A DNA stretch of 64,000 nucleotides, taken from contig CAXWPJ010000009.1 of NCBI GenBank assembly GCA_963664115.2, positions 832,001 to 896,000 on the forward strand, written 5' to 3'. A model generated the notes under the pieces. That model saw only the letters and a program-made list of their open reading frames with translations, searched no databases and was not told the DNA's origin. The stretch is from Terriglobia bacterium. Its GTDB lineage: Bacteria; Acidobacteriota; Terriglobia; 20CM-2-55-15. Shown piece after piece: positions 1-64,000 of this stretch; the first letter of the stretch is position 1; every line of letters starts with the position of its first letter. A program made the position numbers and the translations under genes.

Positions 1-126
1 GCTTCGACTCAGTCGCTCCAACTCCATCCGCTGCTTGTCATCCAATTCAATGGTCGGTGCTTTCCTCATTCTCTATTGGACGTTGGAAAGCTATTTTAGT
101 TACATTACTTCGAGCGGGGTACACTA
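1..126 (-). mobile_element. IS630-family element, partial (transposase 5' end and terminal repeat)
   Basis: Bases 1-126 match 60655-60780, the end of the full IS630 copy. Transposase ATG is at 69. The end ...GGGGTACAC-TA sits in a CTAG target. Confidence 0.92.
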
Positions 127-1128
127 GTTTCCACTACCCACCTCACCGCCAACAAACTCTTGATATTTGAGAACGTCGTCATGGCTGCCAATAATCAAGG
201 GCACGCGCATCTGGAGCGAGTCCGGTTGGACGTTGAGTATCCGTTCGGTCCCGGTAGTCGCCAGGCCACCGGCCTGTTCGGCCACCATGGCCAGGGGGGA
301 GGCCTCGTACAAAAGCCGCAGCTTGGCCTTGGGGCCTGGATAGAGAAAGATCCCACCCTTCAGAAGATTCCGGTGAAAATCGGCAACCAACGAGCCGATG
401 TAGCGCATCGAATAGGGCCGACCTCCGGCTTCGTCATTTTCTTTCAGGTAGCGAACGTAGGCTTGGGTCGCGTCGTCCCACTTGGATTCATTGCCTTCGT
501 TGATGCTGTATATCCTCCCCTGCTTCGGGCTCTGAATGTTCTCGTGCGAAAGGAGAAACTCGCCCAGAGGTGGATCCAGCGTAAACCCATGAACACCGTT
601 GCCTGTCGTGTATACCATCATGGTGCTTGAACCATAGATGAAATAACCGGCGGCCACCTGTTTGTATCCGAGCTGGAGACAGTCCGCTTCGGTACCGTCA
701 CCCTCCTCTGAAACTCTACGGTGGATCGAAAAGATCGTTCCAATACTCGTATTGACATCGATGTTGGAAGAGCCATCCAGCGGATCGTGAAGGAGGACGT
801 ACTTGCCTCTTGGACTTCCGTCGGGAAGCAGAATGATCCCGTCTGATTCCTCCGACGCCATCACACAGAGCATTCCACAGCTGCCCATGGCCCGATAGAT
901 CGTGCTATCGGCAAAGTCGTCCAGCTTCATAACGGTTTCGCCGTACACATTGATGCTGTCGGTTTCACCCAGAACGGTTTTAGCCAAGCCCGCGCGATTG
1001 ACGTCTCGAGAAATAATCTTTGCTGCCACTGTCAGGTTCGTAAGCAATGAAGTGAAATCACCGGTCGCTTCAGGATGTTTGCGTTCCTCATCCAGAATAT
1101 GTTGCTGAACTGTTTTAATCGCGCTCAT
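124..1128 (-). CDS. fbp: Class 1 fructose-1,6-bisphosphatase
   Basis: Motifs DPLDGSSN, YSMRYIGSLVADFHR, KLRLLYEA. Likely start MSAIK (1128). Confidence 0.95.
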   Translation of the reverse strand: MSAIKTVQQHILDEERKHPEATGDFTSLLTNLTVAAKIISRDVNRAGLAKTVLGETDSINVYGETVMKLDDFADSTIYRAMGSCGMLCVMASEESDGIILLPDGSPRGKYVLLHDPLDGSSNIDVNTSIGTIFSIHRRVSEEGDGTEADCLQLGYKQVAAGYFIYGSSTMMVYTTGNGVHGFTLDPPLGEFLLSHENIQSPKQGRIYSINEGNESKWDDATQAYVRYLKENDEAGGRPYSMRYIGSLVADFHRNLLKGGIFLYPGPKAKLRLLYEASPLAMVAEQAGGLATTGTERILNVQPDSLQMRVPLIIGSHDDVLKYQEFVGGEVGSGN

Positions 1129-1133
1129 ACGTA

Positions 1134-2153
1134 TCAACTCTTAAGCTGTTGCACTTCTTCGCGGAGTCGCTGTAGTTCTTTCGCCATCTTGGGCAACCTC
1201 GCGACATATGCTTGCTGCAGTTTGATGTCTTTCAACGGGCGCGCTGGGGTCCCCCACAGCACCTGTCCCGCTCGGGAACGCTTCCCATTCAGAACCCCGC
1301 TTTGTCCCCCGATCACCGAGCCGTCATCAATTCGGGCCCCTTCGCCCACACCGACCTGCCCCCCGATCATCGCGTCGGCTCCGATGGAACAACTCCCTGA
1401 AACTCCGGTTTGGGCTGCAATCACTGTCCGGCCCCCGATGCGCACGTTGTGGCCGATGTGACACAGATTATCCAGTTTTGTTCCCTTTTCGATAATGGTT
1501 TGGCCCAACGATCCTCGATCGATCGTCGTGTTCGCTCCGATCTCGACATCATCTTCTATAACGAGTCGACCGCGCTGGGGAAACTTCAAGAGCGTGTCCC
1601 CGTCACGGACATAGCCGAAACCGTCAGACCCGATCACGACACCGGCATGGAGGATCACTCTGTTTCCGATCTGAGCGCCTTGATAGATCACCACGTTGGC
1701 GTGTATGACGCATTGAGATCCCACCGCGCACCCAGCGGCAATATAACATCCCGGGCGAACGACAGTGGACGGACCGATCCGGACATCGTCTTCGATGACG
1801 ACGTGGGCTCCGACCTCCACTCCGTCCCCCAGTTCAACGTCCTCACCGATGACAGCCGTCGGGTGCACCCCAGGAACCGCCCGGGCGGTTGGAATGAGCC
1901 ACTCGGCCGCTCGAATGAAAGCAACTTTCGGGTTCTGAACCACAATCGTAGTCTTCGCAGGATACTCGCCTTCCGAAACCAGAACACAGGAGGCCCGGCT
2001 CGAGGCCACGCGATCCTGGTAGCGTGGTTCGGCATAACTGAGATCCCCCTCACTCGCCTGGCCGAGATCGGCAACGTTCTCGATTGGCTCGGCAGGGGAA
2101 CCCTCCAACCGTCCGCCAAGAAATTCGGCCAGTTCTCCGGCTGTTCGTTTCAT
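1134..2153 (-). CDS. lpxD: UDP-3-O-acylglucosamine N-acyltransferase
   Basis: Hexapeptide repeats, [28 protein letters not shown]. Start MKRTAG overlaps the hemY stop (ATGA). Confidence 0.93.
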
Positions 2154-3445
2154 GAAGCCCTCCGAAGGTATTCGATAACGGCACTGCCTGTCCGTTGGCC
2201 CTGCTCGATCGATGCGGGCACGGATACGCCATTCAAATAGTTGCCAGCCAGGAAAAGGCCTGGCTGTTTCGCTATCCTTTTCATCGCATCCTTTTTCCAA
2301 CGCGGCTGTCCGAGACGATATTGAGGAATCGCGCGTGGGTAGCGGAACAGCGCCAACTGTTTCACACCACCTTCAAATCCGAGAACCTGTTTCAATTCTG
2401 ATTCCACCGTTTCCCACACGCGCTCGTCCGACCACCGAACGATGTCCGGCTCAGTCGCGCCCCCAAGAAAACTGGTTAAAAGGGCCTTCCCTTCCGGTGC
2501 GCGACTCGGAAACAGACTGGAGCTGAATAGCGTTCCGAGGGTATGGAGACTCTCCCCTCGGGGCACCAGAAAGCCGAATCCGTCCAATGGGGTCCTCAAC
2601 TGTGCCTCACCCACGGAGGCGGCTACCACAAGAATCGGGGCGTATGGAACAGCCCGGAACACATTTCCAAGCTCTGGATCGATGGGTGTGAGCAAGGCCG
2701 ACACAGCATCGGCTGGAGCCGCGACCACCACGGCCTTCGCCTGAATTTGTCCGGCAGAGGAATCCACACTCCAACTCGGTTCTAAGCACGTGCCATCGAC
2801 ACCATAGCGAATATCCAGATTTCTGGCCAGGCCCCGGGGTAGCGTTTCCATCCCTCTTCGGAAGGACGAAAGCTTCGGACGTGGTCTCGATAGCGCCCCG
2901 CGCAGCACACCGAGCATAACGCTGCCGTAGAGTGACTCCAACTCCTTCATCCGCGGGAACGTCGCTTCGATCGACAGCTCTTCTGTGTCTCCAGCGTAGA
3001 TACCTCCAACGAACGGAGCAACGAGTCGATCATGAACCTCGGTTCCGAATCGCCGGCGAAAGAATGAGGCCAATGATTCGTCTCCTTGATCGCGATTTCG
3101 CGACATGAGCGGTTCCGCGAGAGCTCGGAGCGTACCGGCTGGAGAGAGAACCCATGGTGCCCTGCGTAGCTTGCCATTGACGTAAATGAACCTGGGAGAT
3201 TTCAGGGGCGCCACGACAATCTCCTCCATAAGACCGGCCTCCTGGAGAAATTCGATGGTGGCCCGCGTTGGGAGGATTGAGTTGGGACCCGATTCGACAA
3301 GGTAGCCGTCGAGCCGATGGCTTTGAATGACGCCGCCCGGTCGTCGCTTCGCTTCCAGAACGACTACGTCGAAACCTGCGCGTCGAATCTGCCACGCGCA
3401 GGCCAAGCCAGAGATCCCTCCTCCAATGACGACGACATCTGACAT
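2150..3445 (-). CDS. hemY: HemY-type protoporphyrinogen/coproporphyrinogen oxidase
   Basis: FAD motif [36 protein letters not shown]. Lies in the heme cluster. Confidence 0.9.
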
Positions 3446-3466
3446 GGCTAATAGGAGTTCGCTCGA

Positions 3467-4435
3467 CTACTCTTTCAAAGCAACTTCGACCAACTCTCGC
3501 AGCGACTGAATAAACGTAGGGTCACAGTTGAGGGCTGGAACCCGCCGATAGGTATCGATGCCCGCATCGGCAGCCACCTTTTTGTAAAGGATGTCGAGTT
3601 CGTAGAGCGTCTCGATGTGCTCGGACACGAAACTGACAGGGACGACCAGGATTTCATCCACCCCTTGCCTTCCAAGTTCAACAATCACGTCGTTCGTAGA
3701 AGGCCCGAGCCATTCAACCGGCCCGATCTTGCTCTGAAACGAAAGTCGGTATGGATTTATTCTTCCTAAGCGGTCCGCAATAAGCTCGACCGTTTCACGT
3801 GTCTGCTCCAGGTAGGGGTCGCCCTCGCGCACATAGCGTTCAGGAATGCTGTGGGCGCTGAACAAGATCTGCACGTTGTCGGGTTCAGGAAAGTCTTCAA
3901 GTTCTCTACGGATCATTTGAGTAATCGCGGATATGTAGGTGCTGTGGTTCTGCCACGACGATACCCAACGGACGTCAGTTCCGGCAAGCGCAGGTCGTTC
4001 CTGGATCAGGCGTTCAAGCGTACGGAAACCCGAGCCTGTGGTTGTCACCGAGTACTGGGGAAAGAGCGGCAGCACAACAAGACGGTCCACATCGTGGCGC
4101 TCGACCTCATCGAGTGTCTCGCTAAGAAACGGATGCCACGTGCACATGCCAACGAAAACATCGACCTGCATGCCAGCCCATCGCAGATCGTCCGAGAGGG
4201 CCTGGGCCTGTTCTTCCGTAATCCTTCGAAGAGGCGATCCCCCTCCAATCTTCCGGTAATACCCACACGACAGCCTTTTCCTCAAAGTCGCGATCAAATA
4301 AGCAACGGCATGACGGAGAAACGGAGATTTTATGCGAATGATCTCGGGATCCGAGAACAGTTCATACAGAAAGGGCTTGACCTCATCGAGGGATTCCGGT
4401 CCACCCAGATTAAAAACAATGACTGCGGTCTTCAT
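3467..4435 (-). CDS. hemH: Ferrochelatase
   Basis: NLGGP, IGGGSPL, LPLFPQYS, FSAHSIP, FVSEHIETLYELD. Confidence 0.95.
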   Translation of the reverse strand: MKTAVIVFNLGGPESLDEVKPFLYELFSDPEIIRIKSPFLRHAVAYLIATLRKRLSCGYYRKIGGGSPLRRITEEQAQALSDDLRWAGMQVDVFVGMCTWHPFLSETLDEVERHDVDRLVVLPLFPQYSVTTTGSGFRTLERLIQERPALAGTDVRWVSSWQNHSTYISAITQMIRRELEDFPEPDNVQILFSAHSIPERYVREGDPYLEQTRETVELIADRLGRINPYRLSFQSKIGPVEWLGPSTNDVIVELGRQGVDEILVVPVSFVSEHIETLYELDILYKKVAADAGIDTYRRVPALNCDPTFIQSLRELVEVALKE

Positions 4436-4472
4436 ACAATGCTTCGCATCGATACAGCGGGAAGAACAAATC

Positions 4473-4560
4473 TTTTTAACACGAAGGTCACGAAGGTCAC
4501 GAAGGACTTTAATTCAGTTTCTTCAATACCTGTTTGCCTTCGTTGCCTTCGTGTTAAAAA
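4473..4560. repeat. REP-like palindromic element (ACACGAAG...CTTCGTGT family)
   Basis: TTTTTAACACGAAGGTCACGAAGGTCACGAAG ... CTTCGTTGCCTTCGTGTTAAAAA. Related copies recur in other intergenic gaps. Confidence 0.8.
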
Positions 4561-4592
4561 TCCCATCCGATCAAGGTCAACATATCGCCAGG

Positions 4593-5612
4593 CTAGCTAT
4601 GTCTGTAGCTCTTCGCGAAATCGATGAACGCCTGTGCGTTCGTGACAGGTGTGGGGGGTAGAATTCCGTGTCCCAGATTCAGGATGTGGCCTGTGGGTCC
4701 CGCTTCTTCAAGAATCCTGGCGGTTCGCGCCAACATCGTGTCCCGATCACCGAGCAGGAGACATGGATCGAGGTTGCCCTGCACCGCCAGGTTATCTCCA
4801 ATCCGGTTACGGGCCTCTGCTATCGAAATCCGCCAATCGAGACTCAGGACATCCGCACCCGACCGAGCCATTGATTCAAGAAGCGCCGACGTTCCGTTCA
4901 GGTAAAGAATACGGGGCACCTCATCGCCAATCGCTTCGAAAATCTTCTGTGTGTACGGTAGGGCAAACTCTTCGTAATCGGTCTTGCTGAGTTCTCCAGC
5001 CCACGTATCGAAAAGTTGGACCACTTGCGCCCCGCATTCGATCTGATATCGAAGATAAGTGGCGATGGTGTCGGAGAGCTTGTCCATCAGCCGATGGACA
5101 AGCTCGGGTTGGCTGTATGCCATCCCTTTGATCACCGCAAAATTCTTTGAGCCACCGCCCTCGACCATGTAGGAACCGAGTGTCCAGGGAGCGCCGGCGA
5201 ATCCAATCAGGGGCACCGCGTCCCTCAGTTCGCTTCGAAGCGTGCGGAGCACTTCTCCGGTGAACGGAAACGCTTCATCAGGTTGCGGCACTTTCAGACG
5301 ATCGATGTCATCGGAACAGCGGACGGGATTACCAATCTCCGGTCCCTTGTCGGTGAGAGCCACGGAAACGCCCATCGCTTCGGCCGGAATCAGGATGTCG
5401 GAAAAAAAGATGACTGCGTCCACACCAAGAATCCGATACGGCTGCATCGAAACTTCTACAGCCAGGTCCGGGGTCTTGCACAATTCGAGAAAGGAAACGT
5501 CTTTCCGGATATCCCGATAGTCCTTCAGGTACCGGCCCGCCTGTCGCATCATCCAAACAGGCGATCGGGGAACACTCTCTCTTCTGCAGGCACGGATGAT
5601 CAAGTCGTTCAT
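4593..5612 (-). CDS. hemE: Uroporphyrinogen decarboxylase
   Basis: PVWMMRQAGRYL, FSDIL, QGNLDP, NLGHGI. Confidence 0.96.
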   Translation of the reverse strand: MNDLIIRACRRESVPRSPVWMMRQAGRYLKDYRDIRKDVSFLELCKTPDLAVEVSMQPYRILGVDAVIFFSDILIPAEAMGVSVALTDKGPEIGNPVRCSDDIDRLKVPQPDEAFPFTGEVLRTLRSELRDAVPLIGFAGAPWTLGSYMVEGGGSKNFAVIKGMAYSQPELVHRLMDKLSDTIATYLRYQIECGAQVVQLFDTWAGELSKTDYEEFALPYTQKIFEAIGDEVPRILYLNGTSALLESMARSGADVLSLDWRISIAEARNRIGDNLAVQGNLDPCLLLGDRDTMLARTARILEEAGPTGHILNLGHGILPPTPVTNAQAFIDFAKSYRHS

Positions 5613-5699
5613 GATTTCGGATGGAACCTTCGATTAAATGGAAGCCGTTCGGTCAGGGGTCCAGGTTGAAACAAGGTCGTATGATACAATATCGCCTCG

Positions 5700-6470
5700 A
5701 TGCAGACATCCGAAACCGGGCTCAAGGCGCCGGTCGATGGCCAGCTAAGTCCTTCTGATCCCTATATTTCCATAGTTGTCCCTGCTTATAACGAGGCGCT
5801 TCGAATCGGCCCATCGGTTGAGGGCATTTTGCGTTTCATCGATGCCCGCCAGTTCGAGGCTGAAGTCATACTCGTTGATGATGGATCCGTCGACGATACC
5901 TCGAAAATAGCCTCCGCCTTCCCCCTCCGCATCATTCGTAATGGCTCCAATCGGGGAAAAGGATACAGCGTGCAACGCGGTGTTCTGGAAGCCAAAGGAG
6001 CCTGGGTGCTCTTTACCGATGCAGATCTGTCCGCGCCCATCGAAGAGTTGGACAGCCTTCTCGAGATGGGGGAAGACGGCGCTGATGTCGTCATCGGATC
6101 CCGAGCCGTGGACCGCTCGAAAATCAGTGTTCATCAAAGTCGATTCCGGGAAGTGGGAGGCATCTTCTACAACTTGATCGTTCGCCTGACGCTTGGGCTC
6201 TCCATCCAGGACACACAGTGCGGATTCAAGTTGTTTCGGCGAGAAACGACGTCCCAGGTCTTTCGGAATCAGACCATCCATGGTTTCGGCTTCGATCCCG
6301 AGATCCTGTTTCTTGCCAAACGCCAGGGATTGACGATCCGCGAAGTCCCTGTCGCATGGAGCCACGACGCGGGATCCAAGGTCCACTTCTTCAGCGACGG
6401 CCTCGAGATGTTCCTCGACCTGGCCCGCATACGATGGAACGCGTTGATGGGACGCTATGAAAAGAAATGA
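5700..6470 (+). CDS. Glycosyltransferase family 2 (dolichyl-phosphate glucosyltransferase-like)
   Basis: VVPAYNE, VDDGS, NRGKG, FTDADLS, DTQCGFKLF. Confidence 0.9.
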   Translation: MQTSETGLKAPVDGQLSPSDPYISIVVPAYNEALRIGPSVEGILRFIDARQFEAEVILVDDGSVDDTSKIASAFPLRIIRNGSNRGKGYSVQRGVLEAKGAWVLFTDADLSAPIEELDSLLEMGEDGADVVIGSRAVDRSKISVHQSRFREVGGIFYNLIVRLTLGLSIQDTQCGFKLFRRETTSQVFRNQTIHGFGFDPEILFLAKRQGLTIREVPVAWSHDAGSKVHFFSDGLEMFLDLARIRWNALMGRYEKK

Positions 6471-6585
6471 ACAGTAACGAGTGAGGCGTGACGGGAAGGA
6501 GTGTCCGAAACTTCGTTACCTTCGTGTCTGCGTGTTGAAAAACATCCCAGCGATCTCTGCGTTTCTGCGTCTCGGCGTTGGAATT

Positions 6586-7323
6586 TTAGTTCGTAGACTG
6601 CGAAATTATCTGGAGGTACCGCCTAAGAGTCCCCTCGAAGCCATGGTCAAAGGATTCCACGACAATGGCGTGGCCGATTGAAACTTCCTGGATGGCTTGG
6701 ATCGTAAGGAATTTCGGCAGGTTGTGCAGGTTCAGGTCGTGCCCCGCGTTGACGCCTATCCCCAGGCTTTCGGCGTGGAGGGCCGCCTCGGAGAACCGTT
6801 TCCACACGGCCTCTTCATCAGGCGTTCCAAAGGCGCGCGCATAGGGTTCGGTGTAGAGTTCGATTCTCTCGGCACCGATTGCCTTTACGCGGGCTATCTG
6901 GGCTTTCACCGGATCCATGAACAAGCTGACACGGATGCCGGCGGACCGGAGGTCGCCGACGATTGGCCTCAAACTGTCGCCGTCGGTTTCGAGATTCCAC
7001 CCGTGGTCTGAGGTCAACTGATTCGGGTCGTCAGGCACGAGGGTGCATTGGTGGGGCCTGACGTCTTTCACGATCTTCAAGAATTCCGGGATGGGATTGC
7101 CTTCGATGTTGAACTCAACGTCCGGATGGGCACCGGTCAACTCGGACAGCTCGTGGACATCGGAATAACGAATGTGGCGTTGGTCCGGCCGGGGATGCAC
7201 CGTAATCCCGTGCGCACCGGCCGCAATCGCTCGTTGGGCCATATTCGCTACGTTCGGGTAGTCGGTGTCGCGGGAATTGCGGATCAGAGCGATCTTGTTA
7301 ACGTTGACGCTGAGTTTGGTCAT
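6586..7323 (-). CDS. pdxJ: Pyridoxine 5'-phosphate synthase
   Basis: LSVNVNKIA, GITVHPRPDQRHI, NAGHDL, EVSIGHA. Confidence 0.96.
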   Translation of the reverse strand: MTKLSVNVNKIALIRNSRDTDYPNVANMAQRAIAAGAHGITVHPRPDQRHIRYSDVHELSELTGAHPDVEFNIEGNPIPEFLKIVKDVRPHQCTLVPDDPNQLTSDHGWNLETDGDSLRPIVGDLRSAGIRVSLFMDPVKAQIARVKAIGAERIELYTEPYARAFGTPDEEAVWKRFSEAALHAESLGIGVNAGHDLNLHNLPKFLTIQAIQEVSIGHAIVVESFDHGFEGTLRRYLQIISQSTN

Positions 7324-8570
7324 CAAGTCCCAACAAACTTACGATAGCGGAGCTTACCGACTTTCATTGTCCGTTCCTCACCGGGCGAGAGTTTGATCAG
7401 GCTCCGTGCATCAAGCTGTTTCTCTCCATCGATAGAAACTGCTCCGGATTTGACCAGGCGGGTGGCGTCGGAAACCGAACTCGCCATTCCTGAGGAAGAC
7501 AGGAGTTTTGCCAGGGCAACGCCATCAGAGGGAACTTCAGTCGTTTCGATGTCGTCAGGCACTTCTTTCTTCCCGAACACCCGCTGGAAATGCTCCCGCG
7601 CCGCCGACGCCGCATCCGCGCCGTAGTAGTCGCTGATGATGTGTGCCCCAAGGTCCCCTTTCAACTCCATGGGGTGGCGCTTGCCTGAAACGACTTCCTT
7701 TTTCCATCCCTCTATCTCTTTTACGGGCACGTCGGTCACGAGTTCCCAGTAGCGGTACATCATCGCGTCGGAAATTGACATCACCTTTCCGAATATCTCA
7801 TTGGGTTCTTCATTGATACCGATATAGTTGTCCAGTGACTTGCTCATCTTCTGGACACCATCGGTTCCCTCCAGCAGGGGCATCGTCATGACGATCTGAG
7901 CGGCTTGTCCGTACTCTCTCTGCAGATCGCGCCCGACCAGCAAATTAAACTTCTGGTCCGTACCACCCAGCTCGACATCGGCTTCGAGGGCAACCGAGTC
8001 GTAACCCTGCACGATCGGGTATAACAGTTCATGCATCGAAATGGGCTGCTGCGCCTTGAGTCTCTTCTCGAATTCATCGCGCTCCAGAATCTGCCGCACA
8101 GTGAAGCGTCCACACAGAGCCACAAGCCCTTCGGCGCCCATCTCGGACATCCAGCGGCTATTGAAATCGATCACCGTGGTTTCCGGGTTTAGGATTTTGA
8201 AGATTTGCTTCTTGTAGGTCTCTGCGTTGGCGTTGATTTCTTCTCGAGTCAGTTGCTTTCGAGTGACCGATCGACCGGAAGGATCGCCGATCAAGCCTGT
8301 GAAGTCGCCGATCAGGAAGATGACCGTATGGCCGAGATCCTGAAAGTGCTTCATCTTTCGGATCAGGACCGTGTGCCCCAGATGGATGTCAGGCGCGGTC
8401 GGATCGAAACCGGCTTTCACTTTCAACGGTTGGCCTGTCTTCTGAGATTTCTCCAGCCGTTCAACGAGGTCTTCCCGACGGATGATCTCAACAACTCCCT
8501 TTGACAGGTAGGTCAACTGTTCATCGAGAGACAGCTTCTTGAGGTCTTCGCTCATGCGAGTCTCATCCAT
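7323..8570 (-). CDS. tyrS: Tyrosine--tRNA ligase
   Basis: [13 protein letters not shown] (HIGH), [14 protein letters not shown]-terminal S4 domain. Confidence 0.96.
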
Positions 8571-9183
8571 CTATGACGACCCGGCGATCGCGGATTTCAC
8601 ACCGGCCGTCAAGAACCTTCCCAATGGCTTCGGAATACAATCGATGCTCCTGCCAGAGGATACGGTCGGAAAGATCTTCAACCGTATCTCCATCCAGAAC
8701 CGGGACGATGACCTGACGCACAATCGGACCCCCGTCCAGGGACTCGTCCACGAAGTGTACGGTACAACCGCTGAATTTTACGCCATGTTCCAGGGCCTGG
8801 CGTTGCGCCTCCAGACCTGGAAAGGCTGGGAGCAGCGAAGGGTGGATATTCAAGATGCGCAGTGGAAAAGCTTTGACGAAAACAGGACTCAGAATACGCA
8901 TGAATCCGGCCAGGCACACCAGAGCGACGTCGTGTTCCTCAAGCAGCGCGACGACTTTCCTATCGTACTCTTCACGTTTGAGACCCGCCGAAGGCAGGTA
9001 GGCCGTCTTGAGGCCCCGCCGGCGGGCTTCTTCGAGACCCGCGGCCGCCTCGTTGTTGCTCAGTACCAGGGCAATCTCCGCATTGAGCATGCCCTGATCG
9101 ATCTGGTTTGCGATCGCCTGGAAGTTCGAGCCTCGACCTGAGAGGAGGACAGCCATTCTCCGGCTATTGAGCTCGATTTTCAT
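8563..9183 (-). CDS. purN: Phosphoribosylglycinamide formyltransferase
   Basis: [29 protein letters not shown]. Confidence 0.96.
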
Positions 9184-10208
9184 GCAAGGTAGGAAACTTT
9201 CCGTTCGCCTTCAACCACCCGGCCAATGACGCAGTGCTCCGACATTATGCCCTCACCGAAAGACTCCAGCGAATCCGGCCGGATCACCGCAATCATACCG
9301 ATCCCCATATTCGTCGCACGGAGCATCTCTTCGGAATCGACGGAACCGATCTTCGCCAACAACCCAAAAACGGGCAGGACGGGCCAGGAGCCCAGTTGGA
9401 TTTCCGCCTGGCAACCGTCAGGAAGAATCCGGGGCAGATTGTCGGTGATGCCTCCGCCGGTAATGTGCGCCAACCCCAACACCGCGTCCAGGACGGGGCG
9501 CAGGACGGGCTCGTAGTTCAGGTGGGGCTTGAGCAATTCTTCTCCGATCGAGATACCCAGTTCCGGAGGAACGGTGTCCACCGACCATCCCTCAACATCG
9601 AAAAACAGTTTCCGGGCCAGGGAATAGCCGTTGGTATGCAATCCGACAGAAGGCAAACCGACGATCAGATCACCGGATTGGATGCTCTTCCCGTCGATGA
9701 TCCGGCTCCGGTCTACGACGCCAACAATGAAACCCGCAACGTCGTATTCCCCATCCTTGTAGAATCCAGGCATCTCGGCTGTTTCGCCCCCAAGCAAGGC
9801 GCAACCCGCATCGGCACAAGCGGTGGCAATCCCCTCGACGACCGATACAATCACATCCGGTTCGAGACGACCCGTAGCCACATAATCCATAAAGAACAGT
9901 GGGCGTGCCCCCTGGACACCGATGTCGTTCACACAGTGGTTGACCAGATCCGCGCCCACCGTGTCATGACGTCCGGTCATGAAAGCGGCCTTCAGTTTCG
10001 TGCCGACGCCGTCGCTGCTCGATACCAGAACGGGTTCGCTCATGTTCGGGAACCGAGCGTCGAAGAGGCCACCGAATCCACCGATTTCGCTGAGAACCCC
10101 CGGGGTGAAGGTCTTACGGGCGAGCTTGCTGATCCGCTCTGTCGCCTCGGACGCAGCATCAATGTTGACTCCGGATTCCTTGTAGGTAAATGAACGGTCA
10201 GTGGTCAT
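9180..10208 (-). CDS. purM: AIR synthase
   Basis: DGVGTKL, GGETAEMPG, GLHTNGYSL, HITGGG. Confidence 0.96.
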   Translation of the reverse strand: MTTDRSFTYKESGVNIDAASEATERISKLARKTFTPGVLSEIGGFGGLFDARFPNMSEPVLVSSSDGVGTKLKAAFMTGRHDTVGADLVNHCVNDIGVQGARPLFFMDYVATGRLEPDVIVSVVEGIATACADAGCALLGGETAEMPGFYKDGEYDVAGFIVGVVDRSRIIDGKSIQSGDLIVGLPSVGLHTNGYSLARKLFFDVEGWSVDTVPPELGISIGEELLKPHLNYEPVLRPVLDAVLGLAHITGGGITDNLPRILPDGCQAEIQLGSWPVLPVFGLLAKIGSVDSEEMLRATNMGIGMIAVIRPDSLESFGEGIMSEHCVIGRVVEGERKVSYLA

Positions 10209-10277
10209 TTGATGGGGAAGTCAGAAGTGCAGAGTTAAAAGCGGAGATCTCTTGACTGTTCACTCTCAACTCATAAA

Positions 10278-11741
10278 TCAGGAATCGTCTCCAGCGTCTC
10301 CATGTGCGCTAAAGACGGGCCAGCCCTCTTCAAGGATATCGGGATCGGGCTTCGTCCACAGATCAAGCTGACGGTCGTCGGCTTTGGCATCGAAGATCTC
10401 GGTGCTCAACTCAAGCGGATAACTCCCTGTGTAACAGGCGGTGCAGAACTCCCCCGCGGTGCCCTCAACCGCCTCCAACAATCCCGGAAGCGACAGGTAG
10501 GACAGGGAATCGGCTTCGATGTACTTTCGAATCTCTTCGACCGTGTGACTGGCGCCGATCAACTCTCGCCGGTTTGGCGTATCGATGCCGTAAAAGCACG
10601 GGGAAATCGTGGGCGGGCAACTGATACGGACATGAACCTCACGTGCACCCGCGGCACGCACCATCTTGACGATCTTGCGGCTCGTCGTCCCCCGAACAAT
10701 GGAGTCATCGATCAAGATGACGCGTTTGCCGGCAAGCAATTCTTTCACAGGGTTCAGTTTCACCTTTACGCCGAAATGCCGGATGGTCTGCTTCGGCTCG
10801 ATGAAAGTCCGGCCGACGTAGTGATTTCGGATCAGGCCAAACGAAAAAGGAATGTCTACCCGCTGTGAATACCCGACTGCCGCGGTGACCCCTGAATCGG
10901 GAACAGGGACAACGAGATCGGCATCCACCGGGGATTCCTCGGCCAGAATGCGTCCCATCCGTTCCCGGCTGGCCTGGACTGTCCTGTCGAAAACAATGCT
11001 GTCGGGCCGAGCGAAATAAACATGCTCGAAAATGCACTTGGCCTGCCGCGGCCCGGTCGGGAGTTCGGACGAACGGATCTCGTCGCCGTTGATCGCCACA
11101 ACCTCTCCCGGCCGTATTTCCCGGATATAGGACGCGTTAATCAGGTCGAAGGCACACGACTCAGAAGCAACCACGTAAGACCCATTGAACTTTCCGATAC
11201 ATAGCGGACGGAAGCCGTAGGGATCCCGCGCCGCGATCAAGGTCCCCTCGCTCAGCAAAAGCAGGGAATACGCACCCTGAACGCGACCCAGCGCTGCCAC
11301 TAGCGCGTCGTCAAGAAGCTCACCCTCAGCCCGTGCGAGCAAATGCAATATGACTTCGCTGTCACTGCTGGATTGAAACACCGCGCCCTCGGCTTCCAAT
11401 TCTTCTCTGAGCGCTGTGGCGTTAATCAGGTTGCCGTTGTGGCAGAGCGACACTTCGCCGTGGGTGCTCTTGACGACGATGGGCTGCGCGTTGTTCCGTG
11501 AACTGTCACCGGAGGTGGAGTAACGGGTATGTCCAATCGCGCTGTTACCGGTCAGGCGTTGCAGGGTCCGCTCCGAATAGACCTCCCCCACATGACCCAT
11601 GGCTTTGTGCGTGCGAAGCTGTTTCCCGTCAGATACGGATATACCGGTGCTCTCCTGCCCCCTGTGCTGGAGGGCATACAGTCCCAGGTAGGTGAGACGG
11701 GCTGCTTCGTGCTGGTTGGCGATACCGAAAATGCCACACAT
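10278..11741 (-). CDS. purF: Amidophosphoribosyltransferase
   Basis: N-terminal MCGIFG, QHRGQ, GHTRYST, DDSIVRGTT. Confidence 0.96.
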   Translation of the reverse strand: MCGIFGIANQHEAARLTYLGLYALQHRGQESTGISVSDGKQLRTHKAMGHVGEVYSERTLQRLTGNSAIGHTRYSTSGDSSRNNAQPIVVKSTHGEVSLCHNGNLINATALREELEAEGAVFQSSSDSEVILHLLARAEGELLDDALVAALGRVQGAYSLLLLSEGTLIAARDPYGFRPLCIGKFNGSYVVASESCAFDLINASYIREIRPGEVVAINGDEIRSSELPTGPRQAKCIFEHVYFARPDSIVFDRTVQASRERMGRILAEESPVDADLVVPVPDSGVTAAVGYSQRVDIPFSFGLIRNHYVGRTFIEPKQTIRHFGVKVKLNPVKELLAGKRVILIDDSIVRGTTSRKIVKMVRAAGAREVHVRISCPPTISPCFYGIDTPNRRELIGASHTVEEIRKYIEADSLSYLSLPGLLEAVEGTAGEFCTACYTGSYPLELSTEIFDAKADDRQLDLWTKPDPDILEEGWPVFSAHGDAGDDS

Positions 11742-11763
11742 GGTGTTTGGTTGAAGTCCTAGT

Positions 11764-13998
11764 CTAACCGAACCGTGATCGGTTTTCGAGAAGGCCTTCC
11801 AGACCCGACCCCCAGGCGTCCTCGATGTCGGCTATGGCGACGTCGATCGCACGCGCGCCCTCATAGTCCAGGATGAAGCGATCACCGCCAACCACTCCGA
11901 TCTCATGAGCTATCAGGCCGGCCTCGGCCACACTTCGAGCCAATGCGGACCCATTGTCGGTTGACATCAACACCCGCGTTGGAAATTCTCCAAACAGATC
12001 CCGGCAAACTTCGAGCCGGGAGGGCACACGCACTGCGGCTCCGACCGGGCCACGATGGAGTGTTCCAAAGCAGGACTCGGCCAGCGCCACAGCGAAGCCC
12101 CCCTCACTGAGATCGTGCGCTGAGTGGACGCGGGAATCGCGAATCAGAGCTGCAATCAAATTCTGCATGGCCCGTTCCTCTTCGAGATCAATCCGATCTG
12201 AACGTGAGGCTGTTTCCAGTAGCAGGATCGCGTCGCCCGGGTTCTGAAACGCGGACGGCGTGACCAGTGCCAGGTCCTCGATCAAACCGACGATACCAAT
12301 GACGGGCGTGGGGTAAATGTCTTCCTTAAACGTTTCGTTGTAAAAGCTGACGTTGCCTCCGGTGATCGGCGTCTCGAACACCAGGCAGGCCTCGGAAATT
12401 CCGTCGACGACCTCGCTGAACTGCCACATCACTTCCGGATGCTCCGGGTTGCCAAAATTCAGACAATTCGTCGCCGCAACAGGTCTCGCGCCCGTACACA
12501 CCAGGTTGCGACACGCCTCCGCGACGGCTTTTCGAGCTCCCTCCCGGGGATCCCGGGCGACATGCACTCCGGGGCCGTCCAGTACCATGGCGAGCGCTTT
12601 GTGTGTCCCTTTCACTCTGAGAACGGCTGCATCCGACCCGGGACCCACCATCGTGTTGGACTGAACCATGTGGTCGTATTGCTCCCAGATCCAGCGTCGG
12701 CTGGCCAGGTTGGGTGAAACCAGTGCCCGCATAAGCAGGTCGGCGTAATCACTATTCCCGGGATTGCTGTCTGCTTCGCGGAACGCGGCCACGGTTGCAT
12801 CAGGACAGGTGTCGAGAAAACTGTAACGGGTCAACCAACCGTCGACCCGGGGCTTGGAAGGCGGTGCCAGGGGTCTGTTGTAGAGAGGCGCGTCGTCGGC
12901 CAGAGGGCCGTTCGGAATTTCAGCGACGGTTTCTCCGTCCATTTGAACGCGAAGCAGACCGTCAGCCTTGACCTCGCCTACGTCGACGGCGTCCAGGCCC
13001 CACTTGCGAAAGACCTCAAACAACTCCGGTGCGCGAGAGGGCTCGGCGACCAGGAGCATCCGTTCCTGAGATTCACTGAGCATGATTTCGTAGGCCCCCA
13101 ATCCGGACTCGCGTTGCGGTACACGATCCAGATCGAGATCGACGCCGGTGCCGGCGCGCGCGCCCATCTCGCAACCCGAGCAGGTCAGGCCGGCGGCGCC
13201 CATGTCCTGAATTCCGACAACCAGGCCCTTCTCCATCACCTCAAGACATGCTTCCATCAGAAGCTTTTCCATGAACGGGTCACCGATCTGGACGTTGGGC
13301 CGCTTGGCTCCGGCGTCCTCACCAAAACCCGCCGATGCCATCGTCGCGCCGTGAATTCCGTCGCGGCCGGTCTTGGCGCCCACATAGATCACCCGATTGC
13401 CGACACCCGTGGCCTGTCCCAGGAAAATTTTATCCTTCTCGAATATGCCGAGCGCGAAGGCGTTGACCAGCGGGTTCTGAGAGTAGCAATCGGCGAAATA
13501 CACTTCGCCTCCGACCGTAGGGACGCCAAAACAATTGCCGTAGGCGGCGATACCCCCAACCACGCCCTCGAGAATTTGTCGATTCTGAGCCTGGTCAAGA
13601 GGGCCGAAGCGCAAGCTGTTCATCGCCGCGATCGGCCGGGCCCCCATCGTGAAAATGTCGCGGAGGATCCCACCAACCCCTGTGGCCGCACCCTGGAACG
13701 GCTCGATGAACGAGGGATGGTTGTGAGATTCGATCTTGAACGCAACCGCCAGCCCGTCGCCGATATCGATGATGCCTGCGTTTTCTCCCGGGCCCTGAAG
13801 GACGGACGGTCCTTCGGTGGGCAGACGCTTGAGATGAACACGTGAGCTCTTGTAGCTGCAGTGTTCGCTCCACATGACGCTGAAGATACCCAGTTCGGTC
13901 AGGTTGGCTTCCCGACCGAGTATCTTCCGGATCCGCGCGTACTCTTCCCTGGACAGATTGTGTTCGGCCAGAGCTTCTTCGGTGATAGCTGTCGACAT
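11764..13998 (-). CDS. purL: FGAM synthase subunit PurL
   Basis: [30 protein letters not shown]. Confidence 0.96.
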
Positions 13999-14003
13999 TG
14001 GCT

Positions 14004-14699
14004 TCAGGCGTGGGAAAGGGCTGTGACCATGGATTCGAAGATCAAACGTCCGTCCTCGCTACCGAGCATCTGCTCGCTGGAGCGATCCGGGTGAGGCATC
14101 ATTCCCAGTACGTTACGGCTCTCGTTAACGATGCCGGCGATGTTGTTCAAGGAGCCGTTCGGGTTGGCGCTATCGGTGGCCTTACCCCGAGCGTCAACAT
14201 ATCGAAAGACCACCTGGTCCTGGTCTTCAAGCCTGCGAACCGTATCGTCGTCGGCGTAAAAATTGCCTTCTCCGTGCCCGATCGGGATAGAGAGAAGTTG
14301 CCCTTCTTTCATACCGGATGAAAACGGTGTGGCCACCGATTCGGTTCTCAGATGCAGCCATCGGCAAACGTACTTCATGCCAACGTTCGGAAGCAGTGCG
14401 CCGGGAAGCAGCCCGGCTTCCATCAGAATCTGAAAGCCGTTACAGATACCGATCACCAGAGCGCCACTCTTAGCGAATCCGTTCAAGGCTTCCATCACGG
14501 GAGAAAAACGCGCAATGGCCCCGGTCCGGAGATAGTCCCCATAGGCGAAGCCACCGGGCAGGATCACGGCGTCGAAGCCGTCGAGGCTCGTCTCCTGGTG
14601 CCAGATGAACTCGACCGGCTGGCCCAGGACGGACCCCATCGCGTAATAACAGTCGTGGTCGCAGTTCGACCCGGGAAAGATGACGACTCCGAACTTCAC
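14004..14699 (-). CDS. purQ: FGAM synthase glutaminase subunit
   Basis: FPGSNCD, GICNGFQ, GMMPHP. Confidence 0.96.
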
Positions 14700-14706
14700 T
14701 TTCCGC

Positions 14707-14949
14707 TCATTCCCAAATGATCCGATAGTTTTCGATGACAGGGTTTGTCAGTACATCCCTCGCCAGACGCTCAACCAGGGCCTTGCGGTCCGCTTCGCCC
14801 AGATCGTCACCGACCTCCACGTCGAAGTGCTTCCCCTGGCGCACTTCACTCACTCCCGATATACCGGCCGTCTCCAGATTCCGGTGGATCGTGAGCCCCT
14901 GAGGATCGAGAACCGTCGGCTTAAGGGTCACGATTACTGTCGCTTTCAC
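14707..14949 (-). CDS. purS: FGAM synthase subunit PurS
   Basis: [24 protein letters not shown]. Confidence 0.95.
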
Positions 14950-14992
14950 GGTCTACTCTTTCCTTGAAGACGAACCTACCGTTAAGAACAAA

Positions 14993-15104
14993 GAGTTCAA
15001 CACGAAGGTCACGAAGATTAACGAAGTAAGAGAAGGTTTGTATCAGAAGAAAAAGCTTTCTTCGTGCCCTTCGTTAGCCTTCGTGCCCTTCGTGTTAAAA
15101 AAAC
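14993..15104. repeat. REP-like palindromic element (ACACGAAG family)
   Basis: AACACGAAGGTCACGAAG ... CTTCGTGCCCTTCGTGTTAAAA between purB and purS. Confidence 0.8.
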
Positions 15105-15105
15105 A

Positions 15106-16416
15106 TCAAGCGGCACTTTCCCCATCCCCAAAGACGCGGTTGAAGATGTAATCCACGTTCTCCAACAGGCGCTCTGAATTAAAGACCTGGTCAATGTGTT
15201 TGCTGTCGAGGCGCCCGCAGATGTCTGCGTCGGCGAGCACACTGTCTTTGAAGCCCACGCCCTCGTCCCACACACGCATGGCGTTTCTCTGGACCCAACC
15301 ATACGCTTCCTCGCGGGCGACTCCCCCCTCGACCAAGCGCAGCAACAATTGCCCCGAATAGATGAGTCCGTGGGTCAGGTCGAGGTTGGCCTTCATCCTG
15401 TCCGGATAGACGACGAGACGCTCGATGAGATTCGCAGTGCGATCCAGGAGGTAATCGAGCAGAATCGTCGAATCCGGGAAGATGATCCGTTCGGCCGAAG
15501 AGTGGGAGATGTCACGCTCATGCCACAGTGCCACGTTTTCGAACCCCGCCAGCGCGTTGGCCCGCAGGATGCGAGCCAGTCCGGAAATCTGTTCCGAAGC
15601 GATCGGGTTCCGCTTGTGTGGCATCGCCGAAGAACCCTTCTGCTTGGAAGAAAAATACTCCTGCGCCTCCCGCACCTCGGTCCTTTGAAGGTGCCGCACT
15701 TCGACGGCGATCTTCTCCAGACTCGCCCCGACGAGTGCAATCGCTGAAATAAAGTGTGCGTGACTGTCCCTTTGAACCACTTGTGACGAGGCCGTCGCGT
15801 GCACGAGGCCCAGTCGCTCCATCACGCGTTCTTCGATTCCGGGAGACAGATGCGCAAAGGTTCCGACTGCGCCGGAAAGCTTACCGACCCGCATCCCTTC
15901 GGCGGCCTCGGCGATACGATGGCGCTGGCGACGGATCTCGTCATACCAGATTGCCAGCTTGTGGCCGAACGTGATGGGCTCGGCATGAATGCCATGCGTG
16001 CGTCCCACCATCACGGTGGTCTTGAACTCGTGGGCGCGTTTTCGAAGAACTTCCAGGAAGTGGTCCATCCCTTCCAGAAGGATCGCGGAAGCTTCCCGGA
16101 CCTGAAGGGCCAGGGCCGTGTCGACGACATCGGACGAAGTCAGCCCGTAGTGGAAGTATCTGGAAGACTCACCCACGTGCTCGGCGACTGTGGAGGTAAA
16201 CGCGATCACGTCGTGACGGACTTCGGCTTCGATTTCTTCGATACGCTCAACGGAAAAGTCCGCGCGCTCGCGAATTGCCTTCGCCGCATCGGTGGGCACG
16301 ACGCCGTCCTCCTCAAGGACGCTTGTCGCTGCGAGTTCGACCTCCAGCCACTTGCGGTACTTGTTCTCTTCCTCCCAGATGCGGCCCATGACTGGACGCG
16401 TATATCGTGGGATCAA
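15106..16416 (-). CDS. purB: Adenylosuccinate lyase
   Basis: RHDVIAF, GLTSSD, GRTHGIHAEP, GSSAMPHKRNP. Confidence 0.96.
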   Translation of the reverse strand: MIPRYTRPVMGRIWEEENKYRKWLEVELAATSVLEEDGVVPTDAAKAIRERADFSVERIEEIEAEVRHDVIAFTSTVAEHVGESSRYFHYGLTSSDVVDTALALQVREASAILLEGMDHFLEVLRKRAHEFKTTVMVGRTHGIHAEPITFGHKLAIWYDEIRRQRHRIAEAAEGMRVGKLSGAVGTFAHLSPGIEERVMERLGLVHATASSQVVQRDSHAHFISAIALVGASLEKIAVEVRHLQRTEVREAQEYFSSKQKGSSAMPHKRNPIASEQISGLARILRANALAGFENVALWHERDISHSSAERIIFPDSTILLDYLLDRTANLIERLVVYPDRMKANLDLTHGLIYSGQLLLRLVEGGVAREEAYGWVQRNAMRVWDEGVGFKDSVLADADICGRLDSKHIDQVFNSERLLENVDYIFNRVFGDGESAA

Positions 16417-16428
16417 ATCTCCGCTCTC

Positions 16429-17217
16429 CTAAGCTAGTTCTATGGGTGGACTTGGCGTGTCCTGTGAAGCCAGCGAGACCGAGGTCCCGGCAAAACCTTT
16501 CGAAGACAGGGCCTGGCACGCTTCCAGCCGGGCGATTTCAGGGTGGTTGTTCTTGGAACTGAGATGGGCCAGAACAAGATGCTCAGCCTCACCGTCGAAA
16601 GATTCTGCGAGATAGCGGCCGACGGTCGCGTTGGAAAGGTGCCCGTTTCTGCCCACCAGCCTTTCCTTCAGACTCCAGGGATAGGGTCCCATCCGGAGCA
16701 TGTCGACATCGTGATTCGACTCCAGGATCAGGATGTGACTCCCCTTCATGAAATCCGCTACGTGATCGGGAATCCAGCCCAGATCGGTCAGTTGAGTCAC
16801 CTTGATACCATTGTAGCGCACTGAAAAAGCCGTGGGCTCCTCGGCATCATGGGGAACGGCAACCGTATCGACTTCCACATCCCCGATCGTAAAGCTCTGG
16901 CCGGGAATGACAGGCACAATGGCTGACCTGTTCATGTCGTAGCTGTCCACCCGGCTGCCATCGATAGTGCCGCACGACATGTACACATCGAGCGACATCT
17001 TCTTCACCATAGTCTTAAGACCCGCTACGTGGTCGGTGTGCTCGTGGGTGATCAGCACCGCATCGATCTTGTCCGGGTCCTCCCCGATGGCCCTGAGGCG
17101 CTTCGCCAGCGTCCTGGGACCGAGCCCGCAGTCGATGAGCAGGGAAACCCTCTCGGTCCGGATCAATGTCGCGTTACCCCGACTCCCGCTGCCCAGGACG
17201 GAAACTTTTATAGACAT
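16429..17217 (-). CDS. MBL-fold metallo-hydrolase (YycJ/WalJ-like)
   Basis: LGSGSRGN, THEHTDH, ESNHD, GHLSN, AHLS. Confidence 0.9.
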   Translation of the reverse strand: MSIKVSVLGSGSRGNATLIRTERVSLLIDCGLGPRTLAKRLRAIGEDPDKIDAVLITHEHTDHVAGLKTMVKKMSLDVYMSCGTIDGSRVDSYDMNRSAIVPVIPGQSFTIGDVEVDTVAVPHDAEEPTAFSVRYNGIKVTQLTDLGWIPDHVADFMKGSHILILESNHDVDMLRMGPYPWSLKERLVGRNGHLSNATVGRYLAESFDGEAEHLVLAHLSSKNNHPEIARLEACQALSSKGFAGTSVSLASQDTPSPPIELA

Positions 17218-17367
17218 TCGAAGAAATCCAAGCAAGTGATTGGTGTGCAAGACTGTATCAGAGCCTGGGAAGAACCGCGGCCCGCGCTTGCTGTCACAGT
17301 ATCGGGACCAGAGTGGACAGGTCGGGGGAACCTACCAATAAAATCCGAATTTCGATAGAATACACCT

Positions 17368-17931
17368 ATGCGTCTCAAGCCATTTGTGTTCTTCTCCCTG
17401 GTCGGGTTGCTGGCGGGTTATGCCATCTACCGGGAATCAGTCGCGCCGGATCCGACCTTGATCGGCTCTGTGGCACCTGAGTTCGAACTCACGGACCAGG
17501 ATGGCCAGACCGTCCGCCTCAGTGACTACGCCGGAAACCTGGTGTTCCTCAACTTCTGGGCCACCTGGTGCGAACCTTGCATCGTTGAGATGCCGGACAT
17601 GATGGCCTTGAATGAGACCTTTGAGGGCCGCCCCTTCAAGATGCTCGCGATCAGCATCGACACCAATTGGGAAGACGTTCGCGAGTTTTACGAAGAACAT
17701 GGCCTGGACATCCCGACAGCCCTGGACCCGGGCCGCCAGGTTTATACAAAATACAGGGCCCTCGGCGTACCGGAAACGTTCTTCATCGATGGTAACGGAA
17801 ACATTGTCCAGAAGTTCATCAGCTACCGCCGATGGATGAGTCCCCAGTTTCTGACTGAAATCGAAGAACTGGTAGCCCGGCACGAAAACGGCACGCTCTC
17901 TGAAGCGATCAGCAGCCGAACCGGGGATTGA
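17368..17931 (+). CDS. TlpA/ResA-like thiol-disulfide reductase
   Basis: N-terminal anchor and NFWATWCEPC (CxxC). Confidence 0.9.
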   Translation: MRLKPFVFFSLVGLLAGYAIYRESVAPDPTLIGSVAPEFELTDQDGQTVRLSDYAGNLVFLNFWATWCEPCIVEMPDMMALNETFEGRPFKMLAISIDTNWEDVREFYEEHGLDIPTALDPGRQVYTKYRALGVPETFFIDGNGNIVQKFISYRRWMSPQFLTEIEELVARHENGTLSEAISSRTGD

Positions 17932-17941
17932 CCCGTCCCCC

Positions 17942-19093
17942 GTGCCCGAATCCCTTCCCGACAGTCCCACATCTCTGGAATCGTTCTTCGAGCTTTCACG
18001 GGATGAACTCGCCACCGCTCTGGATCCCCCGTTTCGGGCAACACAGCTCTACAAAGCCGTTTACAAGCAATGGATAGCTGAGTTTGACGCGATCACGAAC
18101 CTGCCCAAGTCACTGAGAACAACCCTGAAAGCCAGGTGGAACATCCAAACCCCACCCATCCATAGGACGTTTGAATCCGCCGACGGGACCCGTCGCCACT
18201 TGATCCGTCTCTCAGATGGAGAAATGGCTGAAACCGTTTTTATACCCGAAGAGACCCGGAACACAATCTGCGTTTCCTCCCAGGTCGGCTGCCCTCTGGC
18301 CTGTGGATTCTGCCTGACCGGCCAACTCGGATTCGTCCGCCACCTGAGCCCTGGAGAAATCGTCTCCCAGGTACTCGTCGCCCAAAGGGAAAACCTCGGC
18401 CCAGACAGCACAATCGACGACACGCCTGAGGACGAGCCTACAGACACTCGCGGAGCCAGAGATTTCTATCGCGATCACTTCAACATTGTCCTCATGGGAA
18501 TGGGCGAACCCCTCCACAACTATGACAACGTCATGAAGGCCCTAGCCATCCTGAACGACCCAATGGGTCTCAACGTCTCGATGTCACGCATCGTGCTGTC
18601 GACCGCCGGCTTGATTCCCGAACTACGGCGTCTCGCCCAGGAGCGTCTGATTCCGAACCTGGCGGTCTCACTCACGGGCGCGACGGACCCCACGCGCGAT
18701 CGTCTGATGCCGATCAATCGAACCTACCCGATCAAGGACCTGGTTTCAGTTCTCAGAGACTTTCCCTTCAAGCCCAGGCAGCACGTCATGCTGGAATATG
18801 TCTTGCTCCGAGGCGTGACCGACGCCCCCGATCAGGCTCGGGATCTGGCAGCAATCGCCCGCAAGGTTCGGGCGAAAGTGAACTTGATTCCCCTGAACGA
18901 GTCCCCTGACCTGGAATTCAAACGCCCGGATCAGGCCACCATTGTGCGCTTCCACAAGATTCTCCTGGACGCAGGGATTCCTGTGTTCGTTAGAAAAAGC
19001 CGAGGGGACGACATTTCCGCTGCCTGCGGCCAACTGAAAAAGAAGTGGGCCGAATCCCCTGCCCAGATCGATCTTGCAGTCCTCGAGCTGTAG
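17942..19093 (+). CDS. rlmN: 23S rRNA m2A2503 radical SAM methyltransferase
   Basis: SSQVGCPLACGFC, MGMGEP, AACGQL. Confidence 0.95.
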   Translation: MPESLPDSPTSLESFFELSRDELATALDPPFRATQLYKAVYKQWIAEFDAITNLPKSLRTTLKARWNIQTPPIHRTFESADGTRRHLIRLSDGEMAETVFIPEETRNTICVSSQVGCPLACGFCLTGQLGFVRHLSPGEIVSQVLVAQRENLGPDSTIDDTPEDEPTDTRGARDFYRDHFNIVLMGMGEPLHNYDNVMKALAILNDPMGLNVSMSRIVLSTAGLIPELRRLAQERLIPNLAVSLTGATDPTRDRLMPINRTYPIKDLVSVLRDFPFKPRQHVMLEYVLLRGVTDAPDQARDLAAIARKVRAKVNLIPLNESPDLEFKRPDQATIVRFHKILLDAGIPVFVRKSRGDDISAACGQLKKKWAESPAQIDLAVLEL

Positions 19094-19132
19094 CGGAAGG
19101 TTACTGACCAACAGAACCCGCCCGGCGGAACA

Positions 19133-19774
19133 CTATTCACCCCGCGAGTAGCGGCACACGATCACTGCAAGGCCCGAGCCAAGGACTGGCGCGAGCAGGT
19201 AGACCCACACATACTGAAGCTGCCCGCTGACAAGTGCCGGCCCCAGCGACCTGGCCGGGTTCATCGACGCACCGGAAATTGGCCCCCCGAACAGGGCGGC
19301 CAGCCCCACGACAGCTCCAACGGCAAGTCCGGCTGTGGCGCCCTTCTCTTTGGCTCCCGTCGCCACATTGAGAATCGTGAACATCAGGAGGAAAGTGAGA
19401 ACGATCTCCAGCACGAATGACTGTCCGACGCTGCCCGTGGGAAGCGTTGCGCCAAGCGTCGGGTGCGGGCCTAAGAGCACCCGAACCAGGACACTGCCCG
19501 CTAACGCCCCCAGGACTTGACTCGCGACATAGGGAATAATGTCGGCCCCAGGAAAGCGTCCGGCGAGCCAGAAACCTAGTGTTACGGCCGGATTGAGGTG
19601 TGCACCTGATATGTCACCGACGGCGTAGATCATCGCCATCACGACGAGTCCGAAAGTCAGGGCGATCCCGACGTGGGAAACAACCCCAGAACCTGTGTCG
19701 TTCACGACGATGGCGCCTGTTCCCGCGAATACGAGGGCGAAGGTAGCGATCATTTCAGCTGCAAATCTCTGCAC
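19133..19774 (-). CDS. Aquaporin (MIP family)
   Basis: Two NPA motifs (SGAHLNPAVT, GASMNPARS). Confidence 0.93.
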   Translation of the reverse strand: MQRFAAEMIATFALVFAGTGAIVVNDTGSGVVSHVGIALTFGLVVMAMIYAVGDISGAHLNPAVTLGFWLAGRFPGADIIPYVASQVLGALAGSVLVRVLLGPHPTLGATLPTGSVGQSFVLEIVLTFLLMFTILNVATGAKEKGATAGLAVGAVVGLAALFGGPISGASMNPARSLGPALVSGQLQYVWVYLLAPVLGSGLAVIVCRYSRGE

Positions 19775-19945
19775 AAGATCTCCTGGAAGAGATTAAGAAT
19801 TCAGTAGGAGACAGTAACATGGGGGAGATGGGAAGGATCTGGCAGGCGGGGCAAGACAGACAGGAGCCAACGCGTTCGCTGGGTTAGAAGTTTGCTGCTA
19901 AATCCTCATACATTACCGCGTACCATCCGATCATCTAATTACTCA

Positions 19946-20116
19946 GACGCCTCGGCTACCGCCTCGTTGTCCACCCGCAGCGAGGAACGCTGCGGGTTTG
20001 TTTGAAGAATTGGATCAAGCTTTCCTAGTCCCCAATTAAGCCTCTCCATCAGGATGATGGAGAGGGTCGCCGGTCGTTCAGACAGGATGTCTGAAAGAAC
20101 GACCGAGCGAAATCTT
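19946..20116 (+). repeat. ~170-bp structured repeat, copy 1 (three hairpins with GGA loops)
   Basis: Near-identical to 24880-25049. Hairpins CCCGCAGCG-AGGAA-CGCTGCGGG, CCTCTCCATCA-GGA-TGATGGAGAGG and TTCAGACA-GGA-TGTCTGAA. Confidence 0.85.
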
Positions 20117-20185
20117 ATATCTCAATCTTCAATCAGAGGACTCTGATCAGCGGGCCTAACTCTGCAACAAGCCTGCGCCGTTGTT

Positions 20186-21487
20186 CTATGCAATACGCTT
20201 CCGGCCATTACGGCTGCGACTGGACCAATTGCGGTTGCCGTTTTTAGGCTGTCGTCCAGGTCGCATGCCACGCACGTTGTTACCGTAGGGCGTGCTGCGG
20301 TTGTCAGAACGCTCGGCGTAATCAGGTTCGAAGCCGGCGACCTTGCGACGCGGGATGGTCTCTCCGATCATGCGTTCGGTGGCGCGAACCCAGTCGCGAT
20401 CGATTCCTGTCACGAACGTGCAGGCGATGCCCTCGAGTTCGGCGCGACCGGTCCGTCCGATGCGATGGGTGTAAGCTTCCGGCGTGTTCGGCACATCGAA
20501 GTTGATCACATGGGAAACACCACTCACATCGATGCCGCGAGCCACGATGTCCGTGGCCACAAGGATGTTGAAGCGGCGCACGCGGAAGCCACTCATGGCA
20601 CGATCGCGTTGGGCCTGTGACATGGATCCCTGCAGACCGATGGCCCGGTGTCCATTCCTGATCAGTTGCTCGGCTAATCGCCGGGCCCGGTGCTTCGTCC
20701 GAGTGAAGACAATGGCCGAATCGCAGTCGTCACCGGTGAGCAAGTGCTCGAGCAGGTCTCTCTTGCGCCTCTCCTCGACCATATACAAGCCATGGTCGAC
20801 GGTGGCAACTGGAGCCCTACCGGCCAGGTCCACCACGTGGGGATCCTTCAGCAGATCGTCGGCCAGCCGGCGAATCTCCCTCGGCATGGTTGCCGAAAAT
20901 AGCAGGTTCTGCCGTCGCTGGGGCATCGGGGCCAGGATCTTGCGAATGTCGGGCAAGAAGCCCATATCGAACATGTGATCGGCCTCATCGAGGACGAGGG
21001 TTTCAATTTGGCCGAGGCGAAGGACTCTCTGCTGTAGCAGGTCGAGCACGCGACCCGGACAGCCCACAATGATCTCCGGGTGCTGGCGTAGCGAATTGAT
21101 CTGGTTTTGCGTTGAGACGCCGCCGTAGACGGTGACTGTCTTCAGACGGGTAAACCGGGACAGTGTGCGGATCTCAGCCGCGATCTGCGTGGCGAGTTCC
21201 CGTGTGGGGGCAAGCACGATAGCTCGAGGGCCCTTGCCCCGCTCCCTGAGGAGCCGGTCAAGCAGCGGCAACGCGAATGCCGCCGTCTTGCCAGTGCCGG
21301 TCTGGGCCAGGCCCAGCACGTCGCGCCCAGCGAGACCCGCGGGGATCGTCTCGATTTGAATCGGTCGGGGATTGTCGAAGCCAATGGCGCGGATACCGCG
21401 AACGAGGGCTTCATGGAGCTCGAACCGGTCGAAACCGGTAGGAGCGGTAGATACTGAACTAGACATCAAAAATTTACTCTCCGCCAT
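20186..21487 (-). CDS. DEAD-box RNA helicase (RhlE-like)
   Basis: AQTGTGKT, PTRELA, DEAD, SAT, ARGID, HRIGRTGR, basic C-terminal tail. Confidence 0.95.
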   Translation of the reverse strand: MAESKFLMSSSVSTAPTGFDRFELHEALVRGIRAIGFDNPRPIQIETIPAGLAGRDVLGLAQTGTGKTAAFALPLLDRLLRERGKGPRAIVLAPTRELATQIAAEIRTLSRFTRLKTVTVYGGVSTQNQINSLRQHPEIIVGCPGRVLDLLQQRVLRLGQIETLVLDEADHMFDMGFLPDIRKILAPMPQRRQNLLFSATMPREIRRLADDLLKDPHVVDLAGRAPVATVDHGLYMVEERRKRDLLEHLLTGDDCDSAIVFTRTKHRARRLAEQLIRNGHRAIGLQGSMSQAQRDRAMSGFRVRRFNILVATDIVARGIDVSGVSHVINFDVPNTPEAYTHRIGRTGRAELEGIACTFVTGIDRDWVRATERMIGETIPRRKVAGFEPDYAERSDNRSTPYGNNVRGMRPGRQPKNGNRNWSSRSRNGRKRIA

Positions 21488-21742
21488 ACGCGCACAGGCA
21501 TAACCCGCACGGCAGGGCCGTAGTTTCCGACCCAGACAACAGCTAAGGGTTAGAGGGATTGGTTAGCGACACGACCTCGGAAGGATTAGAAAAGAGGTCC
21601 TGTTGATCGTCGCTGTCGGGCTGACGCCCAATCTAAGCACAACAATGGTAGCTGGTTTGGTCGACTATTACCAGCCCTGCCCCCGGGACGGGAGGATTCG
21701 GCGGCACAATTTCGGCGCTATGAATGCGGCGCTATGAATGCT

Positions 21743-22591
21743 TCATTGTTTTTCAGCGACGATGTAAACGATGAAGGCAGTATCGGCTTCGCCGTGTTCG
21801 GCAGGGGTATATTCGCCGTTGCCTTCCCCGCTCTCCTCCTCGGTTCCCTCCCAGTACACGGTGACGCGTTTGAAGCCCGCCTCCAGCAATATTTCCCGGA
21901 TTTCGGGAAGACTCCACAGACGCCAGTCGTAGGTAAAGGCCCTCTTTATGCGGGAGCCATCTGGGAAAGTGAAGTCGATGTGACACAGGAAATCACCGCT
22001 GATGGGATCGTAGCGTTCCTGATCCCACACGTAATTAAACGTGTCGTGAACCGTTTTTTCGGTCATCTCCTGGTGGGCATCGGAACCACCATAGGCGTCA
22101 AGCATGAATAGGCCATCCGGACCCAGGCCTTTATGGACGGTCCTGAAGTACCGGCGCAGGAGCTTTCGGTCCTTGAAAATCCAGTAGCTGAAGTTCATCG
22201 CAAGTACGACGTCGACGGGCGCGCAATCGACTTTCAGAACGTTGGCTTTCAGGAGCTCGATACGTTTGCTTGCAGGTCCGAGCCCCGCAATGTGGTGTTC
22301 GCGACCCCATTGCTGGACCTCAGCGTCCAGATCGACGCCGATGGCATGATTGCTACGGCGTCGGCGCACCCATTCGCAAGCCGAGTTGCCCGTGCCGCAG
22401 AAGTCTTCGCGTAACCACTTCGCCTGCCGGCCCCGCAATTCAATAAACGTTTCGTCCACGAAGTCGATTTCAGCTTCCGCACACTGCACGGCCTCTTCAT
22501 AGAGCACGTGAGGGTCGGCGCGCTCGGCCATGGTGGGCCCGGATTTCTTAGCCTTCCGATCAGAACCGGAAGCCGACGCTTTGGGAGACAT
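21743..22591 (-). CDS. Class I SAM-dependent methyltransferase
   Basis: LREDFCGTG motif I variant, GVDLD, NFSYW. Confidence 0.8.
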   Translation of the reverse strand: MSPKASASGSDRKAKKSGPTMAERADPHVLYEEAVQCAEAEIDFVDETFIELRGRQAKWLREDFCGTGNSACEWVRRRRSNHAIGVDLDAEVQQWGREHHIAGLGPASKRIELLKANVLKVDCAPVDVVLAMNFSYWIFKDRKLLRRYFRTVHKGLGPDGLFMLDAYGGSDAHQEMTEKTVHDTFNYVWDQERYDPISGDFLCHIDFTFPDGSRIKRAFTYDWRLWSLPEIREILLEAGFKRVTVYWEGTEEESGEGNGEYTPAEHGEADTAFIVYIVAEKQ

Positions 22592-22666
22592 TCAATAATT
22601 CCTCATGAAAATTAAATGGTGGTGCGTGTCGCCATTTCCTGGGCGACCCGTGCCTGACAGCAGAGG

Positions 22667-22948
22667 CTACATGACGCGGTCGTGCCCCCAGGTCCAGCGG
22701 GCCGATATGTCGAACTCCTTGATCGCGTCCGGATGGGCATGGAGAGTTTGCTTGTTGAAGACCACTCCCAACTCCCGAAGCAGCAGTTCCAGGACCTCGG
22801 AGCCATAGCTCAGACGCGGAAACTCGACCCCGTCCTTGTTGATGTCGAGTACGCGGGTATGGGCTGGGGAAATGACCACACGGCGGAGTGAGCGCAGTTT
22901 CTCGGTCTCGCGGCGAAAGAACTGAGTGAGTTCGGACGCGTCTTCAAT
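22667..22948 (-). CDS. Hypothetical protein (start uncertain)
   Basis: Open frame co-oriented between two genes. No motif recognised. Confidence 0.45.
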   Translation of the reverse strand: MEDASELTQFFRRETEKLRSLRRVVISPAHTRVLDINKDGVEFPRLSYGSEVLELLLRELGVVFNKQTLHAHPDAIKEFDISARWTWGHDRVM

Positions 22949-22989
22949 GGAGCCGGTGTAAGCGATCACAGTATCGAAGGGAATTGAAC

Positions 22990-24123
22990 TCAGTAGGTGT
23001 CGCGAAGCCACCGTACGATTTCATCAATCGTGTTCGGTGCGGCCAGCGAGCGAAGGGTTCCGCCTTGGGCTGAACTGACGGTAATGCGTGATGCGCCGGT
23101 GATGAACTCCCGAACCGCTTGCCCGGTCTCCCGGTCGGGGACGATCAGGTGAGCCATCCTCGGGCTGAACTCGCGTGCAGTTCCAGCCATCGCCAAAGCC
23201 TCATCGAGAACAGGATTGATCGCAACCGCAGATCCAACTTCAGGAAAACGGCCCGCAGCAACCAACGCAAGATTGGCTCCAATGTCCGATCCAATGACGG
23301 CAATCCGGTTCGAGTCCAGGCGGGGCTGGGATTTCAGCCAATCCAGGGCCGGCTCCATGTCCAGAGGAAACTGCCGGGAATCGGTCCGCCATATCTCCGC
23401 CGCGCTTATCTCTTCCTGATTTCGCAGGCGGCTTTGCCCATGCCCCCGGAGATCCAGCGTCATCACCGCCCAGCCTTCCAGCAACAGTCTCTCTTTCAAA
23501 TCGTTCCAGACTGACCGCGTCTCGCCATAGCCGTGAAGCAGCAGTGCCGCGGGTATGGGCGCCGGAATTCCCTCGGGGCTCTCAAAAGAACCCCACAACT
23601 GGACGAGATCAAAGGTTTCAAGCGTTAGCGCTCCCGGTTCGTCCGCTTCAGTGATGGCGGCCGGTATGATCGTCACGTCCAGTTCGAACGACAGCACGTT
23701 GTCGGGCCGGTCCAAGAATTTGCTTACGACTCGCCTTTCCGATTCCTTACCTTCGAACTCCGCATAAACCTCATAGTCAACACCGGGAGGCAGACCATTC
23801 ACCGCGTACACGCCACTATCGTCGGTGAAATGTGTCCGGGTCACACCCGTGTCCACATTGAGAATAGAAACGCGGGCGCCAGGAATCGCTTGTCCACGTA
23901 AGTCGGAAACCACACCTGTAATGTTCTTGGGGCGGGGCGGGATGGGACGTTGCGCCGATTCAGCAATCCCAACGACCGCAAACAAGAGAACCAGCACACC
24001 CAGGATGCGCCGGGGGCTTCGGCCCCGATCCAGTGGAACAATTGGATCCAGAGGAAAAACCGGTGGAAATACCGGTGGAAATAATGGATGGATGGTATCG
24101 CGCATTACAGTCATCCCAATCAT
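22990..24123 (-). CDS. Exported carboxypeptidase-regulatory-like domain plus alpha/beta hydrolase
   Basis: Signal-like stretch, ITGVVSD..G..IPGA.V, LLHGYG, DLRGHGQS. GSDIG replaces the usual GxSxG. True start is probably downstream. Confidence 0.75.
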   Translation of the reverse strand: MIGMTVMRDTIHPLFPPVFPPVFPLDPIVPLDRGRSPRRILGVLVLLFAVVGIAESAQRPIPPRPKNITGVVSDLRGQAIPGARVSILNVDTGVTRTHFTDDSGVYAVNGLPPGVDYEVYAEFEGKESERRVVSKFLDRPDNVLSFELDVTIIPAAITEADEPGALTLETFDLVQLWGSFESPEGIPAPIPAALLLHGYGETRSVWNDLKERLLLEGWAVMTLDLRGHGQSRLRNQEEISAAEIWRTDSRQFPLDMEPALDWLKSQPRLDSNRIAVIGSDIGANLALVAAGRFPEVGSAVAINPVLDEALAMAGTAREFSPRMAHLIVPDRETGQAVREFITGASRITVSSAQGGTLRSLAAPNTIDEIVRWLRDTY

Positions 24124-24174
24124 CGATCCCCTTGCCGCGCCGTTTCGAGCCTCAGTGGTTTCTGCCTGGGGTTG

Positions 24175-24729
24175 TTAGTTTTGGAGCAGTCGTTGGATGA
24201 CCGCTTCGGTCTCTTCGTATCGCCCGATGCCGGTATGGCTCAGCTGAATGACGCCTTCCTGATCCACAACGTAGTGTGTCGGCCATGCGTTACATACGTA
24301 GTCCAACCAGGTCAGGTACTCGTGGTCGATGGTCACTGGGTATTCGATTCCCTTTGCAACAACCGCACGGCGAACATCGTCAACGTTTTTCTCAAACTCG
24401 CCCCGTGGCGTATGCACGCCGATGATCACCAGCCCCTGATCCGCATACTTCGCGTGCAGGTCCTTAATATGTGGCAGCGTCTTTGCGCACTCGGGACAAT
24501 CCCAGGCCCAGAAGTCGATCAAAACGACTTTCCCCCTCAGTGCCTCCAGGGTCATGGGCTCTGAGTTGATCCACTCACTGGTCTTCAAGGCCGGTGCCAT
24601 CTGGCCGACGAAGGCGTCGTCGGGGTGTTGCGCCCCAGCGTTAACCGTAAACAGCAACATGATGGCCACGAAGCTCAAGCCTGGCAATTTTCCCAGCATC
24701 GATTTCTCCATTGCTTGAGTGATAAACAC
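24175..24729 (-). CDS. Redoxin / thioredoxin-like protein (DipZ-like C-terminal domain)
   Basis: VVLIDFWAWDCPEC, GVHTP, NAWPT. Confidence 0.85.
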   Translation of the reverse strand: MFITQAMEKSMLGKLPGLSFVAIMLLFTVNAGAQHPDDAFVGQMAPALKTSEWINSEPMTLEALRGKVVLIDFWAWDCPECAKTLPHIKDLHAKYADQGLVIIGVHTPRGEFEKNVDDVRRAVVAKGIEYPVTIDHEYLTWLDYVCNAWPTHYVVDQEGVIQLSHTGIGRYEETEAVIQRLLQN

Positions 24730-24879
24730 CGCTCCATTTTGTCACAGTCTAAATTGGGAAGCTACTATCGCGGTGTCATCGTGATCTGTTGGTTTGGAAG
24801 TTTCGCTGGGGGGAGAGGGAGGATTCCGCTCGGCCCAGTCATGTGCTTATTCGGATACGTCAGTTCAACCTTAAGCACT

Positions 24880-25049
24880 GACGCCTCGGCTGCTGCCTCG
24901 TTGTCCACCCGCAGCGAGGAACGCTACGGGTTTTATTAAAGAACTACATCAACATTTCTTGTTCCCCAATACGCCTCTCCATCAGGATGATGGAGAGGGT
25001 CGCCGGTCGTTCAGACAGGATGTCTGAAAGAACGACCGAGCGCAATCTT
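24880..25049 (+). repeat. ~170-bp structured repeat, copy 2
   Basis: Matches 19946-20116. Preceded at ~24807 by TGGGGGAGAGGGAGGATTC, which resembles the reverse complement of a tRNA-Ser 3' end. Confidence 0.85.
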
Positions 25050-25107
25050 CGTGCCGGCCAGCAACTGAACTTCAATCGAGACACCCTTAGTCATCCAGCC
25101 ATCGACC

Positions 25108-25629
25108 TCACCTACTCCGTACCCCCACGAGCGTCGCTATTGCCCGATCCGCATCGATTGATTCCTCGTAGTGCAGCACTTCCAGATTTTGGAACATGCG
25201 CCGGAGTTCGTCGGTTTCGAGCAGAAAGTCCCGACGAGGTCGCGTTTGACCGAGGACGTCGTGATGGGCTGTCGTAAAGGTTCGAAAGTAGAGAATACCT
25301 CCCGGTCGCAGTGCCTCCGCATACTGCTCCGCCAGCGGTCGGCAGAGAAAGTAGGTGTTTACGATGGCGTCGACCGACGCCGGCAACAACGACATGTTCT
25401 CTACGTCGGATTGGACGACCTTAACCGGCAATCCTTCTCTCTCGACGGATTCGCGAAGCGCGGTGAGTGCGTCGACCGATCGGTCCATTGCGACGACGCG
25501 GCATCCACTGCGACCGAAGAAAAGGCTATGACGGCCGGAACCACAGGCGAGGTCCAGAACCTCCGGTGTCGTCGCTTGGCTCACTAACCGGTCTGCGAAA
25601 CGAAGTATGAAATCTTCAGGTGGCTTCAT
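25108..25629 (-). CDS. SAM-dependent methyltransferase (TehB-like)
   Basis: VLDLACGSGRH, LRPGG, FLLE.DEL. Start MKPPEDF. Confidence 0.8.
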   Translation of the reverse strand: MKPPEDFILRFADRLVSQATTPEVLDLACGSGRHSLFFGRSGCRVVAMDRSVDALTALRESVEREGLPVKVVQSDVENMSLLPASVDAIVNTYFLCRPLAEQYAEALRPGGILYFRTFTTAHHDVLGQTRPRRDFLLETDELRRMFQNLEVLHYEESIDADRAIATLVGVRSR

Positions 25630-25664
25630 GCGTCTTTGGAAACACGAGTGCTTGACATCAGGCG

Positions 25665-26804
25665 ATGGTCGATACCGAAACCACAGACGCAGACCTTCGC
25701 CGGAGAAAGGCCTTCCTGCAAATCCGATTGGCGGCTGGCCTGGGTCTCCGGTCGATACACCGGCTGGTCGACGAGATTCGAAATCCACAAGATATTCTAT
25801 CTCTCACGACTCGAGAACTCACTGCGAAGGCCGTCCCGGGGAAGGTTGCGCGGGATTTGCTTTCGTCCGAAGCGCGGGAACGGGCTGACGAGGAGTGGGA
25901 GCGTGCCTGTTCTCTCGGCATTCGGATTATCGACATCCGGGATCCCTCCTACCCGGCATTATTACTTGAGACATATGACCCGCCCGTCGTCCTTTATGTG
26001 CGTAGCAATGACAGTAAAGGTTGGGATCCCCGGCGGCCTCACGTAGCGGTGGTTGGAGCCAGACGGGCCAGCGCCTACGGCATCAACTGCGCAGAGCACA
26101 TCGCGCGCAACCTGGCCGGGCTGGGGATCGTCATCGTATCGGGCCTGGCTCGGGGCATCGACGCCGCAGCACATCGCGGGGCCCTCTCGGACGGGGATAC
26201 CGTAGCCGTGTGTGGCACGGGGCTGGATAGAGTTTACCCATCCGAAAATCGCAAGCTTAGCGAGTCCATTCTCGCCAATGGCGCTCTATTGTCGGAATTT
26301 CCGCTGGGAACGCCCCCACTGCCGGCTAACTTTCCCATGCGCAATCGGATACTGGCCGGCATGACGCTCGCGACGATCGTCGTCGAGGCCGGGGAGCGCT
26401 CCGGTTCGCTGATCACCGCCCGGCTCGCTCTGGAAGCGAATCGCGAGGTGTTTGCGGTGCCCGGTCCGATTTTCTCTCCGCGTAGCTTCGGCCCGCATTC
26501 CCTGATCCGGCAGGGCGCGTGCCTGGTCGCGGATTGGAAAGATGTGATCGAAGAATTGGGCGAGAAGGTTCTTGGGGCACTCGACCTGTCTGAAGGTGCT
26601 TCGTGTCCCGATGAGACCGAATTGTCCGATCCACAGCGTACGGTCCGAGATGCCCTTTCGGCCTCGGAGGAGACCGCGATCGACACCTTGCTTTCGAAGC
26701 TCGACCTCCCTCGAAGCGAAATTTATTCGGCGCTGCTTGACCTGGAACTGTCGGGTCGTATCAGGCAACTTCCAGGGGACCGATACATCCTCAGGCTATC
26801 GTAA
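25665..26804 (+). CDS. dprA: DNA-processing protein DprA
   Basis: AVVGAR, VSGLARGIDAAAH, FPMRNRI, SGSLITA. Upstream of topA. Confidence 0.95.
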   Translation: MVDTETTDADLRRRKAFLQIRLAAGLGLRSIHRLVDEIRNPQDILSLTTRELTAKAVPGKVARDLLSSEARERADEEWERACSLGIRIIDIRDPSYPALLLETYDPPVVLYVRSNDSKGWDPRRPHVAVVGARRASAYGINCAEHIARNLAGLGIVIVSGLARGIDAAAHRGALSDGDTVAVCGTGLDRVYPSENRKLSESILANGALLSEFPLGTPPLPANFPMRNRILAGMTLATIVVEAGERSGSLITARLALEANREVFAVPGPIFSPRSFGPHSLIRQGACLVADWKDVIEELGEKVLGALDLSEGASCPDETELSDPQRTVRDALSASEETAIDTLLSKLDLPRSEIYSALLDLELSGRIRQLPGDRYILRLS

Positions 26805-27030
26805 GGAACAACCGCCTCGGCCTCCGTTGCATGAGGACTGGAAGCAGGACACTGAGGTCAGCCTCAATATATGATCGCGTCTCCACGGATAAGTTTTTCG
26901 GCCTTCTAGTTGCAGCATAAATAAAGTGTTTAGCAAGAAGACGCAAAAGACATGGTTGATTTTTTGCTCGGCAGGACTTAATAACTTACATGTCTCGCCG
27001 GTCTCACCGGTCCGGGATTAGGTTCGCAAT

Positions 27031-29511
27031 ATGGCAACAACAACAACCAAGCCGAAGAAGACGGCAAAAAAGACGGCCAAGAAGTCCGCCAATAAGACGA
27101 CGGGAAACAAGTCTCTCGTCATCGTCGAGTCTCCGGCCAAAGCCAATACGATTAAGAAGTATCTGGGCAGCACTTACGTCGTTAAGGCGTCTGTCGGTCA
27201 CGTCAAAGACCTGCCCAAGAGCAAACTCGGTATCGACGTCGAGAATGGCTTCAGGCCTTCCTACGAAGTGATCCCGGGTAAAGAAAAGGTGGTTAAGGAA
27301 CTGAGGGCTGCGGCAAAAAACGTCAGCAAGATCTACCTCGCCGCTGACCACGATCGCGAGGGAGAGGCCATCTGCCAGCATCTCAAAGAACTTCTTGAGA
27401 GCAAGGATAGACAGATCTTTCGCGTTCTGTTCAACGAGATCACGCCCAAAGCTATACGCAGCGCGATGGAGCAACCCACCGAGATTGATTCAAACGTAGT
27501 CAATGCCCAGCAGGCGCGGCGCATTCTCGACCGATTGGTCGGATACCAGGTGAGCCCGCTGCTGTGGGACAAAGTACGCCGCGGAATCTCAGCCGGTCGC
27601 GTTCAGACGGTGACCCTGCGCCTGATTGTCGAAAGAGAACGTGAGATTCGGGATTTCAAGTCGGAAGAATACTGGACGATCGCGGCTCAACTGGAAGGGC
27701 ACGATCCCCCGAAGTTCGAAGCCCGGCTGGTCAAGTACGAAGGGAAGAACATCAAGATCCCCAACGAGGCCGCCTCCGACCACATCGTCACGACGGTTCG
27801 CCAAGCCGGCTTCCGCGTACAATCCGTCGTCAAGAAGGAGAAGAAGCGGCGACCGGTGCCCCCATTCACGACGAGCAAGCTGCAGCAGGATGCCGCAAGA
27901 CGTTTTCGATTCACGGTCAAGAAAACGATGATGCTGGCCCAGAGGCTCTACGAGGGAAAAGAAATCGACGGGCAAGACAGCGTCGGCCTGATCACTTACA
28001 TGCGGACCGACTCCACGCGAATTTCCGGCGAAGCAATGGATGCAGTGCGTCCTTACATTTCGAGCAGTTTCGGGGAGAGTTACCTCCCGGAAAAGCCCAT
28101 CATGTACAAGAGCAAGAAGGACGCGCAGGACGCGCACGAGGCGATTCGCCCGACCTTCGTCGAACATGCACCGGACAAGATCAAGAAGGTACTCACTGAA
28201 GATGAGTACAAACTCTACTGGCTGATCTGGACCCGTTTTGTTGCCTCGCAGATGAACCCGGCAATCTACGACCAGACCACAATCGAAATCGAATCCAAGA
28301 GCTATCTCTTCCGGGCCAACGGGCGCATTCAGAAATTCGACGGGTTCCTGAAGGTGTATGAAGAATCTTCCGACGAGGACAAGAAAACGTCGCCTGAGGA
28401 TGAAAACGTCAGCTTGCCTCCGCTTTCTGAGGGGGAGTCCCTCCGGCTGATTGAACTCGATCCGGTACAGCATTTCACGGAACCACCGCCGCGTTTTACC
28501 GAAGCGGGACTGGTGAAGACTTTGGAAGAAAAGGGCATCGGGCGCCCATCGACTTACGCCGCAATACTGACGACAATCCAGGATCGGGAGTACGCATTGA
28601 AGAAAAAGGCCAAGTTCCGACCCACGGAACTGGGCACAGTCGTCACGGATCAGCTGGTCAAGCATTTCGCGGATATCTTCGACGTCGAATATACGGCCCG
28701 CATGGAAGAGGAACTCGACGCGGTCGAGGACGGCACCTCGACCTGGGTCGAGACCCTGGATGGCTTCTACACGAAGTTCGCGAAGGATCTGACCCAAGCC
28801 ACGGTCAATATGGAGAACATCAAGCGGCAGGAGTTCCCGACTGACGAAGTCTGCGAAAAATGCGGCAAACCCATGGTCATCAAGTGGGGTCAGTTCGGTA
28901 GTTTCATGGCGTGTACCGGGTATCCGGAGTGTTCGAACACGAAAGAAATCAAGGTGGATGACGACGAAGAGGACGGCGAGAAGACGGAAGAAGAAGAGAT
29001 TGAACCCTGCGAAAACTGCGGCAAGCCCATGGCCCTCAAGCGTGGGCGATTCGGACAGTTTCTCGCCTGCACGGGATATCCGGACTGCAAGACCACACGA
29101 AAGATCGGCCCCGGCGAAAACAAACCCAAAGTTCCTGACGTTCCGACCGACGAAGTGTGTCCCGAGTGCAAATCCAACCTGGTGATCAAGGAAGGACGTT
29201 TTGGCCAATTTACGGCGTGCTCCAGCTATCCAAAGTGCAAGTACATCAAGCCCAATCTGATTGGCGTCAAATGTCCGAACGAGGGTTGCGGCGGTGAACT
29301 GAGCGAACGCAAAACGAAGCGAGGCAAAACCTTCTACGGCTGCGTTAACTACCCGAAGTGCGACTTTGTATTGTGGCAACGCCCGATCAGTGAGTCCTGC
29401 CCCAAGTGCAGTGCGCCTTTCATTCTTGAAAAGTCCACCAAGAAGGACGGCACCTTCCGCTACTGCAACGACGAATCCTGCGACTATAAAGAACCTGTCG
29501 AAGCCGCATAA
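27031..29511 (+). CDS. topA: DNA topoisomerase I
   Basis: IVESPAKA, DHDREGEAI, SAGRVQ, ITYMRTDS, C-terminal C4 zinc ribbons. Confidence 0.97.
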   Translation: MATTTTKPKKTAKKTAKKSANKTTGNKSLVIVESPAKANTIKKYLGSTYVVKASVGHVKDLPKSKLGIDVENGFRPSYEVIPGKEKVVKELRAAAKNVSKIYLAADHDREGEAICQHLKELLESKDRQIFRVLFNEITPKAIRSAMEQPTEIDSNVVNAQQARRILDRLVGYQVSPLLWDKVRRGISAGRVQTVTLRLIVEREREIRDFKSEEYWTIAAQLEGHDPPKFEARLVKYEGKNIKIPNEAASDHIVTTVRQAGFRVQSVVKKEKKRRPVPPFTTSKLQQDAARRFRFTVKKTMMLAQRLYEGKEIDGQDSVGLITYMRTDSTRISGEAMDAVRPYISSSFGESYLPEKPIMYKSKKDAQDAHEAIRPTFVEHAPDKIKKVLTEDEYKLYWLIWTRFVASQMNPAIYDQTTIEIESKSYLFRANGRIQKFDGFLKVYEESSDEDKKTSPEDENVSLPPLSEGESLRLIELDPVQHFTEPPPRFTEAGLVKTLEEKGIGRPSTYAAILTTIQDREYALKKKAKFRPTELGTVVTDQLVKHFADIFDVEYTARMEEELDAVEDGTSTWVETLDGFYTKFAKDLTQATVNMENIKRQEFPTDEVCEKCGKPMVIKWGQFGSFMACTGYPECSNTKEIKVDDDEEDGEKTEEEEIEPCENCGKPMALKRGRFGQFLACTGYPDCKTTRKIGPGENKPKVPDVPTDEVCPECKSNLVIKEGRFGQFTACSSYPKCKYIKPNLIGVKCPNEGCGGELSERKTKRGKTFYGCVNYPKCDFVLWQRPISESCPKCSAPFILEKSTKKDGTFRYCNDESCDYKEPVEAA

Positions 29512-29709
29512 CTTGATTGGCCGCGCGGGCGATCCATCCGCTCGTACTGCGTTGTGCTCACTCGGCCATCCTCGACGTATTGGAAATACGCCTGCGGTGG
29601 CCTCCCGTCGCACGCCTTGTCTCAGCGGCGTCTCGACCGCGCTACATGTGAGAGAAATTGTTGTCTCCGAGGCAGCTTTTACAGAAGAACTACAGAGGGA
29701 CGCAAAGTT

Positions 29710-29801
29710 GTTTTTCAACACGAAGACACGAAGGTTCCGAAGAATACAGATGATATAGATCTTGCTTCGTTAACCTTCGTGGGCTTCGTGTTGAAACTCT
29801 T
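29710..29801. repeat. REP-like palindromic element (ACACGAAG family)
   Basis: TTCAACACGAAGACACGAAG ... CTTCGTGGGCTTCGTGTTGAA. Confidence 0.8.
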
Positions 29802-29831
29802 CTCTTCCTCTTTGGGCGATATAATTCAGAC

Positions 29832-31154
29832 GTGACTACGAACGATAAACCAGAGGTTACGGTTATTGGAGGGGGGCTTTCGGGGTCTGAGGCGGCGTGG
29901 CAGATTGCGCGGGGCGGGGGGCATGCGCATCTTTATGAGATGCGGCCTGTTGAGACGACGCCGGCGCATAAGACGGAGGGGCTCGCGGAGGTTGTCTGTA
30001 GCAACTCTTTCAAATCAGACCAGCCATACAACGCATCCTGGTTGCTGAAACAGGAACTGCGCCACTGCGGCTCTCTGCTCCTCCAGATCGCCGACCAGGA
30101 ACGCGTGCCGGCTGGCGGGGCCTTGGCTGTGGATCGGGCGCGGTTCTCCGAATCGGTAACCGAGGCTGTCGCCTCCAATGCCAACATCACGCTACACCGC
30201 GAAGAAGTGAAGGAAATTCCGGACACGGGTACCGTGATCGTCGCCAGCGGACCGCTGACATCTCCGTCGCTGTCGGAATCGATACGGGCCTTCTGCGGTA
30301 GCGAACATCTTTATTTCTACGATGCGATATCACCGATCGTCGATGCGACTTCGATCGATAGCACGAAAGTCTTCGCCCGGTCCCGGTATGACCGTGGGGA
30401 CGGAGACTATTTGAACTGCCCTATGGACAGAGCCGAATACATCCGTTTCTATGAGGCCCTCACCCAGGCTGAGGCCGTGGAACTTCATGCTTTCGAGGAA
30501 ACCCGTTTTTTTGAGGCCTGTCTTCCAATAGAAGAAATGGCGCGGCGTGGGCTCGACACCTTGCGCTTTGGCCCGATGAAACCGGTTGGCCTGGAAGATC
30601 CAAAGACGGGTCGCATACCCTACGCAGTGGTCCAACTCCGCCAGGAAGACCTGATGCACACCAGCTACAACATCGTCGGTTTTCAGAACCACCTGAAGTT
30701 TCCAGATCAACAACGGATCCTCAGATTGATTCCCGGCCTCGAGAATGCCCACTTTCTTCGCTTGGGGCAGATTCATCGGAATACCTACATTAATGCGCCG
30801 GATATTCTCAATGCCACGATGAGTGCGAAACAGGATGCGCGTGTGTTCTTCGCGGGACAGCTCGCGGGAACAGAGGGTTATATCGAAAATATTGCAACCG
30901 GGCTTGTGGCAGGCATCAACGCTTTACGCCTCGGACGTGGGGAAACTGCCTGGGTTCCTCCTGTAGAGACGGCCATAGGGTCTCTTTGCCGATACGTATC
31001 GACGCCCCAAAAGCACTTCGCGCCGATGAACATCAACTTCGGCCTGATTCCACCCGTCTCCGCCATGGGCCTTAAGAGACCCGGCAAGAAAGACAGACAA
31101 CGTCTAATTGCGGAACGGGCGATGGAAAGGCTGCGTGAATGTCAGCTCGCGTAA
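29832..31154 (+). CDS. trmFO: Folate/FAD-dependent tRNA m5U54 methyltransferase
   Basis: IGGGLSGSEAA, EVVCSNS, FGPMKPVGL, HRNTYI. Canonical topA-trmFO-xerC order. Confidence 0.95.
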   Translation: MTTNDKPEVTVIGGGLSGSEAAWQIARGGGHAHLYEMRPVETTPAHKTEGLAEVVCSNSFKSDQPYNASWLLKQELRHCGSLLLQIADQERVPAGGALAVDRARFSESVTEAVASNANITLHREEVKEIPDTGTVIVASGPLTSPSLSESIRAFCGSEHLYFYDAISPIVDATSIDSTKVFARSRYDRGDGDYLNCPMDRAEYIRFYEALTQAEAVELHAFEETRFFEACLPIEEMARRGLDTLRFGPMKPVGLEDPKTGRIPYAVVQLRQEDLMHTSYNIVGFQNHLKFPDQQRILRLIPGLENAHFLRLGQIHRNTYINAPDILNATMSAKQDARVFFAGQLAGTEGYIENIATGLVAGINALRLGRGETAWVPPVETAIGSLCRYVSTPQKHFAPMNINFGLIPPVSAMGLKRPGKKDRQRLIAERAMERLRECQLA

Positions 31155-31290
31155 ACGTCGGTGGTTTCGGTGTTCGACCGTGGATTTCTGTTCGGACGGT
31201 GGGTGATGGAAAGCGTGGCTCGGTGACGAGATGTCCCGCTCAAGACTATCGCAGGGGGGCCAGGACCCTCGGCAACGAAAGCTAATTAAA

Positions 31291-32193
31291 GTGATCGACC
31301 GCGAAACAAAAGAGTTCCTCGAATCTCTCAAACAGCGGGCAGCGTCTCCACATACGGTATCCAACTATCAACGGGATCTTCGCCGATTCGCCGGATTCAT
31401 CGAATCGCGCAAGACTCCTCTGGAAGCCGTCGACCATATTTTGATCCGTGACTTCCTAAATTCGCTCTACCTGGATGGGCTGGCCAAGAGTTCGGTTTCG
31501 CGAATCCTGTCATCGGTCCGGTCTTTCTTCAAGTTCATGGTTCGCCGGGGACAACTCCCGCGCAATCCGGGAGAGTTGGTCTCCTCTCCCAAGATTCCGC
31601 GCAAACTTCCTTCGAAGCTCTCGGAACTCGAGGCCCAGAATCTGATGGAACTCAGAGGGGAACCCACGCTCGGGAACCTGAGGGACCATGCCATCCTGGA
31701 GTTGCTCTATGCCAGTGGCTTGAGGGTGAGCGAGTTGGTCGGACTCAACGAAGCGGATGTGGACATGTCCGAGCGCGTTGTGCGGGTGCTGGGGAAAGGC
31801 CAGAAGGAAAGAATCGTCCCCTTTGGCCAGTTTGCAGCTCAGGCGCTCGAAGCCTACGGTATCGAACGGGCGCTCAAGGGAAAGACGCGACGGGACGATA
31901 ATGGCAACTTGCCTGTTTTCATCAATATAAGAGGGTCACGTCTGAGCTCGCGTTCCGTGGAACGCCTGCTGGAACACTACCGCAGTGACCTGCCGCCGGG
32001 GCGGCAGGTCACACCGCATACCCTGCGCCATAGCTTCGCAACGCATCTGCTCGAAAACGGAGCCGACCTCAGGAGCATTCAGGAACTTCTCGGGCACTCG
32101 AGCCTTGCGACAACGCAGAAGTACACTCACGTCAGCCTGGAGCACCTGCGGGACGAATACCGGAAAACCCACCCCAGAGCCAAAAAAAAGTAA
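31291..32193 (+). CDS. xerC: Tyrosine recombinase XerC
   Basis: ELLYASGLRVSEL, GKGQKER, TPHTLRHSFATH, LGH...TTQKY. Context dprA-topA-trmFO. Confidence 0.9.
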   Translation: MIDRETKEFLESLKQRAASPHTVSNYQRDLRRFAGFIESRKTPLEAVDHILIRDFLNSLYLDGLAKSSVSRILSSVRSFFKFMVRRGQLPRNPGELVSSPKIPRKLPSKLSELEAQNLMELRGEPTLGNLRDHAILELLYASGLRVSELVGLNEADVDMSERVVRVLGKGQKERIVPFGQFAAQALEAYGIERALKGKTRRDDNGNLPVFINIRGSRLSSRSVERLLEHYRSDLPPGRQVTPHTLRHSFATHLLENGADLRSIQELLGHSSLATTQKYTHVSLEHLRDEYRKTHPRAKKK

Positions 32194-32259
32194 ATTGGGG
32201 TCAGAGCCCTATTTACCGAATTCTTTAGAAATTGCGAATATAGGGCTCTGACCCCAATT
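32193..32259. repeat. 20-bp perfect inverted repeat (REP-like)
   Basis: AATTGGGGTCAGAGCCCTAT ... ATAGGGCTCTGACCCCAATT. Confidence 0.8.
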
Positions 32260-32260
32260 G

Positions 32261-32290
32261 TTGACACCCTGGTTCAAACACCAGTAAAAT
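32261..32290 (+). promoter_or_regulatory. Sigma-70 promoter for rplU-rpmA
   Basis: TTGACA-18 nt-TAAAAT upstream of rplU. Confidence 0.65.
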
Positions 32291-32323
32291 TGGGTTTTGG
32301 CCATTCGGGAGGATTTACTTCAG

Positions 32324-32635
32324 ATGTACGCAGTCATACGCTCTGGCGGTAAACAGCACCGCGTCGAACCCGGCAGCAAGTTGAGGGTTGAGAAACTTGA
32401 GGGCAAGGTGGGTTCTAATATCGTTTTGAAAGAAGTGTTGATGGTCGAAAACGAGGGCACGGTGACCATTGGCGAACCCCTGATACCCAAAGCCAAGATC
32501 AAGGCAACGGTGCTTGACCAGGATCGTGCAAAGAAGATTATCGTCTTCAAGAAAAAGGTCAAGAAACAGTACCGGCGAACCAATGGCCACCGGCAGTTGT
32601 TTACGGAATTGAGGATAGACGAGATCAAGTTGTAG
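32324..32635 (+). CDS. rplU: 50S ribosomal protein L21
   Basis: [14 protein letters not shown] ... GHRQLFT. Confidence 0.96.
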
Positions 32636-32646
32636 GAGTCGAAGTT

Positions 32647-32901
32647 ATGGCGCATAAAAAAGGCGTTGGCAGTTCACGAAACGGGCGAGACAGCAACTCC
32701 CAGCGTTTGGGCGTAAAGCGCTTCGCTGGCGAATTTGTCACCGGCGGTTCGATCATCGTTCGACAACGCGGTACGCGCTTCAAGCCCGGCTTGAACGTCG
32801 GCAAAGGCCGCGACGACACCTTGTTCGCCAAAATTACAGGCATTGTCCAGTTCAGAGACCGCGGACGCCTGGGCCGTTTCATCAGCGTCGAAGCGACTTA
32901 G
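32647..32901 (+). CDS. rpmA: 50S ribosomal protein L27
   Basis: [16 protein letters not shown]. Confidence 0.98.
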
Positions 32902-32947
32902 AATTAGCGCTGACACCGGCCTGCCGGATGGCGGATTCGAAAATTTC

Positions 32948-32980
32948 AGAGCCAGGGTTCCGAAAGGCCCTGGCTCTTTT
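32948..32980 (+). terminator. Rho-independent terminator
   Basis: AGAGCCAGGG...CCCTGGCTCT stem followed by a T tract after rpmA. Confidence 0.7.
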
Positions 32981-33081
32981 GCTTGGGCCGCACAGAATCC
33001 CTGACTCGAAGGCTATGACTCAGAGGCTATGAGCTAAGAGTTCTGGACTTTTAACGCTTAACTCATAACTCTTAACGGACC

Positions 33082-34095
33082 ATGTTCATCGACGAAGCCA
33101 AGATCACACTCCAGGCCGGCAACGGCGGTAAGGGGTGCATCGCCTTCCGGAGAGAGAAGTTTGTTCCAAGGGGCGGTCCCAGCGGCGGCAATGGCGGTCG
33201 CGGTGGAGACATTTACCTGCTGTCGACCCCCCACGAAAACACCCTGCTCAAGTTCCGCTATAACCCGATCTTCCGGGCCGAACGCGGCCGGCATGGGGAA
33301 GGCAGCGACAGACACGGACGGAGTGCGGATGACATGGTCATTACGGTGCCGGTCGGAACACTGGTGTATGAAACAACCACGGGAGCCCTCTTGCATGATT
33401 TCGACCGTCCCGACGATCGCTGGTTGGCCGCTCCCGGTGGCAGGGGCGGGCACGGAAACGCGCACTATGCGACGCCTACCAACCGCGCTCCAAAGAAGGC
33501 GCAGGACGGACAACCGGGTGCAGAAAAGAAATTCAGATTCGAGCTCAAGCTATTGGCCGACGTGGGCCTTGTCGGATTTCCCAACGCGGGTAAGTCGACT
33601 TTGATCTCGACGATTTCGGCGGCACATCCCAAGGTCGCGAGCTATCCATTCACCACTCTTGAACCCAGCCTCGGTGTTGTTTCAGTGAGCGACATTGAGA
33701 CCTTCATCGTGGCGGACATCCCGGGATTGATCGCTGGCGCGCACGTTGGTCACGGCCTGGGACTTCAATTCCTCAGACACATAGAAAGAACACGGCTGCT
33801 TCTATACCTTATAGATGTGTCTGTCGGTAACGATGAGGACCCGGTCGAGCAGGTGAAGGTGTTGCGCGCGGAACTGGAACAGCATGACCGACAACTGGTT
33901 CAAAAACCGAGCATGATCGTCGCATCAAAGATCGATATCGTGGACGAGGAACGCATCACCGGGCTCGAGCAATGGTGTGGACAGGAAAATGTGGAGTCCG
34001 TTAGAATTTCCTCAGTCGCCGGCACGGGACTTGATGAATTGAAGCGCGCAGTTTTCTCTAAGCTCAGGTCTATGGAAGAACCCGTACAATTGTGA
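33082..34095 (+). CDS. obgE: GTPase ObgE
   Basis: [33 protein letters not shown]. Confidence 0.97.
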
Positions 34096-34709
34096 GAATA
34101 GCCATTCTTGGCGGGACCTTCGATCCCATTCACAACGGCCATCTACAAGCTGCCCAGGCGGTCTCTGAGGTCTTCGAACTTGATGAACTTCACTTCACTC
34201 CAGCTTTTGTTCCACCACACAAATCCTCTTCGGGGATTACTTCAGCGTTCCATCGATTCGCGATGGTCGCACTCGCAATCGCACAATTTCCTGTATTCCG
34301 TCTATCCTCCATCGAAGCGGACACCTTGAAGTCGCGTTACTCTGTGGAAACACTGGAATCGATGCATCGCACATATCCCGGCTCTTCTTTTCTGTTCATA
34401 GCCGGAACCGACATGTTTCATGACATCACAGGGTGGAAAGACTATCGGCGTTTGTTGGAACTGACGAGTTTTGCCGTTGTAAACCGCGGAGGCTTTGCGA
34501 TGCGTGAAGACATTGCGCCTGTTGAGGTCGTGTCTGAATCTGCGTCAATTTCCATAGTGGACCAACGACAGGTTTACTATCTGCCGTTCATAAATGAAGA
34601 AGTTTCGGCCACGGAGATTCGGGAAGAGGCAAAGAACAAAGAAGGCCTTGAAGCCTGGGTTCCGCCGCAGGTTGCGGCCTATATCTATAAACACGAACTG
34701 TATCAGTAA
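34092..34709 (+). CDS. nadD: Nicotinate-nucleotide adenylyltransferase
   Basis: [21 protein letters not shown]. Confidence 0.95.
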
Positions 34710-34720
34710 AGGAGTTTCCC

Positions 34721-35110
34721 ACGGCTCAATCTATACGCACAGACAAGCAAACATTAGATGCGAACGTCGAAGTGGCACTCGAAGCGGCCCTGGATAAGAA
34801 GGCCCGGAACCTCGTCGTCATCGACCTGGAAGGTATCTGCTCGTTTACGGACTATTTCATCATCTGCTCGGGAATGTCGACCCGGCAAACTCAATCGATC
34901 GCCGATGGCATCGAAGAGAAACTCAGAGACGCAGGCCTCCGGCCGTCACACATCGAAGGCCAGCGGGAAGGCGAATGGATCCTGGTCGACTATCTGGATT
35001 TCGTGGTGCACATCTTTACCGAAACCTCGCGTGAATTCTACGACCTTGAACGGCTATGGTGTGGAGGAAAACGGCGTGAAGTGAGGGACGAGGTCCAACA
35101 GCGCACATGA
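34721..35110 (+). CDS. rsfS: Ribosome silencing factor
   Basis: DKKA, FTDYFIICSG, WILVDY, FYDLERLW. Start is either ACG at 34721 after AAGGAG or GTG at 34772. Confidence 0.92.
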   Translation, partial: TAQSIRTDKQTLDANVEVALEAALDKKARNLVVIDLEGICSFTDYFIICSGMSTRQTQSIADGIEEKLRDAGLRPSHIEGQREGEWILVDYLDFVVHIFTETSREFYDLERLWCGGKRREVRDEVQQRT

Positions 35111-35153
35111 GGGTGTGACCGACCGGGGTGTTCCAAGGCAATGGTGCTTAATG

Positions 35154-35235
35154 TTTTTTAACACGAAGGCACGAAGGTAACGAAGGTAAGTCTTATCTTA
35201 GAAATCCAATCTTCGTGACCTTCGTGTTAAAACTC
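35154..35235. repeat. REP-like palindromic element (ACACGAAG family)
   Basis: TTTTTAACACGAAGGCACGAAG ... CTTCGTGACCTTCGTGTTAAAA. Confidence 0.8.
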
Positions 35236-35273
35236 CCCTCCTTCTCTTCATTCGTCACCGATCACTGCGGAAA

Positions 35274-35735
35274 ATGAAGCTTCGAATCCTATGGCTGGGC
35301 AAAACCAAGAACCCCAACCTCGCCGCCCTATGCGAGGAACTCGTCACACGTTCGAATCACTTCGTCGGCACTGAAATCACAGAGCTCAAAGAGCCCCGGG
35401 TCAAAGAAGAAAAGAAGCGGGTTGCGCTGGAGGGGGAACGATTGCTGTCGGTGATCGATCGCTCAGACTTCGTCGTGGCGCTGGACCCGCTCGGACGTTC
35501 TTACACATCCGATGCATTCTCCGGCTTTCTTGAAAAGCACATGACGGAGAACCCGCGCGACCTCGTCTTCGTCGTCGGGGGTCACGCCGGTCTTTCCGAT
35601 GCTGTCAAAAATAGAGCCAACCTGCTCTGGTCCCTGTCCCCACTGACCTACAGCCACGACCTGGCCCGCACCGTCCTGCTCGAACAGATCTACCGCGCCC
35701 TCACGATCATCCGCAACCTCCCTTACGCGCGGTAA
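35274..35735 (+). CDS. rlmH: 23S rRNA m3Psi1915 methyltransferase
   Basis: FVVGGHAGL, SLSPLTYSH, LLEQIYRA...PY. Follows rsfS. Confidence 0.93.
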   Translation: MKLRILWLGKTKNPNLAALCEELVTRSNHFVGTEITELKEPRVKEEKKRVALEGERLLSVIDRSDFVVALDPLGRSYTSDAFSGFLEKHMTENPRDLVFVVGGHAGLSDAVKNRANLLWSLSPLTYSHDLARTVLLEQIYRALTIIRNLPYAR

Positions 35736-35745
35736 GAGAAGAAAT

Positions 35746-35814
35746 TTCACCGCAAAGGCGCAAAGACGCAAAGAAGATATATCTTCAGAAATCAGACCTT
35801 TGCGTCTTTGCGGT
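35746..35814. repeat. REP-like palindromic element (CGCAAAG variant)
   Basis: ACCGCAAAGGCGCAAAGACGCAAAG ... CTTTGCGTCTTTGCGGT. Confidence 0.7.
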
Positions 35815-35877
35815 CCAACTTCCGATCGGTTTCACCGTGGTATATTCACTGAGCCCTCCCTTTCCCGGTTACACCCT

Positions 35878-36612
35878 TTGCTCAATGCGGTTCTGAACCT
35901 TGTCTTTCCTATGGATTGCGTGGTGTGTGGGGAAGCGGCGAGGGATTGGCGCCGGTGGCCGCTGTGTGCCCGGTGTGAGGGAGGGTTCACAGCGCTCGAA
36001 GCGCCTTTCTGTCTTCGCTGCGGTCTGGGCGTAGCGGTGCCCGAAACACTGTGCGGCGCATGTCTTACCGAGCGAACGCAATTTGATCTCGGACGTTCGG
36101 CCCTCGTCTTCGACCCCCGGCTCCGCCAGGTTATTCATCACTTCAAGTACAATGACCGCGTCTCTCTGGCGCGGCCCCTGGGACGAGCGCTGCTGGCGTG
36201 TCTCCGGCGCGAACACTTCACTGCCGAGTGCGTTGTGGCTGTCCCGCTGCATCGGTCCCGGGAGATGGGACGCGGTTACAACCAGGCGGCTCTTCTGGCA
36301 GCGCGGCTCTGCCTTCGCTCCGAGCCCGATATGATTCGACGCCGGAAGAACACGGAGAGCCAGACCGGCTTGTCACGTGCACAACGGCTGGGAAATGTCC
36401 GGGGCGCGTTTGAGTGTCGACGACGGGTGAAGGGTACAGTCCTCGTCGTGGACGACGTGGCCACGACAGGTGCAACGCTCAACGAGGTCACCCGCGTACT
36501 CAAGAGAGCTGGCGCTTCGAGGGTGGAAGTCATAACGGTCGCGCGGGCGGGGCAGCAACAGTGGTCAGTGACAAGTGATGAAAGTGAAGAAAGAGAAGAA
36601 GGGGATTTTTAA
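35878..36612 (+). CDS. ComF family protein (start uncertain)
   Basis: CxxC zinc ribbons, VPLH, RGYNQA, VVDDVATTGAT PRTase motif. Confidence 0.88.
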   Translation: MLNAVLNLVFPMDCVVCGEAARDWRRWPLCARCEGGFTALEAPFCLRCGLGVAVPETLCGACLTERTQFDLGRSALVFDPRLRQVIHHFKYNDRVSLARPLGRALLACLRREHFTAECVVAVPLHRSREMGRGYNQAALLAARLCLRSEPDMIRRRKNTESQTGLSRAQRLGNVRGAFECRRRVKGTVLVVDDVATTGATLNEVTRVLKRAGASRVEVITVARAGQQQWSVTSDESEEREEGDF

Positions 36613-36678
36613 CACGAAGAACGCGACGGTAAATCTTATCTAACAAATCCAGACTTCGTGACCTTCGTGTTGAACTCT
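36604..36678. repeat. REP-like palindromic element (ACACGAAG family)
   Basis: TTTTTAACACGAAG ... CTTCGTGACCTTCGTGTTGAA between convergent comF and lpxC. Confidence 0.75.
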
Positions 36679-36695
36679 TAGTCTTAAACTTGGTC

Positions 36696-37565
36696 TTACT
36701 TCCCGGTCGCCACCATGCTTCCCGCTTCCCGCGTCCAGTGGTCCGTGCTTTCAAGCAGGCCGGCGACGAACCGGGTGTGCAGGGCGTGGCCGGCGCGGTT
36801 TGCAACCAGGCGGCCCAGAACGGGCTGACCGATCAGCGCGAAGTCGCCGAGAAGATCGAGAATTTTGTGGCGGACAAATTCGTCGGTGAAGCGAAGTGGT
36901 TCTTCGTTGAGCATGCCCGTATCGGTCAAAACGATCGCGTTTTCCAACGATCCGCCGCGGATGAGACCGCTGTTCTGGAGTGCAGCAATGTCACTCTGGA
37001 AACCGAACGTTCGCGCCGCGGCGATGGACGCCGCATATCCGTCTTCGTTACATTCGAGTGAAAGGCTTTGAGGACCGATGAAAGGATGCTCGAAATCGAT
37101 GTCGCACTCGATCGAGAAATTGTCTGCCGGATATATCGCGAGAGACTTCCCGTTTTCCTCGACAGAAAATTCACGGGTGATGCGTATGTACTCGCGAGGC
37201 CTGTCCTGCTCCAGGAACCCGACTCGGGCAATTTCGTCGGTAAACGGCCGGGCACTGCCGTCCAGAATTGGAACTTCAAGGTTGTCCATATCGACATAGG
37301 CGTTGTCGACACCGATGCCATACAACGCGGACAAGATATGTTCGACGGTAGAAATCCAGACACCTTTTTCCATCAGGGTCGTCGCGTAAGCGACGCGCGC
37401 TACCGAAGACACGTCAGCCGGAATTTCGAAATTGTCGAGGTCGACACGGCGAAAGATGATGCCGGTACCCGCCGGTGCGGGCAGTACGGTCATGTCAACC
37501 GACTCGCCGGTGTGAAGGCCAACGCCGGAAAAAGATATCGAGCCGGCAAGCGTGCGTTCGTTCAT
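36696..37565 (-). CDS. lpxC: UDP-3-O-acyl-GlcNAc deacetylase
   Basis: GVGLHTG, STVEHILSAL, ARTFGF, HKILDLLGD. Confidence 0.96.
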   Translation of the reverse strand: MNERTLAGSISFSGVGLHTGESVDMTVLPAPAGTGIIFRRVDLDNFEIPADVSSVARVAYATTLMEKGVWISTVEHILSALYGIGVDNAYVDMDNLEVPILDGSARPFTDEIARVGFLEQDRPREYIRITREFSVEENGKSLAIYPADNFSIECDIDFEHPFIGPQSLSLECNEDGYAASIAAARTFGFQSDIAALQNSGLIRGGSLENAIVLTDTGMLNEEPLRFTDEFVRHKILDLLGDFALIGQPVLGRLVANRAGHALHTRFVAGLLESTDHWTREAGSMVATGK

Positions 37566-37678
37566 ACGTCGCTCGATATGCAATCGATGGGCCGAACAAT
37601 CTCTTTGCGAAGATTCAAGGACTTAAGACCGAACGCCGCGCGACGACTGTGGACTCCAGTCCACACTTGTGTGCAGAT

Positions 37679-40186
37679 ATGATCAAAAGGCCGCTCATCC
37701 TCATCGTCGATGCGATGTCCCAGGTGTACCGCGCCTACTATGCGATCCGCGGACTCACAAACGCGGAGGGGGTACCCACCAACGCCACCTACGGTTTCGC
37801 CCTCATGCTGAACCGTGTGCTCGGGAAGTTTCCGCCCGACTACATCGCCATGGTGTTCGATTCGAGCGAACCCACACCCAGACACATCCGCTATCCCGAA
37901 TACAAGGCCACACGTGAGCGGATGCCGGACGACCTTGGGGAGCAAATTCCCTACATCAAGGGGCTGTGTACGGCGATGAATGTCCCCATGCTGGAGGTTG
38001 CCGGTCAGGAAGCCGACGATGTCATCGGCACGCTCGCCCGGCGCGCGGCCGGGGAAAACATACACCCTGTCATCGTCACGATCGACAAGGACATGATGCA
38101 GTTGGTGACCGAGGACACCGTCGTGTTGAACACGTCGCGCGACGATCTTGTGATCGGCCCCGAACAGGTCAAAGAATTATTCGGCGTCACTCCGGCGCAG
38201 ATTCCTGACCTCCTCGGCTTGTGGGGCGATGCCTCCGACAACATCCCCGGAGCCCCCGGCATCGGTGAAAAAGGCGCCAAGGCTCTGATCGCCCGCTTCG
38301 GTTCAATAGAAGCCTGCCTCGAACATGCGGCAGAAGTCACGGCCAAAAGGCGGCGGGAATCCCTGCTCAACAACCGCGATCAGATCCTCCTGAGCAAGGA
38401 ACTGGTCGTCATCGATACAGCAGTGGAATTTGACGTGGACTGGGAACAGCTCAAGACCCGGCCTCCCGATCAGGACGCGCTGGTCACTCTGCTTCGAGAG
38501 CTGGATTTTACAAGCCTTCTGAAAGCACAGCTCGAGGCGGCCGATACAGTGGAGCCCGAATCGGCGGCTATCGAAGTCGTTCAGACTGATGACACGGAGC
38601 GCATTGGAGACTCCTTCGCCTTCGCGCTCAGTGAAGACCGGCTTCTGGCATGGACCGGCGACGGGCCCATTTATGAATTCGATTCAGATAAGACACGCGC
38701 GTTGCTTGGCGATCCGGATAAACAGAAGGTGGCACACAACCTGAAAGCGGCCATGCTCGAACTCAATCGCCGCGGCATCAGTCTGGTTCCACCCTATGAC
38801 GATTCGATGTTGATGGCCTTCCTGTTGATGCCGAACCGCGGTAAGTACACGATCGCCGAACTGGTCAACGAGCTTTTCGGCCAGAGCGCGGCCGAAAGCG
38901 ATGTGAATTGGGTTCATCGTCTCCATGACGATCTACGCCCGAAGATCCGGCAGGATCTTGAGGACCTCTACACGCGCATCGAGCTCCCCCTGGTACCGGT
39001 TCTCGCCGCGATGGAAGAGACCGGCATCCTTTTAGATGTCCCGGTTCTCGAATCGATGTCGGAAATCATAGCCGTAGAAATCGAAGGACTCACCGCAGCC
39101 ATATACGAGCTGGCCGGTGAAGAGTTCAACATCAACTCGCCGAAACAACTGGGGACCATCCTGTTTGAAAAGCTGAACCTCCCGCCTTCCAGAAAATTGA
39201 GAAAATCAGGCCAGTACTCCACCGCCGTCGAAGTCCTTGAAGCACTGGCCGAAAACTACGAACTGCCCCGGCTGATTCTCGAATACCGGCAACGGGCGAA
39301 GTTCAAGTCGACCTACGTGGACGTCTTGCCCAAACTTATCGACAGCGATCAAGGCCGACTGCACACGTCGTTCAACCAGACAGGCGCAGCCACGGGGCGT
39401 CTGTCGTCGAGCGACCCCAATCTTCAGAATATTCCGGTGCGAACCCAGATGGGCCGGGACATTCGGGCGGCGTTCATACCCAGAAGCGGAACCACGATGT
39501 TCTCGGCCGACTACTCCCAGGTCGAGTTGCGCGTCCTGGCACACTTGTCCGGTGACACCAATCTGATCGAAGCGTTTCTAGCCGGTGCCGACATCCATCG
39601 CAGCACCGCAGCGGAGGTTCTGGGAATCGCCGCCGACCGAGTCACCTCGGATCAGCGAAGCCGCGCCAAGGCCATCAACTTCGGCATCGTCTACGGCCAG
39701 ACACCCTACGGCCTGGCCAAACAACTGGGCATCAGCCGGGACGAAGCCGAGGCGTTCATCGACCGCTACTTCAATCGCTACCCCCACGTGCGGGCCTACA
39801 TCGAAGACGCCCTGTCCGACGCCCGCGAAACCGGCCAGACCCACACCCTGTTCGGCCGCATCCGGCAGATTCCCGAAATCAATTCAAAGAACGGCATGCG
39901 CCGCAGCATGGCCGAACGCATGGCGATCAACGCGCCGATCCAGGGCACAGCGGCCGACATCATCAAGCTGGCCATGATACGCATCCACGACGAGATCCGG
40001 CGACGCAAACTGGAAACTCAGATGGTCCTCCAGGTTCACGACGAACTGATCTTTGAAGTGCCCGAAAATGAAATGGAAGTGGTCGCCCAGGTCCGCGATT
40101 GGATGTCCGGCGTCGCCGATCTGAAAGTGCCTCTGGTCGTGGATACGAAGGTGGGACCGAACTGGCGTGATATGAATACCGTCTAG
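37679..40186 (+). CDS. polA: DNA polymerase I
   Basis: 5'-3' exonuclease (EADDVIGT, DNIPG), TGRLSS.DPNLQNIP, DYSQVELR, KAINFGIVYG, QVHDEL. Confidence 0.97.
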   Translation: MIKRPLILIVDAMSQVYRAYYAIRGLTNAEGVPTNATYGFALMLNRVLGKFPPDYIAMVFDSSEPTPRHIRYPEYKATRERMPDDLGEQIPYIKGLCTAMNVPMLEVAGQEADDVIGTLARRAAGENIHPVIVTIDKDMMQLVTEDTVVLNTSRDDLVIGPEQVKELFGVTPAQIPDLLGLWGDASDNIPGAPGIGEKGAKALIARFGSIEACLEHAAEVTAKRRRESLLNNRDQILLSKELVVIDTAVEFDVDWEQLKTRPPDQDALVTLLRELDFTSLLKAQLEAADTVEPESAAIEVVQTDDTERIGDSFAFALSEDRLLAWTGDGPIYEFDSDKTRALLGDPDKQKVAHNLKAAMLELNRRGISLVPPYDDSMLMAFLLMPNRGKYTIAELVNELFGQSAAESDVNWVHRLHDDLRPKIRQDLEDLYTRIELPLVPVLAAMEETGILLDVPVLESMSEIIAVEIEGLTAAIYELAGEEFNINSPKQLGTILFEKLNLPPSRKLRKSGQYSTAVEVLEALAENYELPRLILEYRQRAKFKSTYVDVLPKLIDSDQGRLHTSFNQTGAATGRLSSSDPNLQNIPVRTQMGRDIRAAFIPRSGTTMFSADYSQVELRVLAHLSGDTNLIEAFLAGADIHRSTAAEVLGIAADRVTSDQRSRAKAINFGIVYGQTPYGLAKQLGISRDEAEAFIDRYFNRYPHVRAYIEDALSDARETGQTHTLFGRIRQIPEINSKNGMRRSMAERMAINAPIQGTAADIIKLAMIRIHDEIRRRKLETQMVLQVHDELIFEVPENEMEVVAQVRDWMSGVADLKVPLVVDTKVGPNWRDMNTV

Positions 40187-40252
40187 GGCTTCGAACGAAT
40201 CTCGCCTTCGCAAGCAATATAAATCCTAACCGCCCTCGGCTACGGCCGCGCG

Positions 40253-40534
40253 TCAGACCGCAATATCAAGCAGCGCCTTGGGATTCTTATGAGCGATTTT
40301 CAGCAACGTACGGGCTGGGCCAGACGGACTCCGGCGGCCTTGTTCCCATTCCTGCAATGTGCGAACAGACACACCCAACAGCTTTGCAAATTCAGATTGC
40401 GAGAGGCCGACGCGCTCGCGGACTTCAGAAATCGGTGGAAAGGACGTGACGCGACCCACATCCCCACGCTTGAGCTGTCGCACTCCCTCCAGAATTTCCC
40501 GACCGATATCCCGATCTTTTCTATTTTCCGACAT
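40253..40534 (-). CDS. HTH (Xre/HigA-like) antitoxin
   Basis: GLSQSEFAKLLGVSVRTLQEWEQGRRSPSGPA. Downstream of a RelE-like gene. Confidence 0.88.
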   Translation of the reverse strand: MSENRKDRDIGREILEGVRQLKRGDVGRVTSFPPISEVRERVGLSQSEFAKLLGVSVRTLQEWEQGRRSPSGPARTLLKIAHKNPKALLDIAV

Positions 40535-40841
40535 CTTCCATTTCCTTCAATATCTGCCTCAGTATGTGGGCGGGTATGGTTTCGGCAACGCTCTTCGGAT
40601 ATACAGTTAGCATCCAGATAATCTCTTGCCGAGTCTTCAGCTAATAAATAATTCTTAAGCCACCCCGTTTCCCCTTTCCCGAAACAGCCCACCTCAGTTT
40701 CCGGATACCACCCGAACCTTTGATAATTCGACCCGCCTCGGGATTCTCCGCCAGCGCCGATTGGAGTTCCATGTACTCCCCATCGGAAAGGTACTCCTGG
40801 ATCAGGCGTGTAAACAGTGGTGTTTCCACGAAAGTAAACAC
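40521..40841 (-). pseudogene. RelE/HigB-family toxin with internal stop
   Basis: FVETPLF...GSGGIRKLRW...GKRGGLRIIY, then TAG at 40641-40643, then in-frame LKTRQEIIWMLTVYPKSV. Confidence 0.85.
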
Positions 40842-41084
40842 GGCCCGATTATACGGCAGAGACGTACATGCTGTCCATAAACGCTGATTGTGGCAGCTGA
40901 CAATCGATCCATTACGCCTGACAGGCGCGAAAAACATCAGTGGGCACGTCAACTCCTTGCAAGTAAGGACGTTTATGGCAGGCGACCGGTGCCCCCGCAC
41001 CCCCGTTTCAAGTTGACATCACACCAGCCACCTCATACGCTGAGCCTTCATCCGGCCATCGGTTAATTTAAGGAGAAGTCTGTC

Positions 41085-42365
41085 ATGCCCCGAATCCCCT
41101 TCTTGAGCACAAGCCTGTTTGCCGCGTTCCTGCTGCTGGTCTTGCCCCCGGCAAGCCTGTCAGCCCAATCGCTTCCCACAGCCCTACCCGAAGACGTCGG
41201 AATGTCTTCGGAGCGGCTCGAACGGCTGGGGGAAAACCTGCAGGCTTACGTCGACCGGGGAGAGATGGCCGGAAGCGTGGCAATCATCGTGCGGCACGGC
41301 AAGGTGGCCTACCTCGAAGCTTTCGGGCAGCAGGACATCGAAGCCGGACGGGAGATGGCCACCGACAGCATCTTCCGCATCGCATCTCAAACCAAGGCCA
41401 TCGTCACGACGGCCATCATGATGCTTCAGGAAGAAGGCAAGCTCCTGATCAGCGACAGGCTCGCCAACTTCATCCCGGAGTTTGCCCAGACCCGGGTCGC
41501 CGTGGCGCGGGAAGACGGCGGTTACGACATCGAGACCGGCCGGGCTATCACCTTGAGACATCTGATCACGCACACCTCAGGCATCAGCTACGGAACCGGG
41601 CCGGCAAGCGCGGAGTGGGACAAGGCGGGTTTCGAGCAGTGGTACTTTGCCGACAAAGACGAACCTATAGCCGAAACCGTCGCACGCATGGCAAGCCTGC
41701 CTTTTGACGCCCAACCCGGCGAGCGATGGATCTATGGCTACAACATCGACATCCTGGGCGCCGTCGTGGAGAAGGCCTCAGGCATGGCCTTGGACACCTA
41801 TCTGCAAACGCACATCTTCGACCCGCTGGGCATGAACAACACCCACTTCTATCTTCCCAATGACAAGCGGGACCAGTTCGCCGCGGTCTATGGCCGCACG
41901 CCGGGCGGCAAGCTGACGCGCGCGGAGGACTCGGGTGCGTGGACCGGACAGGGGGCCTACGTCGACGGCCCCCGAACGAGCTTCTCCGGCGGCGCCGGCC
42001 TGCTCTCAACCGCAAGCGACTACGCGCGATTTCTTCAGATGCTGCTCAACGGCGGCGCACTCGACGGCCGACGCCTCCTGAGTCCCACAACAGTGAATCT
42101 GATGGGGCAAAACCACATGGGTGACATACCGTTTCGCCCCGGACAAGGCTTCGGACTCGGATTCTCCGTGGTGACCGACGCCGGGGAACGCGGCGTGCCG
42201 GGTTCAGTCGGCGAGTTCGGGTGGGGCGGCGCATACCACTCCACGTACTGGGTGGATCCAGTGAACGACCTCCTCGTGGTCTATCTGACACAACTCCGGC
42301 CCTCGGGTGGAATCGACGACCGCGAGAAGATCCGAACGCTCGTTTACCAAGCCGTCATTGAATAA
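41085..42365 (+). CDS. Secreted serine hydrolase (beta-lactamase-like family)
   Basis: Signal peptide, FRIASQTK (SxxK), LITHTSG, WIYG, WGGAY. Confidence 0.88.
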   Translation: MPRIPFLSTSLFAAFLLLVLPPASLSAQSLPTALPEDVGMSSERLERLGENLQAYVDRGEMAGSVAIIVRHGKVAYLEAFGQQDIEAGREMATDSIFRIASQTKAIVTTAIMMLQEEGKLLISDRLANFIPEFAQTRVAVAREDGGYDIETGRAITLRHLITHTSGISYGTGPASAEWDKAGFEQWYFADKDEPIAETVARMASLPFDAQPGERWIYGYNIDILGAVVEKASGMALDTYLQTHIFDPLGMNNTHFYLPNDKRDQFAAVYGRTPGGKLTRAEDSGAWTGQGAYVDGPRTSFSGGAGLLSTASDYARFLQMLLNGGALDGRRLLSPTTVNLMGQNHMGDIPFRPGQGFGLGFSVVTDAGERGVPGSVGEFGWGGAYHSTYWVDPVNDLLVVYLTQLRPSGGIDDREKIRTLVYQAVIE

Positions 42366-42376
42366 AGACATGCTAT

Positions 42377-42406
42377 TTGACTGCGTTAATCCGCAAGCCG
42401 TAGAAT
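42377..42406 (+). promoter_or_regulatory. Sigma-70 promoter of tRNA-Val
   Basis: TTGACT-18 nt-TAGAAT just upstream of the tRNA. Confidence 0.6.
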
Positions 42407-42423
42407 CCTAGAACACCCTTAAA

Positions 42424-42496
42424 GGGCGCGTAGCTCAGTTGGAAGAGCACTACCTCGACACGGTAGGGGTCATCGGTTCGAGCCCGGTCGCGCCCA
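42424..42496 (+). tRNA. tRNA-Val(GAC), CCA not encoded
   Basis: GGGCGCG acceptor stem, TAGCTCAGTTGGAAGAGC D-arm, CTACC-TCGACAC-GGTAG anticodon arm, GGTTCGAGCCC T-arm. Confidence 0.95.
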
Positions 42497-42567
42497 TTCT
42501 CACTCACAGATCAAAAATAACTTAGGGATGCGCTTGACTGATCTGTGAAGCCGGTCAAAGCTGACGT

Positions 42568-42799
42568 GTGAGGTTCACTCGGTATTTTGAGTCGATGCGT
42601 ATGCGACCTGACCGCGCAACGATTCGAGTGGATTGAAGCAGTTGTCCAAAATCCGGTCAAGGAAACGATTCAATCGGATGGCCGTATCCGTCGTTGGGCA
42701 GCGATACCGGAAATGGAAGACCGGTATTTGCGCGTTATACTTCTGGAAGATGGTGAGACCGTTCACAACGCATTCTTCGATCGCACATTTCAGCCATGA
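42568..42799 (+). pseudogene. Putative toxin (DUF4258/BrnT-like partner of DUF2283), frameshifted
   Basis: GTG-start frame MRFTRYFESMRMRPDRATIRVD stops, while EWIE...DGRIRRW...YLRVILLEDGETVHNAFFDR continues in another frame (shift near 42627). Confidence 0.7.
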
Positions 42800-42993
42800 A
42801 AGTTAAATACTTCAAAGACACGGACACGCTCTACATCGAGTTTCGCCCGGTTGATTCCGCAGAAACGCGAGACCTGGACGAGAACACTCTCCTGGAGATC
42901 GACCCGGAAGGAAAGATCTGCGGTATTACCATCGAGCATGCCAGCGAGCGAACCGATGTCCCGGAATTCTCGTTCGAAGAAATACCTGCCTGA
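42796..42993 (+). CDS. DUF2283 family protein (putative antitoxin)
   Basis: MKVKYFKDTDTLYIEF...GITIEHAS. ATGA overlap with the upstream gene. Confidence 0.85.
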   Translation: MKVKYFKDTDTLYIEFRPVDSAETRDLDENTLLEIDPEGKICGITIEHASERTDVPEFSFEEIPA

Positions 42994-43024
42994 CAGCGTC
43001 CCCGATCAACCCCTCTGCGCCCAC

Positions 43025-43093
43025 GAGCACTACCTCGACACGGTAGGGTCATCGGTTCGAGCCCGGTCGCGCCCATTCTCACTCACAGATCAA
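43025..43093 (+). repeat. Direct repeat of tRNA-Val 3' part plus downstream flank (att-like)
   Basis: Matches 42445-42514 except for one missing G. Confidence 0.92.
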
Positions 43094-43192
43094 TATTCAT
43101 GCCGGTTCCTCTCCGAACCAGTTCCCGCGCAACCCAAATCACGTTGTTGCGCAATGCTTGCCCGATTAATTCGCTAGGGATAGTCTTTGAGT

Positions 43193-43372
43193 ATGACGAA
43201 GTCGGTGGTTTCAACTTCAAATGACGTGATGGGCGGGACTCCTGTGTTCACTGGAACCCGCGTTCCCGTGCAGACGGTTTTCGACTATCTGGAGGCTGGA
43301 GACACCATTGACGAGTTTCTGGACGGGTTTCCGAGCGTTTCCCGTGACCCGGTCGTTCGGTTCCTCAAATGA
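43193..43372 (+). CDS. DUF433 antitoxin, copy 1 (C-terminally shortened, partner toxin absent)
   Basis: VMGGTPVFTGTRVPV...YLEAG..IDEFL..FP. About 10 aa shorter than copies 2 and 3. Confidence 0.8.
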   Translation: MTKSVVSTSNDVMGGTPVFTGTRVPVQTVFDYLEAGDTIDEFLDGFPSVSRDPVVRFLK

Positions 43373-43408
43373 AACCACGATCACGTTTGTATAGGCAGGA
43401 GGTAGGAA

Positions 43409-43500
43409 TTCGGGGACGGAGAACGAACTCAAATCGGTTTCCGCACAGTGGGACGACAGCCCAGGACGGGATGACCTTGAATCGGGTCTCCGTCCCCGAA
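43409..43500. repeat. Inverted repeat element (REP/MITE-like)
   Basis: TTCGGGGACGGAGA ... TCTCCGTCCCCGAA, 14-bp perfect arms. Confidence 0.7.
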
Positions 43501-43552
43501 CTTCAGAACTGTAAGCTTTGATGGATCCGTCGCTCAGGTAAGCGGTCTACTG

Positions 43553-43975
43553 CTAATCCCCCCAGGGCTTCATCTTGGAGGCGTCGAGGCCGCCGAGCTT
43601 GTCAACCTTGGTCCGCACGATCAGTCGCGTTTCGTCTGGAACGCGGAACGGATACTCGTCCAGGTCCATGAACTTCTTGGCCAGCTTGTCGATGTGCGCG
43701 TCGGCACCCTCCTCGCTGATCGTCGCCGTACCATAAAAGACCACGTATGAGCGCTCATTGCTCGGGTCCTGCGCGCTGATAATGATGCGCGGGTCGTTGC
43801 GCAGGTTCCTGGGTTTGAGCCGACCCTCGGACGTGTTAAAAACGACGTCGTCTCCTTCGACATCCAGCCAGACCAGGGTCACTTGCGACCTGCCCTTCGG
43901 ACTATAGGTGGTGACGTGGCCGTGGGCCTTGTCATTCAGAATGTTCTTCACAGCTTCGGGCAAAGTAATCGACAT
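43553..43975 (-). CDS. PPOX-class (putative F420-dependent) oxidoreductase
   Basis: GRSQVTLVW, FNT..GR.K.RNLRNDPR, HIDKLAKK. GGAGGA RBS upstream. Confidence 0.8.
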   Translation of the reverse strand: MSITLPEAVKNILNDKAHGHVTTYSPKGRSQVTLVWLDVEGDDVVFNTSEGRLKPRNLRNDPRIIISAQDPSNERSYVVFYGTATISEEGADAHIDKLAKKFMDLDEYPFRVPDETRLIVRTKVDKLGGLDASKMKPWGD

Positions 43976-44063
43976 ATCATTCCTCCTTGGAGCACCGAAA
44001 GTAACTCTAAGCTCCCTGTGCGTCAATAGCGGCTATTCGGAGTGGCGGAAATCTGGTGGGCCG

Positions 44064-44116
44064 AAAACCGGTTCATGCTCTCAGGGTCTGTCCCCAGAAT
44101 CACGACGGCTTACTTC
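44064..44116 (-). repeat. Degenerate copy of the 3' region of the sigma-54 activator gene
   Basis: AACCGGTTCATGCTCT...CCCAGAATCACGACGGCTT aligns with ~49875-49925. Confidence 0.65.
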
Positions 44117-44396
44117 AGACCAACTCCAAGCGCACCTCGCGGCCGATCACCGTGGCCGCTTTTTGCAGCGTGTTGAGCGTGACGGAATCGTTTTGAGGGT
44201 CTAGCAGGCGGTTGAGAGCCGCGCGGCTGGTGTGCATCCGGCGCGCCATTTCGGCCTTGGACAGGCCTTTCTCCTTCATCGCAGCTTCGACTTGGCGAGA
44301 GAGGACGCGTTTGATGGCAGTCGCGGCCACCTCTTCGTAGATTCCCTCTTCCCTCAACCAGCTATCGAAGGATGATCCGACGTTCTTTTTCTTCAT
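44115..44396 (-). CDS. HTH (XRE/Fis-like) antitoxin
   Basis: GSSFDSWLREEG...LSKAEMARRMHTSRAALNRLLDP...VTL.TL. Confidence 0.88.
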   Translation of the reverse strand: MKKKNVGSSFDSWLREEGIYEEVAATAIKRVLSRQVEAAMKEKGLSKAEMARRMHTSRAALNRLLDPQNDSVTLNTLQKAATVIGREVRLELV

Positions 44397-44749
44397 GCAC
44401 CGCCTCCTTTCTCTTACGTCGGAGCGCCAGGTCCAGATCCCGCTTCGGGGTCTTCGCCGTCTTCTTGACGAAGCCGTGCAGTAGCACCATCACGCCGAGC
44501 TCTTCGGTGAAGATCACGCGGGCGATCCGGCCACCGGCGAGGCGGCTACGGACCTCCCAGAGCCCCTTGCCCAGAGCACGCACCAATGGCATGCCGATCG
44601 GCCAGGCAAATTCAACATCCTTGATGTCCTCACCGATGCGTTTGCGGTCATCCGGTACCAGTCTTTGCAGCCATTCCCGAACAGGTTCGCGGCTACTGAC
44701 TGTTGGAGCGGTAAAAACGGGCCGGTAAACGTTTGAGACCCGGGTTCAA
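44362..44749 (-). pseudogene. RelE/HigB (Gp49-like) toxin, frameshifted by a 4-bp duplication
   Basis: LKRLPARFYRSNS / REPVREWL...WPIGMPLVR..GLWEVRS...LLHGFVKKT. ACTG-ACTG at 44695-44702 breaks the frame. Confidence 0.85.
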
Positions 44750-44755
44750 ATGTAA

Positions 44756-44775
44756 GCGTATCAATTTTGATACGC
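44756..44775. promoter_or_regulatory. Palindromic operator of TA module
   Basis: GCGTATCAA-TT-TTGATACGC directly upstream of the toxin start. Confidence 0.6.
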
Positions 44776-44800
44776 CCCGTCAACGATTGCGGTCGGATGG

Positions 44801-44848
44801 TTGCAGCGTGTTGAGCGTGACGGAATCGTTTCGGGTGTCTAGCGGGCG
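44801..44848. repeat. Direct repeat of antitoxin 3' region
   Basis: TTGCAGCGTGTTGAGCGTGACGGAATCGTTT is identical to 44163-44193, and similarity continues for about 17 bp. Confidence 0.8.
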
Positions 44849-44909
44849 CGCAGCAGTTCCCGGAACTTCTCAAAAGTTCTGGTCCATTCGAACCATCCCC
44901 GCAAAAGCA

Positions 44910-45977
44910 CTATTGCATGTAGCCGCGTTCCCGATAGTAGCGCGCTGCGCCCGGGTGCAGGGGGACTCCGAAAGCTCTCCAGACCGTGTGCGGATTATAG
45001 GAGTAACCGACGTTGACCCACTGCAGGAGATGCTGCTGTTCATCTATCGCTCGGGCCAGGGTATAGGCAAAATCATCGGGCATGTCATCCCGGCCGTAGA
45101 GCGCCGTTCCGGTGTGGGCCACGGCGGGAACCGGACGGTCCACTCCCCTGAACAGGCCGACGGGTATGGCTCTCTCCTCCAGATCGAACTCCTGTGCCAG
45201 TGTGGTCCGAAGGTCTTCGGGCAACTCCAGAAACCGGAGATCCAATTCCTGGTCCAGCTCAAGCCAGTCCGGGTAATGCCCCGATAGAGATCCAAAACCA
45301 ATCATGACGTCGAGAGTCTCGCCTGCTTCTGTGCTGTTTCCGGCGGGGCCTCCGAAAATTTCCACCGCTTCTTCACTCAGGCCGTAATAGTCCAGAACCG
45401 GAGGCGCGAAAGCCCGGCTTTGGTAATGCACGCGAACGCGAACGGGTGAGCCGTTTTCCTCGATCTGGCCGAGGTCTGTGATTCCCGAGTCGGCCTCCAC
45501 TGCGACCAGAAAGTAACTCGGTGTCTGGATGTTGGCGACCAGGCGCAAGCCCCTTCGCGGTCCCTCCGCATCGTCCGCATAATCATGGGTCCCCTCATAA
45601 GCCCACCAGAGGTAGTGCGGTCCCGTCGCGCCAAAATCCAGGGGCCCGTTCGGCGGCGGTGGTCGGTCACTCCCGGGCCGGGGTCTGGCTGGAACCTCTG
45701 CCCCCGCGACTAGCCGTGCTGCCCGCGCCGCACCCGCGCAACTGCGGCAAAGCTGAACATCCCAACCGTAGCCTGCCAGCGCTTCCCTGACCACCGTACC
45801 AATAGCGCCCCAACCCGAGGTCGGACCCGAGCCCCCGAACACCGGTTTCCTCGCCCCATAGCCCGTTTCGTCCGACCCCGTCTGTTGCATTGCCCCGGCC
45901 GGGACACTCGCGAGAAGCATCAGGGATGCCAATACAACCAGGGTCGTACAAACGGCGCTCAAACGCAGTGAACGCAT
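44910..45977 (-). CDS. TAXI-family TRAP solute-binding protein-like
   Basis: Signal peptide, SGITDL, DMPDDFAYTLARAI, GVPLHPGAARYYRERG. Confidence 0.78.
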   Translation of the reverse strand: MRSLRLSAVCTTLVVLASLMLLASVPAGAMQQTGSDETGYGARKPVFGGSGPTSGWGAIGTVVREALAGYGWDVQLCRSCAGAARAARLVAGAEVPARPRPGSDRPPPPNGPLDFGATGPHYLWWAYEGTHDYADDAEGPRRGLRLVANIQTPSYFLVAVEADSGITDLGQIEENGSPVRVRVHYQSRAFAPPVLDYYGLSEEAVEIFGGPAGNSTEAGETLDVMIGFGSLSGHYPDWLELDQELDLRFLELPEDLRTTLAQEFDLEERAIPVGLFRGVDRPVPAVAHTGTALYGRDDMPDDFAYTLARAIDEQQHLLQWVNVGYSYNPHTVWRAFGVPLHPGAARYYRERGYMQ

Positions 45978-46143
45978 AAGGTCCCCCTCCAATTCCAAAG
46001 TAAATGACGCACCGTGGAAGCTGGCATTGTAATTGTTTCTGGGAATGATCGGCCACCGATTCCTGTGGTTTCGGGGTCATGCAGTCCAGAATTTATGTTC
46101 CACGATGCTTGCCCGATTGAGTCGCTGGGCATAGTCTTTGGTT

Positions 46144-46353
46144 ATGATTCAGGCTATCGTCTCGACTTCGGATGACGTGATGGGCGGGACGCCTGTATTC
46201 AGGGGAACCCGCGTTCCCGTGCAGACGCTTTTTGACTATCTGGAGGCCGGAGACACCATTGACGACTTTCTGGATGGATTTCCGAACGTTTCCCGCGACC
46301 AGATTGTTGCATTTCTCGAAGCCGCCCGTGTCCGGATTCTTCCGAATTCTTGA
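46144..46353 (+). CDS. DUF433 antitoxin, copy 2
   Basis: Near-identical to copy 3. Part of a 311-bp duplication (46095-46405 vs 49225-49535). Confidence 0.85.
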   Translation: MIQAIVSTSDDVMGGTPVFRGTRVPVQTLFDYLEAGDTIDDFLDGFPNVSRDQIVAFLEAARVRILPNS

Positions 46354-46362
46354 TGAAGTGAA

Positions 46363-46405
46363 GTGAAACTACTTCTCGACGAGTGCGTCGATCATCGTCT
46401 CGCCA
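46363..46405 (+). pseudogene. DUF5615 PIN toxin 5' fragment
   Basis: Encodes MKLLLDECVDHRLA, then similarity to 49493-49813 ends abruptly. Confidence 0.8.
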
Positions 46406-46763
46406 GGGAAGACTGATTTCCACCTGCAAACTCCAGAACCCTCTCGGCAATTTCACGCTGAGTCTGGGGTTCGGCCCTCCAGTAGTCTGGCCGACGTTTC
46501 AGGTGAGCGATCGCTACCACGACGATCGCGTCCTCTGAAAGACGGTATACGACTTGATACGGGAATCGTTCAACCAGCACGCGTCGCGTCCGGCGATTGG
46601 AAGGCGGTGTGCCTATTTCAGGTTGAGCTTGAATGAAAGCTGTTGCGGCAACGACGGCATCGAAGAATTCGCCACCTAGTCCGGGACGTTGCTCCTCGTA
46701 CCAGCGTACGGCAGCTGAAAATTATTCGCTGGCTGCTTTGAGGTTTCGTAGGGTCCGAGTCAA
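46392..46763 (-). pseudogene. ParE/RelE toxin with internal stop
   Basis: MTRTLRNLKAASE, TAA at 46722-46724, then FSAAVRWYEEQRPGLGGEFF...RFPYQVVY...AIAHLKRRPDYW. TTGA coupling to the antitoxin. Confidence 0.85.
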
Positions 46764-46996
46764 CGGCCAAGGATATCGGTCGCAATACGACGCTTGGCGT
46801 TCTCCCAGGATTCCAGCCGCTCAGTGCCCGCCTCAAGTGCGTTCACTCGTCGCTCGATCTCCTCGGCCCATGCAGTCGCAGCATCCGGGTCAGAAGGGCC
46901 ATCCAGGCTCGCGAGCAACTGGGCTGCAAGTTCGGCGCGAGCTCTTTCATCCAACCGAAGGGCATCGGCAAGGAGGGATTCAGTGGCCTGCGTCAT
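46760..46996 (-). CDS. Addiction-module antitoxin (TIGR02574-like)
   Basis: ALRL...RAELA..LLASL...AWAEEIERR...G.....W. Confidence 0.85.
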   Translation of the reverse strand: MTQATESLLADALRLDERARAELAAQLLASLDGPSDPDAATAWAEEIERRVNALEAGTERLESWENAKRRIATDILGR

Positions 46997-47065
46997 TGCC
47001 CTATTTTACGCCGCCTTCCCGCGCCCAACAAGGATTGACGATCCCAGGCTTTCGAAACTCAACCG

Positions 47066-47133
47066 CACTACATATCCAACCTGTCCAAAAACCGGTTCAT
47101 GCTCTTAGGGTAGATGCCCGCACATACAGAACA
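47066..47133 (-). repeat. Displaced 3' end of the sigma-54 activator gene plus conserved extension
   Basis: Encodes GIYPKSMNRFLDRLDM* versus native [16 protein letters not shown]. Shares GCACAT(A/G)CAGAACA with the 47862 copy. Confidence 0.88.
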
Positions 47134-47142
47134 ATTGGACTG

Positions 47143-47160
47143 TATGTCATATGTGACATA
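47143..47160. promoter_or_regulatory. Palindromic operator of TA module
   Basis: TATGTCA-TATG-TGACATA upstream of the toxin pseudogene. Confidence 0.6.
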
Positions 47161-47173
47161 TACTGTTTTCTGG

Positions 47174-47486
47174 ACGAGCCCGACCGACAAGCCACTTGTA
47201 TGGCTGCATGGTGAGGTCAAAAGCCCGCATCGAAGTTGGATACCTCCTTCGGAAACTTCAACGAGGTGATCGTCTGTCGATGCCCAGATCGAGACCCATG
47301 CCTGTCATCGGATCCCGATGCCACGAATTGCGCGTTCAGGATGAAAGTGAAACGTGGTGATTCCTGTACCGGACCGACCCGGACGCGATAGTAATCGTGG
47401 AAGTATTCAGCAAGAAGACGGGACAAACACCTAAGAAAATTATAGAAGTGTGCCGTCAGCGTCTGAAGGATTACGACAATGCGTGA
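47174..47486 (+). pseudogene. RelE/HigB (Gp49-like) toxin with several lesions
   Basis: ACG in place of a start, SPTDKPLVWLHGEVKSP, a frameshifting deletion, RIEVGYLLRKLQRG...RCHELRV, in-frame TGA at 47358-47360, then EVFSKKT. Confidence 0.85.
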
Positions 47487-47811
47487 ATCAAAAAAGAAAC
47501 GTTTAGCGGCAAAAGGGTGGCGAACGGGAACCACTGACGCATTTCTTGAGCTGAGCTCTGAGGAGTCTGCTTACATTGAGCTAAAGCTCAACTTGAGCGC
47601 CCAGCTTAAGAAGCAGCGCAAGCGAAAACAACTGACCCAGCTCAAGGCGGCCCAGCTCCTGGGGTCGAGCCAGTCTCGGGTAGCCAAGATGGAAGCAGGT
47701 GATCCGTCTGTATCGATTGACCTGCTCATCCGCTCTCTGCTTGCTCTGGGTGCGACTTCAAAAGAACTTGGAAGAATCGTCGGCTCTCCCCAGAAGTCGT
47801 TAGCGAGCTAG
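47479..47811 (+). CDS. HTH (XRE) antitoxin
   Basis: KRLAAKGW...FLELS.EE...LTQ..AA..LGSSQSRVAKMEAGDPSVSIDLL. Confidence 0.88.
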   Translation: MRESKKKRLAAKGWRTGTTDAFLELSSEESAYIELKLNLSAQLKKQRKRKQLTQLKAAQLLGSSQSRVAKMEAGDPSVSIDLLIRSLLALGATSKELGRIVGSPQKSLAS

Positions 47812-47861
47812 AGCAGACGGGGCTTGCTTCGAAAATGCTTCGGACGCGCGGAGCAGGCAAG

Positions 47862-47928
47862 ACTACATATCCAACCTCTCCAAAAGCCGGTTCATGCTCT
47901 TAGGGTAGATGCCCGCACATGCAGAACA
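47862..47928 (-). repeat. Displaced 3' end of the sigma-54 activator gene plus conserved extension
   Basis: Encodes [16 protein letters not shown]. Near-identical to 47066-47133. Confidence 0.88.
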
Positions 47929-47969
47929 TCGATACGCCGACTGTCGATGAGTGTCGGGGGCCTACGGGC

Positions 47970-48560
47970 CTACGGGCCTACCAGCGATAGAAGCGGTAAC
48001 AAATCACCGCCGTCAGCGGCCCTCAGGGCGGCAATGTATTGTGCGCGACGATCCCCGATGGACTGAAGGTCATGGCCTGCGGTCCAGTCTATTGGGGCGT
48101 GCCTGAAGCGCTCTTTGAGATAGACATTGGCAGCAATCCGGGCATGGCGTCCGTTGCCGTTTGGAAATAGGTGAATTTGCACCATGCGGTGATGGAAGCG
48201 AACAGCGGCTTCCAAGGGCGGGTACGTGTCGTTTTCGGACCAGTAACGGGCGTCGTCCAGGAGCATTCGAAGCTGAACGGCGATCTGTTCCGGCTCGACG
48301 CCAATGGTCTTTTCGGTAAGCCTGTAGGTGCCGGCCCAATTCCAAACCTGCCCGAAAAGGCGACGATGCAATTCGCGCACAAACGGCTCCTCTAGAATGT
48401 CCGTATTGGAGCGCTCCAGCCAGGCTAAGCCGTCCTGAATGTTCGACTGTTCCAGCTGGTCCAGTTCGCCACGGATAGTGACGTGCTTGAACTTCAGTCC
48501 TTCAAATTCGTCGGGATCAACGGGTGTTGCCCCGTCGGGCTCGTCACTGATCGGCATCAC
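47970..48560 (-). CDS. Mobile mystery protein B (Fic domain)
   Basis: GATPVDPDE..GL, LHRRLFG.VW.WAG.YR, Fic motif HLFPNGNGRHAR. Confidence 0.9.
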   Translation of the reverse strand: MMPISDEPDGATPVDPDEFEGLKFKHVTIRGELDQLEQSNIQDGLAWLERSNTDILEEPFVRELHRRLFGQVWNWAGTYRLTEKTIGVEPEQIAVQLRMLLDDARYWSENDTYPPLEAAVRFHHRMVQIHLFPNGNGRHARIAANVYLKERFRHAPIDWTAGHDLQSIGDRRAQYIAALRAADGGDLLPLLSLVGP

Positions 48561-49027
48561 CTATCAACCCAGAGATCGGACGGCATGGCCCGTGTCATTT
48601 CCCGGGCGATGCGTTCGATTTCATCCATGTTTTGCAATTCGGACAAAGACTGGCCTTCTAGCGCCATTTGGTTGCTGGCCTGGGTGACAAGCGCCTTGGC
48701 CTTTCTTCGCGCCTGGGCGGCAATGACTTCTTCGATCTCGCCTTTCGGCACGACCGAGTATACAAATCGGCAGCCCATGGCCTCGGCCACGGCGTGCATT
48801 GTTCTCAGCGTGACTCCGCCACCAGTTTCGGCCCTCTCTGCCTGGGAAACACGTGCGCGCGTGACGCCAAGCCGTTTCGCGAGTTGGGCCCCGGACATGC
48901 CGAGTGCCTTGCGAACGGTCGCTATCCAGCCCTCAGGGGGCACACTTGTCCCTTGCAGGCCGAACTGGCGAGCTGTGCGATTGACGATTGCCCGATACTG
49001 GCTGGCTGCGGTGGCTCTAACGCTCAT
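48557..49027 (-). CDS. Mobile mystery protein A (HTH)
   Basis: PPEGWIATVRKALGMSGAQLAKRLGV...MALEGQ. Coupled to protein B. Confidence 0.9.
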   Translation of the reverse strand: MSVRATAASQYRAIVNRTARQFGLQGTSVPPEGWIATVRKALGMSGAQLAKRLGVTRARVSQAERAETGGGVTLRTMHAVAEAMGCRFVYSVVPKGEIEEVIAAQARRKAKALVTQASNQMALEGQSLSELQNMDEIERIAREMTRAMPSDLWVDR

Positions 49028-49273
49028 TGTGTTAACCTTTTATGCAAATGAAATGCAATATCTGTATACATATATATATACGTATCAGAACTATATGTAA
49101 ATATAACTATTAACATAATAGCTAACATCGTCAATATATAACTAAACATATCTGGTGTGCGTCTCGTACAGCCTGCTGAAGCTAGAGGTCTGGGCGCGGG
49201 ACGCGGTCACGCGGTCCACATATAATGTTCCACGATGCTTGCCCGATTAAGTCGCACGGCGTAGTCTTTGGAT

Positions 49274-49483
49274 ATGACCGAGTCGATCGTCTCAACTTCG
49301 GATGACGTGATGGGCGGAACGCCTGTATTCAGGGGGACCCGCGTCCCCGTGCAGACGCTTTTTGACTATCTGGAGGCGGGAGACAGCATTGACGAGTTTC
49401 TGGACGGATTCCCGAGCGTTTCCCGCGACCAGATTGTTGCATTTCTCGAAGCCGCCCGTGTCCGGATTCTTCCGAATTCTTGA
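49274..49483 (+). CDS. DUF433 antitoxin, copy 3
   Basis: VMGGTPVFRGTRVPVQTLFDYLEAG. Preceded by TTGCCC-17 nt-TAGTCT, shared by all three copies. Confidence 0.88.
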   Translation: MTESIVSTSDDVMGGTPVFRGTRVPVQTLFDYLEAGDSIDEFLDGFPSVSRDQIVAFLEAARVRILPNS

Positions 49484-49492
49484 TGAAGTGAA

Positions 49493-49813
49493 GTGAAACT
49501 ACTTCTCGACGAGTGCGTCGATCATCGCCTCGCCAAAGACAGCGTTGGTCACGAGACTCGAACCGTCAATCAAATGGGCTGGAGTGGTACCGAAAACGGA
49601 GCCCTTCTCACTCTGGCAGCCGCCGAGTTTGATGGGTTCATCACGACTGATCGCAATCTTGCCTTTCAGCAAAACATTCAGCAGTTTAAAATTGGTGTCA
49701 TCGTTCTGGAAGCTCGGAGCAATCGCCTGGATGAACTTCGGCGCTTAGTTCCAGCACTTCTCGAGGCGCTAGGGCTCCTCCGCGCCGGTGAAACCCGTAA
49801 GCTTGACCTCTAA
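49493..49813 (+). CDS. DUF5615 PIN-like toxin (apparently intact)
   Basis: MKLLLDECV, GWSG.ENG.LL..A, FITTDRNL..QQN. Confidence 0.85.
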   Translation: MKLLLDECVDHRLAKDSVGHETRTVNQMGWSGTENGALLTLAAAEFDGFITTDRNLAFQQNIQQFKIGVIVLEARSNRLDELRRLVPALLEALGLLRAGETRKLDL

Positions 49814-49852
49814 CAAATCCTTGAGGTCCTAAGCTGAGCTTGGCGAACACCA

Positions 49853-50842
49853 CTACATATCCAACCTCTCCAGCAACCGGCTCATGCTCTTCGGATGGAT
49901 TCCCAGAATGACGGCGGCTTGTTTCCGGTTGCCGTCGGTCAGCTCCAGGACGTTTTCGACGAACTCCCGCTTGGTCGCCAACACGACTTCCTCTAGTGTT
50001 TGGGGCAGATTGGGAGCACGGTCCGAAGCTTCGGAATCACCGCGTGATGGCGCCTTCAAATACTCCGGCAAATCTTCAACACCAATAGTCTCCGAAGACC
50101 CCAGGACCATCGCCTGCTCGATCGCGTTGCCGAGTTGCCGGACGTTCCCGGGCCAGTCGTAGCGCGCGAGAAAAACGCCGGCCTCAGGGGAAATCTCACG
50201 AGGCCGCACGCCGCACTCCCGCGCATACTTCTCAACAAAATGCCGCGCCAACACGGGAATGTCTTCTCTCCGCTCCCTCAGCGGCGGCGTCTCAACGTAA
50301 AGGACGTTCAACCGATAGTAGAGGTCTTCGCGAAACTCACCGGCGCCGACGGCCACTTCAAGATCGCGGTTGGTCGCGGCCACCAGACGGATATCCACCG
50401 GGACAGGCCGACGCCCACCAACCCTGTCGATTTCACGTTCCTGCAAGGCACGGAGTAGCTTGGCTTGAATGCGAGCGCCCAGTTCCCCGACTTCATCCAG
50501 AAACAATGTCCCGCCCGAGGCCAGCTCGAACTTCCCCTGCTTTTGCCGATCGGCTCCGGTAAAGGCGCCGCGCTCGTGACCAAAGAGCTCGCTTTCGAGC
50601 AAATCTTCAGATAACGCCGCGCAATTGACGGCCACGAACGGGCCGCCCCGACGCCGGCTATTACCATGCAGCGCCCGCGCCACCAGTTCCTTTCCGGTGC
50701 CGCTTTCCCCCGCTACGAGGACCGTGGAGTTTGTGCGAGCGGTCCGGGCTATAAATTCCACCAGGCGACGCATAGGACGGCTGTCGCCCACCATGTCGTG
50801 GTCGATGGCAATGCCCGCACCCAAAGCGGAACCTCTGCTCAC
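49853..50842 (-). CDS. Sigma-54-dependent activator (AAA+ and Fis HTH, no sensory domain)
   Basis: [40 protein letters not shown]-terminal HTH. Confidence 0.93.
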
Positions 50843-51942
50843 TCCCTCCGCTCTCTCCTTCCACGGGCGTCATCCGCAGAAAGCACATCAATGGCCACGT
50901 CGATCCCCCGCCGCGTCTTCAGGTTGATCTCACGGATCGCCCGCCACAACACCAGCAACAGGACGAATGCCGCCAGGTTGATCCACACCTGCACCCAGTC
51001 CACCCCGGAGGCCAGAGGGTCACGCGACACCCAGCGCCAGAGGGCGATCAGAAAGGGCACGGCGACTGAGGCAAAAGAAAGATCCACAAAAGCGGCGGCC
51101 CAGGACACGCGCCCGGCCTCACGACCGTCCCATCCGAAAAGCCGCGCACGTCTCACCGTCAGTGCGTCTTTATATGAATCCGGGTCCAGGCTCAGCAGGG
51201 CCGGCCGGTGCCCCTTACCCAATGGGATATCGCCCCTGGCCCGAAACGCATAAGCAAAGCTGAACGCGGTCAGCGGCAACAGGGTCAGGAAGAAGTCCCG
51301 TCCCCCACCCCCGGCCGGGACCGCTTCCAGATTGCTCCAGATCAAGGTCATCCCGGCCATCATCCACAGCAGGTTCAAGCGCCATGTGGCCTCATACCGC
51401 TCATCTAACCGGACACGCCTGGCGTCGTTTGGGGGTTTCAATCGGAAGGCCATGCGCCACCCCGATACCATCGCCATACCGATCAGCGTCCCCCGCAGCA
51501 TCACCGGTCCCTCCATCACCATGGTGGGCGCGATAATTGCCATAAATGTCTGGGCAAGAACAAGGAACGTCGCTCCGGCAACGGCATCGGAGACGGCTTC
51601 GCGCGCGGTTCCCCGTGCCGGATGGATATAGGCATCCCGCGCCAGAAGTGCGGTGAGTGTGGTCAACAGGACAATCGCCACCGGCAGGAGCGGTGCCCCG
51701 GCAAAGGCGACATAGAGAAGGGCAACTTCCCCCGCAATCAACCGGACGTCGAAACAGTCCAGCATCCGCCCGCGCAGGCTGCCCGCGATCGTGGACGCAG
51801 CAAACCACAGGTATTGCCACCCACCCAGAGACTGCTCTCGCAGATCCCCTGCGATGAGGTCCCGATGTGCGGATGGAATCAGGACTTCGACCAGACGGAC
51901 CAGCCATTCAGGCGGCCCTACTTTGCGCGTTTGGGTCTCCAT
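50839..51942 (-). CDS. Multi-pass membrane protein
   Basis: N-terminal PP.WL..L...LIAGDLRE segment typical of PadR-adjacent permease prefixes, followed by many hydrophobic helices. Confidence 0.7.
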
Positions 51943-52277
51943 TTTCCGACCTTAGCCGATGCGTAGAACGATTCCGACACCCGCGCCGCCGTCGCTACAC
52001 TCTCTTCCAAAGCCCGGAGTCCGGCAGGTTCGAGCCGATAAAACCGCTTCGGCTTCCCACCCCGCTCGGCAGTGCCTGCGGCAACGCTCGACCTTACGTA
52101 TGCTTTGTTCTGCAAGCGGTCCAGCGTCACATAAACCGACCCCAGGTTGACCTGCCGGTCTGCCAGTTCGCAGACCTTGGAATAAATCGGCATGCCGTAG
52201 GCGTCTCCTTGAAGCGACATCACGGCGGTGAGTACAAGCTGTTCAAACTGTCCAAGAGAATCCGTTAACTTGGCCAT
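51918..52277 (-). CDS. PadR-family regulator (acidobacterial type)
   Basis: LGQFEQLVL.A...AYG..I...GSVYVTLDRL..K...ERGGKPKRFY. Confidence 0.9.
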   Translation of the reverse strand: MAKLTDSLGQFEQLVLTAVMSLQGDAYGMPIYSKVCELADRQVNLGSVYVTLDRLQNKAYVRSSVAAGTAERGGKPKRFYRLEPAGLRALEESVATAARVSESFYASAKVGKWRPKRAK

Positions 52278-52293
52278 TAGTTTCACCTTATTT

Positions 52294-52306
52294 CTTACAT
52301 TGTAAG
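52294..52306. promoter_or_regulatory. Palindrome, candidate PadR operator
   Basis: CTTACA-T-TGTAAG immediately upstream of padR. Confidence 0.5.
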
Positions 52307-52440
52307 GGCGTTTGCAATATTGCGTTGTAAGTATGGACGTGTCAAGGAGAATCTCCCGTCTACAGATGGCAACGGCATGGGGGAACCGGCCGAAGGACGG
52401 TGGGCCCGATGCTAATTAATGCTCCCGATGCTAATGAATA

Positions 52441-52500
52441 GGTAACCTTCCGGTTACCTTTGGTAACCGGAAGGTTACCGAAAGTAACCGCAAGGTTACC
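52441..52500. repeat. Nested GGTAACC/GGTTACC palindromic array
   Basis: GGTAACCTTCCGGTTACC-TTT-GGTAACCGGAAGGTTACC (18-bp perfect inverted repeat) plus a third degenerate unit. Confidence 0.85.
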
Positions 52501-52812
52501 CTTCACGCCCCTCCTCTAAGCGCCGTTTCAGCGCAAACCATTCATTCCTCACACAAATCGAAACTGACACGCAATGGCCGAGAGCTTGCCTTTAGCCCCC
52601 CGAGAGCGGGCAGGGCCTGGAGATTGGGTCCGGTACTTCGAAAAGCGTTCGATGAAGGTCGCAACAGAACCCCTGAAAGGGAACTCGGAACGATTGAAAG
52701 TCGTTCCGATCACTCAAAGGCGATTCCCTAAGATTCGAAACTCGCTGGGCAAGTCTTCCAACGCCTGCCCGCTCTCCAAAAACTGAAAACCAACTCTTAA
52801 AAGGAGGGATGA

Positions 52813-52986
52813 ATGGCTAAACACACGAATACGCGGACGGTTTACCGCGATTCGATCGATGGGCGCTTCATCACGCGAATCCAGGCCTAGAAGCGTCCCA
52901 AAACAACTGAAAAACAGAAACTAAAACTCGATCAATCGAAGCAAAGACCGGCAGCTTCAAATTCCAACAAAGGAGAAACGAATTGA
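52813..52986 (+). pseudogene. Small basic protein with internal TAG
   Basis: AGGAGG RBS, MAKHTNTRTVYRDSIDGRFITRIQA, TAG at 52888, then KRPKTTEKQK. Confidence 0.5.
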
Positions 52987-53672
52987 AACGGAAAATCCTG
53001 ACCGAAAGACGTGGATTCAAGAAACTGCGCCAGATGGCCGACTTTGTCCTGGCGAATCACAAACGTTTCGCACCGACTTCGCCAGCGGCAAAGGCGGTTC
53101 CCGCTGTCGTCGCGACGGTCAAGAAGCTGAAAACTCTAACGGCTTCACAAGGCTCTGTCGAAAACCGACTGCGCGAGCTGTCACGTACAAAGTCTGAAAC
53201 ACGCGGCGCCTTGCGTGAAGAAGTCGAATTTCTCTACCACACGGCAGGAGCTCTAGCCGCCGGAGATCCCGGCTTTGACGATCCGTTCCGGATGGCGTTG
53301 GGCGGGGATCAGAGGCTGGTCAACGACGCACGCTCCGCGGTTCAAGACGCAGTGCCCGTGGCAGCAGCGTTCATCAAGCACGCCATGCCTCCTGATTTTC
53401 TGGAGAACTTGAAAACGAGCATCCGGAAGTTCGAATCGGCCCGCGAGGAATACGCCAAGATCAAAACGGATCGCACCATGGGCCGCAAGGCCCTCCAGGA
53501 AAGCCTCCGTCAAGCCCTGGCGGCCGGCAAACGCTTCGACGCGATCATGCGCAATACCTTCCGCCACGATCGCCTCGCGCTTCAAGCCTGGAAAGACGCC
53601 TGCCGCGTGCCGCGGGGGCCCAAGCCACCACGGCCTGAGGTGGCTGATGCGTCAGAGGCGACTGACCAATAA
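52983..53672 (+). CDS. Hypothetical alpha-helical protein
   Basis: AAGGAG RBS, 229-aa ORF with amphipathic helical composition. Confidence 0.75.
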   Translation: MKRKILTERRGFKKLRQMADFVLANHKRFAPTSPAAKAVPAVVATVKKLKTLTASQGSVENRLRELSRTKSETRGALREEVEFLYHTAGALAAGDPGFDDPFRMALGGDQRLVNDARSAVQDAVPVAAAFIKHAMPPDFLENLKTSIRKFESAREEYAKIKTDRTMGRKALQESLRQALAAGKRFDAIMRNTFRHDRLALQAWKDACRVPRGPKPPRPEVADASEATDQ

Positions 53673-53739
53673 CTGATTGCGCCCATCCGCGGACCTCATC
53701 AACTGTGGGGTCCGCGGCTTCGGGAGAGGAATACTGATC

Positions 53740-53919
53740 ATGGACAATCACAGCGACATCATGCGCGCCCTCGGACGCATTGAAGGAGAGCTTGTTGAGA
53801 TTCGGAAGCTTTCGGAGCGGGTTTCCAAGCTTGAGCAGTGGCAGTCGTGGCTGAGAGGCGGCTGGGCTGTTGTGACGGCGGCCGTAGGGTATCTGGTTTG
53901 GATGAGGTATGGGAAGTAA
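53740..53919 (+). CDS. Small coiled-coil plus C-terminal TM protein (XhlA/holin-like)
   Basis: GAGAGGA RBS. 59 aa with coiled-coil then one hydrophobic helix. Precedes a candidate cell-wall enzyme. Confidence 0.6.
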   Translation: MDNHSDIMRALGRIEGELVEIRKLSERVSKLEQWQSWLRGGWAVVTAAVGYLVWMRYGK

Positions 53920-53979
53920 GAGCGGTCTCCCAGTACCGGGCGTCCCGACTCTTTAAGCGCACCCGAAGGAATCAACCCA

Positions 53980-54588
53980 ATGGATCCACCCGTCCTGTCT
54001 GAAATCATTCGCGCGATGCGGTCGAAATCGTACCGGGTATTCCGGAACGACAAGGGACACGACCTGAACATCGTCGGCATCCGGACCGCCGACAATCGCG
54101 CCAACACTTTCAACGACTGGCTCACCGTCTTCTATCGCTTCAAGCGCACCTGGAACTATTTCGCTTTCCCGGCCACCACAGACCCGGGAACCTACTACCG
54201 GAAGCACCCAATCAACGTCCGCGGAACCGCCATCATGCAGCCCGGCCAATACCCGGGCGCCTACAAGATCGGCCGCCACCGGCGATACAAAGCACTCCAG
54301 CAGAAAGGCCCGATCACGCTATTCCGTGATGCCGACCGAAACGAAACCATCGACACTATCGATACGATGGGTACCCCCCAAAGCGGCATCGACCGCATCA
54401 ACGGCATCAACATCCACCGCGCCAACGCCCACCACCCCAGCACCCAAGTAGGAAAATGGAGCGCCGGGTGCCAGGTTCTCCAAGACCCCGATCACTTCGC
54501 TTTTCTTCTTACGCTTGCGGAAAGGGGACGGGAGAAGTTTGGAAATTCGTTTACTTATACGTTAATTGAAGAAGGGGATTTGGGGTGA
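53980..54588 (+). CDS. Putative cell-wall peptidase (L,D-transpeptidase-like H...SAGC motif)
   Basis: NIVGIR, FND, ATTDPG, GINIHRA...VGKWSAGCQV. No signal peptide. Confidence 0.6.
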   Translation: MDPPVLSEIIRAMRSKSYRVFRNDKGHDLNIVGIRTADNRANTFNDWLTVFYRFKRTWNYFAFPATTDPGTYYRKHPINVRGTAIMQPGQYPGAYKIGRHRRYKALQQKGPITLFRDADRNETIDTIDTMGTPQSGIDRINGINIHRANAHHPSTQVGKWSAGCQVLQDPDHFAFLLTLAERGREKFGNSFTYTLIEEGDLG

Positions 54589-54791
54589 GGAGGGGAGGGG
54601 GCTGGACGCGATCCATAGCCGTGAAAGCTTGCGACATCAAGTCGGTCTTGACCGCACACACCAAGCCATGCCCCGCAATTCGTATGCCAGCCCGCGCAGG
54701 AAATTCACCTTTGGGACCTGACTAGGGCAGACATTCACTCTAGACTTAACCAGACGGAAACTCTAACAATTGAAGGCGGGGCTAATCCGAC

Positions 54792-55496
54792 ATGAAAACG
54801 GGAGATCTTGTCGATACACTCTCTTTCTTCTCCAACGAGATCGTCGGAACGCTCCTCCCGGGGTTTGTGCTCCTAACTGGCCTCAGAGTATTCCATTTTG
54901 GATTTGAGATTCCGTCTTGGATTCAAAGTGGCAATGGAATTTGGTTTGCAGTTGTGGTTGTCTTAGCCTTTAGTTACGTCGCGGGACACGGCCTATTGGC
55001 GCTTCGCAACATACTCATTCCCTACCTAGGAAGGTCAAGCGGAAAGCTGTACAAGAGTGCAGAAAACGGAGGTATGTACCGCGCCTTTTCTCTTCGCGTG
55101 CGGATGCTCGAAATACTTCGGAGCGGACGTTCCGTAGGCAAGGCGAACGATGATTTCCCTGATAATCTGAATTTTAATGATCGACGGAATTTAGCGATGT
55201 CACTATCAACTGAAGCGGCAGTTCTAGGTAGGCGTTTCATGTTTATTGCACTTTTCTCGTACGGCGTCGCCGTTGCACTCTTCGTCTTCGCGGTTTACGC
55301 GCCTTTGGTGTTGTTAATTAGGCCAGACTTGGCTGCGCTTTCCCTGAGCGCTCTTGCTGTCAGACTCGGAATATTTTTGTTAGTTCTCGTCGGATTGATA
55401 TTTTGGCACAGGGGCGAATCCTTTGAGAGGCGAGCGTACTCGGCTCCCTTTTCGGCGGCTCTGGCAGAGCTCTTGCACGGTAGGATAGAGCAGTGA
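54792..55496 (+). CDS. Multi-TM hypothetical protein (about 4 TM)
   Basis: Hydrophobic pairs (LLPGFVLL; SYVAGH; FIALFSYG; LGIFLLVL). Lower GC than the core genes. Confidence 0.75.
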   Translation: MKTGDLVDTLSFFSNEIVGTLLPGFVLLTGLRVFHFGFEIPSWIQSGNGIWFAVVVVLAFSYVAGHGLLALRNILIPYLGRSSGKLYKSAENGGMYRAFSLRVRMLEILRSGRSVGKANDDFPDNLNFNDRRNLAMSLSTEAAVLGRRFMFIALFSYGVAVALFVFAVYAPLVLLIRPDLAALSLSALAVRLGIFLLVLVGLIFWHRGESFERRAYSAPFSAALAELLHGRIEQ

Positions 55497-55891
55497 GAAT
55501 CAAGCCCCAATCAACGATCTATATGGCCGGTGGTTTCAGGAGCAACTGGCAAGAGCGCTTCCGCAAACTGGAACATTTCAAGTTTATAGATCCGAGTCAG
55601 CATGGCTTAAGAGACCCAGCGGAATACACCCAGTGGGATCTCGATGCAATACAGCGGTCGGACGTGCTGCTCGCGTACATGGAAAGGGATAATCCGGGTG
55701 GATACGCGCTTGCGCTAGAAATCGGATATGCGAAAGCGTTGGGTAAAACGATAATTTTGGTTGAGGATCCGGGGCAGCCGGAACGCTCCCGCTACTTCGA
55801 GATGGTACGTCAAGTTTCCGATTACTGCTTTGACAGCCCTGACCGGTGCGTTGAATTCCTCGAAGAACTAGCCTATACATCGGCACAGTAA
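55493..55891 (+). CDS. Nucleoside 2-deoxyribosyltransferase-like protein
   Basis: IYMAG, DP, WDL.AI..SD..LA, G...EIGYAKALGK.I. GTGA coupling to the TM gene. Confidence 0.85.
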   Translation: MRIKPQSTIYMAGGFRSNWQERFRKLEHFKFIDPSQHGLRDPAEYTQWDLDAIQRSDVLLAYMERDNPGGYALALEIGYAKALGKTIILVEDPGQPERSRYFEMVRQVSDYCFDSPDRCVEFLEELAYTSAQ

Positions 55892-56172
55892 AGAGCCGCT
55901 GCCAGCTATCTAGCCGCCACGAAAACCATCTAATCTGGTAAATTGGGCCACAAACCGGAACAGAACAGCACGCTAAAGTTTCCCGTTTGGAAATCGCGAA
56001 TTCTGCCGTCCTTCATCTGTAGCTGAAAAGGACGATATGGGAGTTAAGACGATACTGCAACCATGACGGAGACCGCTGCAATCGATAGGGGCCAAACAGC
56101 CATAGAAGTGGCCCCCAAAATTAGGACAGCGTTATAAGGTGGACTCTGCATAGATGAGAGGACCTAACGACG

Positions 56173-56454
56173 ATGGCGAAACGACGGAATTTTTCAGCAG
56201 ATTTCAAAGCGAAGGTAGCGCTGGCCGCGATGCGTGGCGACGGCACGATGGCCGAATTGGCGGCGCGGTACAAGATCCATCCGAACATGATCACGAAGTG
56301 GAAGCGTGATGCGCTTGATAGCGTTAAAGAAGGATTCCAGCGAGGCCGGGATCCATCGGCCCGGAACCACGAGGACGAGATCAAAGACCTGCAGGCCAAG
56401 ATCGGTGAACTGGTCGTGGAACGGGATTTTTTAGCACGAGCCTTCAATCGATGA
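56173..56454 (+). CDS. IS3 transposase OrfA
   Basis: RRNFSADFKAKVAL, HTH, leucine zipper KIGEL..ERDFL. Confidence 0.92.
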   Translation: MAKRRNFSADFKAKVALAAMRGDGTMAELAARYKIHPNMITKWKRDALDSVKEGFQRGRDPSARNHEDEIKDLQAKIGELVVERDFLARAFNR

Positions 56455-57305
56455 GCTTGGGTCGAAGGCGCAAGGTGGTCGAACCGGGCCATGAGCAGCT
56501 CAGTGTGGTCCGGCAATGCGACTTGATCGGGTTGAGCCGTTCGAGTTGGTACTATCGGCCACGGGGTGAGAGTGATCGCAATCTGGACCTGATGCGCGTG
56601 ATCGACGAGGCGTATCTGAAGATGCCCTGGTATGGGTCCAGGCAGATGACGCGTCATCTGAAACGTCTCGGCTACGATGTGGGCCGGAAGCGGGTACGCC
56701 GACTAATGCGGTTGATGGGGCTGCGCTCGGTGGCACCGCAGCCGCAGACGTCCCGGAGAAACCCGGCTCATCCGGTGTACCCATATCTACTCAACGACAT
56801 TGCCGTGGAGCGGGCGAATCAAGCGTGGTCTACCGACGTGACGTATATCCCGATGGCGCACGGATTCTTATATCTGGTCGCGATCATGGACTGGCATACG
56901 CGGAAGGTGTTGTCCTGGCGGCTGTCCAACACCCAGGACACGACGTTTTGCCTTGAAGCCCTCGACGAGGCGATCGAGGAATACGGCAGTCCGGAAATCT
57001 TCAACACCGATCAGGGCAGCCAGTTCACCAGCAAGGCCTGGACGGACCGACTTAAAGAACGAGGTATCCGGATCTCCATGGACGGCAAGGGGCAATGGAT
57101 CGACAACGTTTTCATCGAACGCCTATGGCGCTCGATCAAATACGAATGCGTTTATCTAAACGCCTTCAGTGACTTCAAAGATGCCCGGCACCACATAGGT
57201 GTCTGGATGAACTATTACAATAACGACCGCCCGCATTCCAAACTCGACGATCTCACGCCGAGCGAAGCCTACGCGGGAACACGGCCACTGACCTCGGCAG
57301 CATAA
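56451..57305 (+). CDS. IS3 transposase OrfB (DDE)
   Basis: WSTDVTY, FNTDQGSQF, DNVFIERLWRSIKYE. Confidence 0.95.
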   Translation: MSLGRRRKVVEPGHEQLSVVRQCDLIGLSRSSWYYRPRGESDRNLDLMRVIDEAYLKMPWYGSRQMTRHLKRLGYDVGRKRVRRLMRLMGLRSVAPQPQTSRRNPAHPVYPYLLNDIAVERANQAWSTDVTYIPMAHGFLYLVAIMDWHTRKVLSWRLSNTQDTTFCLEALDEAIEEYGSPEIFNTDQGSQFTSKAWTDRLKERGIRISMDGKGQWIDNVFIERLWRSIKYECVYLNAFSDFKDARHHIGVWMNYYNNDRPHSKLDDLTPSEAYAGTRPLTSAA

Positions 57306-58881
57306 ACATGAACCGCGGAATCCACCTTAAATTGGCTGCCACGCTGTCCAACGTATGGGGTCCACCTCTCATCAAGCGCTTCACTTCCTCCCGCCCAATC
57401 GCTCTCGCCTTCGCCGATGGACTTATCGCCTCTGACCTAACAGTTTTCGACTACGGCTGCGGTCACGGGGCCGATGTCTTGTATCTCAAGAAGAGGAAAA
57501 TCAACGCTTCCGGATGGGATCCCGCCCACGATCCGAAATCGAAAATTCAAGAAGCGGACGTCGTCAATCTTGGCTATGTCCTCAATGTCATCGAAGATCC
57601 AGCCGAACGTCAAGAAACTCTCCGCAAGGCCTACGCCTTGGCGCGCCAAGTGCTGGTCGTCTCTGTCCGCGTGGATCGAACCATTGGCGAAACTATCGCT
57701 TTTTCCGACGGTCTTCTGACTACTAAAGGTACATTTCAGAAGCTCTACACTCAGGATGAGTTTCGCGAATATGTCGAAAGCGCCCTCAACCGGCGTATTC
57801 ATTTCGCTGGCTTGGGAATCGCCTACGTCTTCGTAGACGATGAAGCGGAATCTGCCTATATCGCTGGTGCAGCCTTCGCCAAGCGACTCGATTACCGAAC
57901 CGAATTAATCGAGTCTTTCTCAAAAGATGCAGTCGCCAAGCGACTCGTCAAGAAGACCTCGGAATTGGGGCGCTTACCTCTCCCTGAAGAGTTTCCTGGA
58001 TACAGAAAACTGCAGGACCGATTCGGATCACCACAGCGGATTCAGCGCTTAGTGATGCGTCAGATCGATCCGAAGGCGTATGACGGTTCTCAGTCAGAAA
58101 GGCGGAATGACATCCTCACCTACTACTCGATGATCCGACTCCAAGGCCTTAAGCCGCCGCCCGCCCTCAGCTTACCCGGCAATATCTACGCTGATATCAA
58201 AGCGATCTGGAAAGACTACAAAAGTGCACAAGCTGAAGCAGATCAGTTTCTCTTCAGCATAGGCAACGTGGATACCGTCAGCTCAGTATGTCAATCCGCA
58301 GGCATGGGAAAACTCGTGAATGACCATCTCTACCTTCACCGATCCGTCGAAGACGAGCTGCCTCCCTTGCTCCGACTGATCATCTTTGCCGGTAGGCGGA
58401 TCGTAGGCGACGTCGGCTACAACCTAATTAAACTGTGGCTTGATGGGCGCAAGGTCGCCTTCGTGCTGTACGACGACTTTGATAAGGATCCTCATCCCAC
58501 CCTTCAATACAGCGTTATGGCCTACCTCCCCAGGTCCGACTATGGGATCAGGAATTACACTGAATCGACCAATCCTCCAATATTGCATCGAAAAGAGACT
58601 TTCGTCCTAGATTCATACCCCTATTACGACAAGTTCCGGAAACTGACGAATCAGGAAGAACAGCTCGGCTTGCTGTCCAGATCAGACATTGGACACAAAG
58701 AAGGCTGGGAGGCTTTGCTGACAGAAAAAAAGGTTTCTATCAAGAACCATAAAGTGCTGGGATTTAGGAAGCTAAAGGCTGTAGCGACAGCCTGAGTGGA
58801 AGCAACGCTTCCGCGGACCCCGTCTGTCCCCTCAACTAATAGAATTCAAGGTGTCCTTACCTTTCGGATCGGATCATAACC

Positions 58882-59568
58882 ATGCTAGCCACCTCAACAA
58901 CTGACAGCTCGACTGAACAAAACGTAAACCTCTCTGCTAAGACAAGTTTTGGCCGCCACGAAACCTTTCATATCCGAGACGGATGGCTGGTCAAGGGAAT
59001 GGGGGCCGTCGGTAAGGCTGCGGATATTTTCGGAAAAACAGATGCCATAGACGTCTTAGGTGTCGGCCGGAATATGGTTGCGGCTATTCGCTACTGGCTG
59101 TCAGCGACAGGATTGATCGAAGAGATTCCCAAGAGCGGGCACCGGGGCCCCACACACTACAAATTAACTCCCCTTGCAAATCTGATTCTGGAGCAAGATC
59201 CCTATATCGAAGACGATGCCACCCTGTGGGTGCTCCACCTCAAACTTGCCACGAATTGGGAGGCAGCAACCTCCTGGTATTGGGCTTTTAATTGTTCCTC
59301 CCAATCAGAATTTTCGAAGGAAACATTTCAACGTCAACTTAGGCGATTCCTGGCGGATAGAGATTCCGAAGTTTCCACGAGTTCTGTTGAAAGGGACTTC
59401 AACTGCTTTGTAAGGACGTACGTGCCGACTCAGAAAATGGACGCTCATGCCCCATCTGAAGACACACTGGACTGCCCACTGGCAACGCTAGGTCTGATGC
59501 GGCGAGTTGGGGATTCTGCCCATTTTAGATTCTTGTTTGAGCACAAGGCGAACTTACCTAACCAACTA
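58882..59568 (+). pseudogene. DUF4007 (SspB-like) protein truncated by IS630
   Basis: SFGRHETF..R.GWL.KG, LGVGRNMV.AIRYWL, DPY.ED..TLW.LH, CPL..LGL. The frame runs into the IS at CTAG 59566. Confidence 0.82.
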
Positions 59569-60780
59569 GTGGTCCCCGTTAAACAGACTGTAACTTATCA
59601 AGATTTCGCCGGCCGCGCTGGACTTTAGCAAGGATGTCGGAAGCCGTTGCAGTCCAGATGAAGGGTTTCGGGTCTTCATTGTGACGAGCGAGGTAGTCCT
59701 CCACGGCCTGGATCAACTCGGGGACCGAGCGGAAAACGCCACGCCGGAGTCGTTGCTCGGACAGATCCCGGAAAAAGCGCTCGACCATGTTGAGCCACGA
59801 CGCACTGGTTGGCGTGAAGTGCACATGAAAACGCTTGTTACGCTTGAGCCAGTTGACGACTTTCTGATGTTTGTGAGTCGCATAGTTGTCGCAAATAATG
59901 TGGATCTCCTTATCTTTCGGCATGGCGCGTTTGATCTGATTCAGAAACCGGATCCATTCCTGATGGCGATGCTTTGGCATGCAGGTTCCGATGACCGAAC
60001 CGTCCAGGATGTTGAGCGCGGCGAAAAGCGTGGTTGTCCCGTTACGTTTGTAATCGTGGGTCATGGTGCCACACCGCCCCTTCTTCAGAGGTAACCCGGG
60101 TTGCGTGCGGTCCAGGGCCTGCATCTGGCTCTTCTCATCGCAGGACAAGACAATGGCGTTTTCCGGTGGGCTCAGATGAAACCTATGAACCGAAGTATCC
60201 GAAAGCCACACTCTGCCTGCAGAAAGACAGAGAGGAACAGACCGACCACATCCTCCAGCTTTTCGGCGAATCGTTTGTCGTTGGATAGTTTGAAGGTTCG
60301 TGACAGATGAGGCTTCAGTCCATGGACCCGCCAGATTTTCCCGACCGTGGACTCGCTCACGCCAACGGCCTTCGCCATCGAGGCCCGACTCCAGTGCGTC
60401 GCGTTCGGGGGCTTCTCTTCCAGTGTCTTCTTGACGATCCGGGCTCGCTTCCGGCGACTGATCGTGGGAATCCGTCCGCTTCGCGGCGCATCCTTTTCGA
60501 TCCCAGCCAAGCCCTGTTCCACAAAACGATTGCGCCAGCGGCCCGCTTTCTGGCGCGTGATCTCCAAGCGGGCGGCGATCTCATAATTGTTCCGACCTTC
60601 AGCGGCCAGTAATACAATTCGGGATCGTTCCGCCAACCGGACCGATGTACTCCGGCTTCGACTCAGTCGCTCCAACTCCATCCGCTGCTTGTCATCCAAT
60701 TCAATGGTCGGTGCTTTCCTCATTCTCTATTGGACGTTGGAAAGCTATTTTAGTTACATTACTTCGAGCGGGGTACACTA
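59567..60780 (-). mobile_element. IS630-family insertion sequence
   Basis: TA at both ends within CTAG, imperfect inverted repeats TAGTGGTCCCCG / TAGTGTACCCCG (reverse complement), IS630 transposase. Confidence 0.93.
59579..60723 (-). pseudogene. IS630 transposase disrupted by a 59-bp insertion
   Basis: HTH N-terminus, [23 protein letters not shown]. Removing 60178-60236 restores VVGLYLSPPENA. Confidence 0.88.
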
Positions 60781-63561
60781 GCACAGGCGTACTCAGCCGC
60801 AGGAAGAGTCCACGATACTCGGCTTGCGTTACCTCGAAGTGACGACGACCATCGTCCGACTCGGGATTCTATGCGCGGATTATTTGCCATAAGAGGCAGC
60901 ATCCTTTTGGACCTTTGCGAATATGGCCGCGCATTCAAAGTCTTACAAAGGGAAAAGCAACAGGACGCGTATTCGGCATCTGCCTTTAACAACATGGCAA
61001 TTTGCCTTGAACACCTCGGAGATCTTGTAGGGGCGTGTCGCTACGAAAACCAGGCACTGACTCTCGCACGCCAACTGGGTCTGTTGTTCGGGGAAATTCT
61101 TTCCCTCGCGAACGTTGGTGCTTTCGAGACAAAAAAAGGCGATCTGCGTAAAGCTAATTCCTTTTTCCAGGAAGCTGATCGATTTTGCAACGCCTTGCGA
61201 ATTTATCGCGGCGGCAACAGAACAAACCACCCTCTGCTTGCGGCGGATCAGGCTATTCTGCAAACAATACTGGGTGAATATGTCGCAGCTCAACGGCACG
61301 TAAGATCATCCCTCAAGAGACTTAAATCGGACTCAACGAGTCAGAATGCGATCTGGATCGCTCTCAAAGTGGCCGAGTTTTATTGCCGGTTAGGCGAAAC
61401 CACTAAAGCCCGCAAGGCCCTGAACCGGGTTCGAGACAGCGAGCTTTATCAGACGGAATTTTTCAAGGTAGAGCACGTGTTGGCAATGTGCCAGATTGGA
61501 GACACACCCAGTTCAGGTAGTCTCAGCAATCTTGATGCGGCTCTGGAGATAACGCAAAAACTGGGCACCCTTTATCAAAAGTGTCGCGTTTTGATCGAGT
61601 TGGCGGCCGCGCACATCGCGACAAAGCAATTCAGAAAAGCGCGAGCCTACCTTATTGAGGCACAAAAACTCGCGAACGAACGCCACTACGGCATCCTGCG
61701 TCCCCGCGTAGCCCTCCTTCGAGCGTTCGCGACAGAACGCGCAAAGAGCAGGGAACATTACTTGGACAATGCATATCGACTGGCATCCGAACTCCCGTTT
61801 CCGGAACTTGTTGCCGAGTCTTCTTTCCACCTGGCGGGCCATCATCTGGGAACGGGCGACCTGACCAAGGCGCGCGAGTACGTCTCGACTAGCGTCCGTA
61901 CTATAGACACTTTGACTGCCCAGGTCCCGACAGGCTCGAGGAAGCGTTACCTGAAGTTGAAATGGCGTGTTGAAGCACGGGCGATGCTTGCGGAAATCAA
62001 CAACCAGCTTCAGCAAACTGACGCTGAGAGGACTAAAACCACTATGACCCCACCAGTCGGTCCGTCGAACAAGACCTTATACACCACCACCATGGCGGTT
62101 GCGACCGCAAAGGACTCCAATGCTTTGGCTGACATAGTCAGCACAATGCTCTCCCGGGCCCTGAAATGCAGGGTTGTAGTTTGTCTTACCGTTAACGAGG
62201 TTGTGGAATTTCACGCTACAAGGGTTTCGGTCGACGAAGCTCTGAGCCGGAAAATATCGAAACTCTGTGATAGAGAACGTGAGCAACCTTACTACGGCAC
62301 CGAATTCTCAGACGGTGAGCAAACTTCCACTTCTGTCAGAACGACGGCATGGGTGCCGCTGACTGCTCGAAACAATCGATTTGGCGGGATCTATATAGAC
62401 CTGGGCTCCCGACGTTTTTTGGAAGCCGAGATGGAGTTCCTCACCACGATTGGAGTAGTCGCATCTCACGTTTTAGCGACCATTCTATGGTCGTCGATCA
62501 AGTCCGAACGTCCTGACAGGAAATTGGTGTTCGAAAACATCATCGGACGATCCCAAGGAATCCAGGAAGTGTGTTCCCAGATCGGAATGGCAGCCACGAG
62601 CAATGCCACGGTACTCATCGAAGGAGAGAGTGGGACTGGAAAGGAACTTGTCGCACGCGCAATTCATAAAAACAGCAGTCGTTCACAGGCACCTCTAATA
62701 ACAGTAGATTGCGGCGCTATCCCCGACACACTGATCGAAAGTGAACTGTTTGGAAGCCGGCGTGGTTCGTTTACTGGCGCTACAACTGACCGAACCGGAT
62801 TGATCGAAGCCGCACACAAAGGGTCTCTTTTTCTCGACGAAATTTCAAACACCAGTCCAAGTCTTCAAATCCGCCTGTTACGGGTGCTCCAGGAAAAAGA
62901 AGTCCGTCGGATAGGTGATGCAAAAGGCCGGGCCGTTGACGTGCGGTTGATAGCAGCGACCAACTCGAACCTGGAATTGTTGGTCGAAAATGGTCAGTTT
63001 CGTCAGGATCTCTTTTACCGACTAAACGTATTGCATATCACCATACCACCCCTCCGAAAACGCAAGGAAGACATTCCTGACATAGCGCAATCGTTACTGG
63101 AACGATTGAACGAAGCCAACAAAACACGGAAGCGATTTAGCACTGCAGCACTGGAACAGCTTACGACAGGGCACTATCGTGGAAACGTCCGCGAGCTTCA
63201 GAATATGGTTGAACGTGCCTACTTGCTTGCTGCGGAGAGCAACACAATCAAGCAGGTGGCAGTGAATTCCGCTAGTGCGGAGCAAAAGCCAGACGAAGTT
63301 CGTCGTTGGTTTAAGGATTTACGGGAAGGGCGGACAGATTTCTGGTCTGCCGTCCACGGTCGGTATAAGAAACGCGACATATCGCGGGAGAAAGTAATTG
63401 CGCTGATGGATCTGGGACTCCGCGAAACTCGCGGGTCCTACATATCCGTCGCCAGGCTTTTTCACCTGGAGGAAAATGAATACAGACGTTTCATGGATTT
63501 TCTCAGGCGAAACCACTGCAAGCCGGACTTCCGGCCTTACCGGCGGTTGCGTCTCGAGTAG
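60781..63561 (+). CDS. TPR + GAF-like + sigma-54 AAA+ activator, 5'-truncated by IS630
   Basis: The frame is open back to the IS end. TPR-like helices, [27 protein letters not shown], atypical C-terminal HTH. Confidence 0.85.
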   Translation, partial: AQAYSAAGRVHDTRLALPRSDDDHRPTRDSMRGLFAIRGSILLDLCEYGRAFKVLQREKQQDAYSASAFNNMAICLEHLGDLVGACRYENQALTLARQLGLLFGEILSLANVGAFETKKGDLRKANSFFQEADRFCNALRIYRGGNRTNHPLLAADQAILQTILGEYVAAQRHVRSSLKRLKSDSTSQNAIWIALKVAEFYCRLGETTKARKALNRVRDSELYQTEFFKVEHVLAMCQIGDTPSSGSLSNLDAALEITQKLGTLYQKCRVLIELAAAHIATKQFRKARAYLIEAQKLANERHYGILRPRVALLRAFATERAKSREHYLDNAYRLASELPFPELVAESSFHLAGHHLGTGDLTKAREYVSTSVRTIDTLTAQVPTGSRKRYLKLKWRVEARAMLAEINNQLQQTDAERTKTTMTPPVGPSNKTLYTTTMAVATAKDSNALADIVSTMLSRALKCRVVVCLTVNEVVEFHATRVSVDEALSRKISKLCDREREQPYYGTEFSDGEQTSTSVRTTAWVPLTARNNRFGGIYIDLGSRRFLEAEMEFLTTIGVVASHVLATILWSSIKSERPDRKLVFENIIGRSQGIQEVCSQIGMAATSNATVLIEGESGTGKELVARAIHKNSSRSQAPLITVDCGAIPDTLIESELFGSRRGSFTGATTDRTGLIEAAHKGSLFLDEISNTSPSLQIRLLRVLQEKEVRRIGDAKGRAVDVRLIAATNSNLELLVENGQFRQDLFYRLNVLHITIPPLRKRKEDIPDIAQSLLERLNEANKTRKRFSTAALEQLTTGHYRGNVRELQNMVERAYLLAAESNTIKQVAVNSASAEQKPDEVRRWFKDLREGRTDFWSAVHGRYKKRDISREKVIALMDLGLRETRGSYISVARLFHLEENEYRRFMDFLRRNHCKPDFRPYRRLRLE

Positions 63562-63666
63562 AGCGCGCCTCTCAGCCGGCATATGGACGTATACCGGAAA
63601 ACCGGACATCATTGACGAATCCTCGTGTCCGGCCGCCCACCTTAAACCCCATGCTACTATCCCCTC

Positions 63667-64000
63667 ATGCCGCCCCTCGTCCGACTTTCCTCTGTTCGAA
63701 AGGTATATGACGCGGATGGGGAGCCTGTCGTCGCGTTGAGAAATGTGTCTTTGTCGGTCGATGCGGGTGAGTTCCTCGCTCTGATGGGACCGAGCGGGTG
63801 CGGCAAATCGACGCTGCTTCACATTATCGGTGCGATGGATCGGCCTACGGAAGGTGAGGCCTGGATCGAAGACATGCCGATCCATCAATTGCCTGAAGAA
63901 GATCTGACACTCGTCCGGAGAAATCGGGTTGGGTTCGTCTTCCAGTTTTTCCATCTCCTGCCGACGATGACCGTGGAAGAAAACGTCGCGTTGCCCCTGT
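63667..64000 (+). CDS. ABC transporter ATP-binding protein (LolD/MacB-like), partial
   Basis: ALRNVSL, GPSGCGKSTLL, VGFVFQFFHL. Runs off the window end. Confidence 0.92.
   Translation, partial: MPPLVRLSSVRKVYDADGEPVVALRNVSLSVDAGEFLALMGPSGCGKSTLLHIIGAMDRPTEGEAWIEDMPIHQLPEEDLTLVRRNRVGFVFQFFHLLPTMTVEENVALPL

Follow-up and report, generated by a model that had tools for sequence, protein, structure and literature searches.

The window, i.e. the whole 64,000-nucleotide stretch of DNA analysed here, comes from the 4,892,581-base (4.89 Mb) genome of an uncultured acidobacterium (Terriglobia), designated G000. It carries the gene of a sigma-54 activator, whose product has an AAA+ sigma-54 interaction domain, a lid and a Fis-type HTH_8 domain, and is without an N-terminal sensor domain (table 1). 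The two features by which bacterial enhancer-binding proteins are recognised, the AAA+ sigma-54 interaction domain and the C-terminal Fis-type HTH, are both present. Between the stop codon of this gene and a PNPOx-like gene lies a variable region of 5.8 kb. Two genomes of the same genus, G002 and G004, were compared with the window, and the reading given below was decided by both. In G002 the activator ortholog is 87% identical and the PNPOx-like gene (L029 16865-17345) 93% identical, and in place of the 5.8 kb the two are separated by 388 nt, which hold one 94-aa ORF without a Pfam family. Pfam profiles were run on 20 ORFs spanning 41085-52286, and NCBIfam was also applied.

Table 1. Features of the variable region and its flanks (positions in the window).
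Feature	Position	Strand	Basis or remark
PNPOx-like gene, conserved left flank	43553..44026	-	Pfam PF01243
Degenerate tail copy c0	44061..44110	-	Alignments and translation
Unit E0, taken as oldest	44111..47066		Pfam and translations
XRE antitoxin (E0)	44115-44396	-	Pfam
Gp49-like toxin (E0)	44393-44730	-	Pfam; no canonical start codon ahead of domain
Antitoxin 3'-end remnant (E0)	44801-44848		Repeats
NMT1_3 solute-binding-type gene, 362 aa (E0)	44910-45998	-	Pfam
DUF433 with truncated DUF5615 start (E0)	46138-46353	+	Pfam
ParE-like toxin with in-frame stop (E0)	46392-46757	-	Pfam and translation
Unstab_antitox (E0)	46760-46996	-	Pfam
Displaced tail copy c1	47067..47133	-	Core 47097-47106; extension GCACATACAGAACA
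Cassette E1, 795 bp core to core	47134..47861	+	Pfam and translation
Gp49/HigB-like toxin gene, broken (E1)	~47150-47478	+	Frameshift and in-frame TGA (three-frame translation)
XRE-type antitoxin, intact (E1)	47479-47811	+	Pfam HTH_37/HTH_3
Displaced tail copy c2	47862..47928	-	Core 47892-47901; 14-nt extension GCACATGCAGAACA
Cassette E2, 1990 bp core to core	47929..49851		Pfam and NCBIfam
Fic/mobile mystery protein B (E2)	47970-48560	-	TIGR02613 7.7e-74
Mobile mystery protein A (E2)	48557-49027	-	TIGR02612 6.2e-48
DUF433 (E2)	49268-49483	+	Pfam
PIN-like DUF5615 (E2)	49493-49813	+	Pfam
Native gene tail, copy c3	49852..49904	-	Stop codon 49853-49855; 10-base core TCATGCTCTT 49882-49891
Sigma-54 activator gene, 329 aa, target	49853..50842	-	PF00158 6e-71, PF25601 2.3e-28, PF02954 1.4e-06 (residues 293-324)

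A repeat search returned a 67-nt family consisting of 47067-47133 (the reference), 47862-47928 (96%) and 49852-49918 (73%), with the likeness of the native copy gone after ~52 nt, and a 27-nt family that adds 44061-44087. In alignments all tail copies had one orientation, every copy starting 1 nt past the stop codon. The preliminary description had placed same-orientation recurrences of the last ~16 activator codons at 47862-47928 and 47066-47133, with frame and stop kept, and both statements were confirmed: the translation of c1 ends in CSVCAGIYPKSMNRFLDRLDM and a stop, and c2 likewise retains frame and stop. The extra GCACAT(A/G)CAGAACA that it had noticed was also seen in c1 and c2, beginning at one common junction; MAFFT can alternatively align this extension as 8 inserted nt and then CAGAAC, similar to CAGAAT of the gene. 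The two copies share an identical run of 34 nt. A degenerate copy, reported at 44064-44116, is indeed present as c0, but it is of another, activator-body-like kind without the 14-nt extension. Its translation (AVVILGTDPESMNRFS) has no stop, the first ~20 nt are missing, and it runs on for ~27 nt into activator-body-like sequence (CCCAGAATCACG...) as far as the antitoxin stop codon. The G004 ortholog of c0 (L039 8930-8999) is complete on the left side, and that of c1 is interrupted by a ~325-nt MITE-like insert.

Seven of the eight complete copies in the three genomes have their left border at the stop codon. The right borders of the displaced copies are of three kinds, with ~60, ~80 and ~150 nt of gene-like sequence, and G004 also has a fragment of the activator body only. 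When the whole genome was searched with a 74-nt copy, eight matches were obtained at E<=10, four of them at the locus, where E ranged from 1.7e-32 to 1.6e-4; the remaining matches were 14-20 nt long with E of at least 1.1, i.e. the repeat was not found elsewhere in the 4.89 Mb. Since the real matches are concentrated at the locus, the repeat pattern is beyond chance. As a separate observation, a nearby tRNA-Val has the same pattern of partial target copies (42445-43093).

The sequences between the copies are unrelated except for a 300-nt DUF433 segment, which occurs three times at ~3-kb spacing, resembling that of the tail copies. Judged from adjacent small genes of known families, the cargo is predicted type II toxin-antitoxin (TA) modules: two Gp49/XRE pairs, ParE/Unstab_antitox, Fic (mobile mystery B)/HTH (mobile mystery A) and DUF433/DUF5615. 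The earlier view of TA cargo differing between copies holds for most of it, but E0 also includes the NMT1_3 gene. Each cassette has two to seven genes in both orientations and is compact, with less than 60 nt from sites to cargo genes. All four genes of E2, which has an AT-rich 120-nt stretch (49030-49150), are full length. Of five toxins, three are disrupted or have no start codon; in E1 and E0 the antitoxins are intact while their toxins are broken or without a start codon. The G004 ortholog of E1 is 94% identical and carries an in-frame TAG of its own, and a G004-like contig has 20 extra letters at 47225 within E1. E0 is partly orthologous in G004, with a differing order. It was also found that an antitoxin 3' end is repeated at 44163/44801, and that G004 has a TonB-receptor 3' fragment.

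Comparison with G004 located the crossover. Window positions 47106-47904 match L039 11009-11827 at 94%, and 49852-50581 match L039 11785-12533; because the L039 ranges overlap there, one tail copy is common to both matches. In run X7, a G004-like contig (90-95% alike) has 47891 linked to 49882, omitting exactly 1990 bases, and at this joint ten letters fit either side, these being the core that is common to all copies. E2 is missing from G001-G004 in general, its core-to-core absence being seen in G004, and this difference may reflect either a gain in G000 or a loss in the line of G004. The preliminary description had asked how relatives compare downstream of the activator, and their content is variable rather than fixed, with 388 bases in G002 and E2 missing in G004.

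The left half of c2 is that of the G004 native copy (AAAAGCCGGT) and its right half is of the extension type; the native copy of G000 has a different left half (AGCAACCGGC) fused to the gene body. These hybrid copies put the exchange within the 10-nt core, as judged by two natural comparisons in a single genus, rather than in the longer run of 21 identical nt next to the stop codon. Among the eight complete copies, left and right types are mixed across the core. To the right of the core, E1 and E2 are alike in 26 of 27 bases despite unrelated cargo, and the likeness ends at one base. A second joint lies at the core: in G000 the ParE/antitoxin module and the left half of its tail are followed by the extension and E1, in G004 by 150 nt of activator body and another ParE pair. 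The border of the ParE module lies inside the gene, and G004 is without window positions 44168-44884, where the joint has no repeat. Some array borders, these two among them, are plain illegitimate deletions. Tail copies as cassette borders with one fixed crossover, as proposed, are supported by the G004/X7 joint in the core; a single uniform breakpoint is not supported, the right borders being of three kinds and some borders in the array plain deletions.

Recombinase or transfer families were detected in none of the 20 scanned ORFs (0/20), nor were remnants of integrase, relaxase or transfer genes seen in them. No tyrosine or serine recombinase gene was found in or beside the array in G000, G002 and G004, in agreement with the cassettes having been called integrase-less. 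The sole PF00589 match in the window is an XerC-type gene behind topA-trmFO, 10 kb off, and PF00239 had no match on the window's contig. Neither a functional partner element nor a cognate integrase was found in the three genomes, and when metagenome, viral and species-representative genome collections were scanned with exact patterns for an integrase partner bearing the site, nothing but G004 came up. Excised or circular forms were absent from the contigs examined, in which rare variants are dropped. Dyads (9-nt arms, up to two mismatches, 4-10 nt spacer) were not found in the 67-mers or in three 87-nt stretches, the sites have no inverted repeats, and the cores are not palindromic.

Two further candidate mechanisms were rejected. 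Xer-dependent modules (IMEX, pdif) have a 28-bp dif-like site with inverted arms and a 6-8 nt spacer, which is absent here; scanning with what we take to be the dif pattern gave a candidate elsewhere in the genome (contig C2, ~108 kb) with no resemblance to the tail sites. For a free-standing homing endonuclease with a carried tail, no LAGLIDADG/HNH/GIY-YIG-type domain was detected in the 20 ORFs, and the PIN-like DUF5615 is the only nuclease-like cargo that adjoins the native tail.

The explanation we favour, to which we give an about even chance, is tandem accretion of non-autonomous cassettes similar to CIMEs (cis-mobilizable elements) by a recombinase acting in trans, with the newest beside the gene. 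The 5.8 kb would consist of three integrase-less cassettes, inserted successively by conservative recombination at the 10-base core within the last 16 activator codons. A cassette circle with a tail copy of its own (left half, core, then AGGGTAGATGCCC and the 14-nt extension) would recombine with the gene-proximal site, so that at each event the gene would get a new tail and the old one would be displaced downstream, leaving the newest cassette adjoining the gene. The putative site-specific recombinase would act in trans and come from a partner element or from the host, and the cassettes may be either born small or decayed larger elements retained for their addiction modules. For this reading speak the E2-free joint in the core, the hybrid copies, the second core joint, the arm common to E1 and E2, the variable region as seen in G002 and the lack of a recombinase in the array. 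The age gradient (E2 intact, E1 and E0 toxins broken or without a start codon) fits insertion at a gene-proximal site, which has been described for accretion (PMC5704250) and for island growth (10.1101/2020.12.28.424599). The final ~10 activator codons vary among the genomes compared, which is the outcome expected if a new tail arrives with each event, and the earlier suggestion that the C-terminus of the activator is swapped is upheld to this extent. Counted against accretion are that no recombinase or integrase-bearing partner was identified, that the 67-mers are without the dyads typical of simple tyrosine-recombinase sites, that the ~67 nt common to the cassettes is short for an arm-type attP, and that the right borders are heterogeneous, some borders being ordinary deletions.

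Tail displacement without a dedicated enzyme has been proposed, as a RecA-type process, for the displaced C-terminal tips of rhs-type genes. Here, circles or fragments with an activator 3' piece and cargo would enter by a single RecA-type (or short-homology) crossover, and later crossovers between copies would shuffle or delete cassettes. We regard this, the main rival, as possible, though with a distinctly smaller chance than an even one. That neither the array nor its surroundings hold an integrase or resolvase in the three genomes, and that the sites have no dyad symmetry, is consistent with it, the three lengths of gene fragment are expected if every incoming piece brought its own, the 34-nt identity of c1 and c2 suffices for homologous exchange, and the other gene-end repeats (antitoxin and TonB-receptor) look like products of the same process. 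However, the E2 exchange took place in a 10-nt stretch although a 21-nt identical run lies 20 nt off, ~52 nt at ~80% identity is generally a very poor RecA substrate, and E1 and E2 have one common 27-nt arm ending at one base in spite of their unrelated cargo. A reading without mobile cassettes, in which the gene end and what lies downstream were tandemly duplicated at random and then decayed and took up unrelated insertions, appears improbable. The thrice-repeated DUF433 segment, spaced like the tail copies, and the numerous pseudogenes and illegitimate joints would suit it, but the remaining sequence between copies is unrelated, the clean absence of E2 from core to core in G004 weakens it, and the left border at the stop codon in seven of the eight complete copies speaks against it.

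Small cassettes in a row, TA cargo and no nearby integrase would also be expected of an integron-type array (CALIN) whose attC sites chanced to overlap tail-like sequence. This has hardly any probability left: single-strand folds of six 67-mers were no better than shuffles (z -0.61 to +0.46), which together with the lack of an inverted repeat refutes it at the level of site structure, and the gene number and mixed orientation within cassettes do not suit it. An assembly artefact from repeats, which the preliminary description had named as a way in which its model could fail, is equally improbable. Short-read contigs do break at each repeat in the locus, and stop only there, but three runs, drawn from three studies, yielded contigs that tile it at 99% identity or more, covering every unique segment and each repeat-to-unique junction (e.g. 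47096-47916, and 47891-49348 or 49375), and a related array is present in G004. Because of this tiling, the locus is considered real.

A more far-reaching form of the accretion reading is a long shot. These Terriglobia might have a platform for gene capture, on which a trans-acting, possibly host-encoded recombinase would recognise a short double-stranded site in the coding tail of the regulator, and would insert, excise and reshuffle born-small TA cassettes without an integrase in cis or an attC hairpin, so that every event would rewrite the activator's recognition helix. Other gene tails, and tRNA ends, of this genus might undergo the same.

Should the enzyme that moves the cassettes be encoded elsewhere, the locus, with its core of 10 bases, its three sites and a cassette of 0.8 kb, would offer a compact natural test bed for the capture and shuffling of integrase-less DNA at the tail of a gene. 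It would show addiction modules building up as last survivors at insertion hot spots, and each event would swap about ten residues of the DNA-recognition helix of a regulator. Should enzyme-free displacement hold, it would be a clear case of homologous tail-displacement cassette build-up outside the rhs/CDI world. The practical side is modest: annotation pipelines miss these borders, and short ORFs over displaced tails are not genes.

Several known systems share parts of this arrangement. Sedentary integrons hold TA cassettes (PMC13108822), and integron/CALIN arrays are likewise rows of small cassettes including TA pairs, whereas here there are no attC hairpins and no IntI, and cassettes have several genes in both orientations; the label integron-like is not supported, integrase-less accretion having already been described for CIMEs. 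The pdif/dif modules of Acinetobacter, moved by XerC/XerD (PMC6449649, PMC13141974), are also small, recombinase-less, often made of TA pairs, bounded by short sites and shuffled between replicons, but have 28-bp dif-like sites in alternating orientation on plasmids, in contrast to the chromosomal direct tail repeats without dif-like arms seen here. PAISt of Streptomyces turgidiscabies, which sits at the 3' end of bacA and shows modular excision (PMC4057263), likewise has a short att site where a protein-coding gene ends, further att copies in its interior and separately movable modules; this island, however, is large and conjugative, encodes an integrase and uses an 8-bp palindrome, unlike the non-palindromic core.

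Tycheposons of Prochlorococcus are a case of directional island growth next to an attachment site (bioRxiv 10.1101/2020.12.28.424599), in which successive integrations at one site displace older elements and leave partial target copies between them, but with tyrosine recombinases and tRNA targets instead of a protein-coding tail and no recombinase. The closest likeness is to CIMEs, which are integrase-less, have no transfer genes, retain attL/attR and are stacked by insertion at an att site that includes the targeted gene's end, as in Streptococcus thermophilus for elements related to ICESt1/ICESt3 that occupy the 3' end of fda (PMC5704250). Here too there are no integration or transfer genes, att-type direct tail repeats (c1, c2 and native) are kept, and E2 adjoins the gene; the differences are units of 0.8-3 kb with almost nothing but TA pairs, no partner in three genomes, and an acidobacterial target, the tail of a sigma-54 activator gene where the HTH is encoded. 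As far as these sources go, accretion at a specific site and directional island growth cover the kind (PMC5704250; 10.1101/2020.12.28.424599), and the suggestion of an undescribed system is not retained. The process would work like CIME accretion at the 0.8-3 kb scale, and the locus is likely a small-scale version of the tandem growth already known for genomic islands.

The window (C9:832001-896000) lies within a 12-contig, 4.89-Mb genome and carries a sigma-54 activator gene, which comes after a PadR gene and an ORF of 367 aa without a family. The end of the activator gene recurs downstream as three displaced tail copies (c2, c1 and c0), with the cassettes E2, E1 and E0 lying between the gene and the successive copies. 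Copies c1 and c2 were 96% alike across 67 nt, and their translations preserve both the frame and the stop codon, in agreement with the preliminary description. The extra bases reported to be absent from the native gene were also confirmed, as an identical 14-base continuation in both copies, which a MAFFT alignment can alternatively treat as an insertion of 8 nt and then six bases resembling the gene. A search of the whole genome showed that the tail repeat is confined to the array locus. Nearly all aligned copies have a 10-nt core, TCATGCTCTT, in common, its last base being C instead of T in the two c0-type copies, and within the HTH_8 recognition helix the core covers the codons for K-S-M. 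The proposal that integration could swap the C-terminus of the activator held in so far as the ~10 residues after the core vary among genomes and copies, but the changes, among them S/N, L/F and E/D in the recognition helix, are conservative, and an effect on DNA binding by the activator would be hypothetical.

Features of the activator array in the window
Feature	Position or interval	Size	Orientation	Description
Sigma-54 activator gene	49853-50842	329 aa	minus	AAA+ domain, lid, Fis-type HTH; sensor domain absent (Pfam)
Cassette E2	c2 to gene	1990 bp core to core		Mobile mystery protein B (Fic), mobile mystery protein A, DUF433, PIN-like DUF5615
Tail copy c2	47862-47928		same as gene	Repeats last ~52 bases of activator gene
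Cassette E1	c1 to c2	795 bp		Gp49/HigB-like toxin gene and intact XRE antitoxin
E1 toxin gene	47150-47478			Disabled by frameshift and in-frame TGA
Tail copy c1	47067-47133		same as gene	Repeats last ~52 bases of activator gene
Cassette E0	c0 to c1	~3 kb		XRE antitoxin/Gp49-like toxin, antitoxin remnant, NMT1_3, DUF433/truncated DUF5615, ParE-like toxin and antitoxin
E0 ParE-like toxin gene	46392-46757			In-frame stop where relative G004 reads GAA
E0 Gp49-like toxin gene	44393-44730			No canonical start codon
Tail copy c0	44061-44110			Degenerate; from repeat search and alignments

Contigs of three sequencing runs from three studies (X11, X13 and X14) tiled positions 43900-50100 at an identity of at least 99%, with breaks only at repeats. 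This tiling rules out a gross artefact, and an array created by assembly is unlikely. The contigs of these runs contained no alternative joints, excised form or circle, a result which has no bearing on rare excision since contigs drop rare variants. A backward joint in X13 was rejected as a rearrangement, as the far contig end matched a DUF433 paralogue left of the stretch. Low-depth pieces identical to the window were present in X1, X3 and X4, runs from other studies than X11, X13 and X14 and labelled as sponge metagenome (12, 8 and 8 pieces at 99% or more); these pieces of 151-334 nt are uninformative on structure, as is the material from X5, which consists of fragments only.

Among the matches listed for 40 relatives, a clear activator ortholog was found only in G002, a genome of the same genus (87% identity). 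In G002 the end of a conserved PNPOx-like gene (93% identical to window 43562-44042) and the activator stop codon are separated by only 388 nt, and window 44043-49852 is therefore variable DNA. This interval holds a single 94-aa ORF without a Pfam family, whose assignment by eye as HicB-like found no support from Pfam. The tail repeat was present in three of 35 family genomes (the family-wide and order-wide DNA searches covered this identical set), namely the source genome, G002 (native copy only) and G004, also of the genus (five matches). The variation in cargo behind the activator that had been expected from repeated integration was found between these three genomes. Among 80 loci retained from metagenomes, the best match to the activator reached 55% identity, so that this set contained no further orthologous loci for comparison.

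G004 holds an ortholog of E1 (94% identity), and the activator gene whose tail it directly adjoins is itself broken. This gene (11786-12535 of L039, the G004 stretch with the array) is split into two ORFs in different frames, and its likeness to the window stops ~750 nt from the stop codon, the tail copy and E1 being retained. The c1-type copy of G004 is interrupted by a ~325-nt MITE-like insert (L039 10685-11008) with terminal inverted repeats of ~30 nt, probably representing a MITE family of the genus, because a similar translated stretch occurs in G002 (L122). G004 also carries orthologs of c0 and the NMT1_3 gene, a ParE/antitoxin module joined to a tail copy that extends ~150 nt into the activator body (69-aa ORF with HTH_8), and an additional ParE pair not in the window. 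E2 was absent from G004 altogether, and G001-G004 yielded only one 80-nt match to it at 79%; no further cassette copies were found elsewhere in the source genome. At L039 7143-7508, a fragment of ~100 codons resembles the 3' part of a neighbouring 1065-aa TonB-dependent-receptor-like gene, 2 kb downstream of that gene; an IS481-type transposase and a DUF433/DUF5615 pair precede it, and it forms a fusion with a fragment of the activator body.

All four genes of E2 are full length (Pfam, NCBIfam). The antitoxins of the older cassettes are all intact and their partner toxins are disabled or lack a start, and the E1 toxin of G004 has a separate, independent breaking mutation (in-frame TAG). The NMT1_3 gene of E0 is of the solute-binding type. 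A 48-nt piece of the 3' coding part of the XRE antitoxin (44163-44210) recurs at 44801-44848 (92%), upstream of the toxin gene, where it is what remains of an earlier antitoxin tail. This XRE antitoxin/Gp49-like toxin pair is absent from G004 through a plain 716-nt deletion (window 44168-44884), the ends of which do not lie at the 48-nt repeats. A 300-nt segment comprising DUF433, the region upstream of it and the first part of DUF5615 is present in three copies, at 43121-43420, 46072-46371 and 49202-49501, each 0.7-1.0 kb before a tail copy; copies 2 and 3 are 91% alike, and 67% alike to copy 1. Between the mobile mystery protein A and DUF433 genes lies a 120-nt AT-rich stretch (49030-49150) in an otherwise GC-rich genome, which may serve both genes as a promoter/operator region, or mark the seam of two fused cassettes.

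The match between the window and G004 extends to 47904 and resumes at 49852, with one tail copy common to both flanks. A contig of run X7, which is G004-like (90-95% alike, with 20 extra letters at 47225 as in G004), passes straight from 47891 to 49882 and so omits 1990 bases; the 10 letters that fit either side of this joint are the core. Copy c2 consists of the left half of the G004 native copy and an extension-type right half, while the native copy of the source genome has a different left half joined to the gene body. As the halves combine differently in these two copies, the crossover lies inside the 10-nt core; the 21-nt run of identity at the stop codon was not the site of exchange. In the source genome, the ParE module and the left half of its tail meet the extension and E1 at the core, and in G004 they meet the activator body there, a second comparison which places the exchange at the core too. 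E2 would have been either gained in the source line or lost in the G004 line, with the exchange at the core in both cases. The postulated fixed crossover is thus supported by two comparisons, but three types of right border occur among the displaced copies, of ~60 nt with the extension, ~80 nt (c0) and ~150 nt (G004). The border of the ParE module falls within the gene, and G004 also has a body-only activator fragment. Together with the plain deletion in G004, the lack of hairpin potential and dyad symmetry in the 67-mers and the negative searches for a nearby recombinase or a partner element, these borders are at odds with a simple site-specific scheme. Random duplication is an unlikely source of the copies.

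The topology is that of a Campbell-type insertion of circles bearing a copy of the gene tail. Each insertion would supply a new tail to the gene and displace the old tail downstream, leaving tail copies as direct repeats; the sole intact cassette, taken as the newest, lies beside the gene, and older ones, with dead toxins and live antitoxins, lie further away. Site-specific recombination through an enzyme supplied in trans has about an even chance of being the process, a reading favored because two unrelated cassettes have the 27 nt right of the core in common and because the exchange used the 10-nt stretch rather than the 21-nt one. A homologous or short-homology single crossover, like the tail displacement of rhs-type genes, would account for the lack of a recombinase and for the variety of fragment lengths, and is the main alternative, though a less likely one. 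An integron is unlikely: the 67-mers showed no hairpin potential or dyad symmetry and six of them folded no better than shuffles, so that the integron-like character first proposed found no attC signal. Xer/dif sites were likewise rejected, as dyads were absent and the copies were unlike a dif-like candidate in the genome.

That the cassettes lack an integrase was borne out by a Pfam scan, in which none of 20 ORFs was a recombinase and no endonuclease domain was found in the cargo, and the idea of a homing endonuclease was accordingly rejected. No tyrosine or serine recombinase gene was found near the arrays of the source genome, G002 or G004. The window has a single tyrosine recombinase gene (31231-32193), which lies behind topA and a gene of the GIDA family (trmFO-type) and is therefore most likely of the housekeeping XerC type. 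The genome gave 27 PF00589 matches, of which 26 exceed the curated cut-off, and 3 PF00239 matches. Outside the window, the source genome has six equal-score PF00589 matches in 306-aa frames, and G001 has 20 such matches (311 aa); these represent a multi-copy element encoding a tyrosine recombinase. Exact junction patterns, a narrow net, had no matches in three public collections (metagenome, viral and genome contigs), and these searches revealed no parent or partner element with the tail site. A 20-nt extension pattern matched eight loci in genome contigs, with the tail adjoining only in G004; the other seven look like chance matches. For 47060-49930, nine records of a plasmid collection matched, only in the mobile mystery protein B/A region (64-72% identity), and a phage collection had no matching record.

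A layout like that of the activator array, also without an integrase, was seen at tRNA-Val(GAC) (42424-42496). Its last 52 nt and 18 nt downstream (42445-42514) are repeated at 43025-43093 (69/70 nt, one G fewer), and between the copies lies a 510-nt cassette that holds a DUF2283 gene as well as an ORF of 70 aa without a family. In G002 the tRNA and the displaced 3' piece are 130 kb apart, with no PF00589 between them among the matches listed. The ~31-nt 3' ends of another tRNA occur in rows in G001 (L120 8362, 8979 and 10163) and G002 (L121 4497; L122 4373 and 6788), spaced by 0.6-2.4 kb; an identical 15-nt arm precedes four of these six ends, and a variant of it precedes a fifth. Their cargo is only partly toxin-antitoxin, with an esterase and a hydrolase beside a ParE-like pair, and the examined stretches contained no tRNA gene or integrase. 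A family of palindromic repeats in G001 (L127) was considered as a further parallel to the activator array, its cargo likewise being only partly toxin-antitoxin.

Behind DUF433, a hairpin (43409-43500; 24-nt arms, 83% complementary) has an arm resembling a genome-wide palindromic family, GGGGACGGACAC...GTGTCCGTCCCC, with 93 matches to the short core motif. A second hairpin repeat, 40 nt long, has 131 genome copies that frequently form rows, and is absent from the window. An IS3-type transposase (rve, 56451-57305) and a DUF4007 gene (58882-59628) lie ~6-9 kb beyond the activator operon, and ORFs 52983-55496 and 57308-58795 have no Pfam family.

No description of this type of locus was found in open-access literature text. 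The array is unusual in its small scale (0.8-3 kb), its almost purely toxin-antitoxin cargo, the lack of a cognate recombinase in three genomes, and its target, the HTH tail of a regulator in an acidobacterium. The kind of process is already known, and the suggestion of an undescribed system was therefore not upheld: CIMEs and accretion, as covered in PMC5704250, involve integrase-less elements stacked at a gene end as in the activator array, and the gradient at the proximal end described for island growth in 10.1101/2020.12.28.424599 is also seen here.
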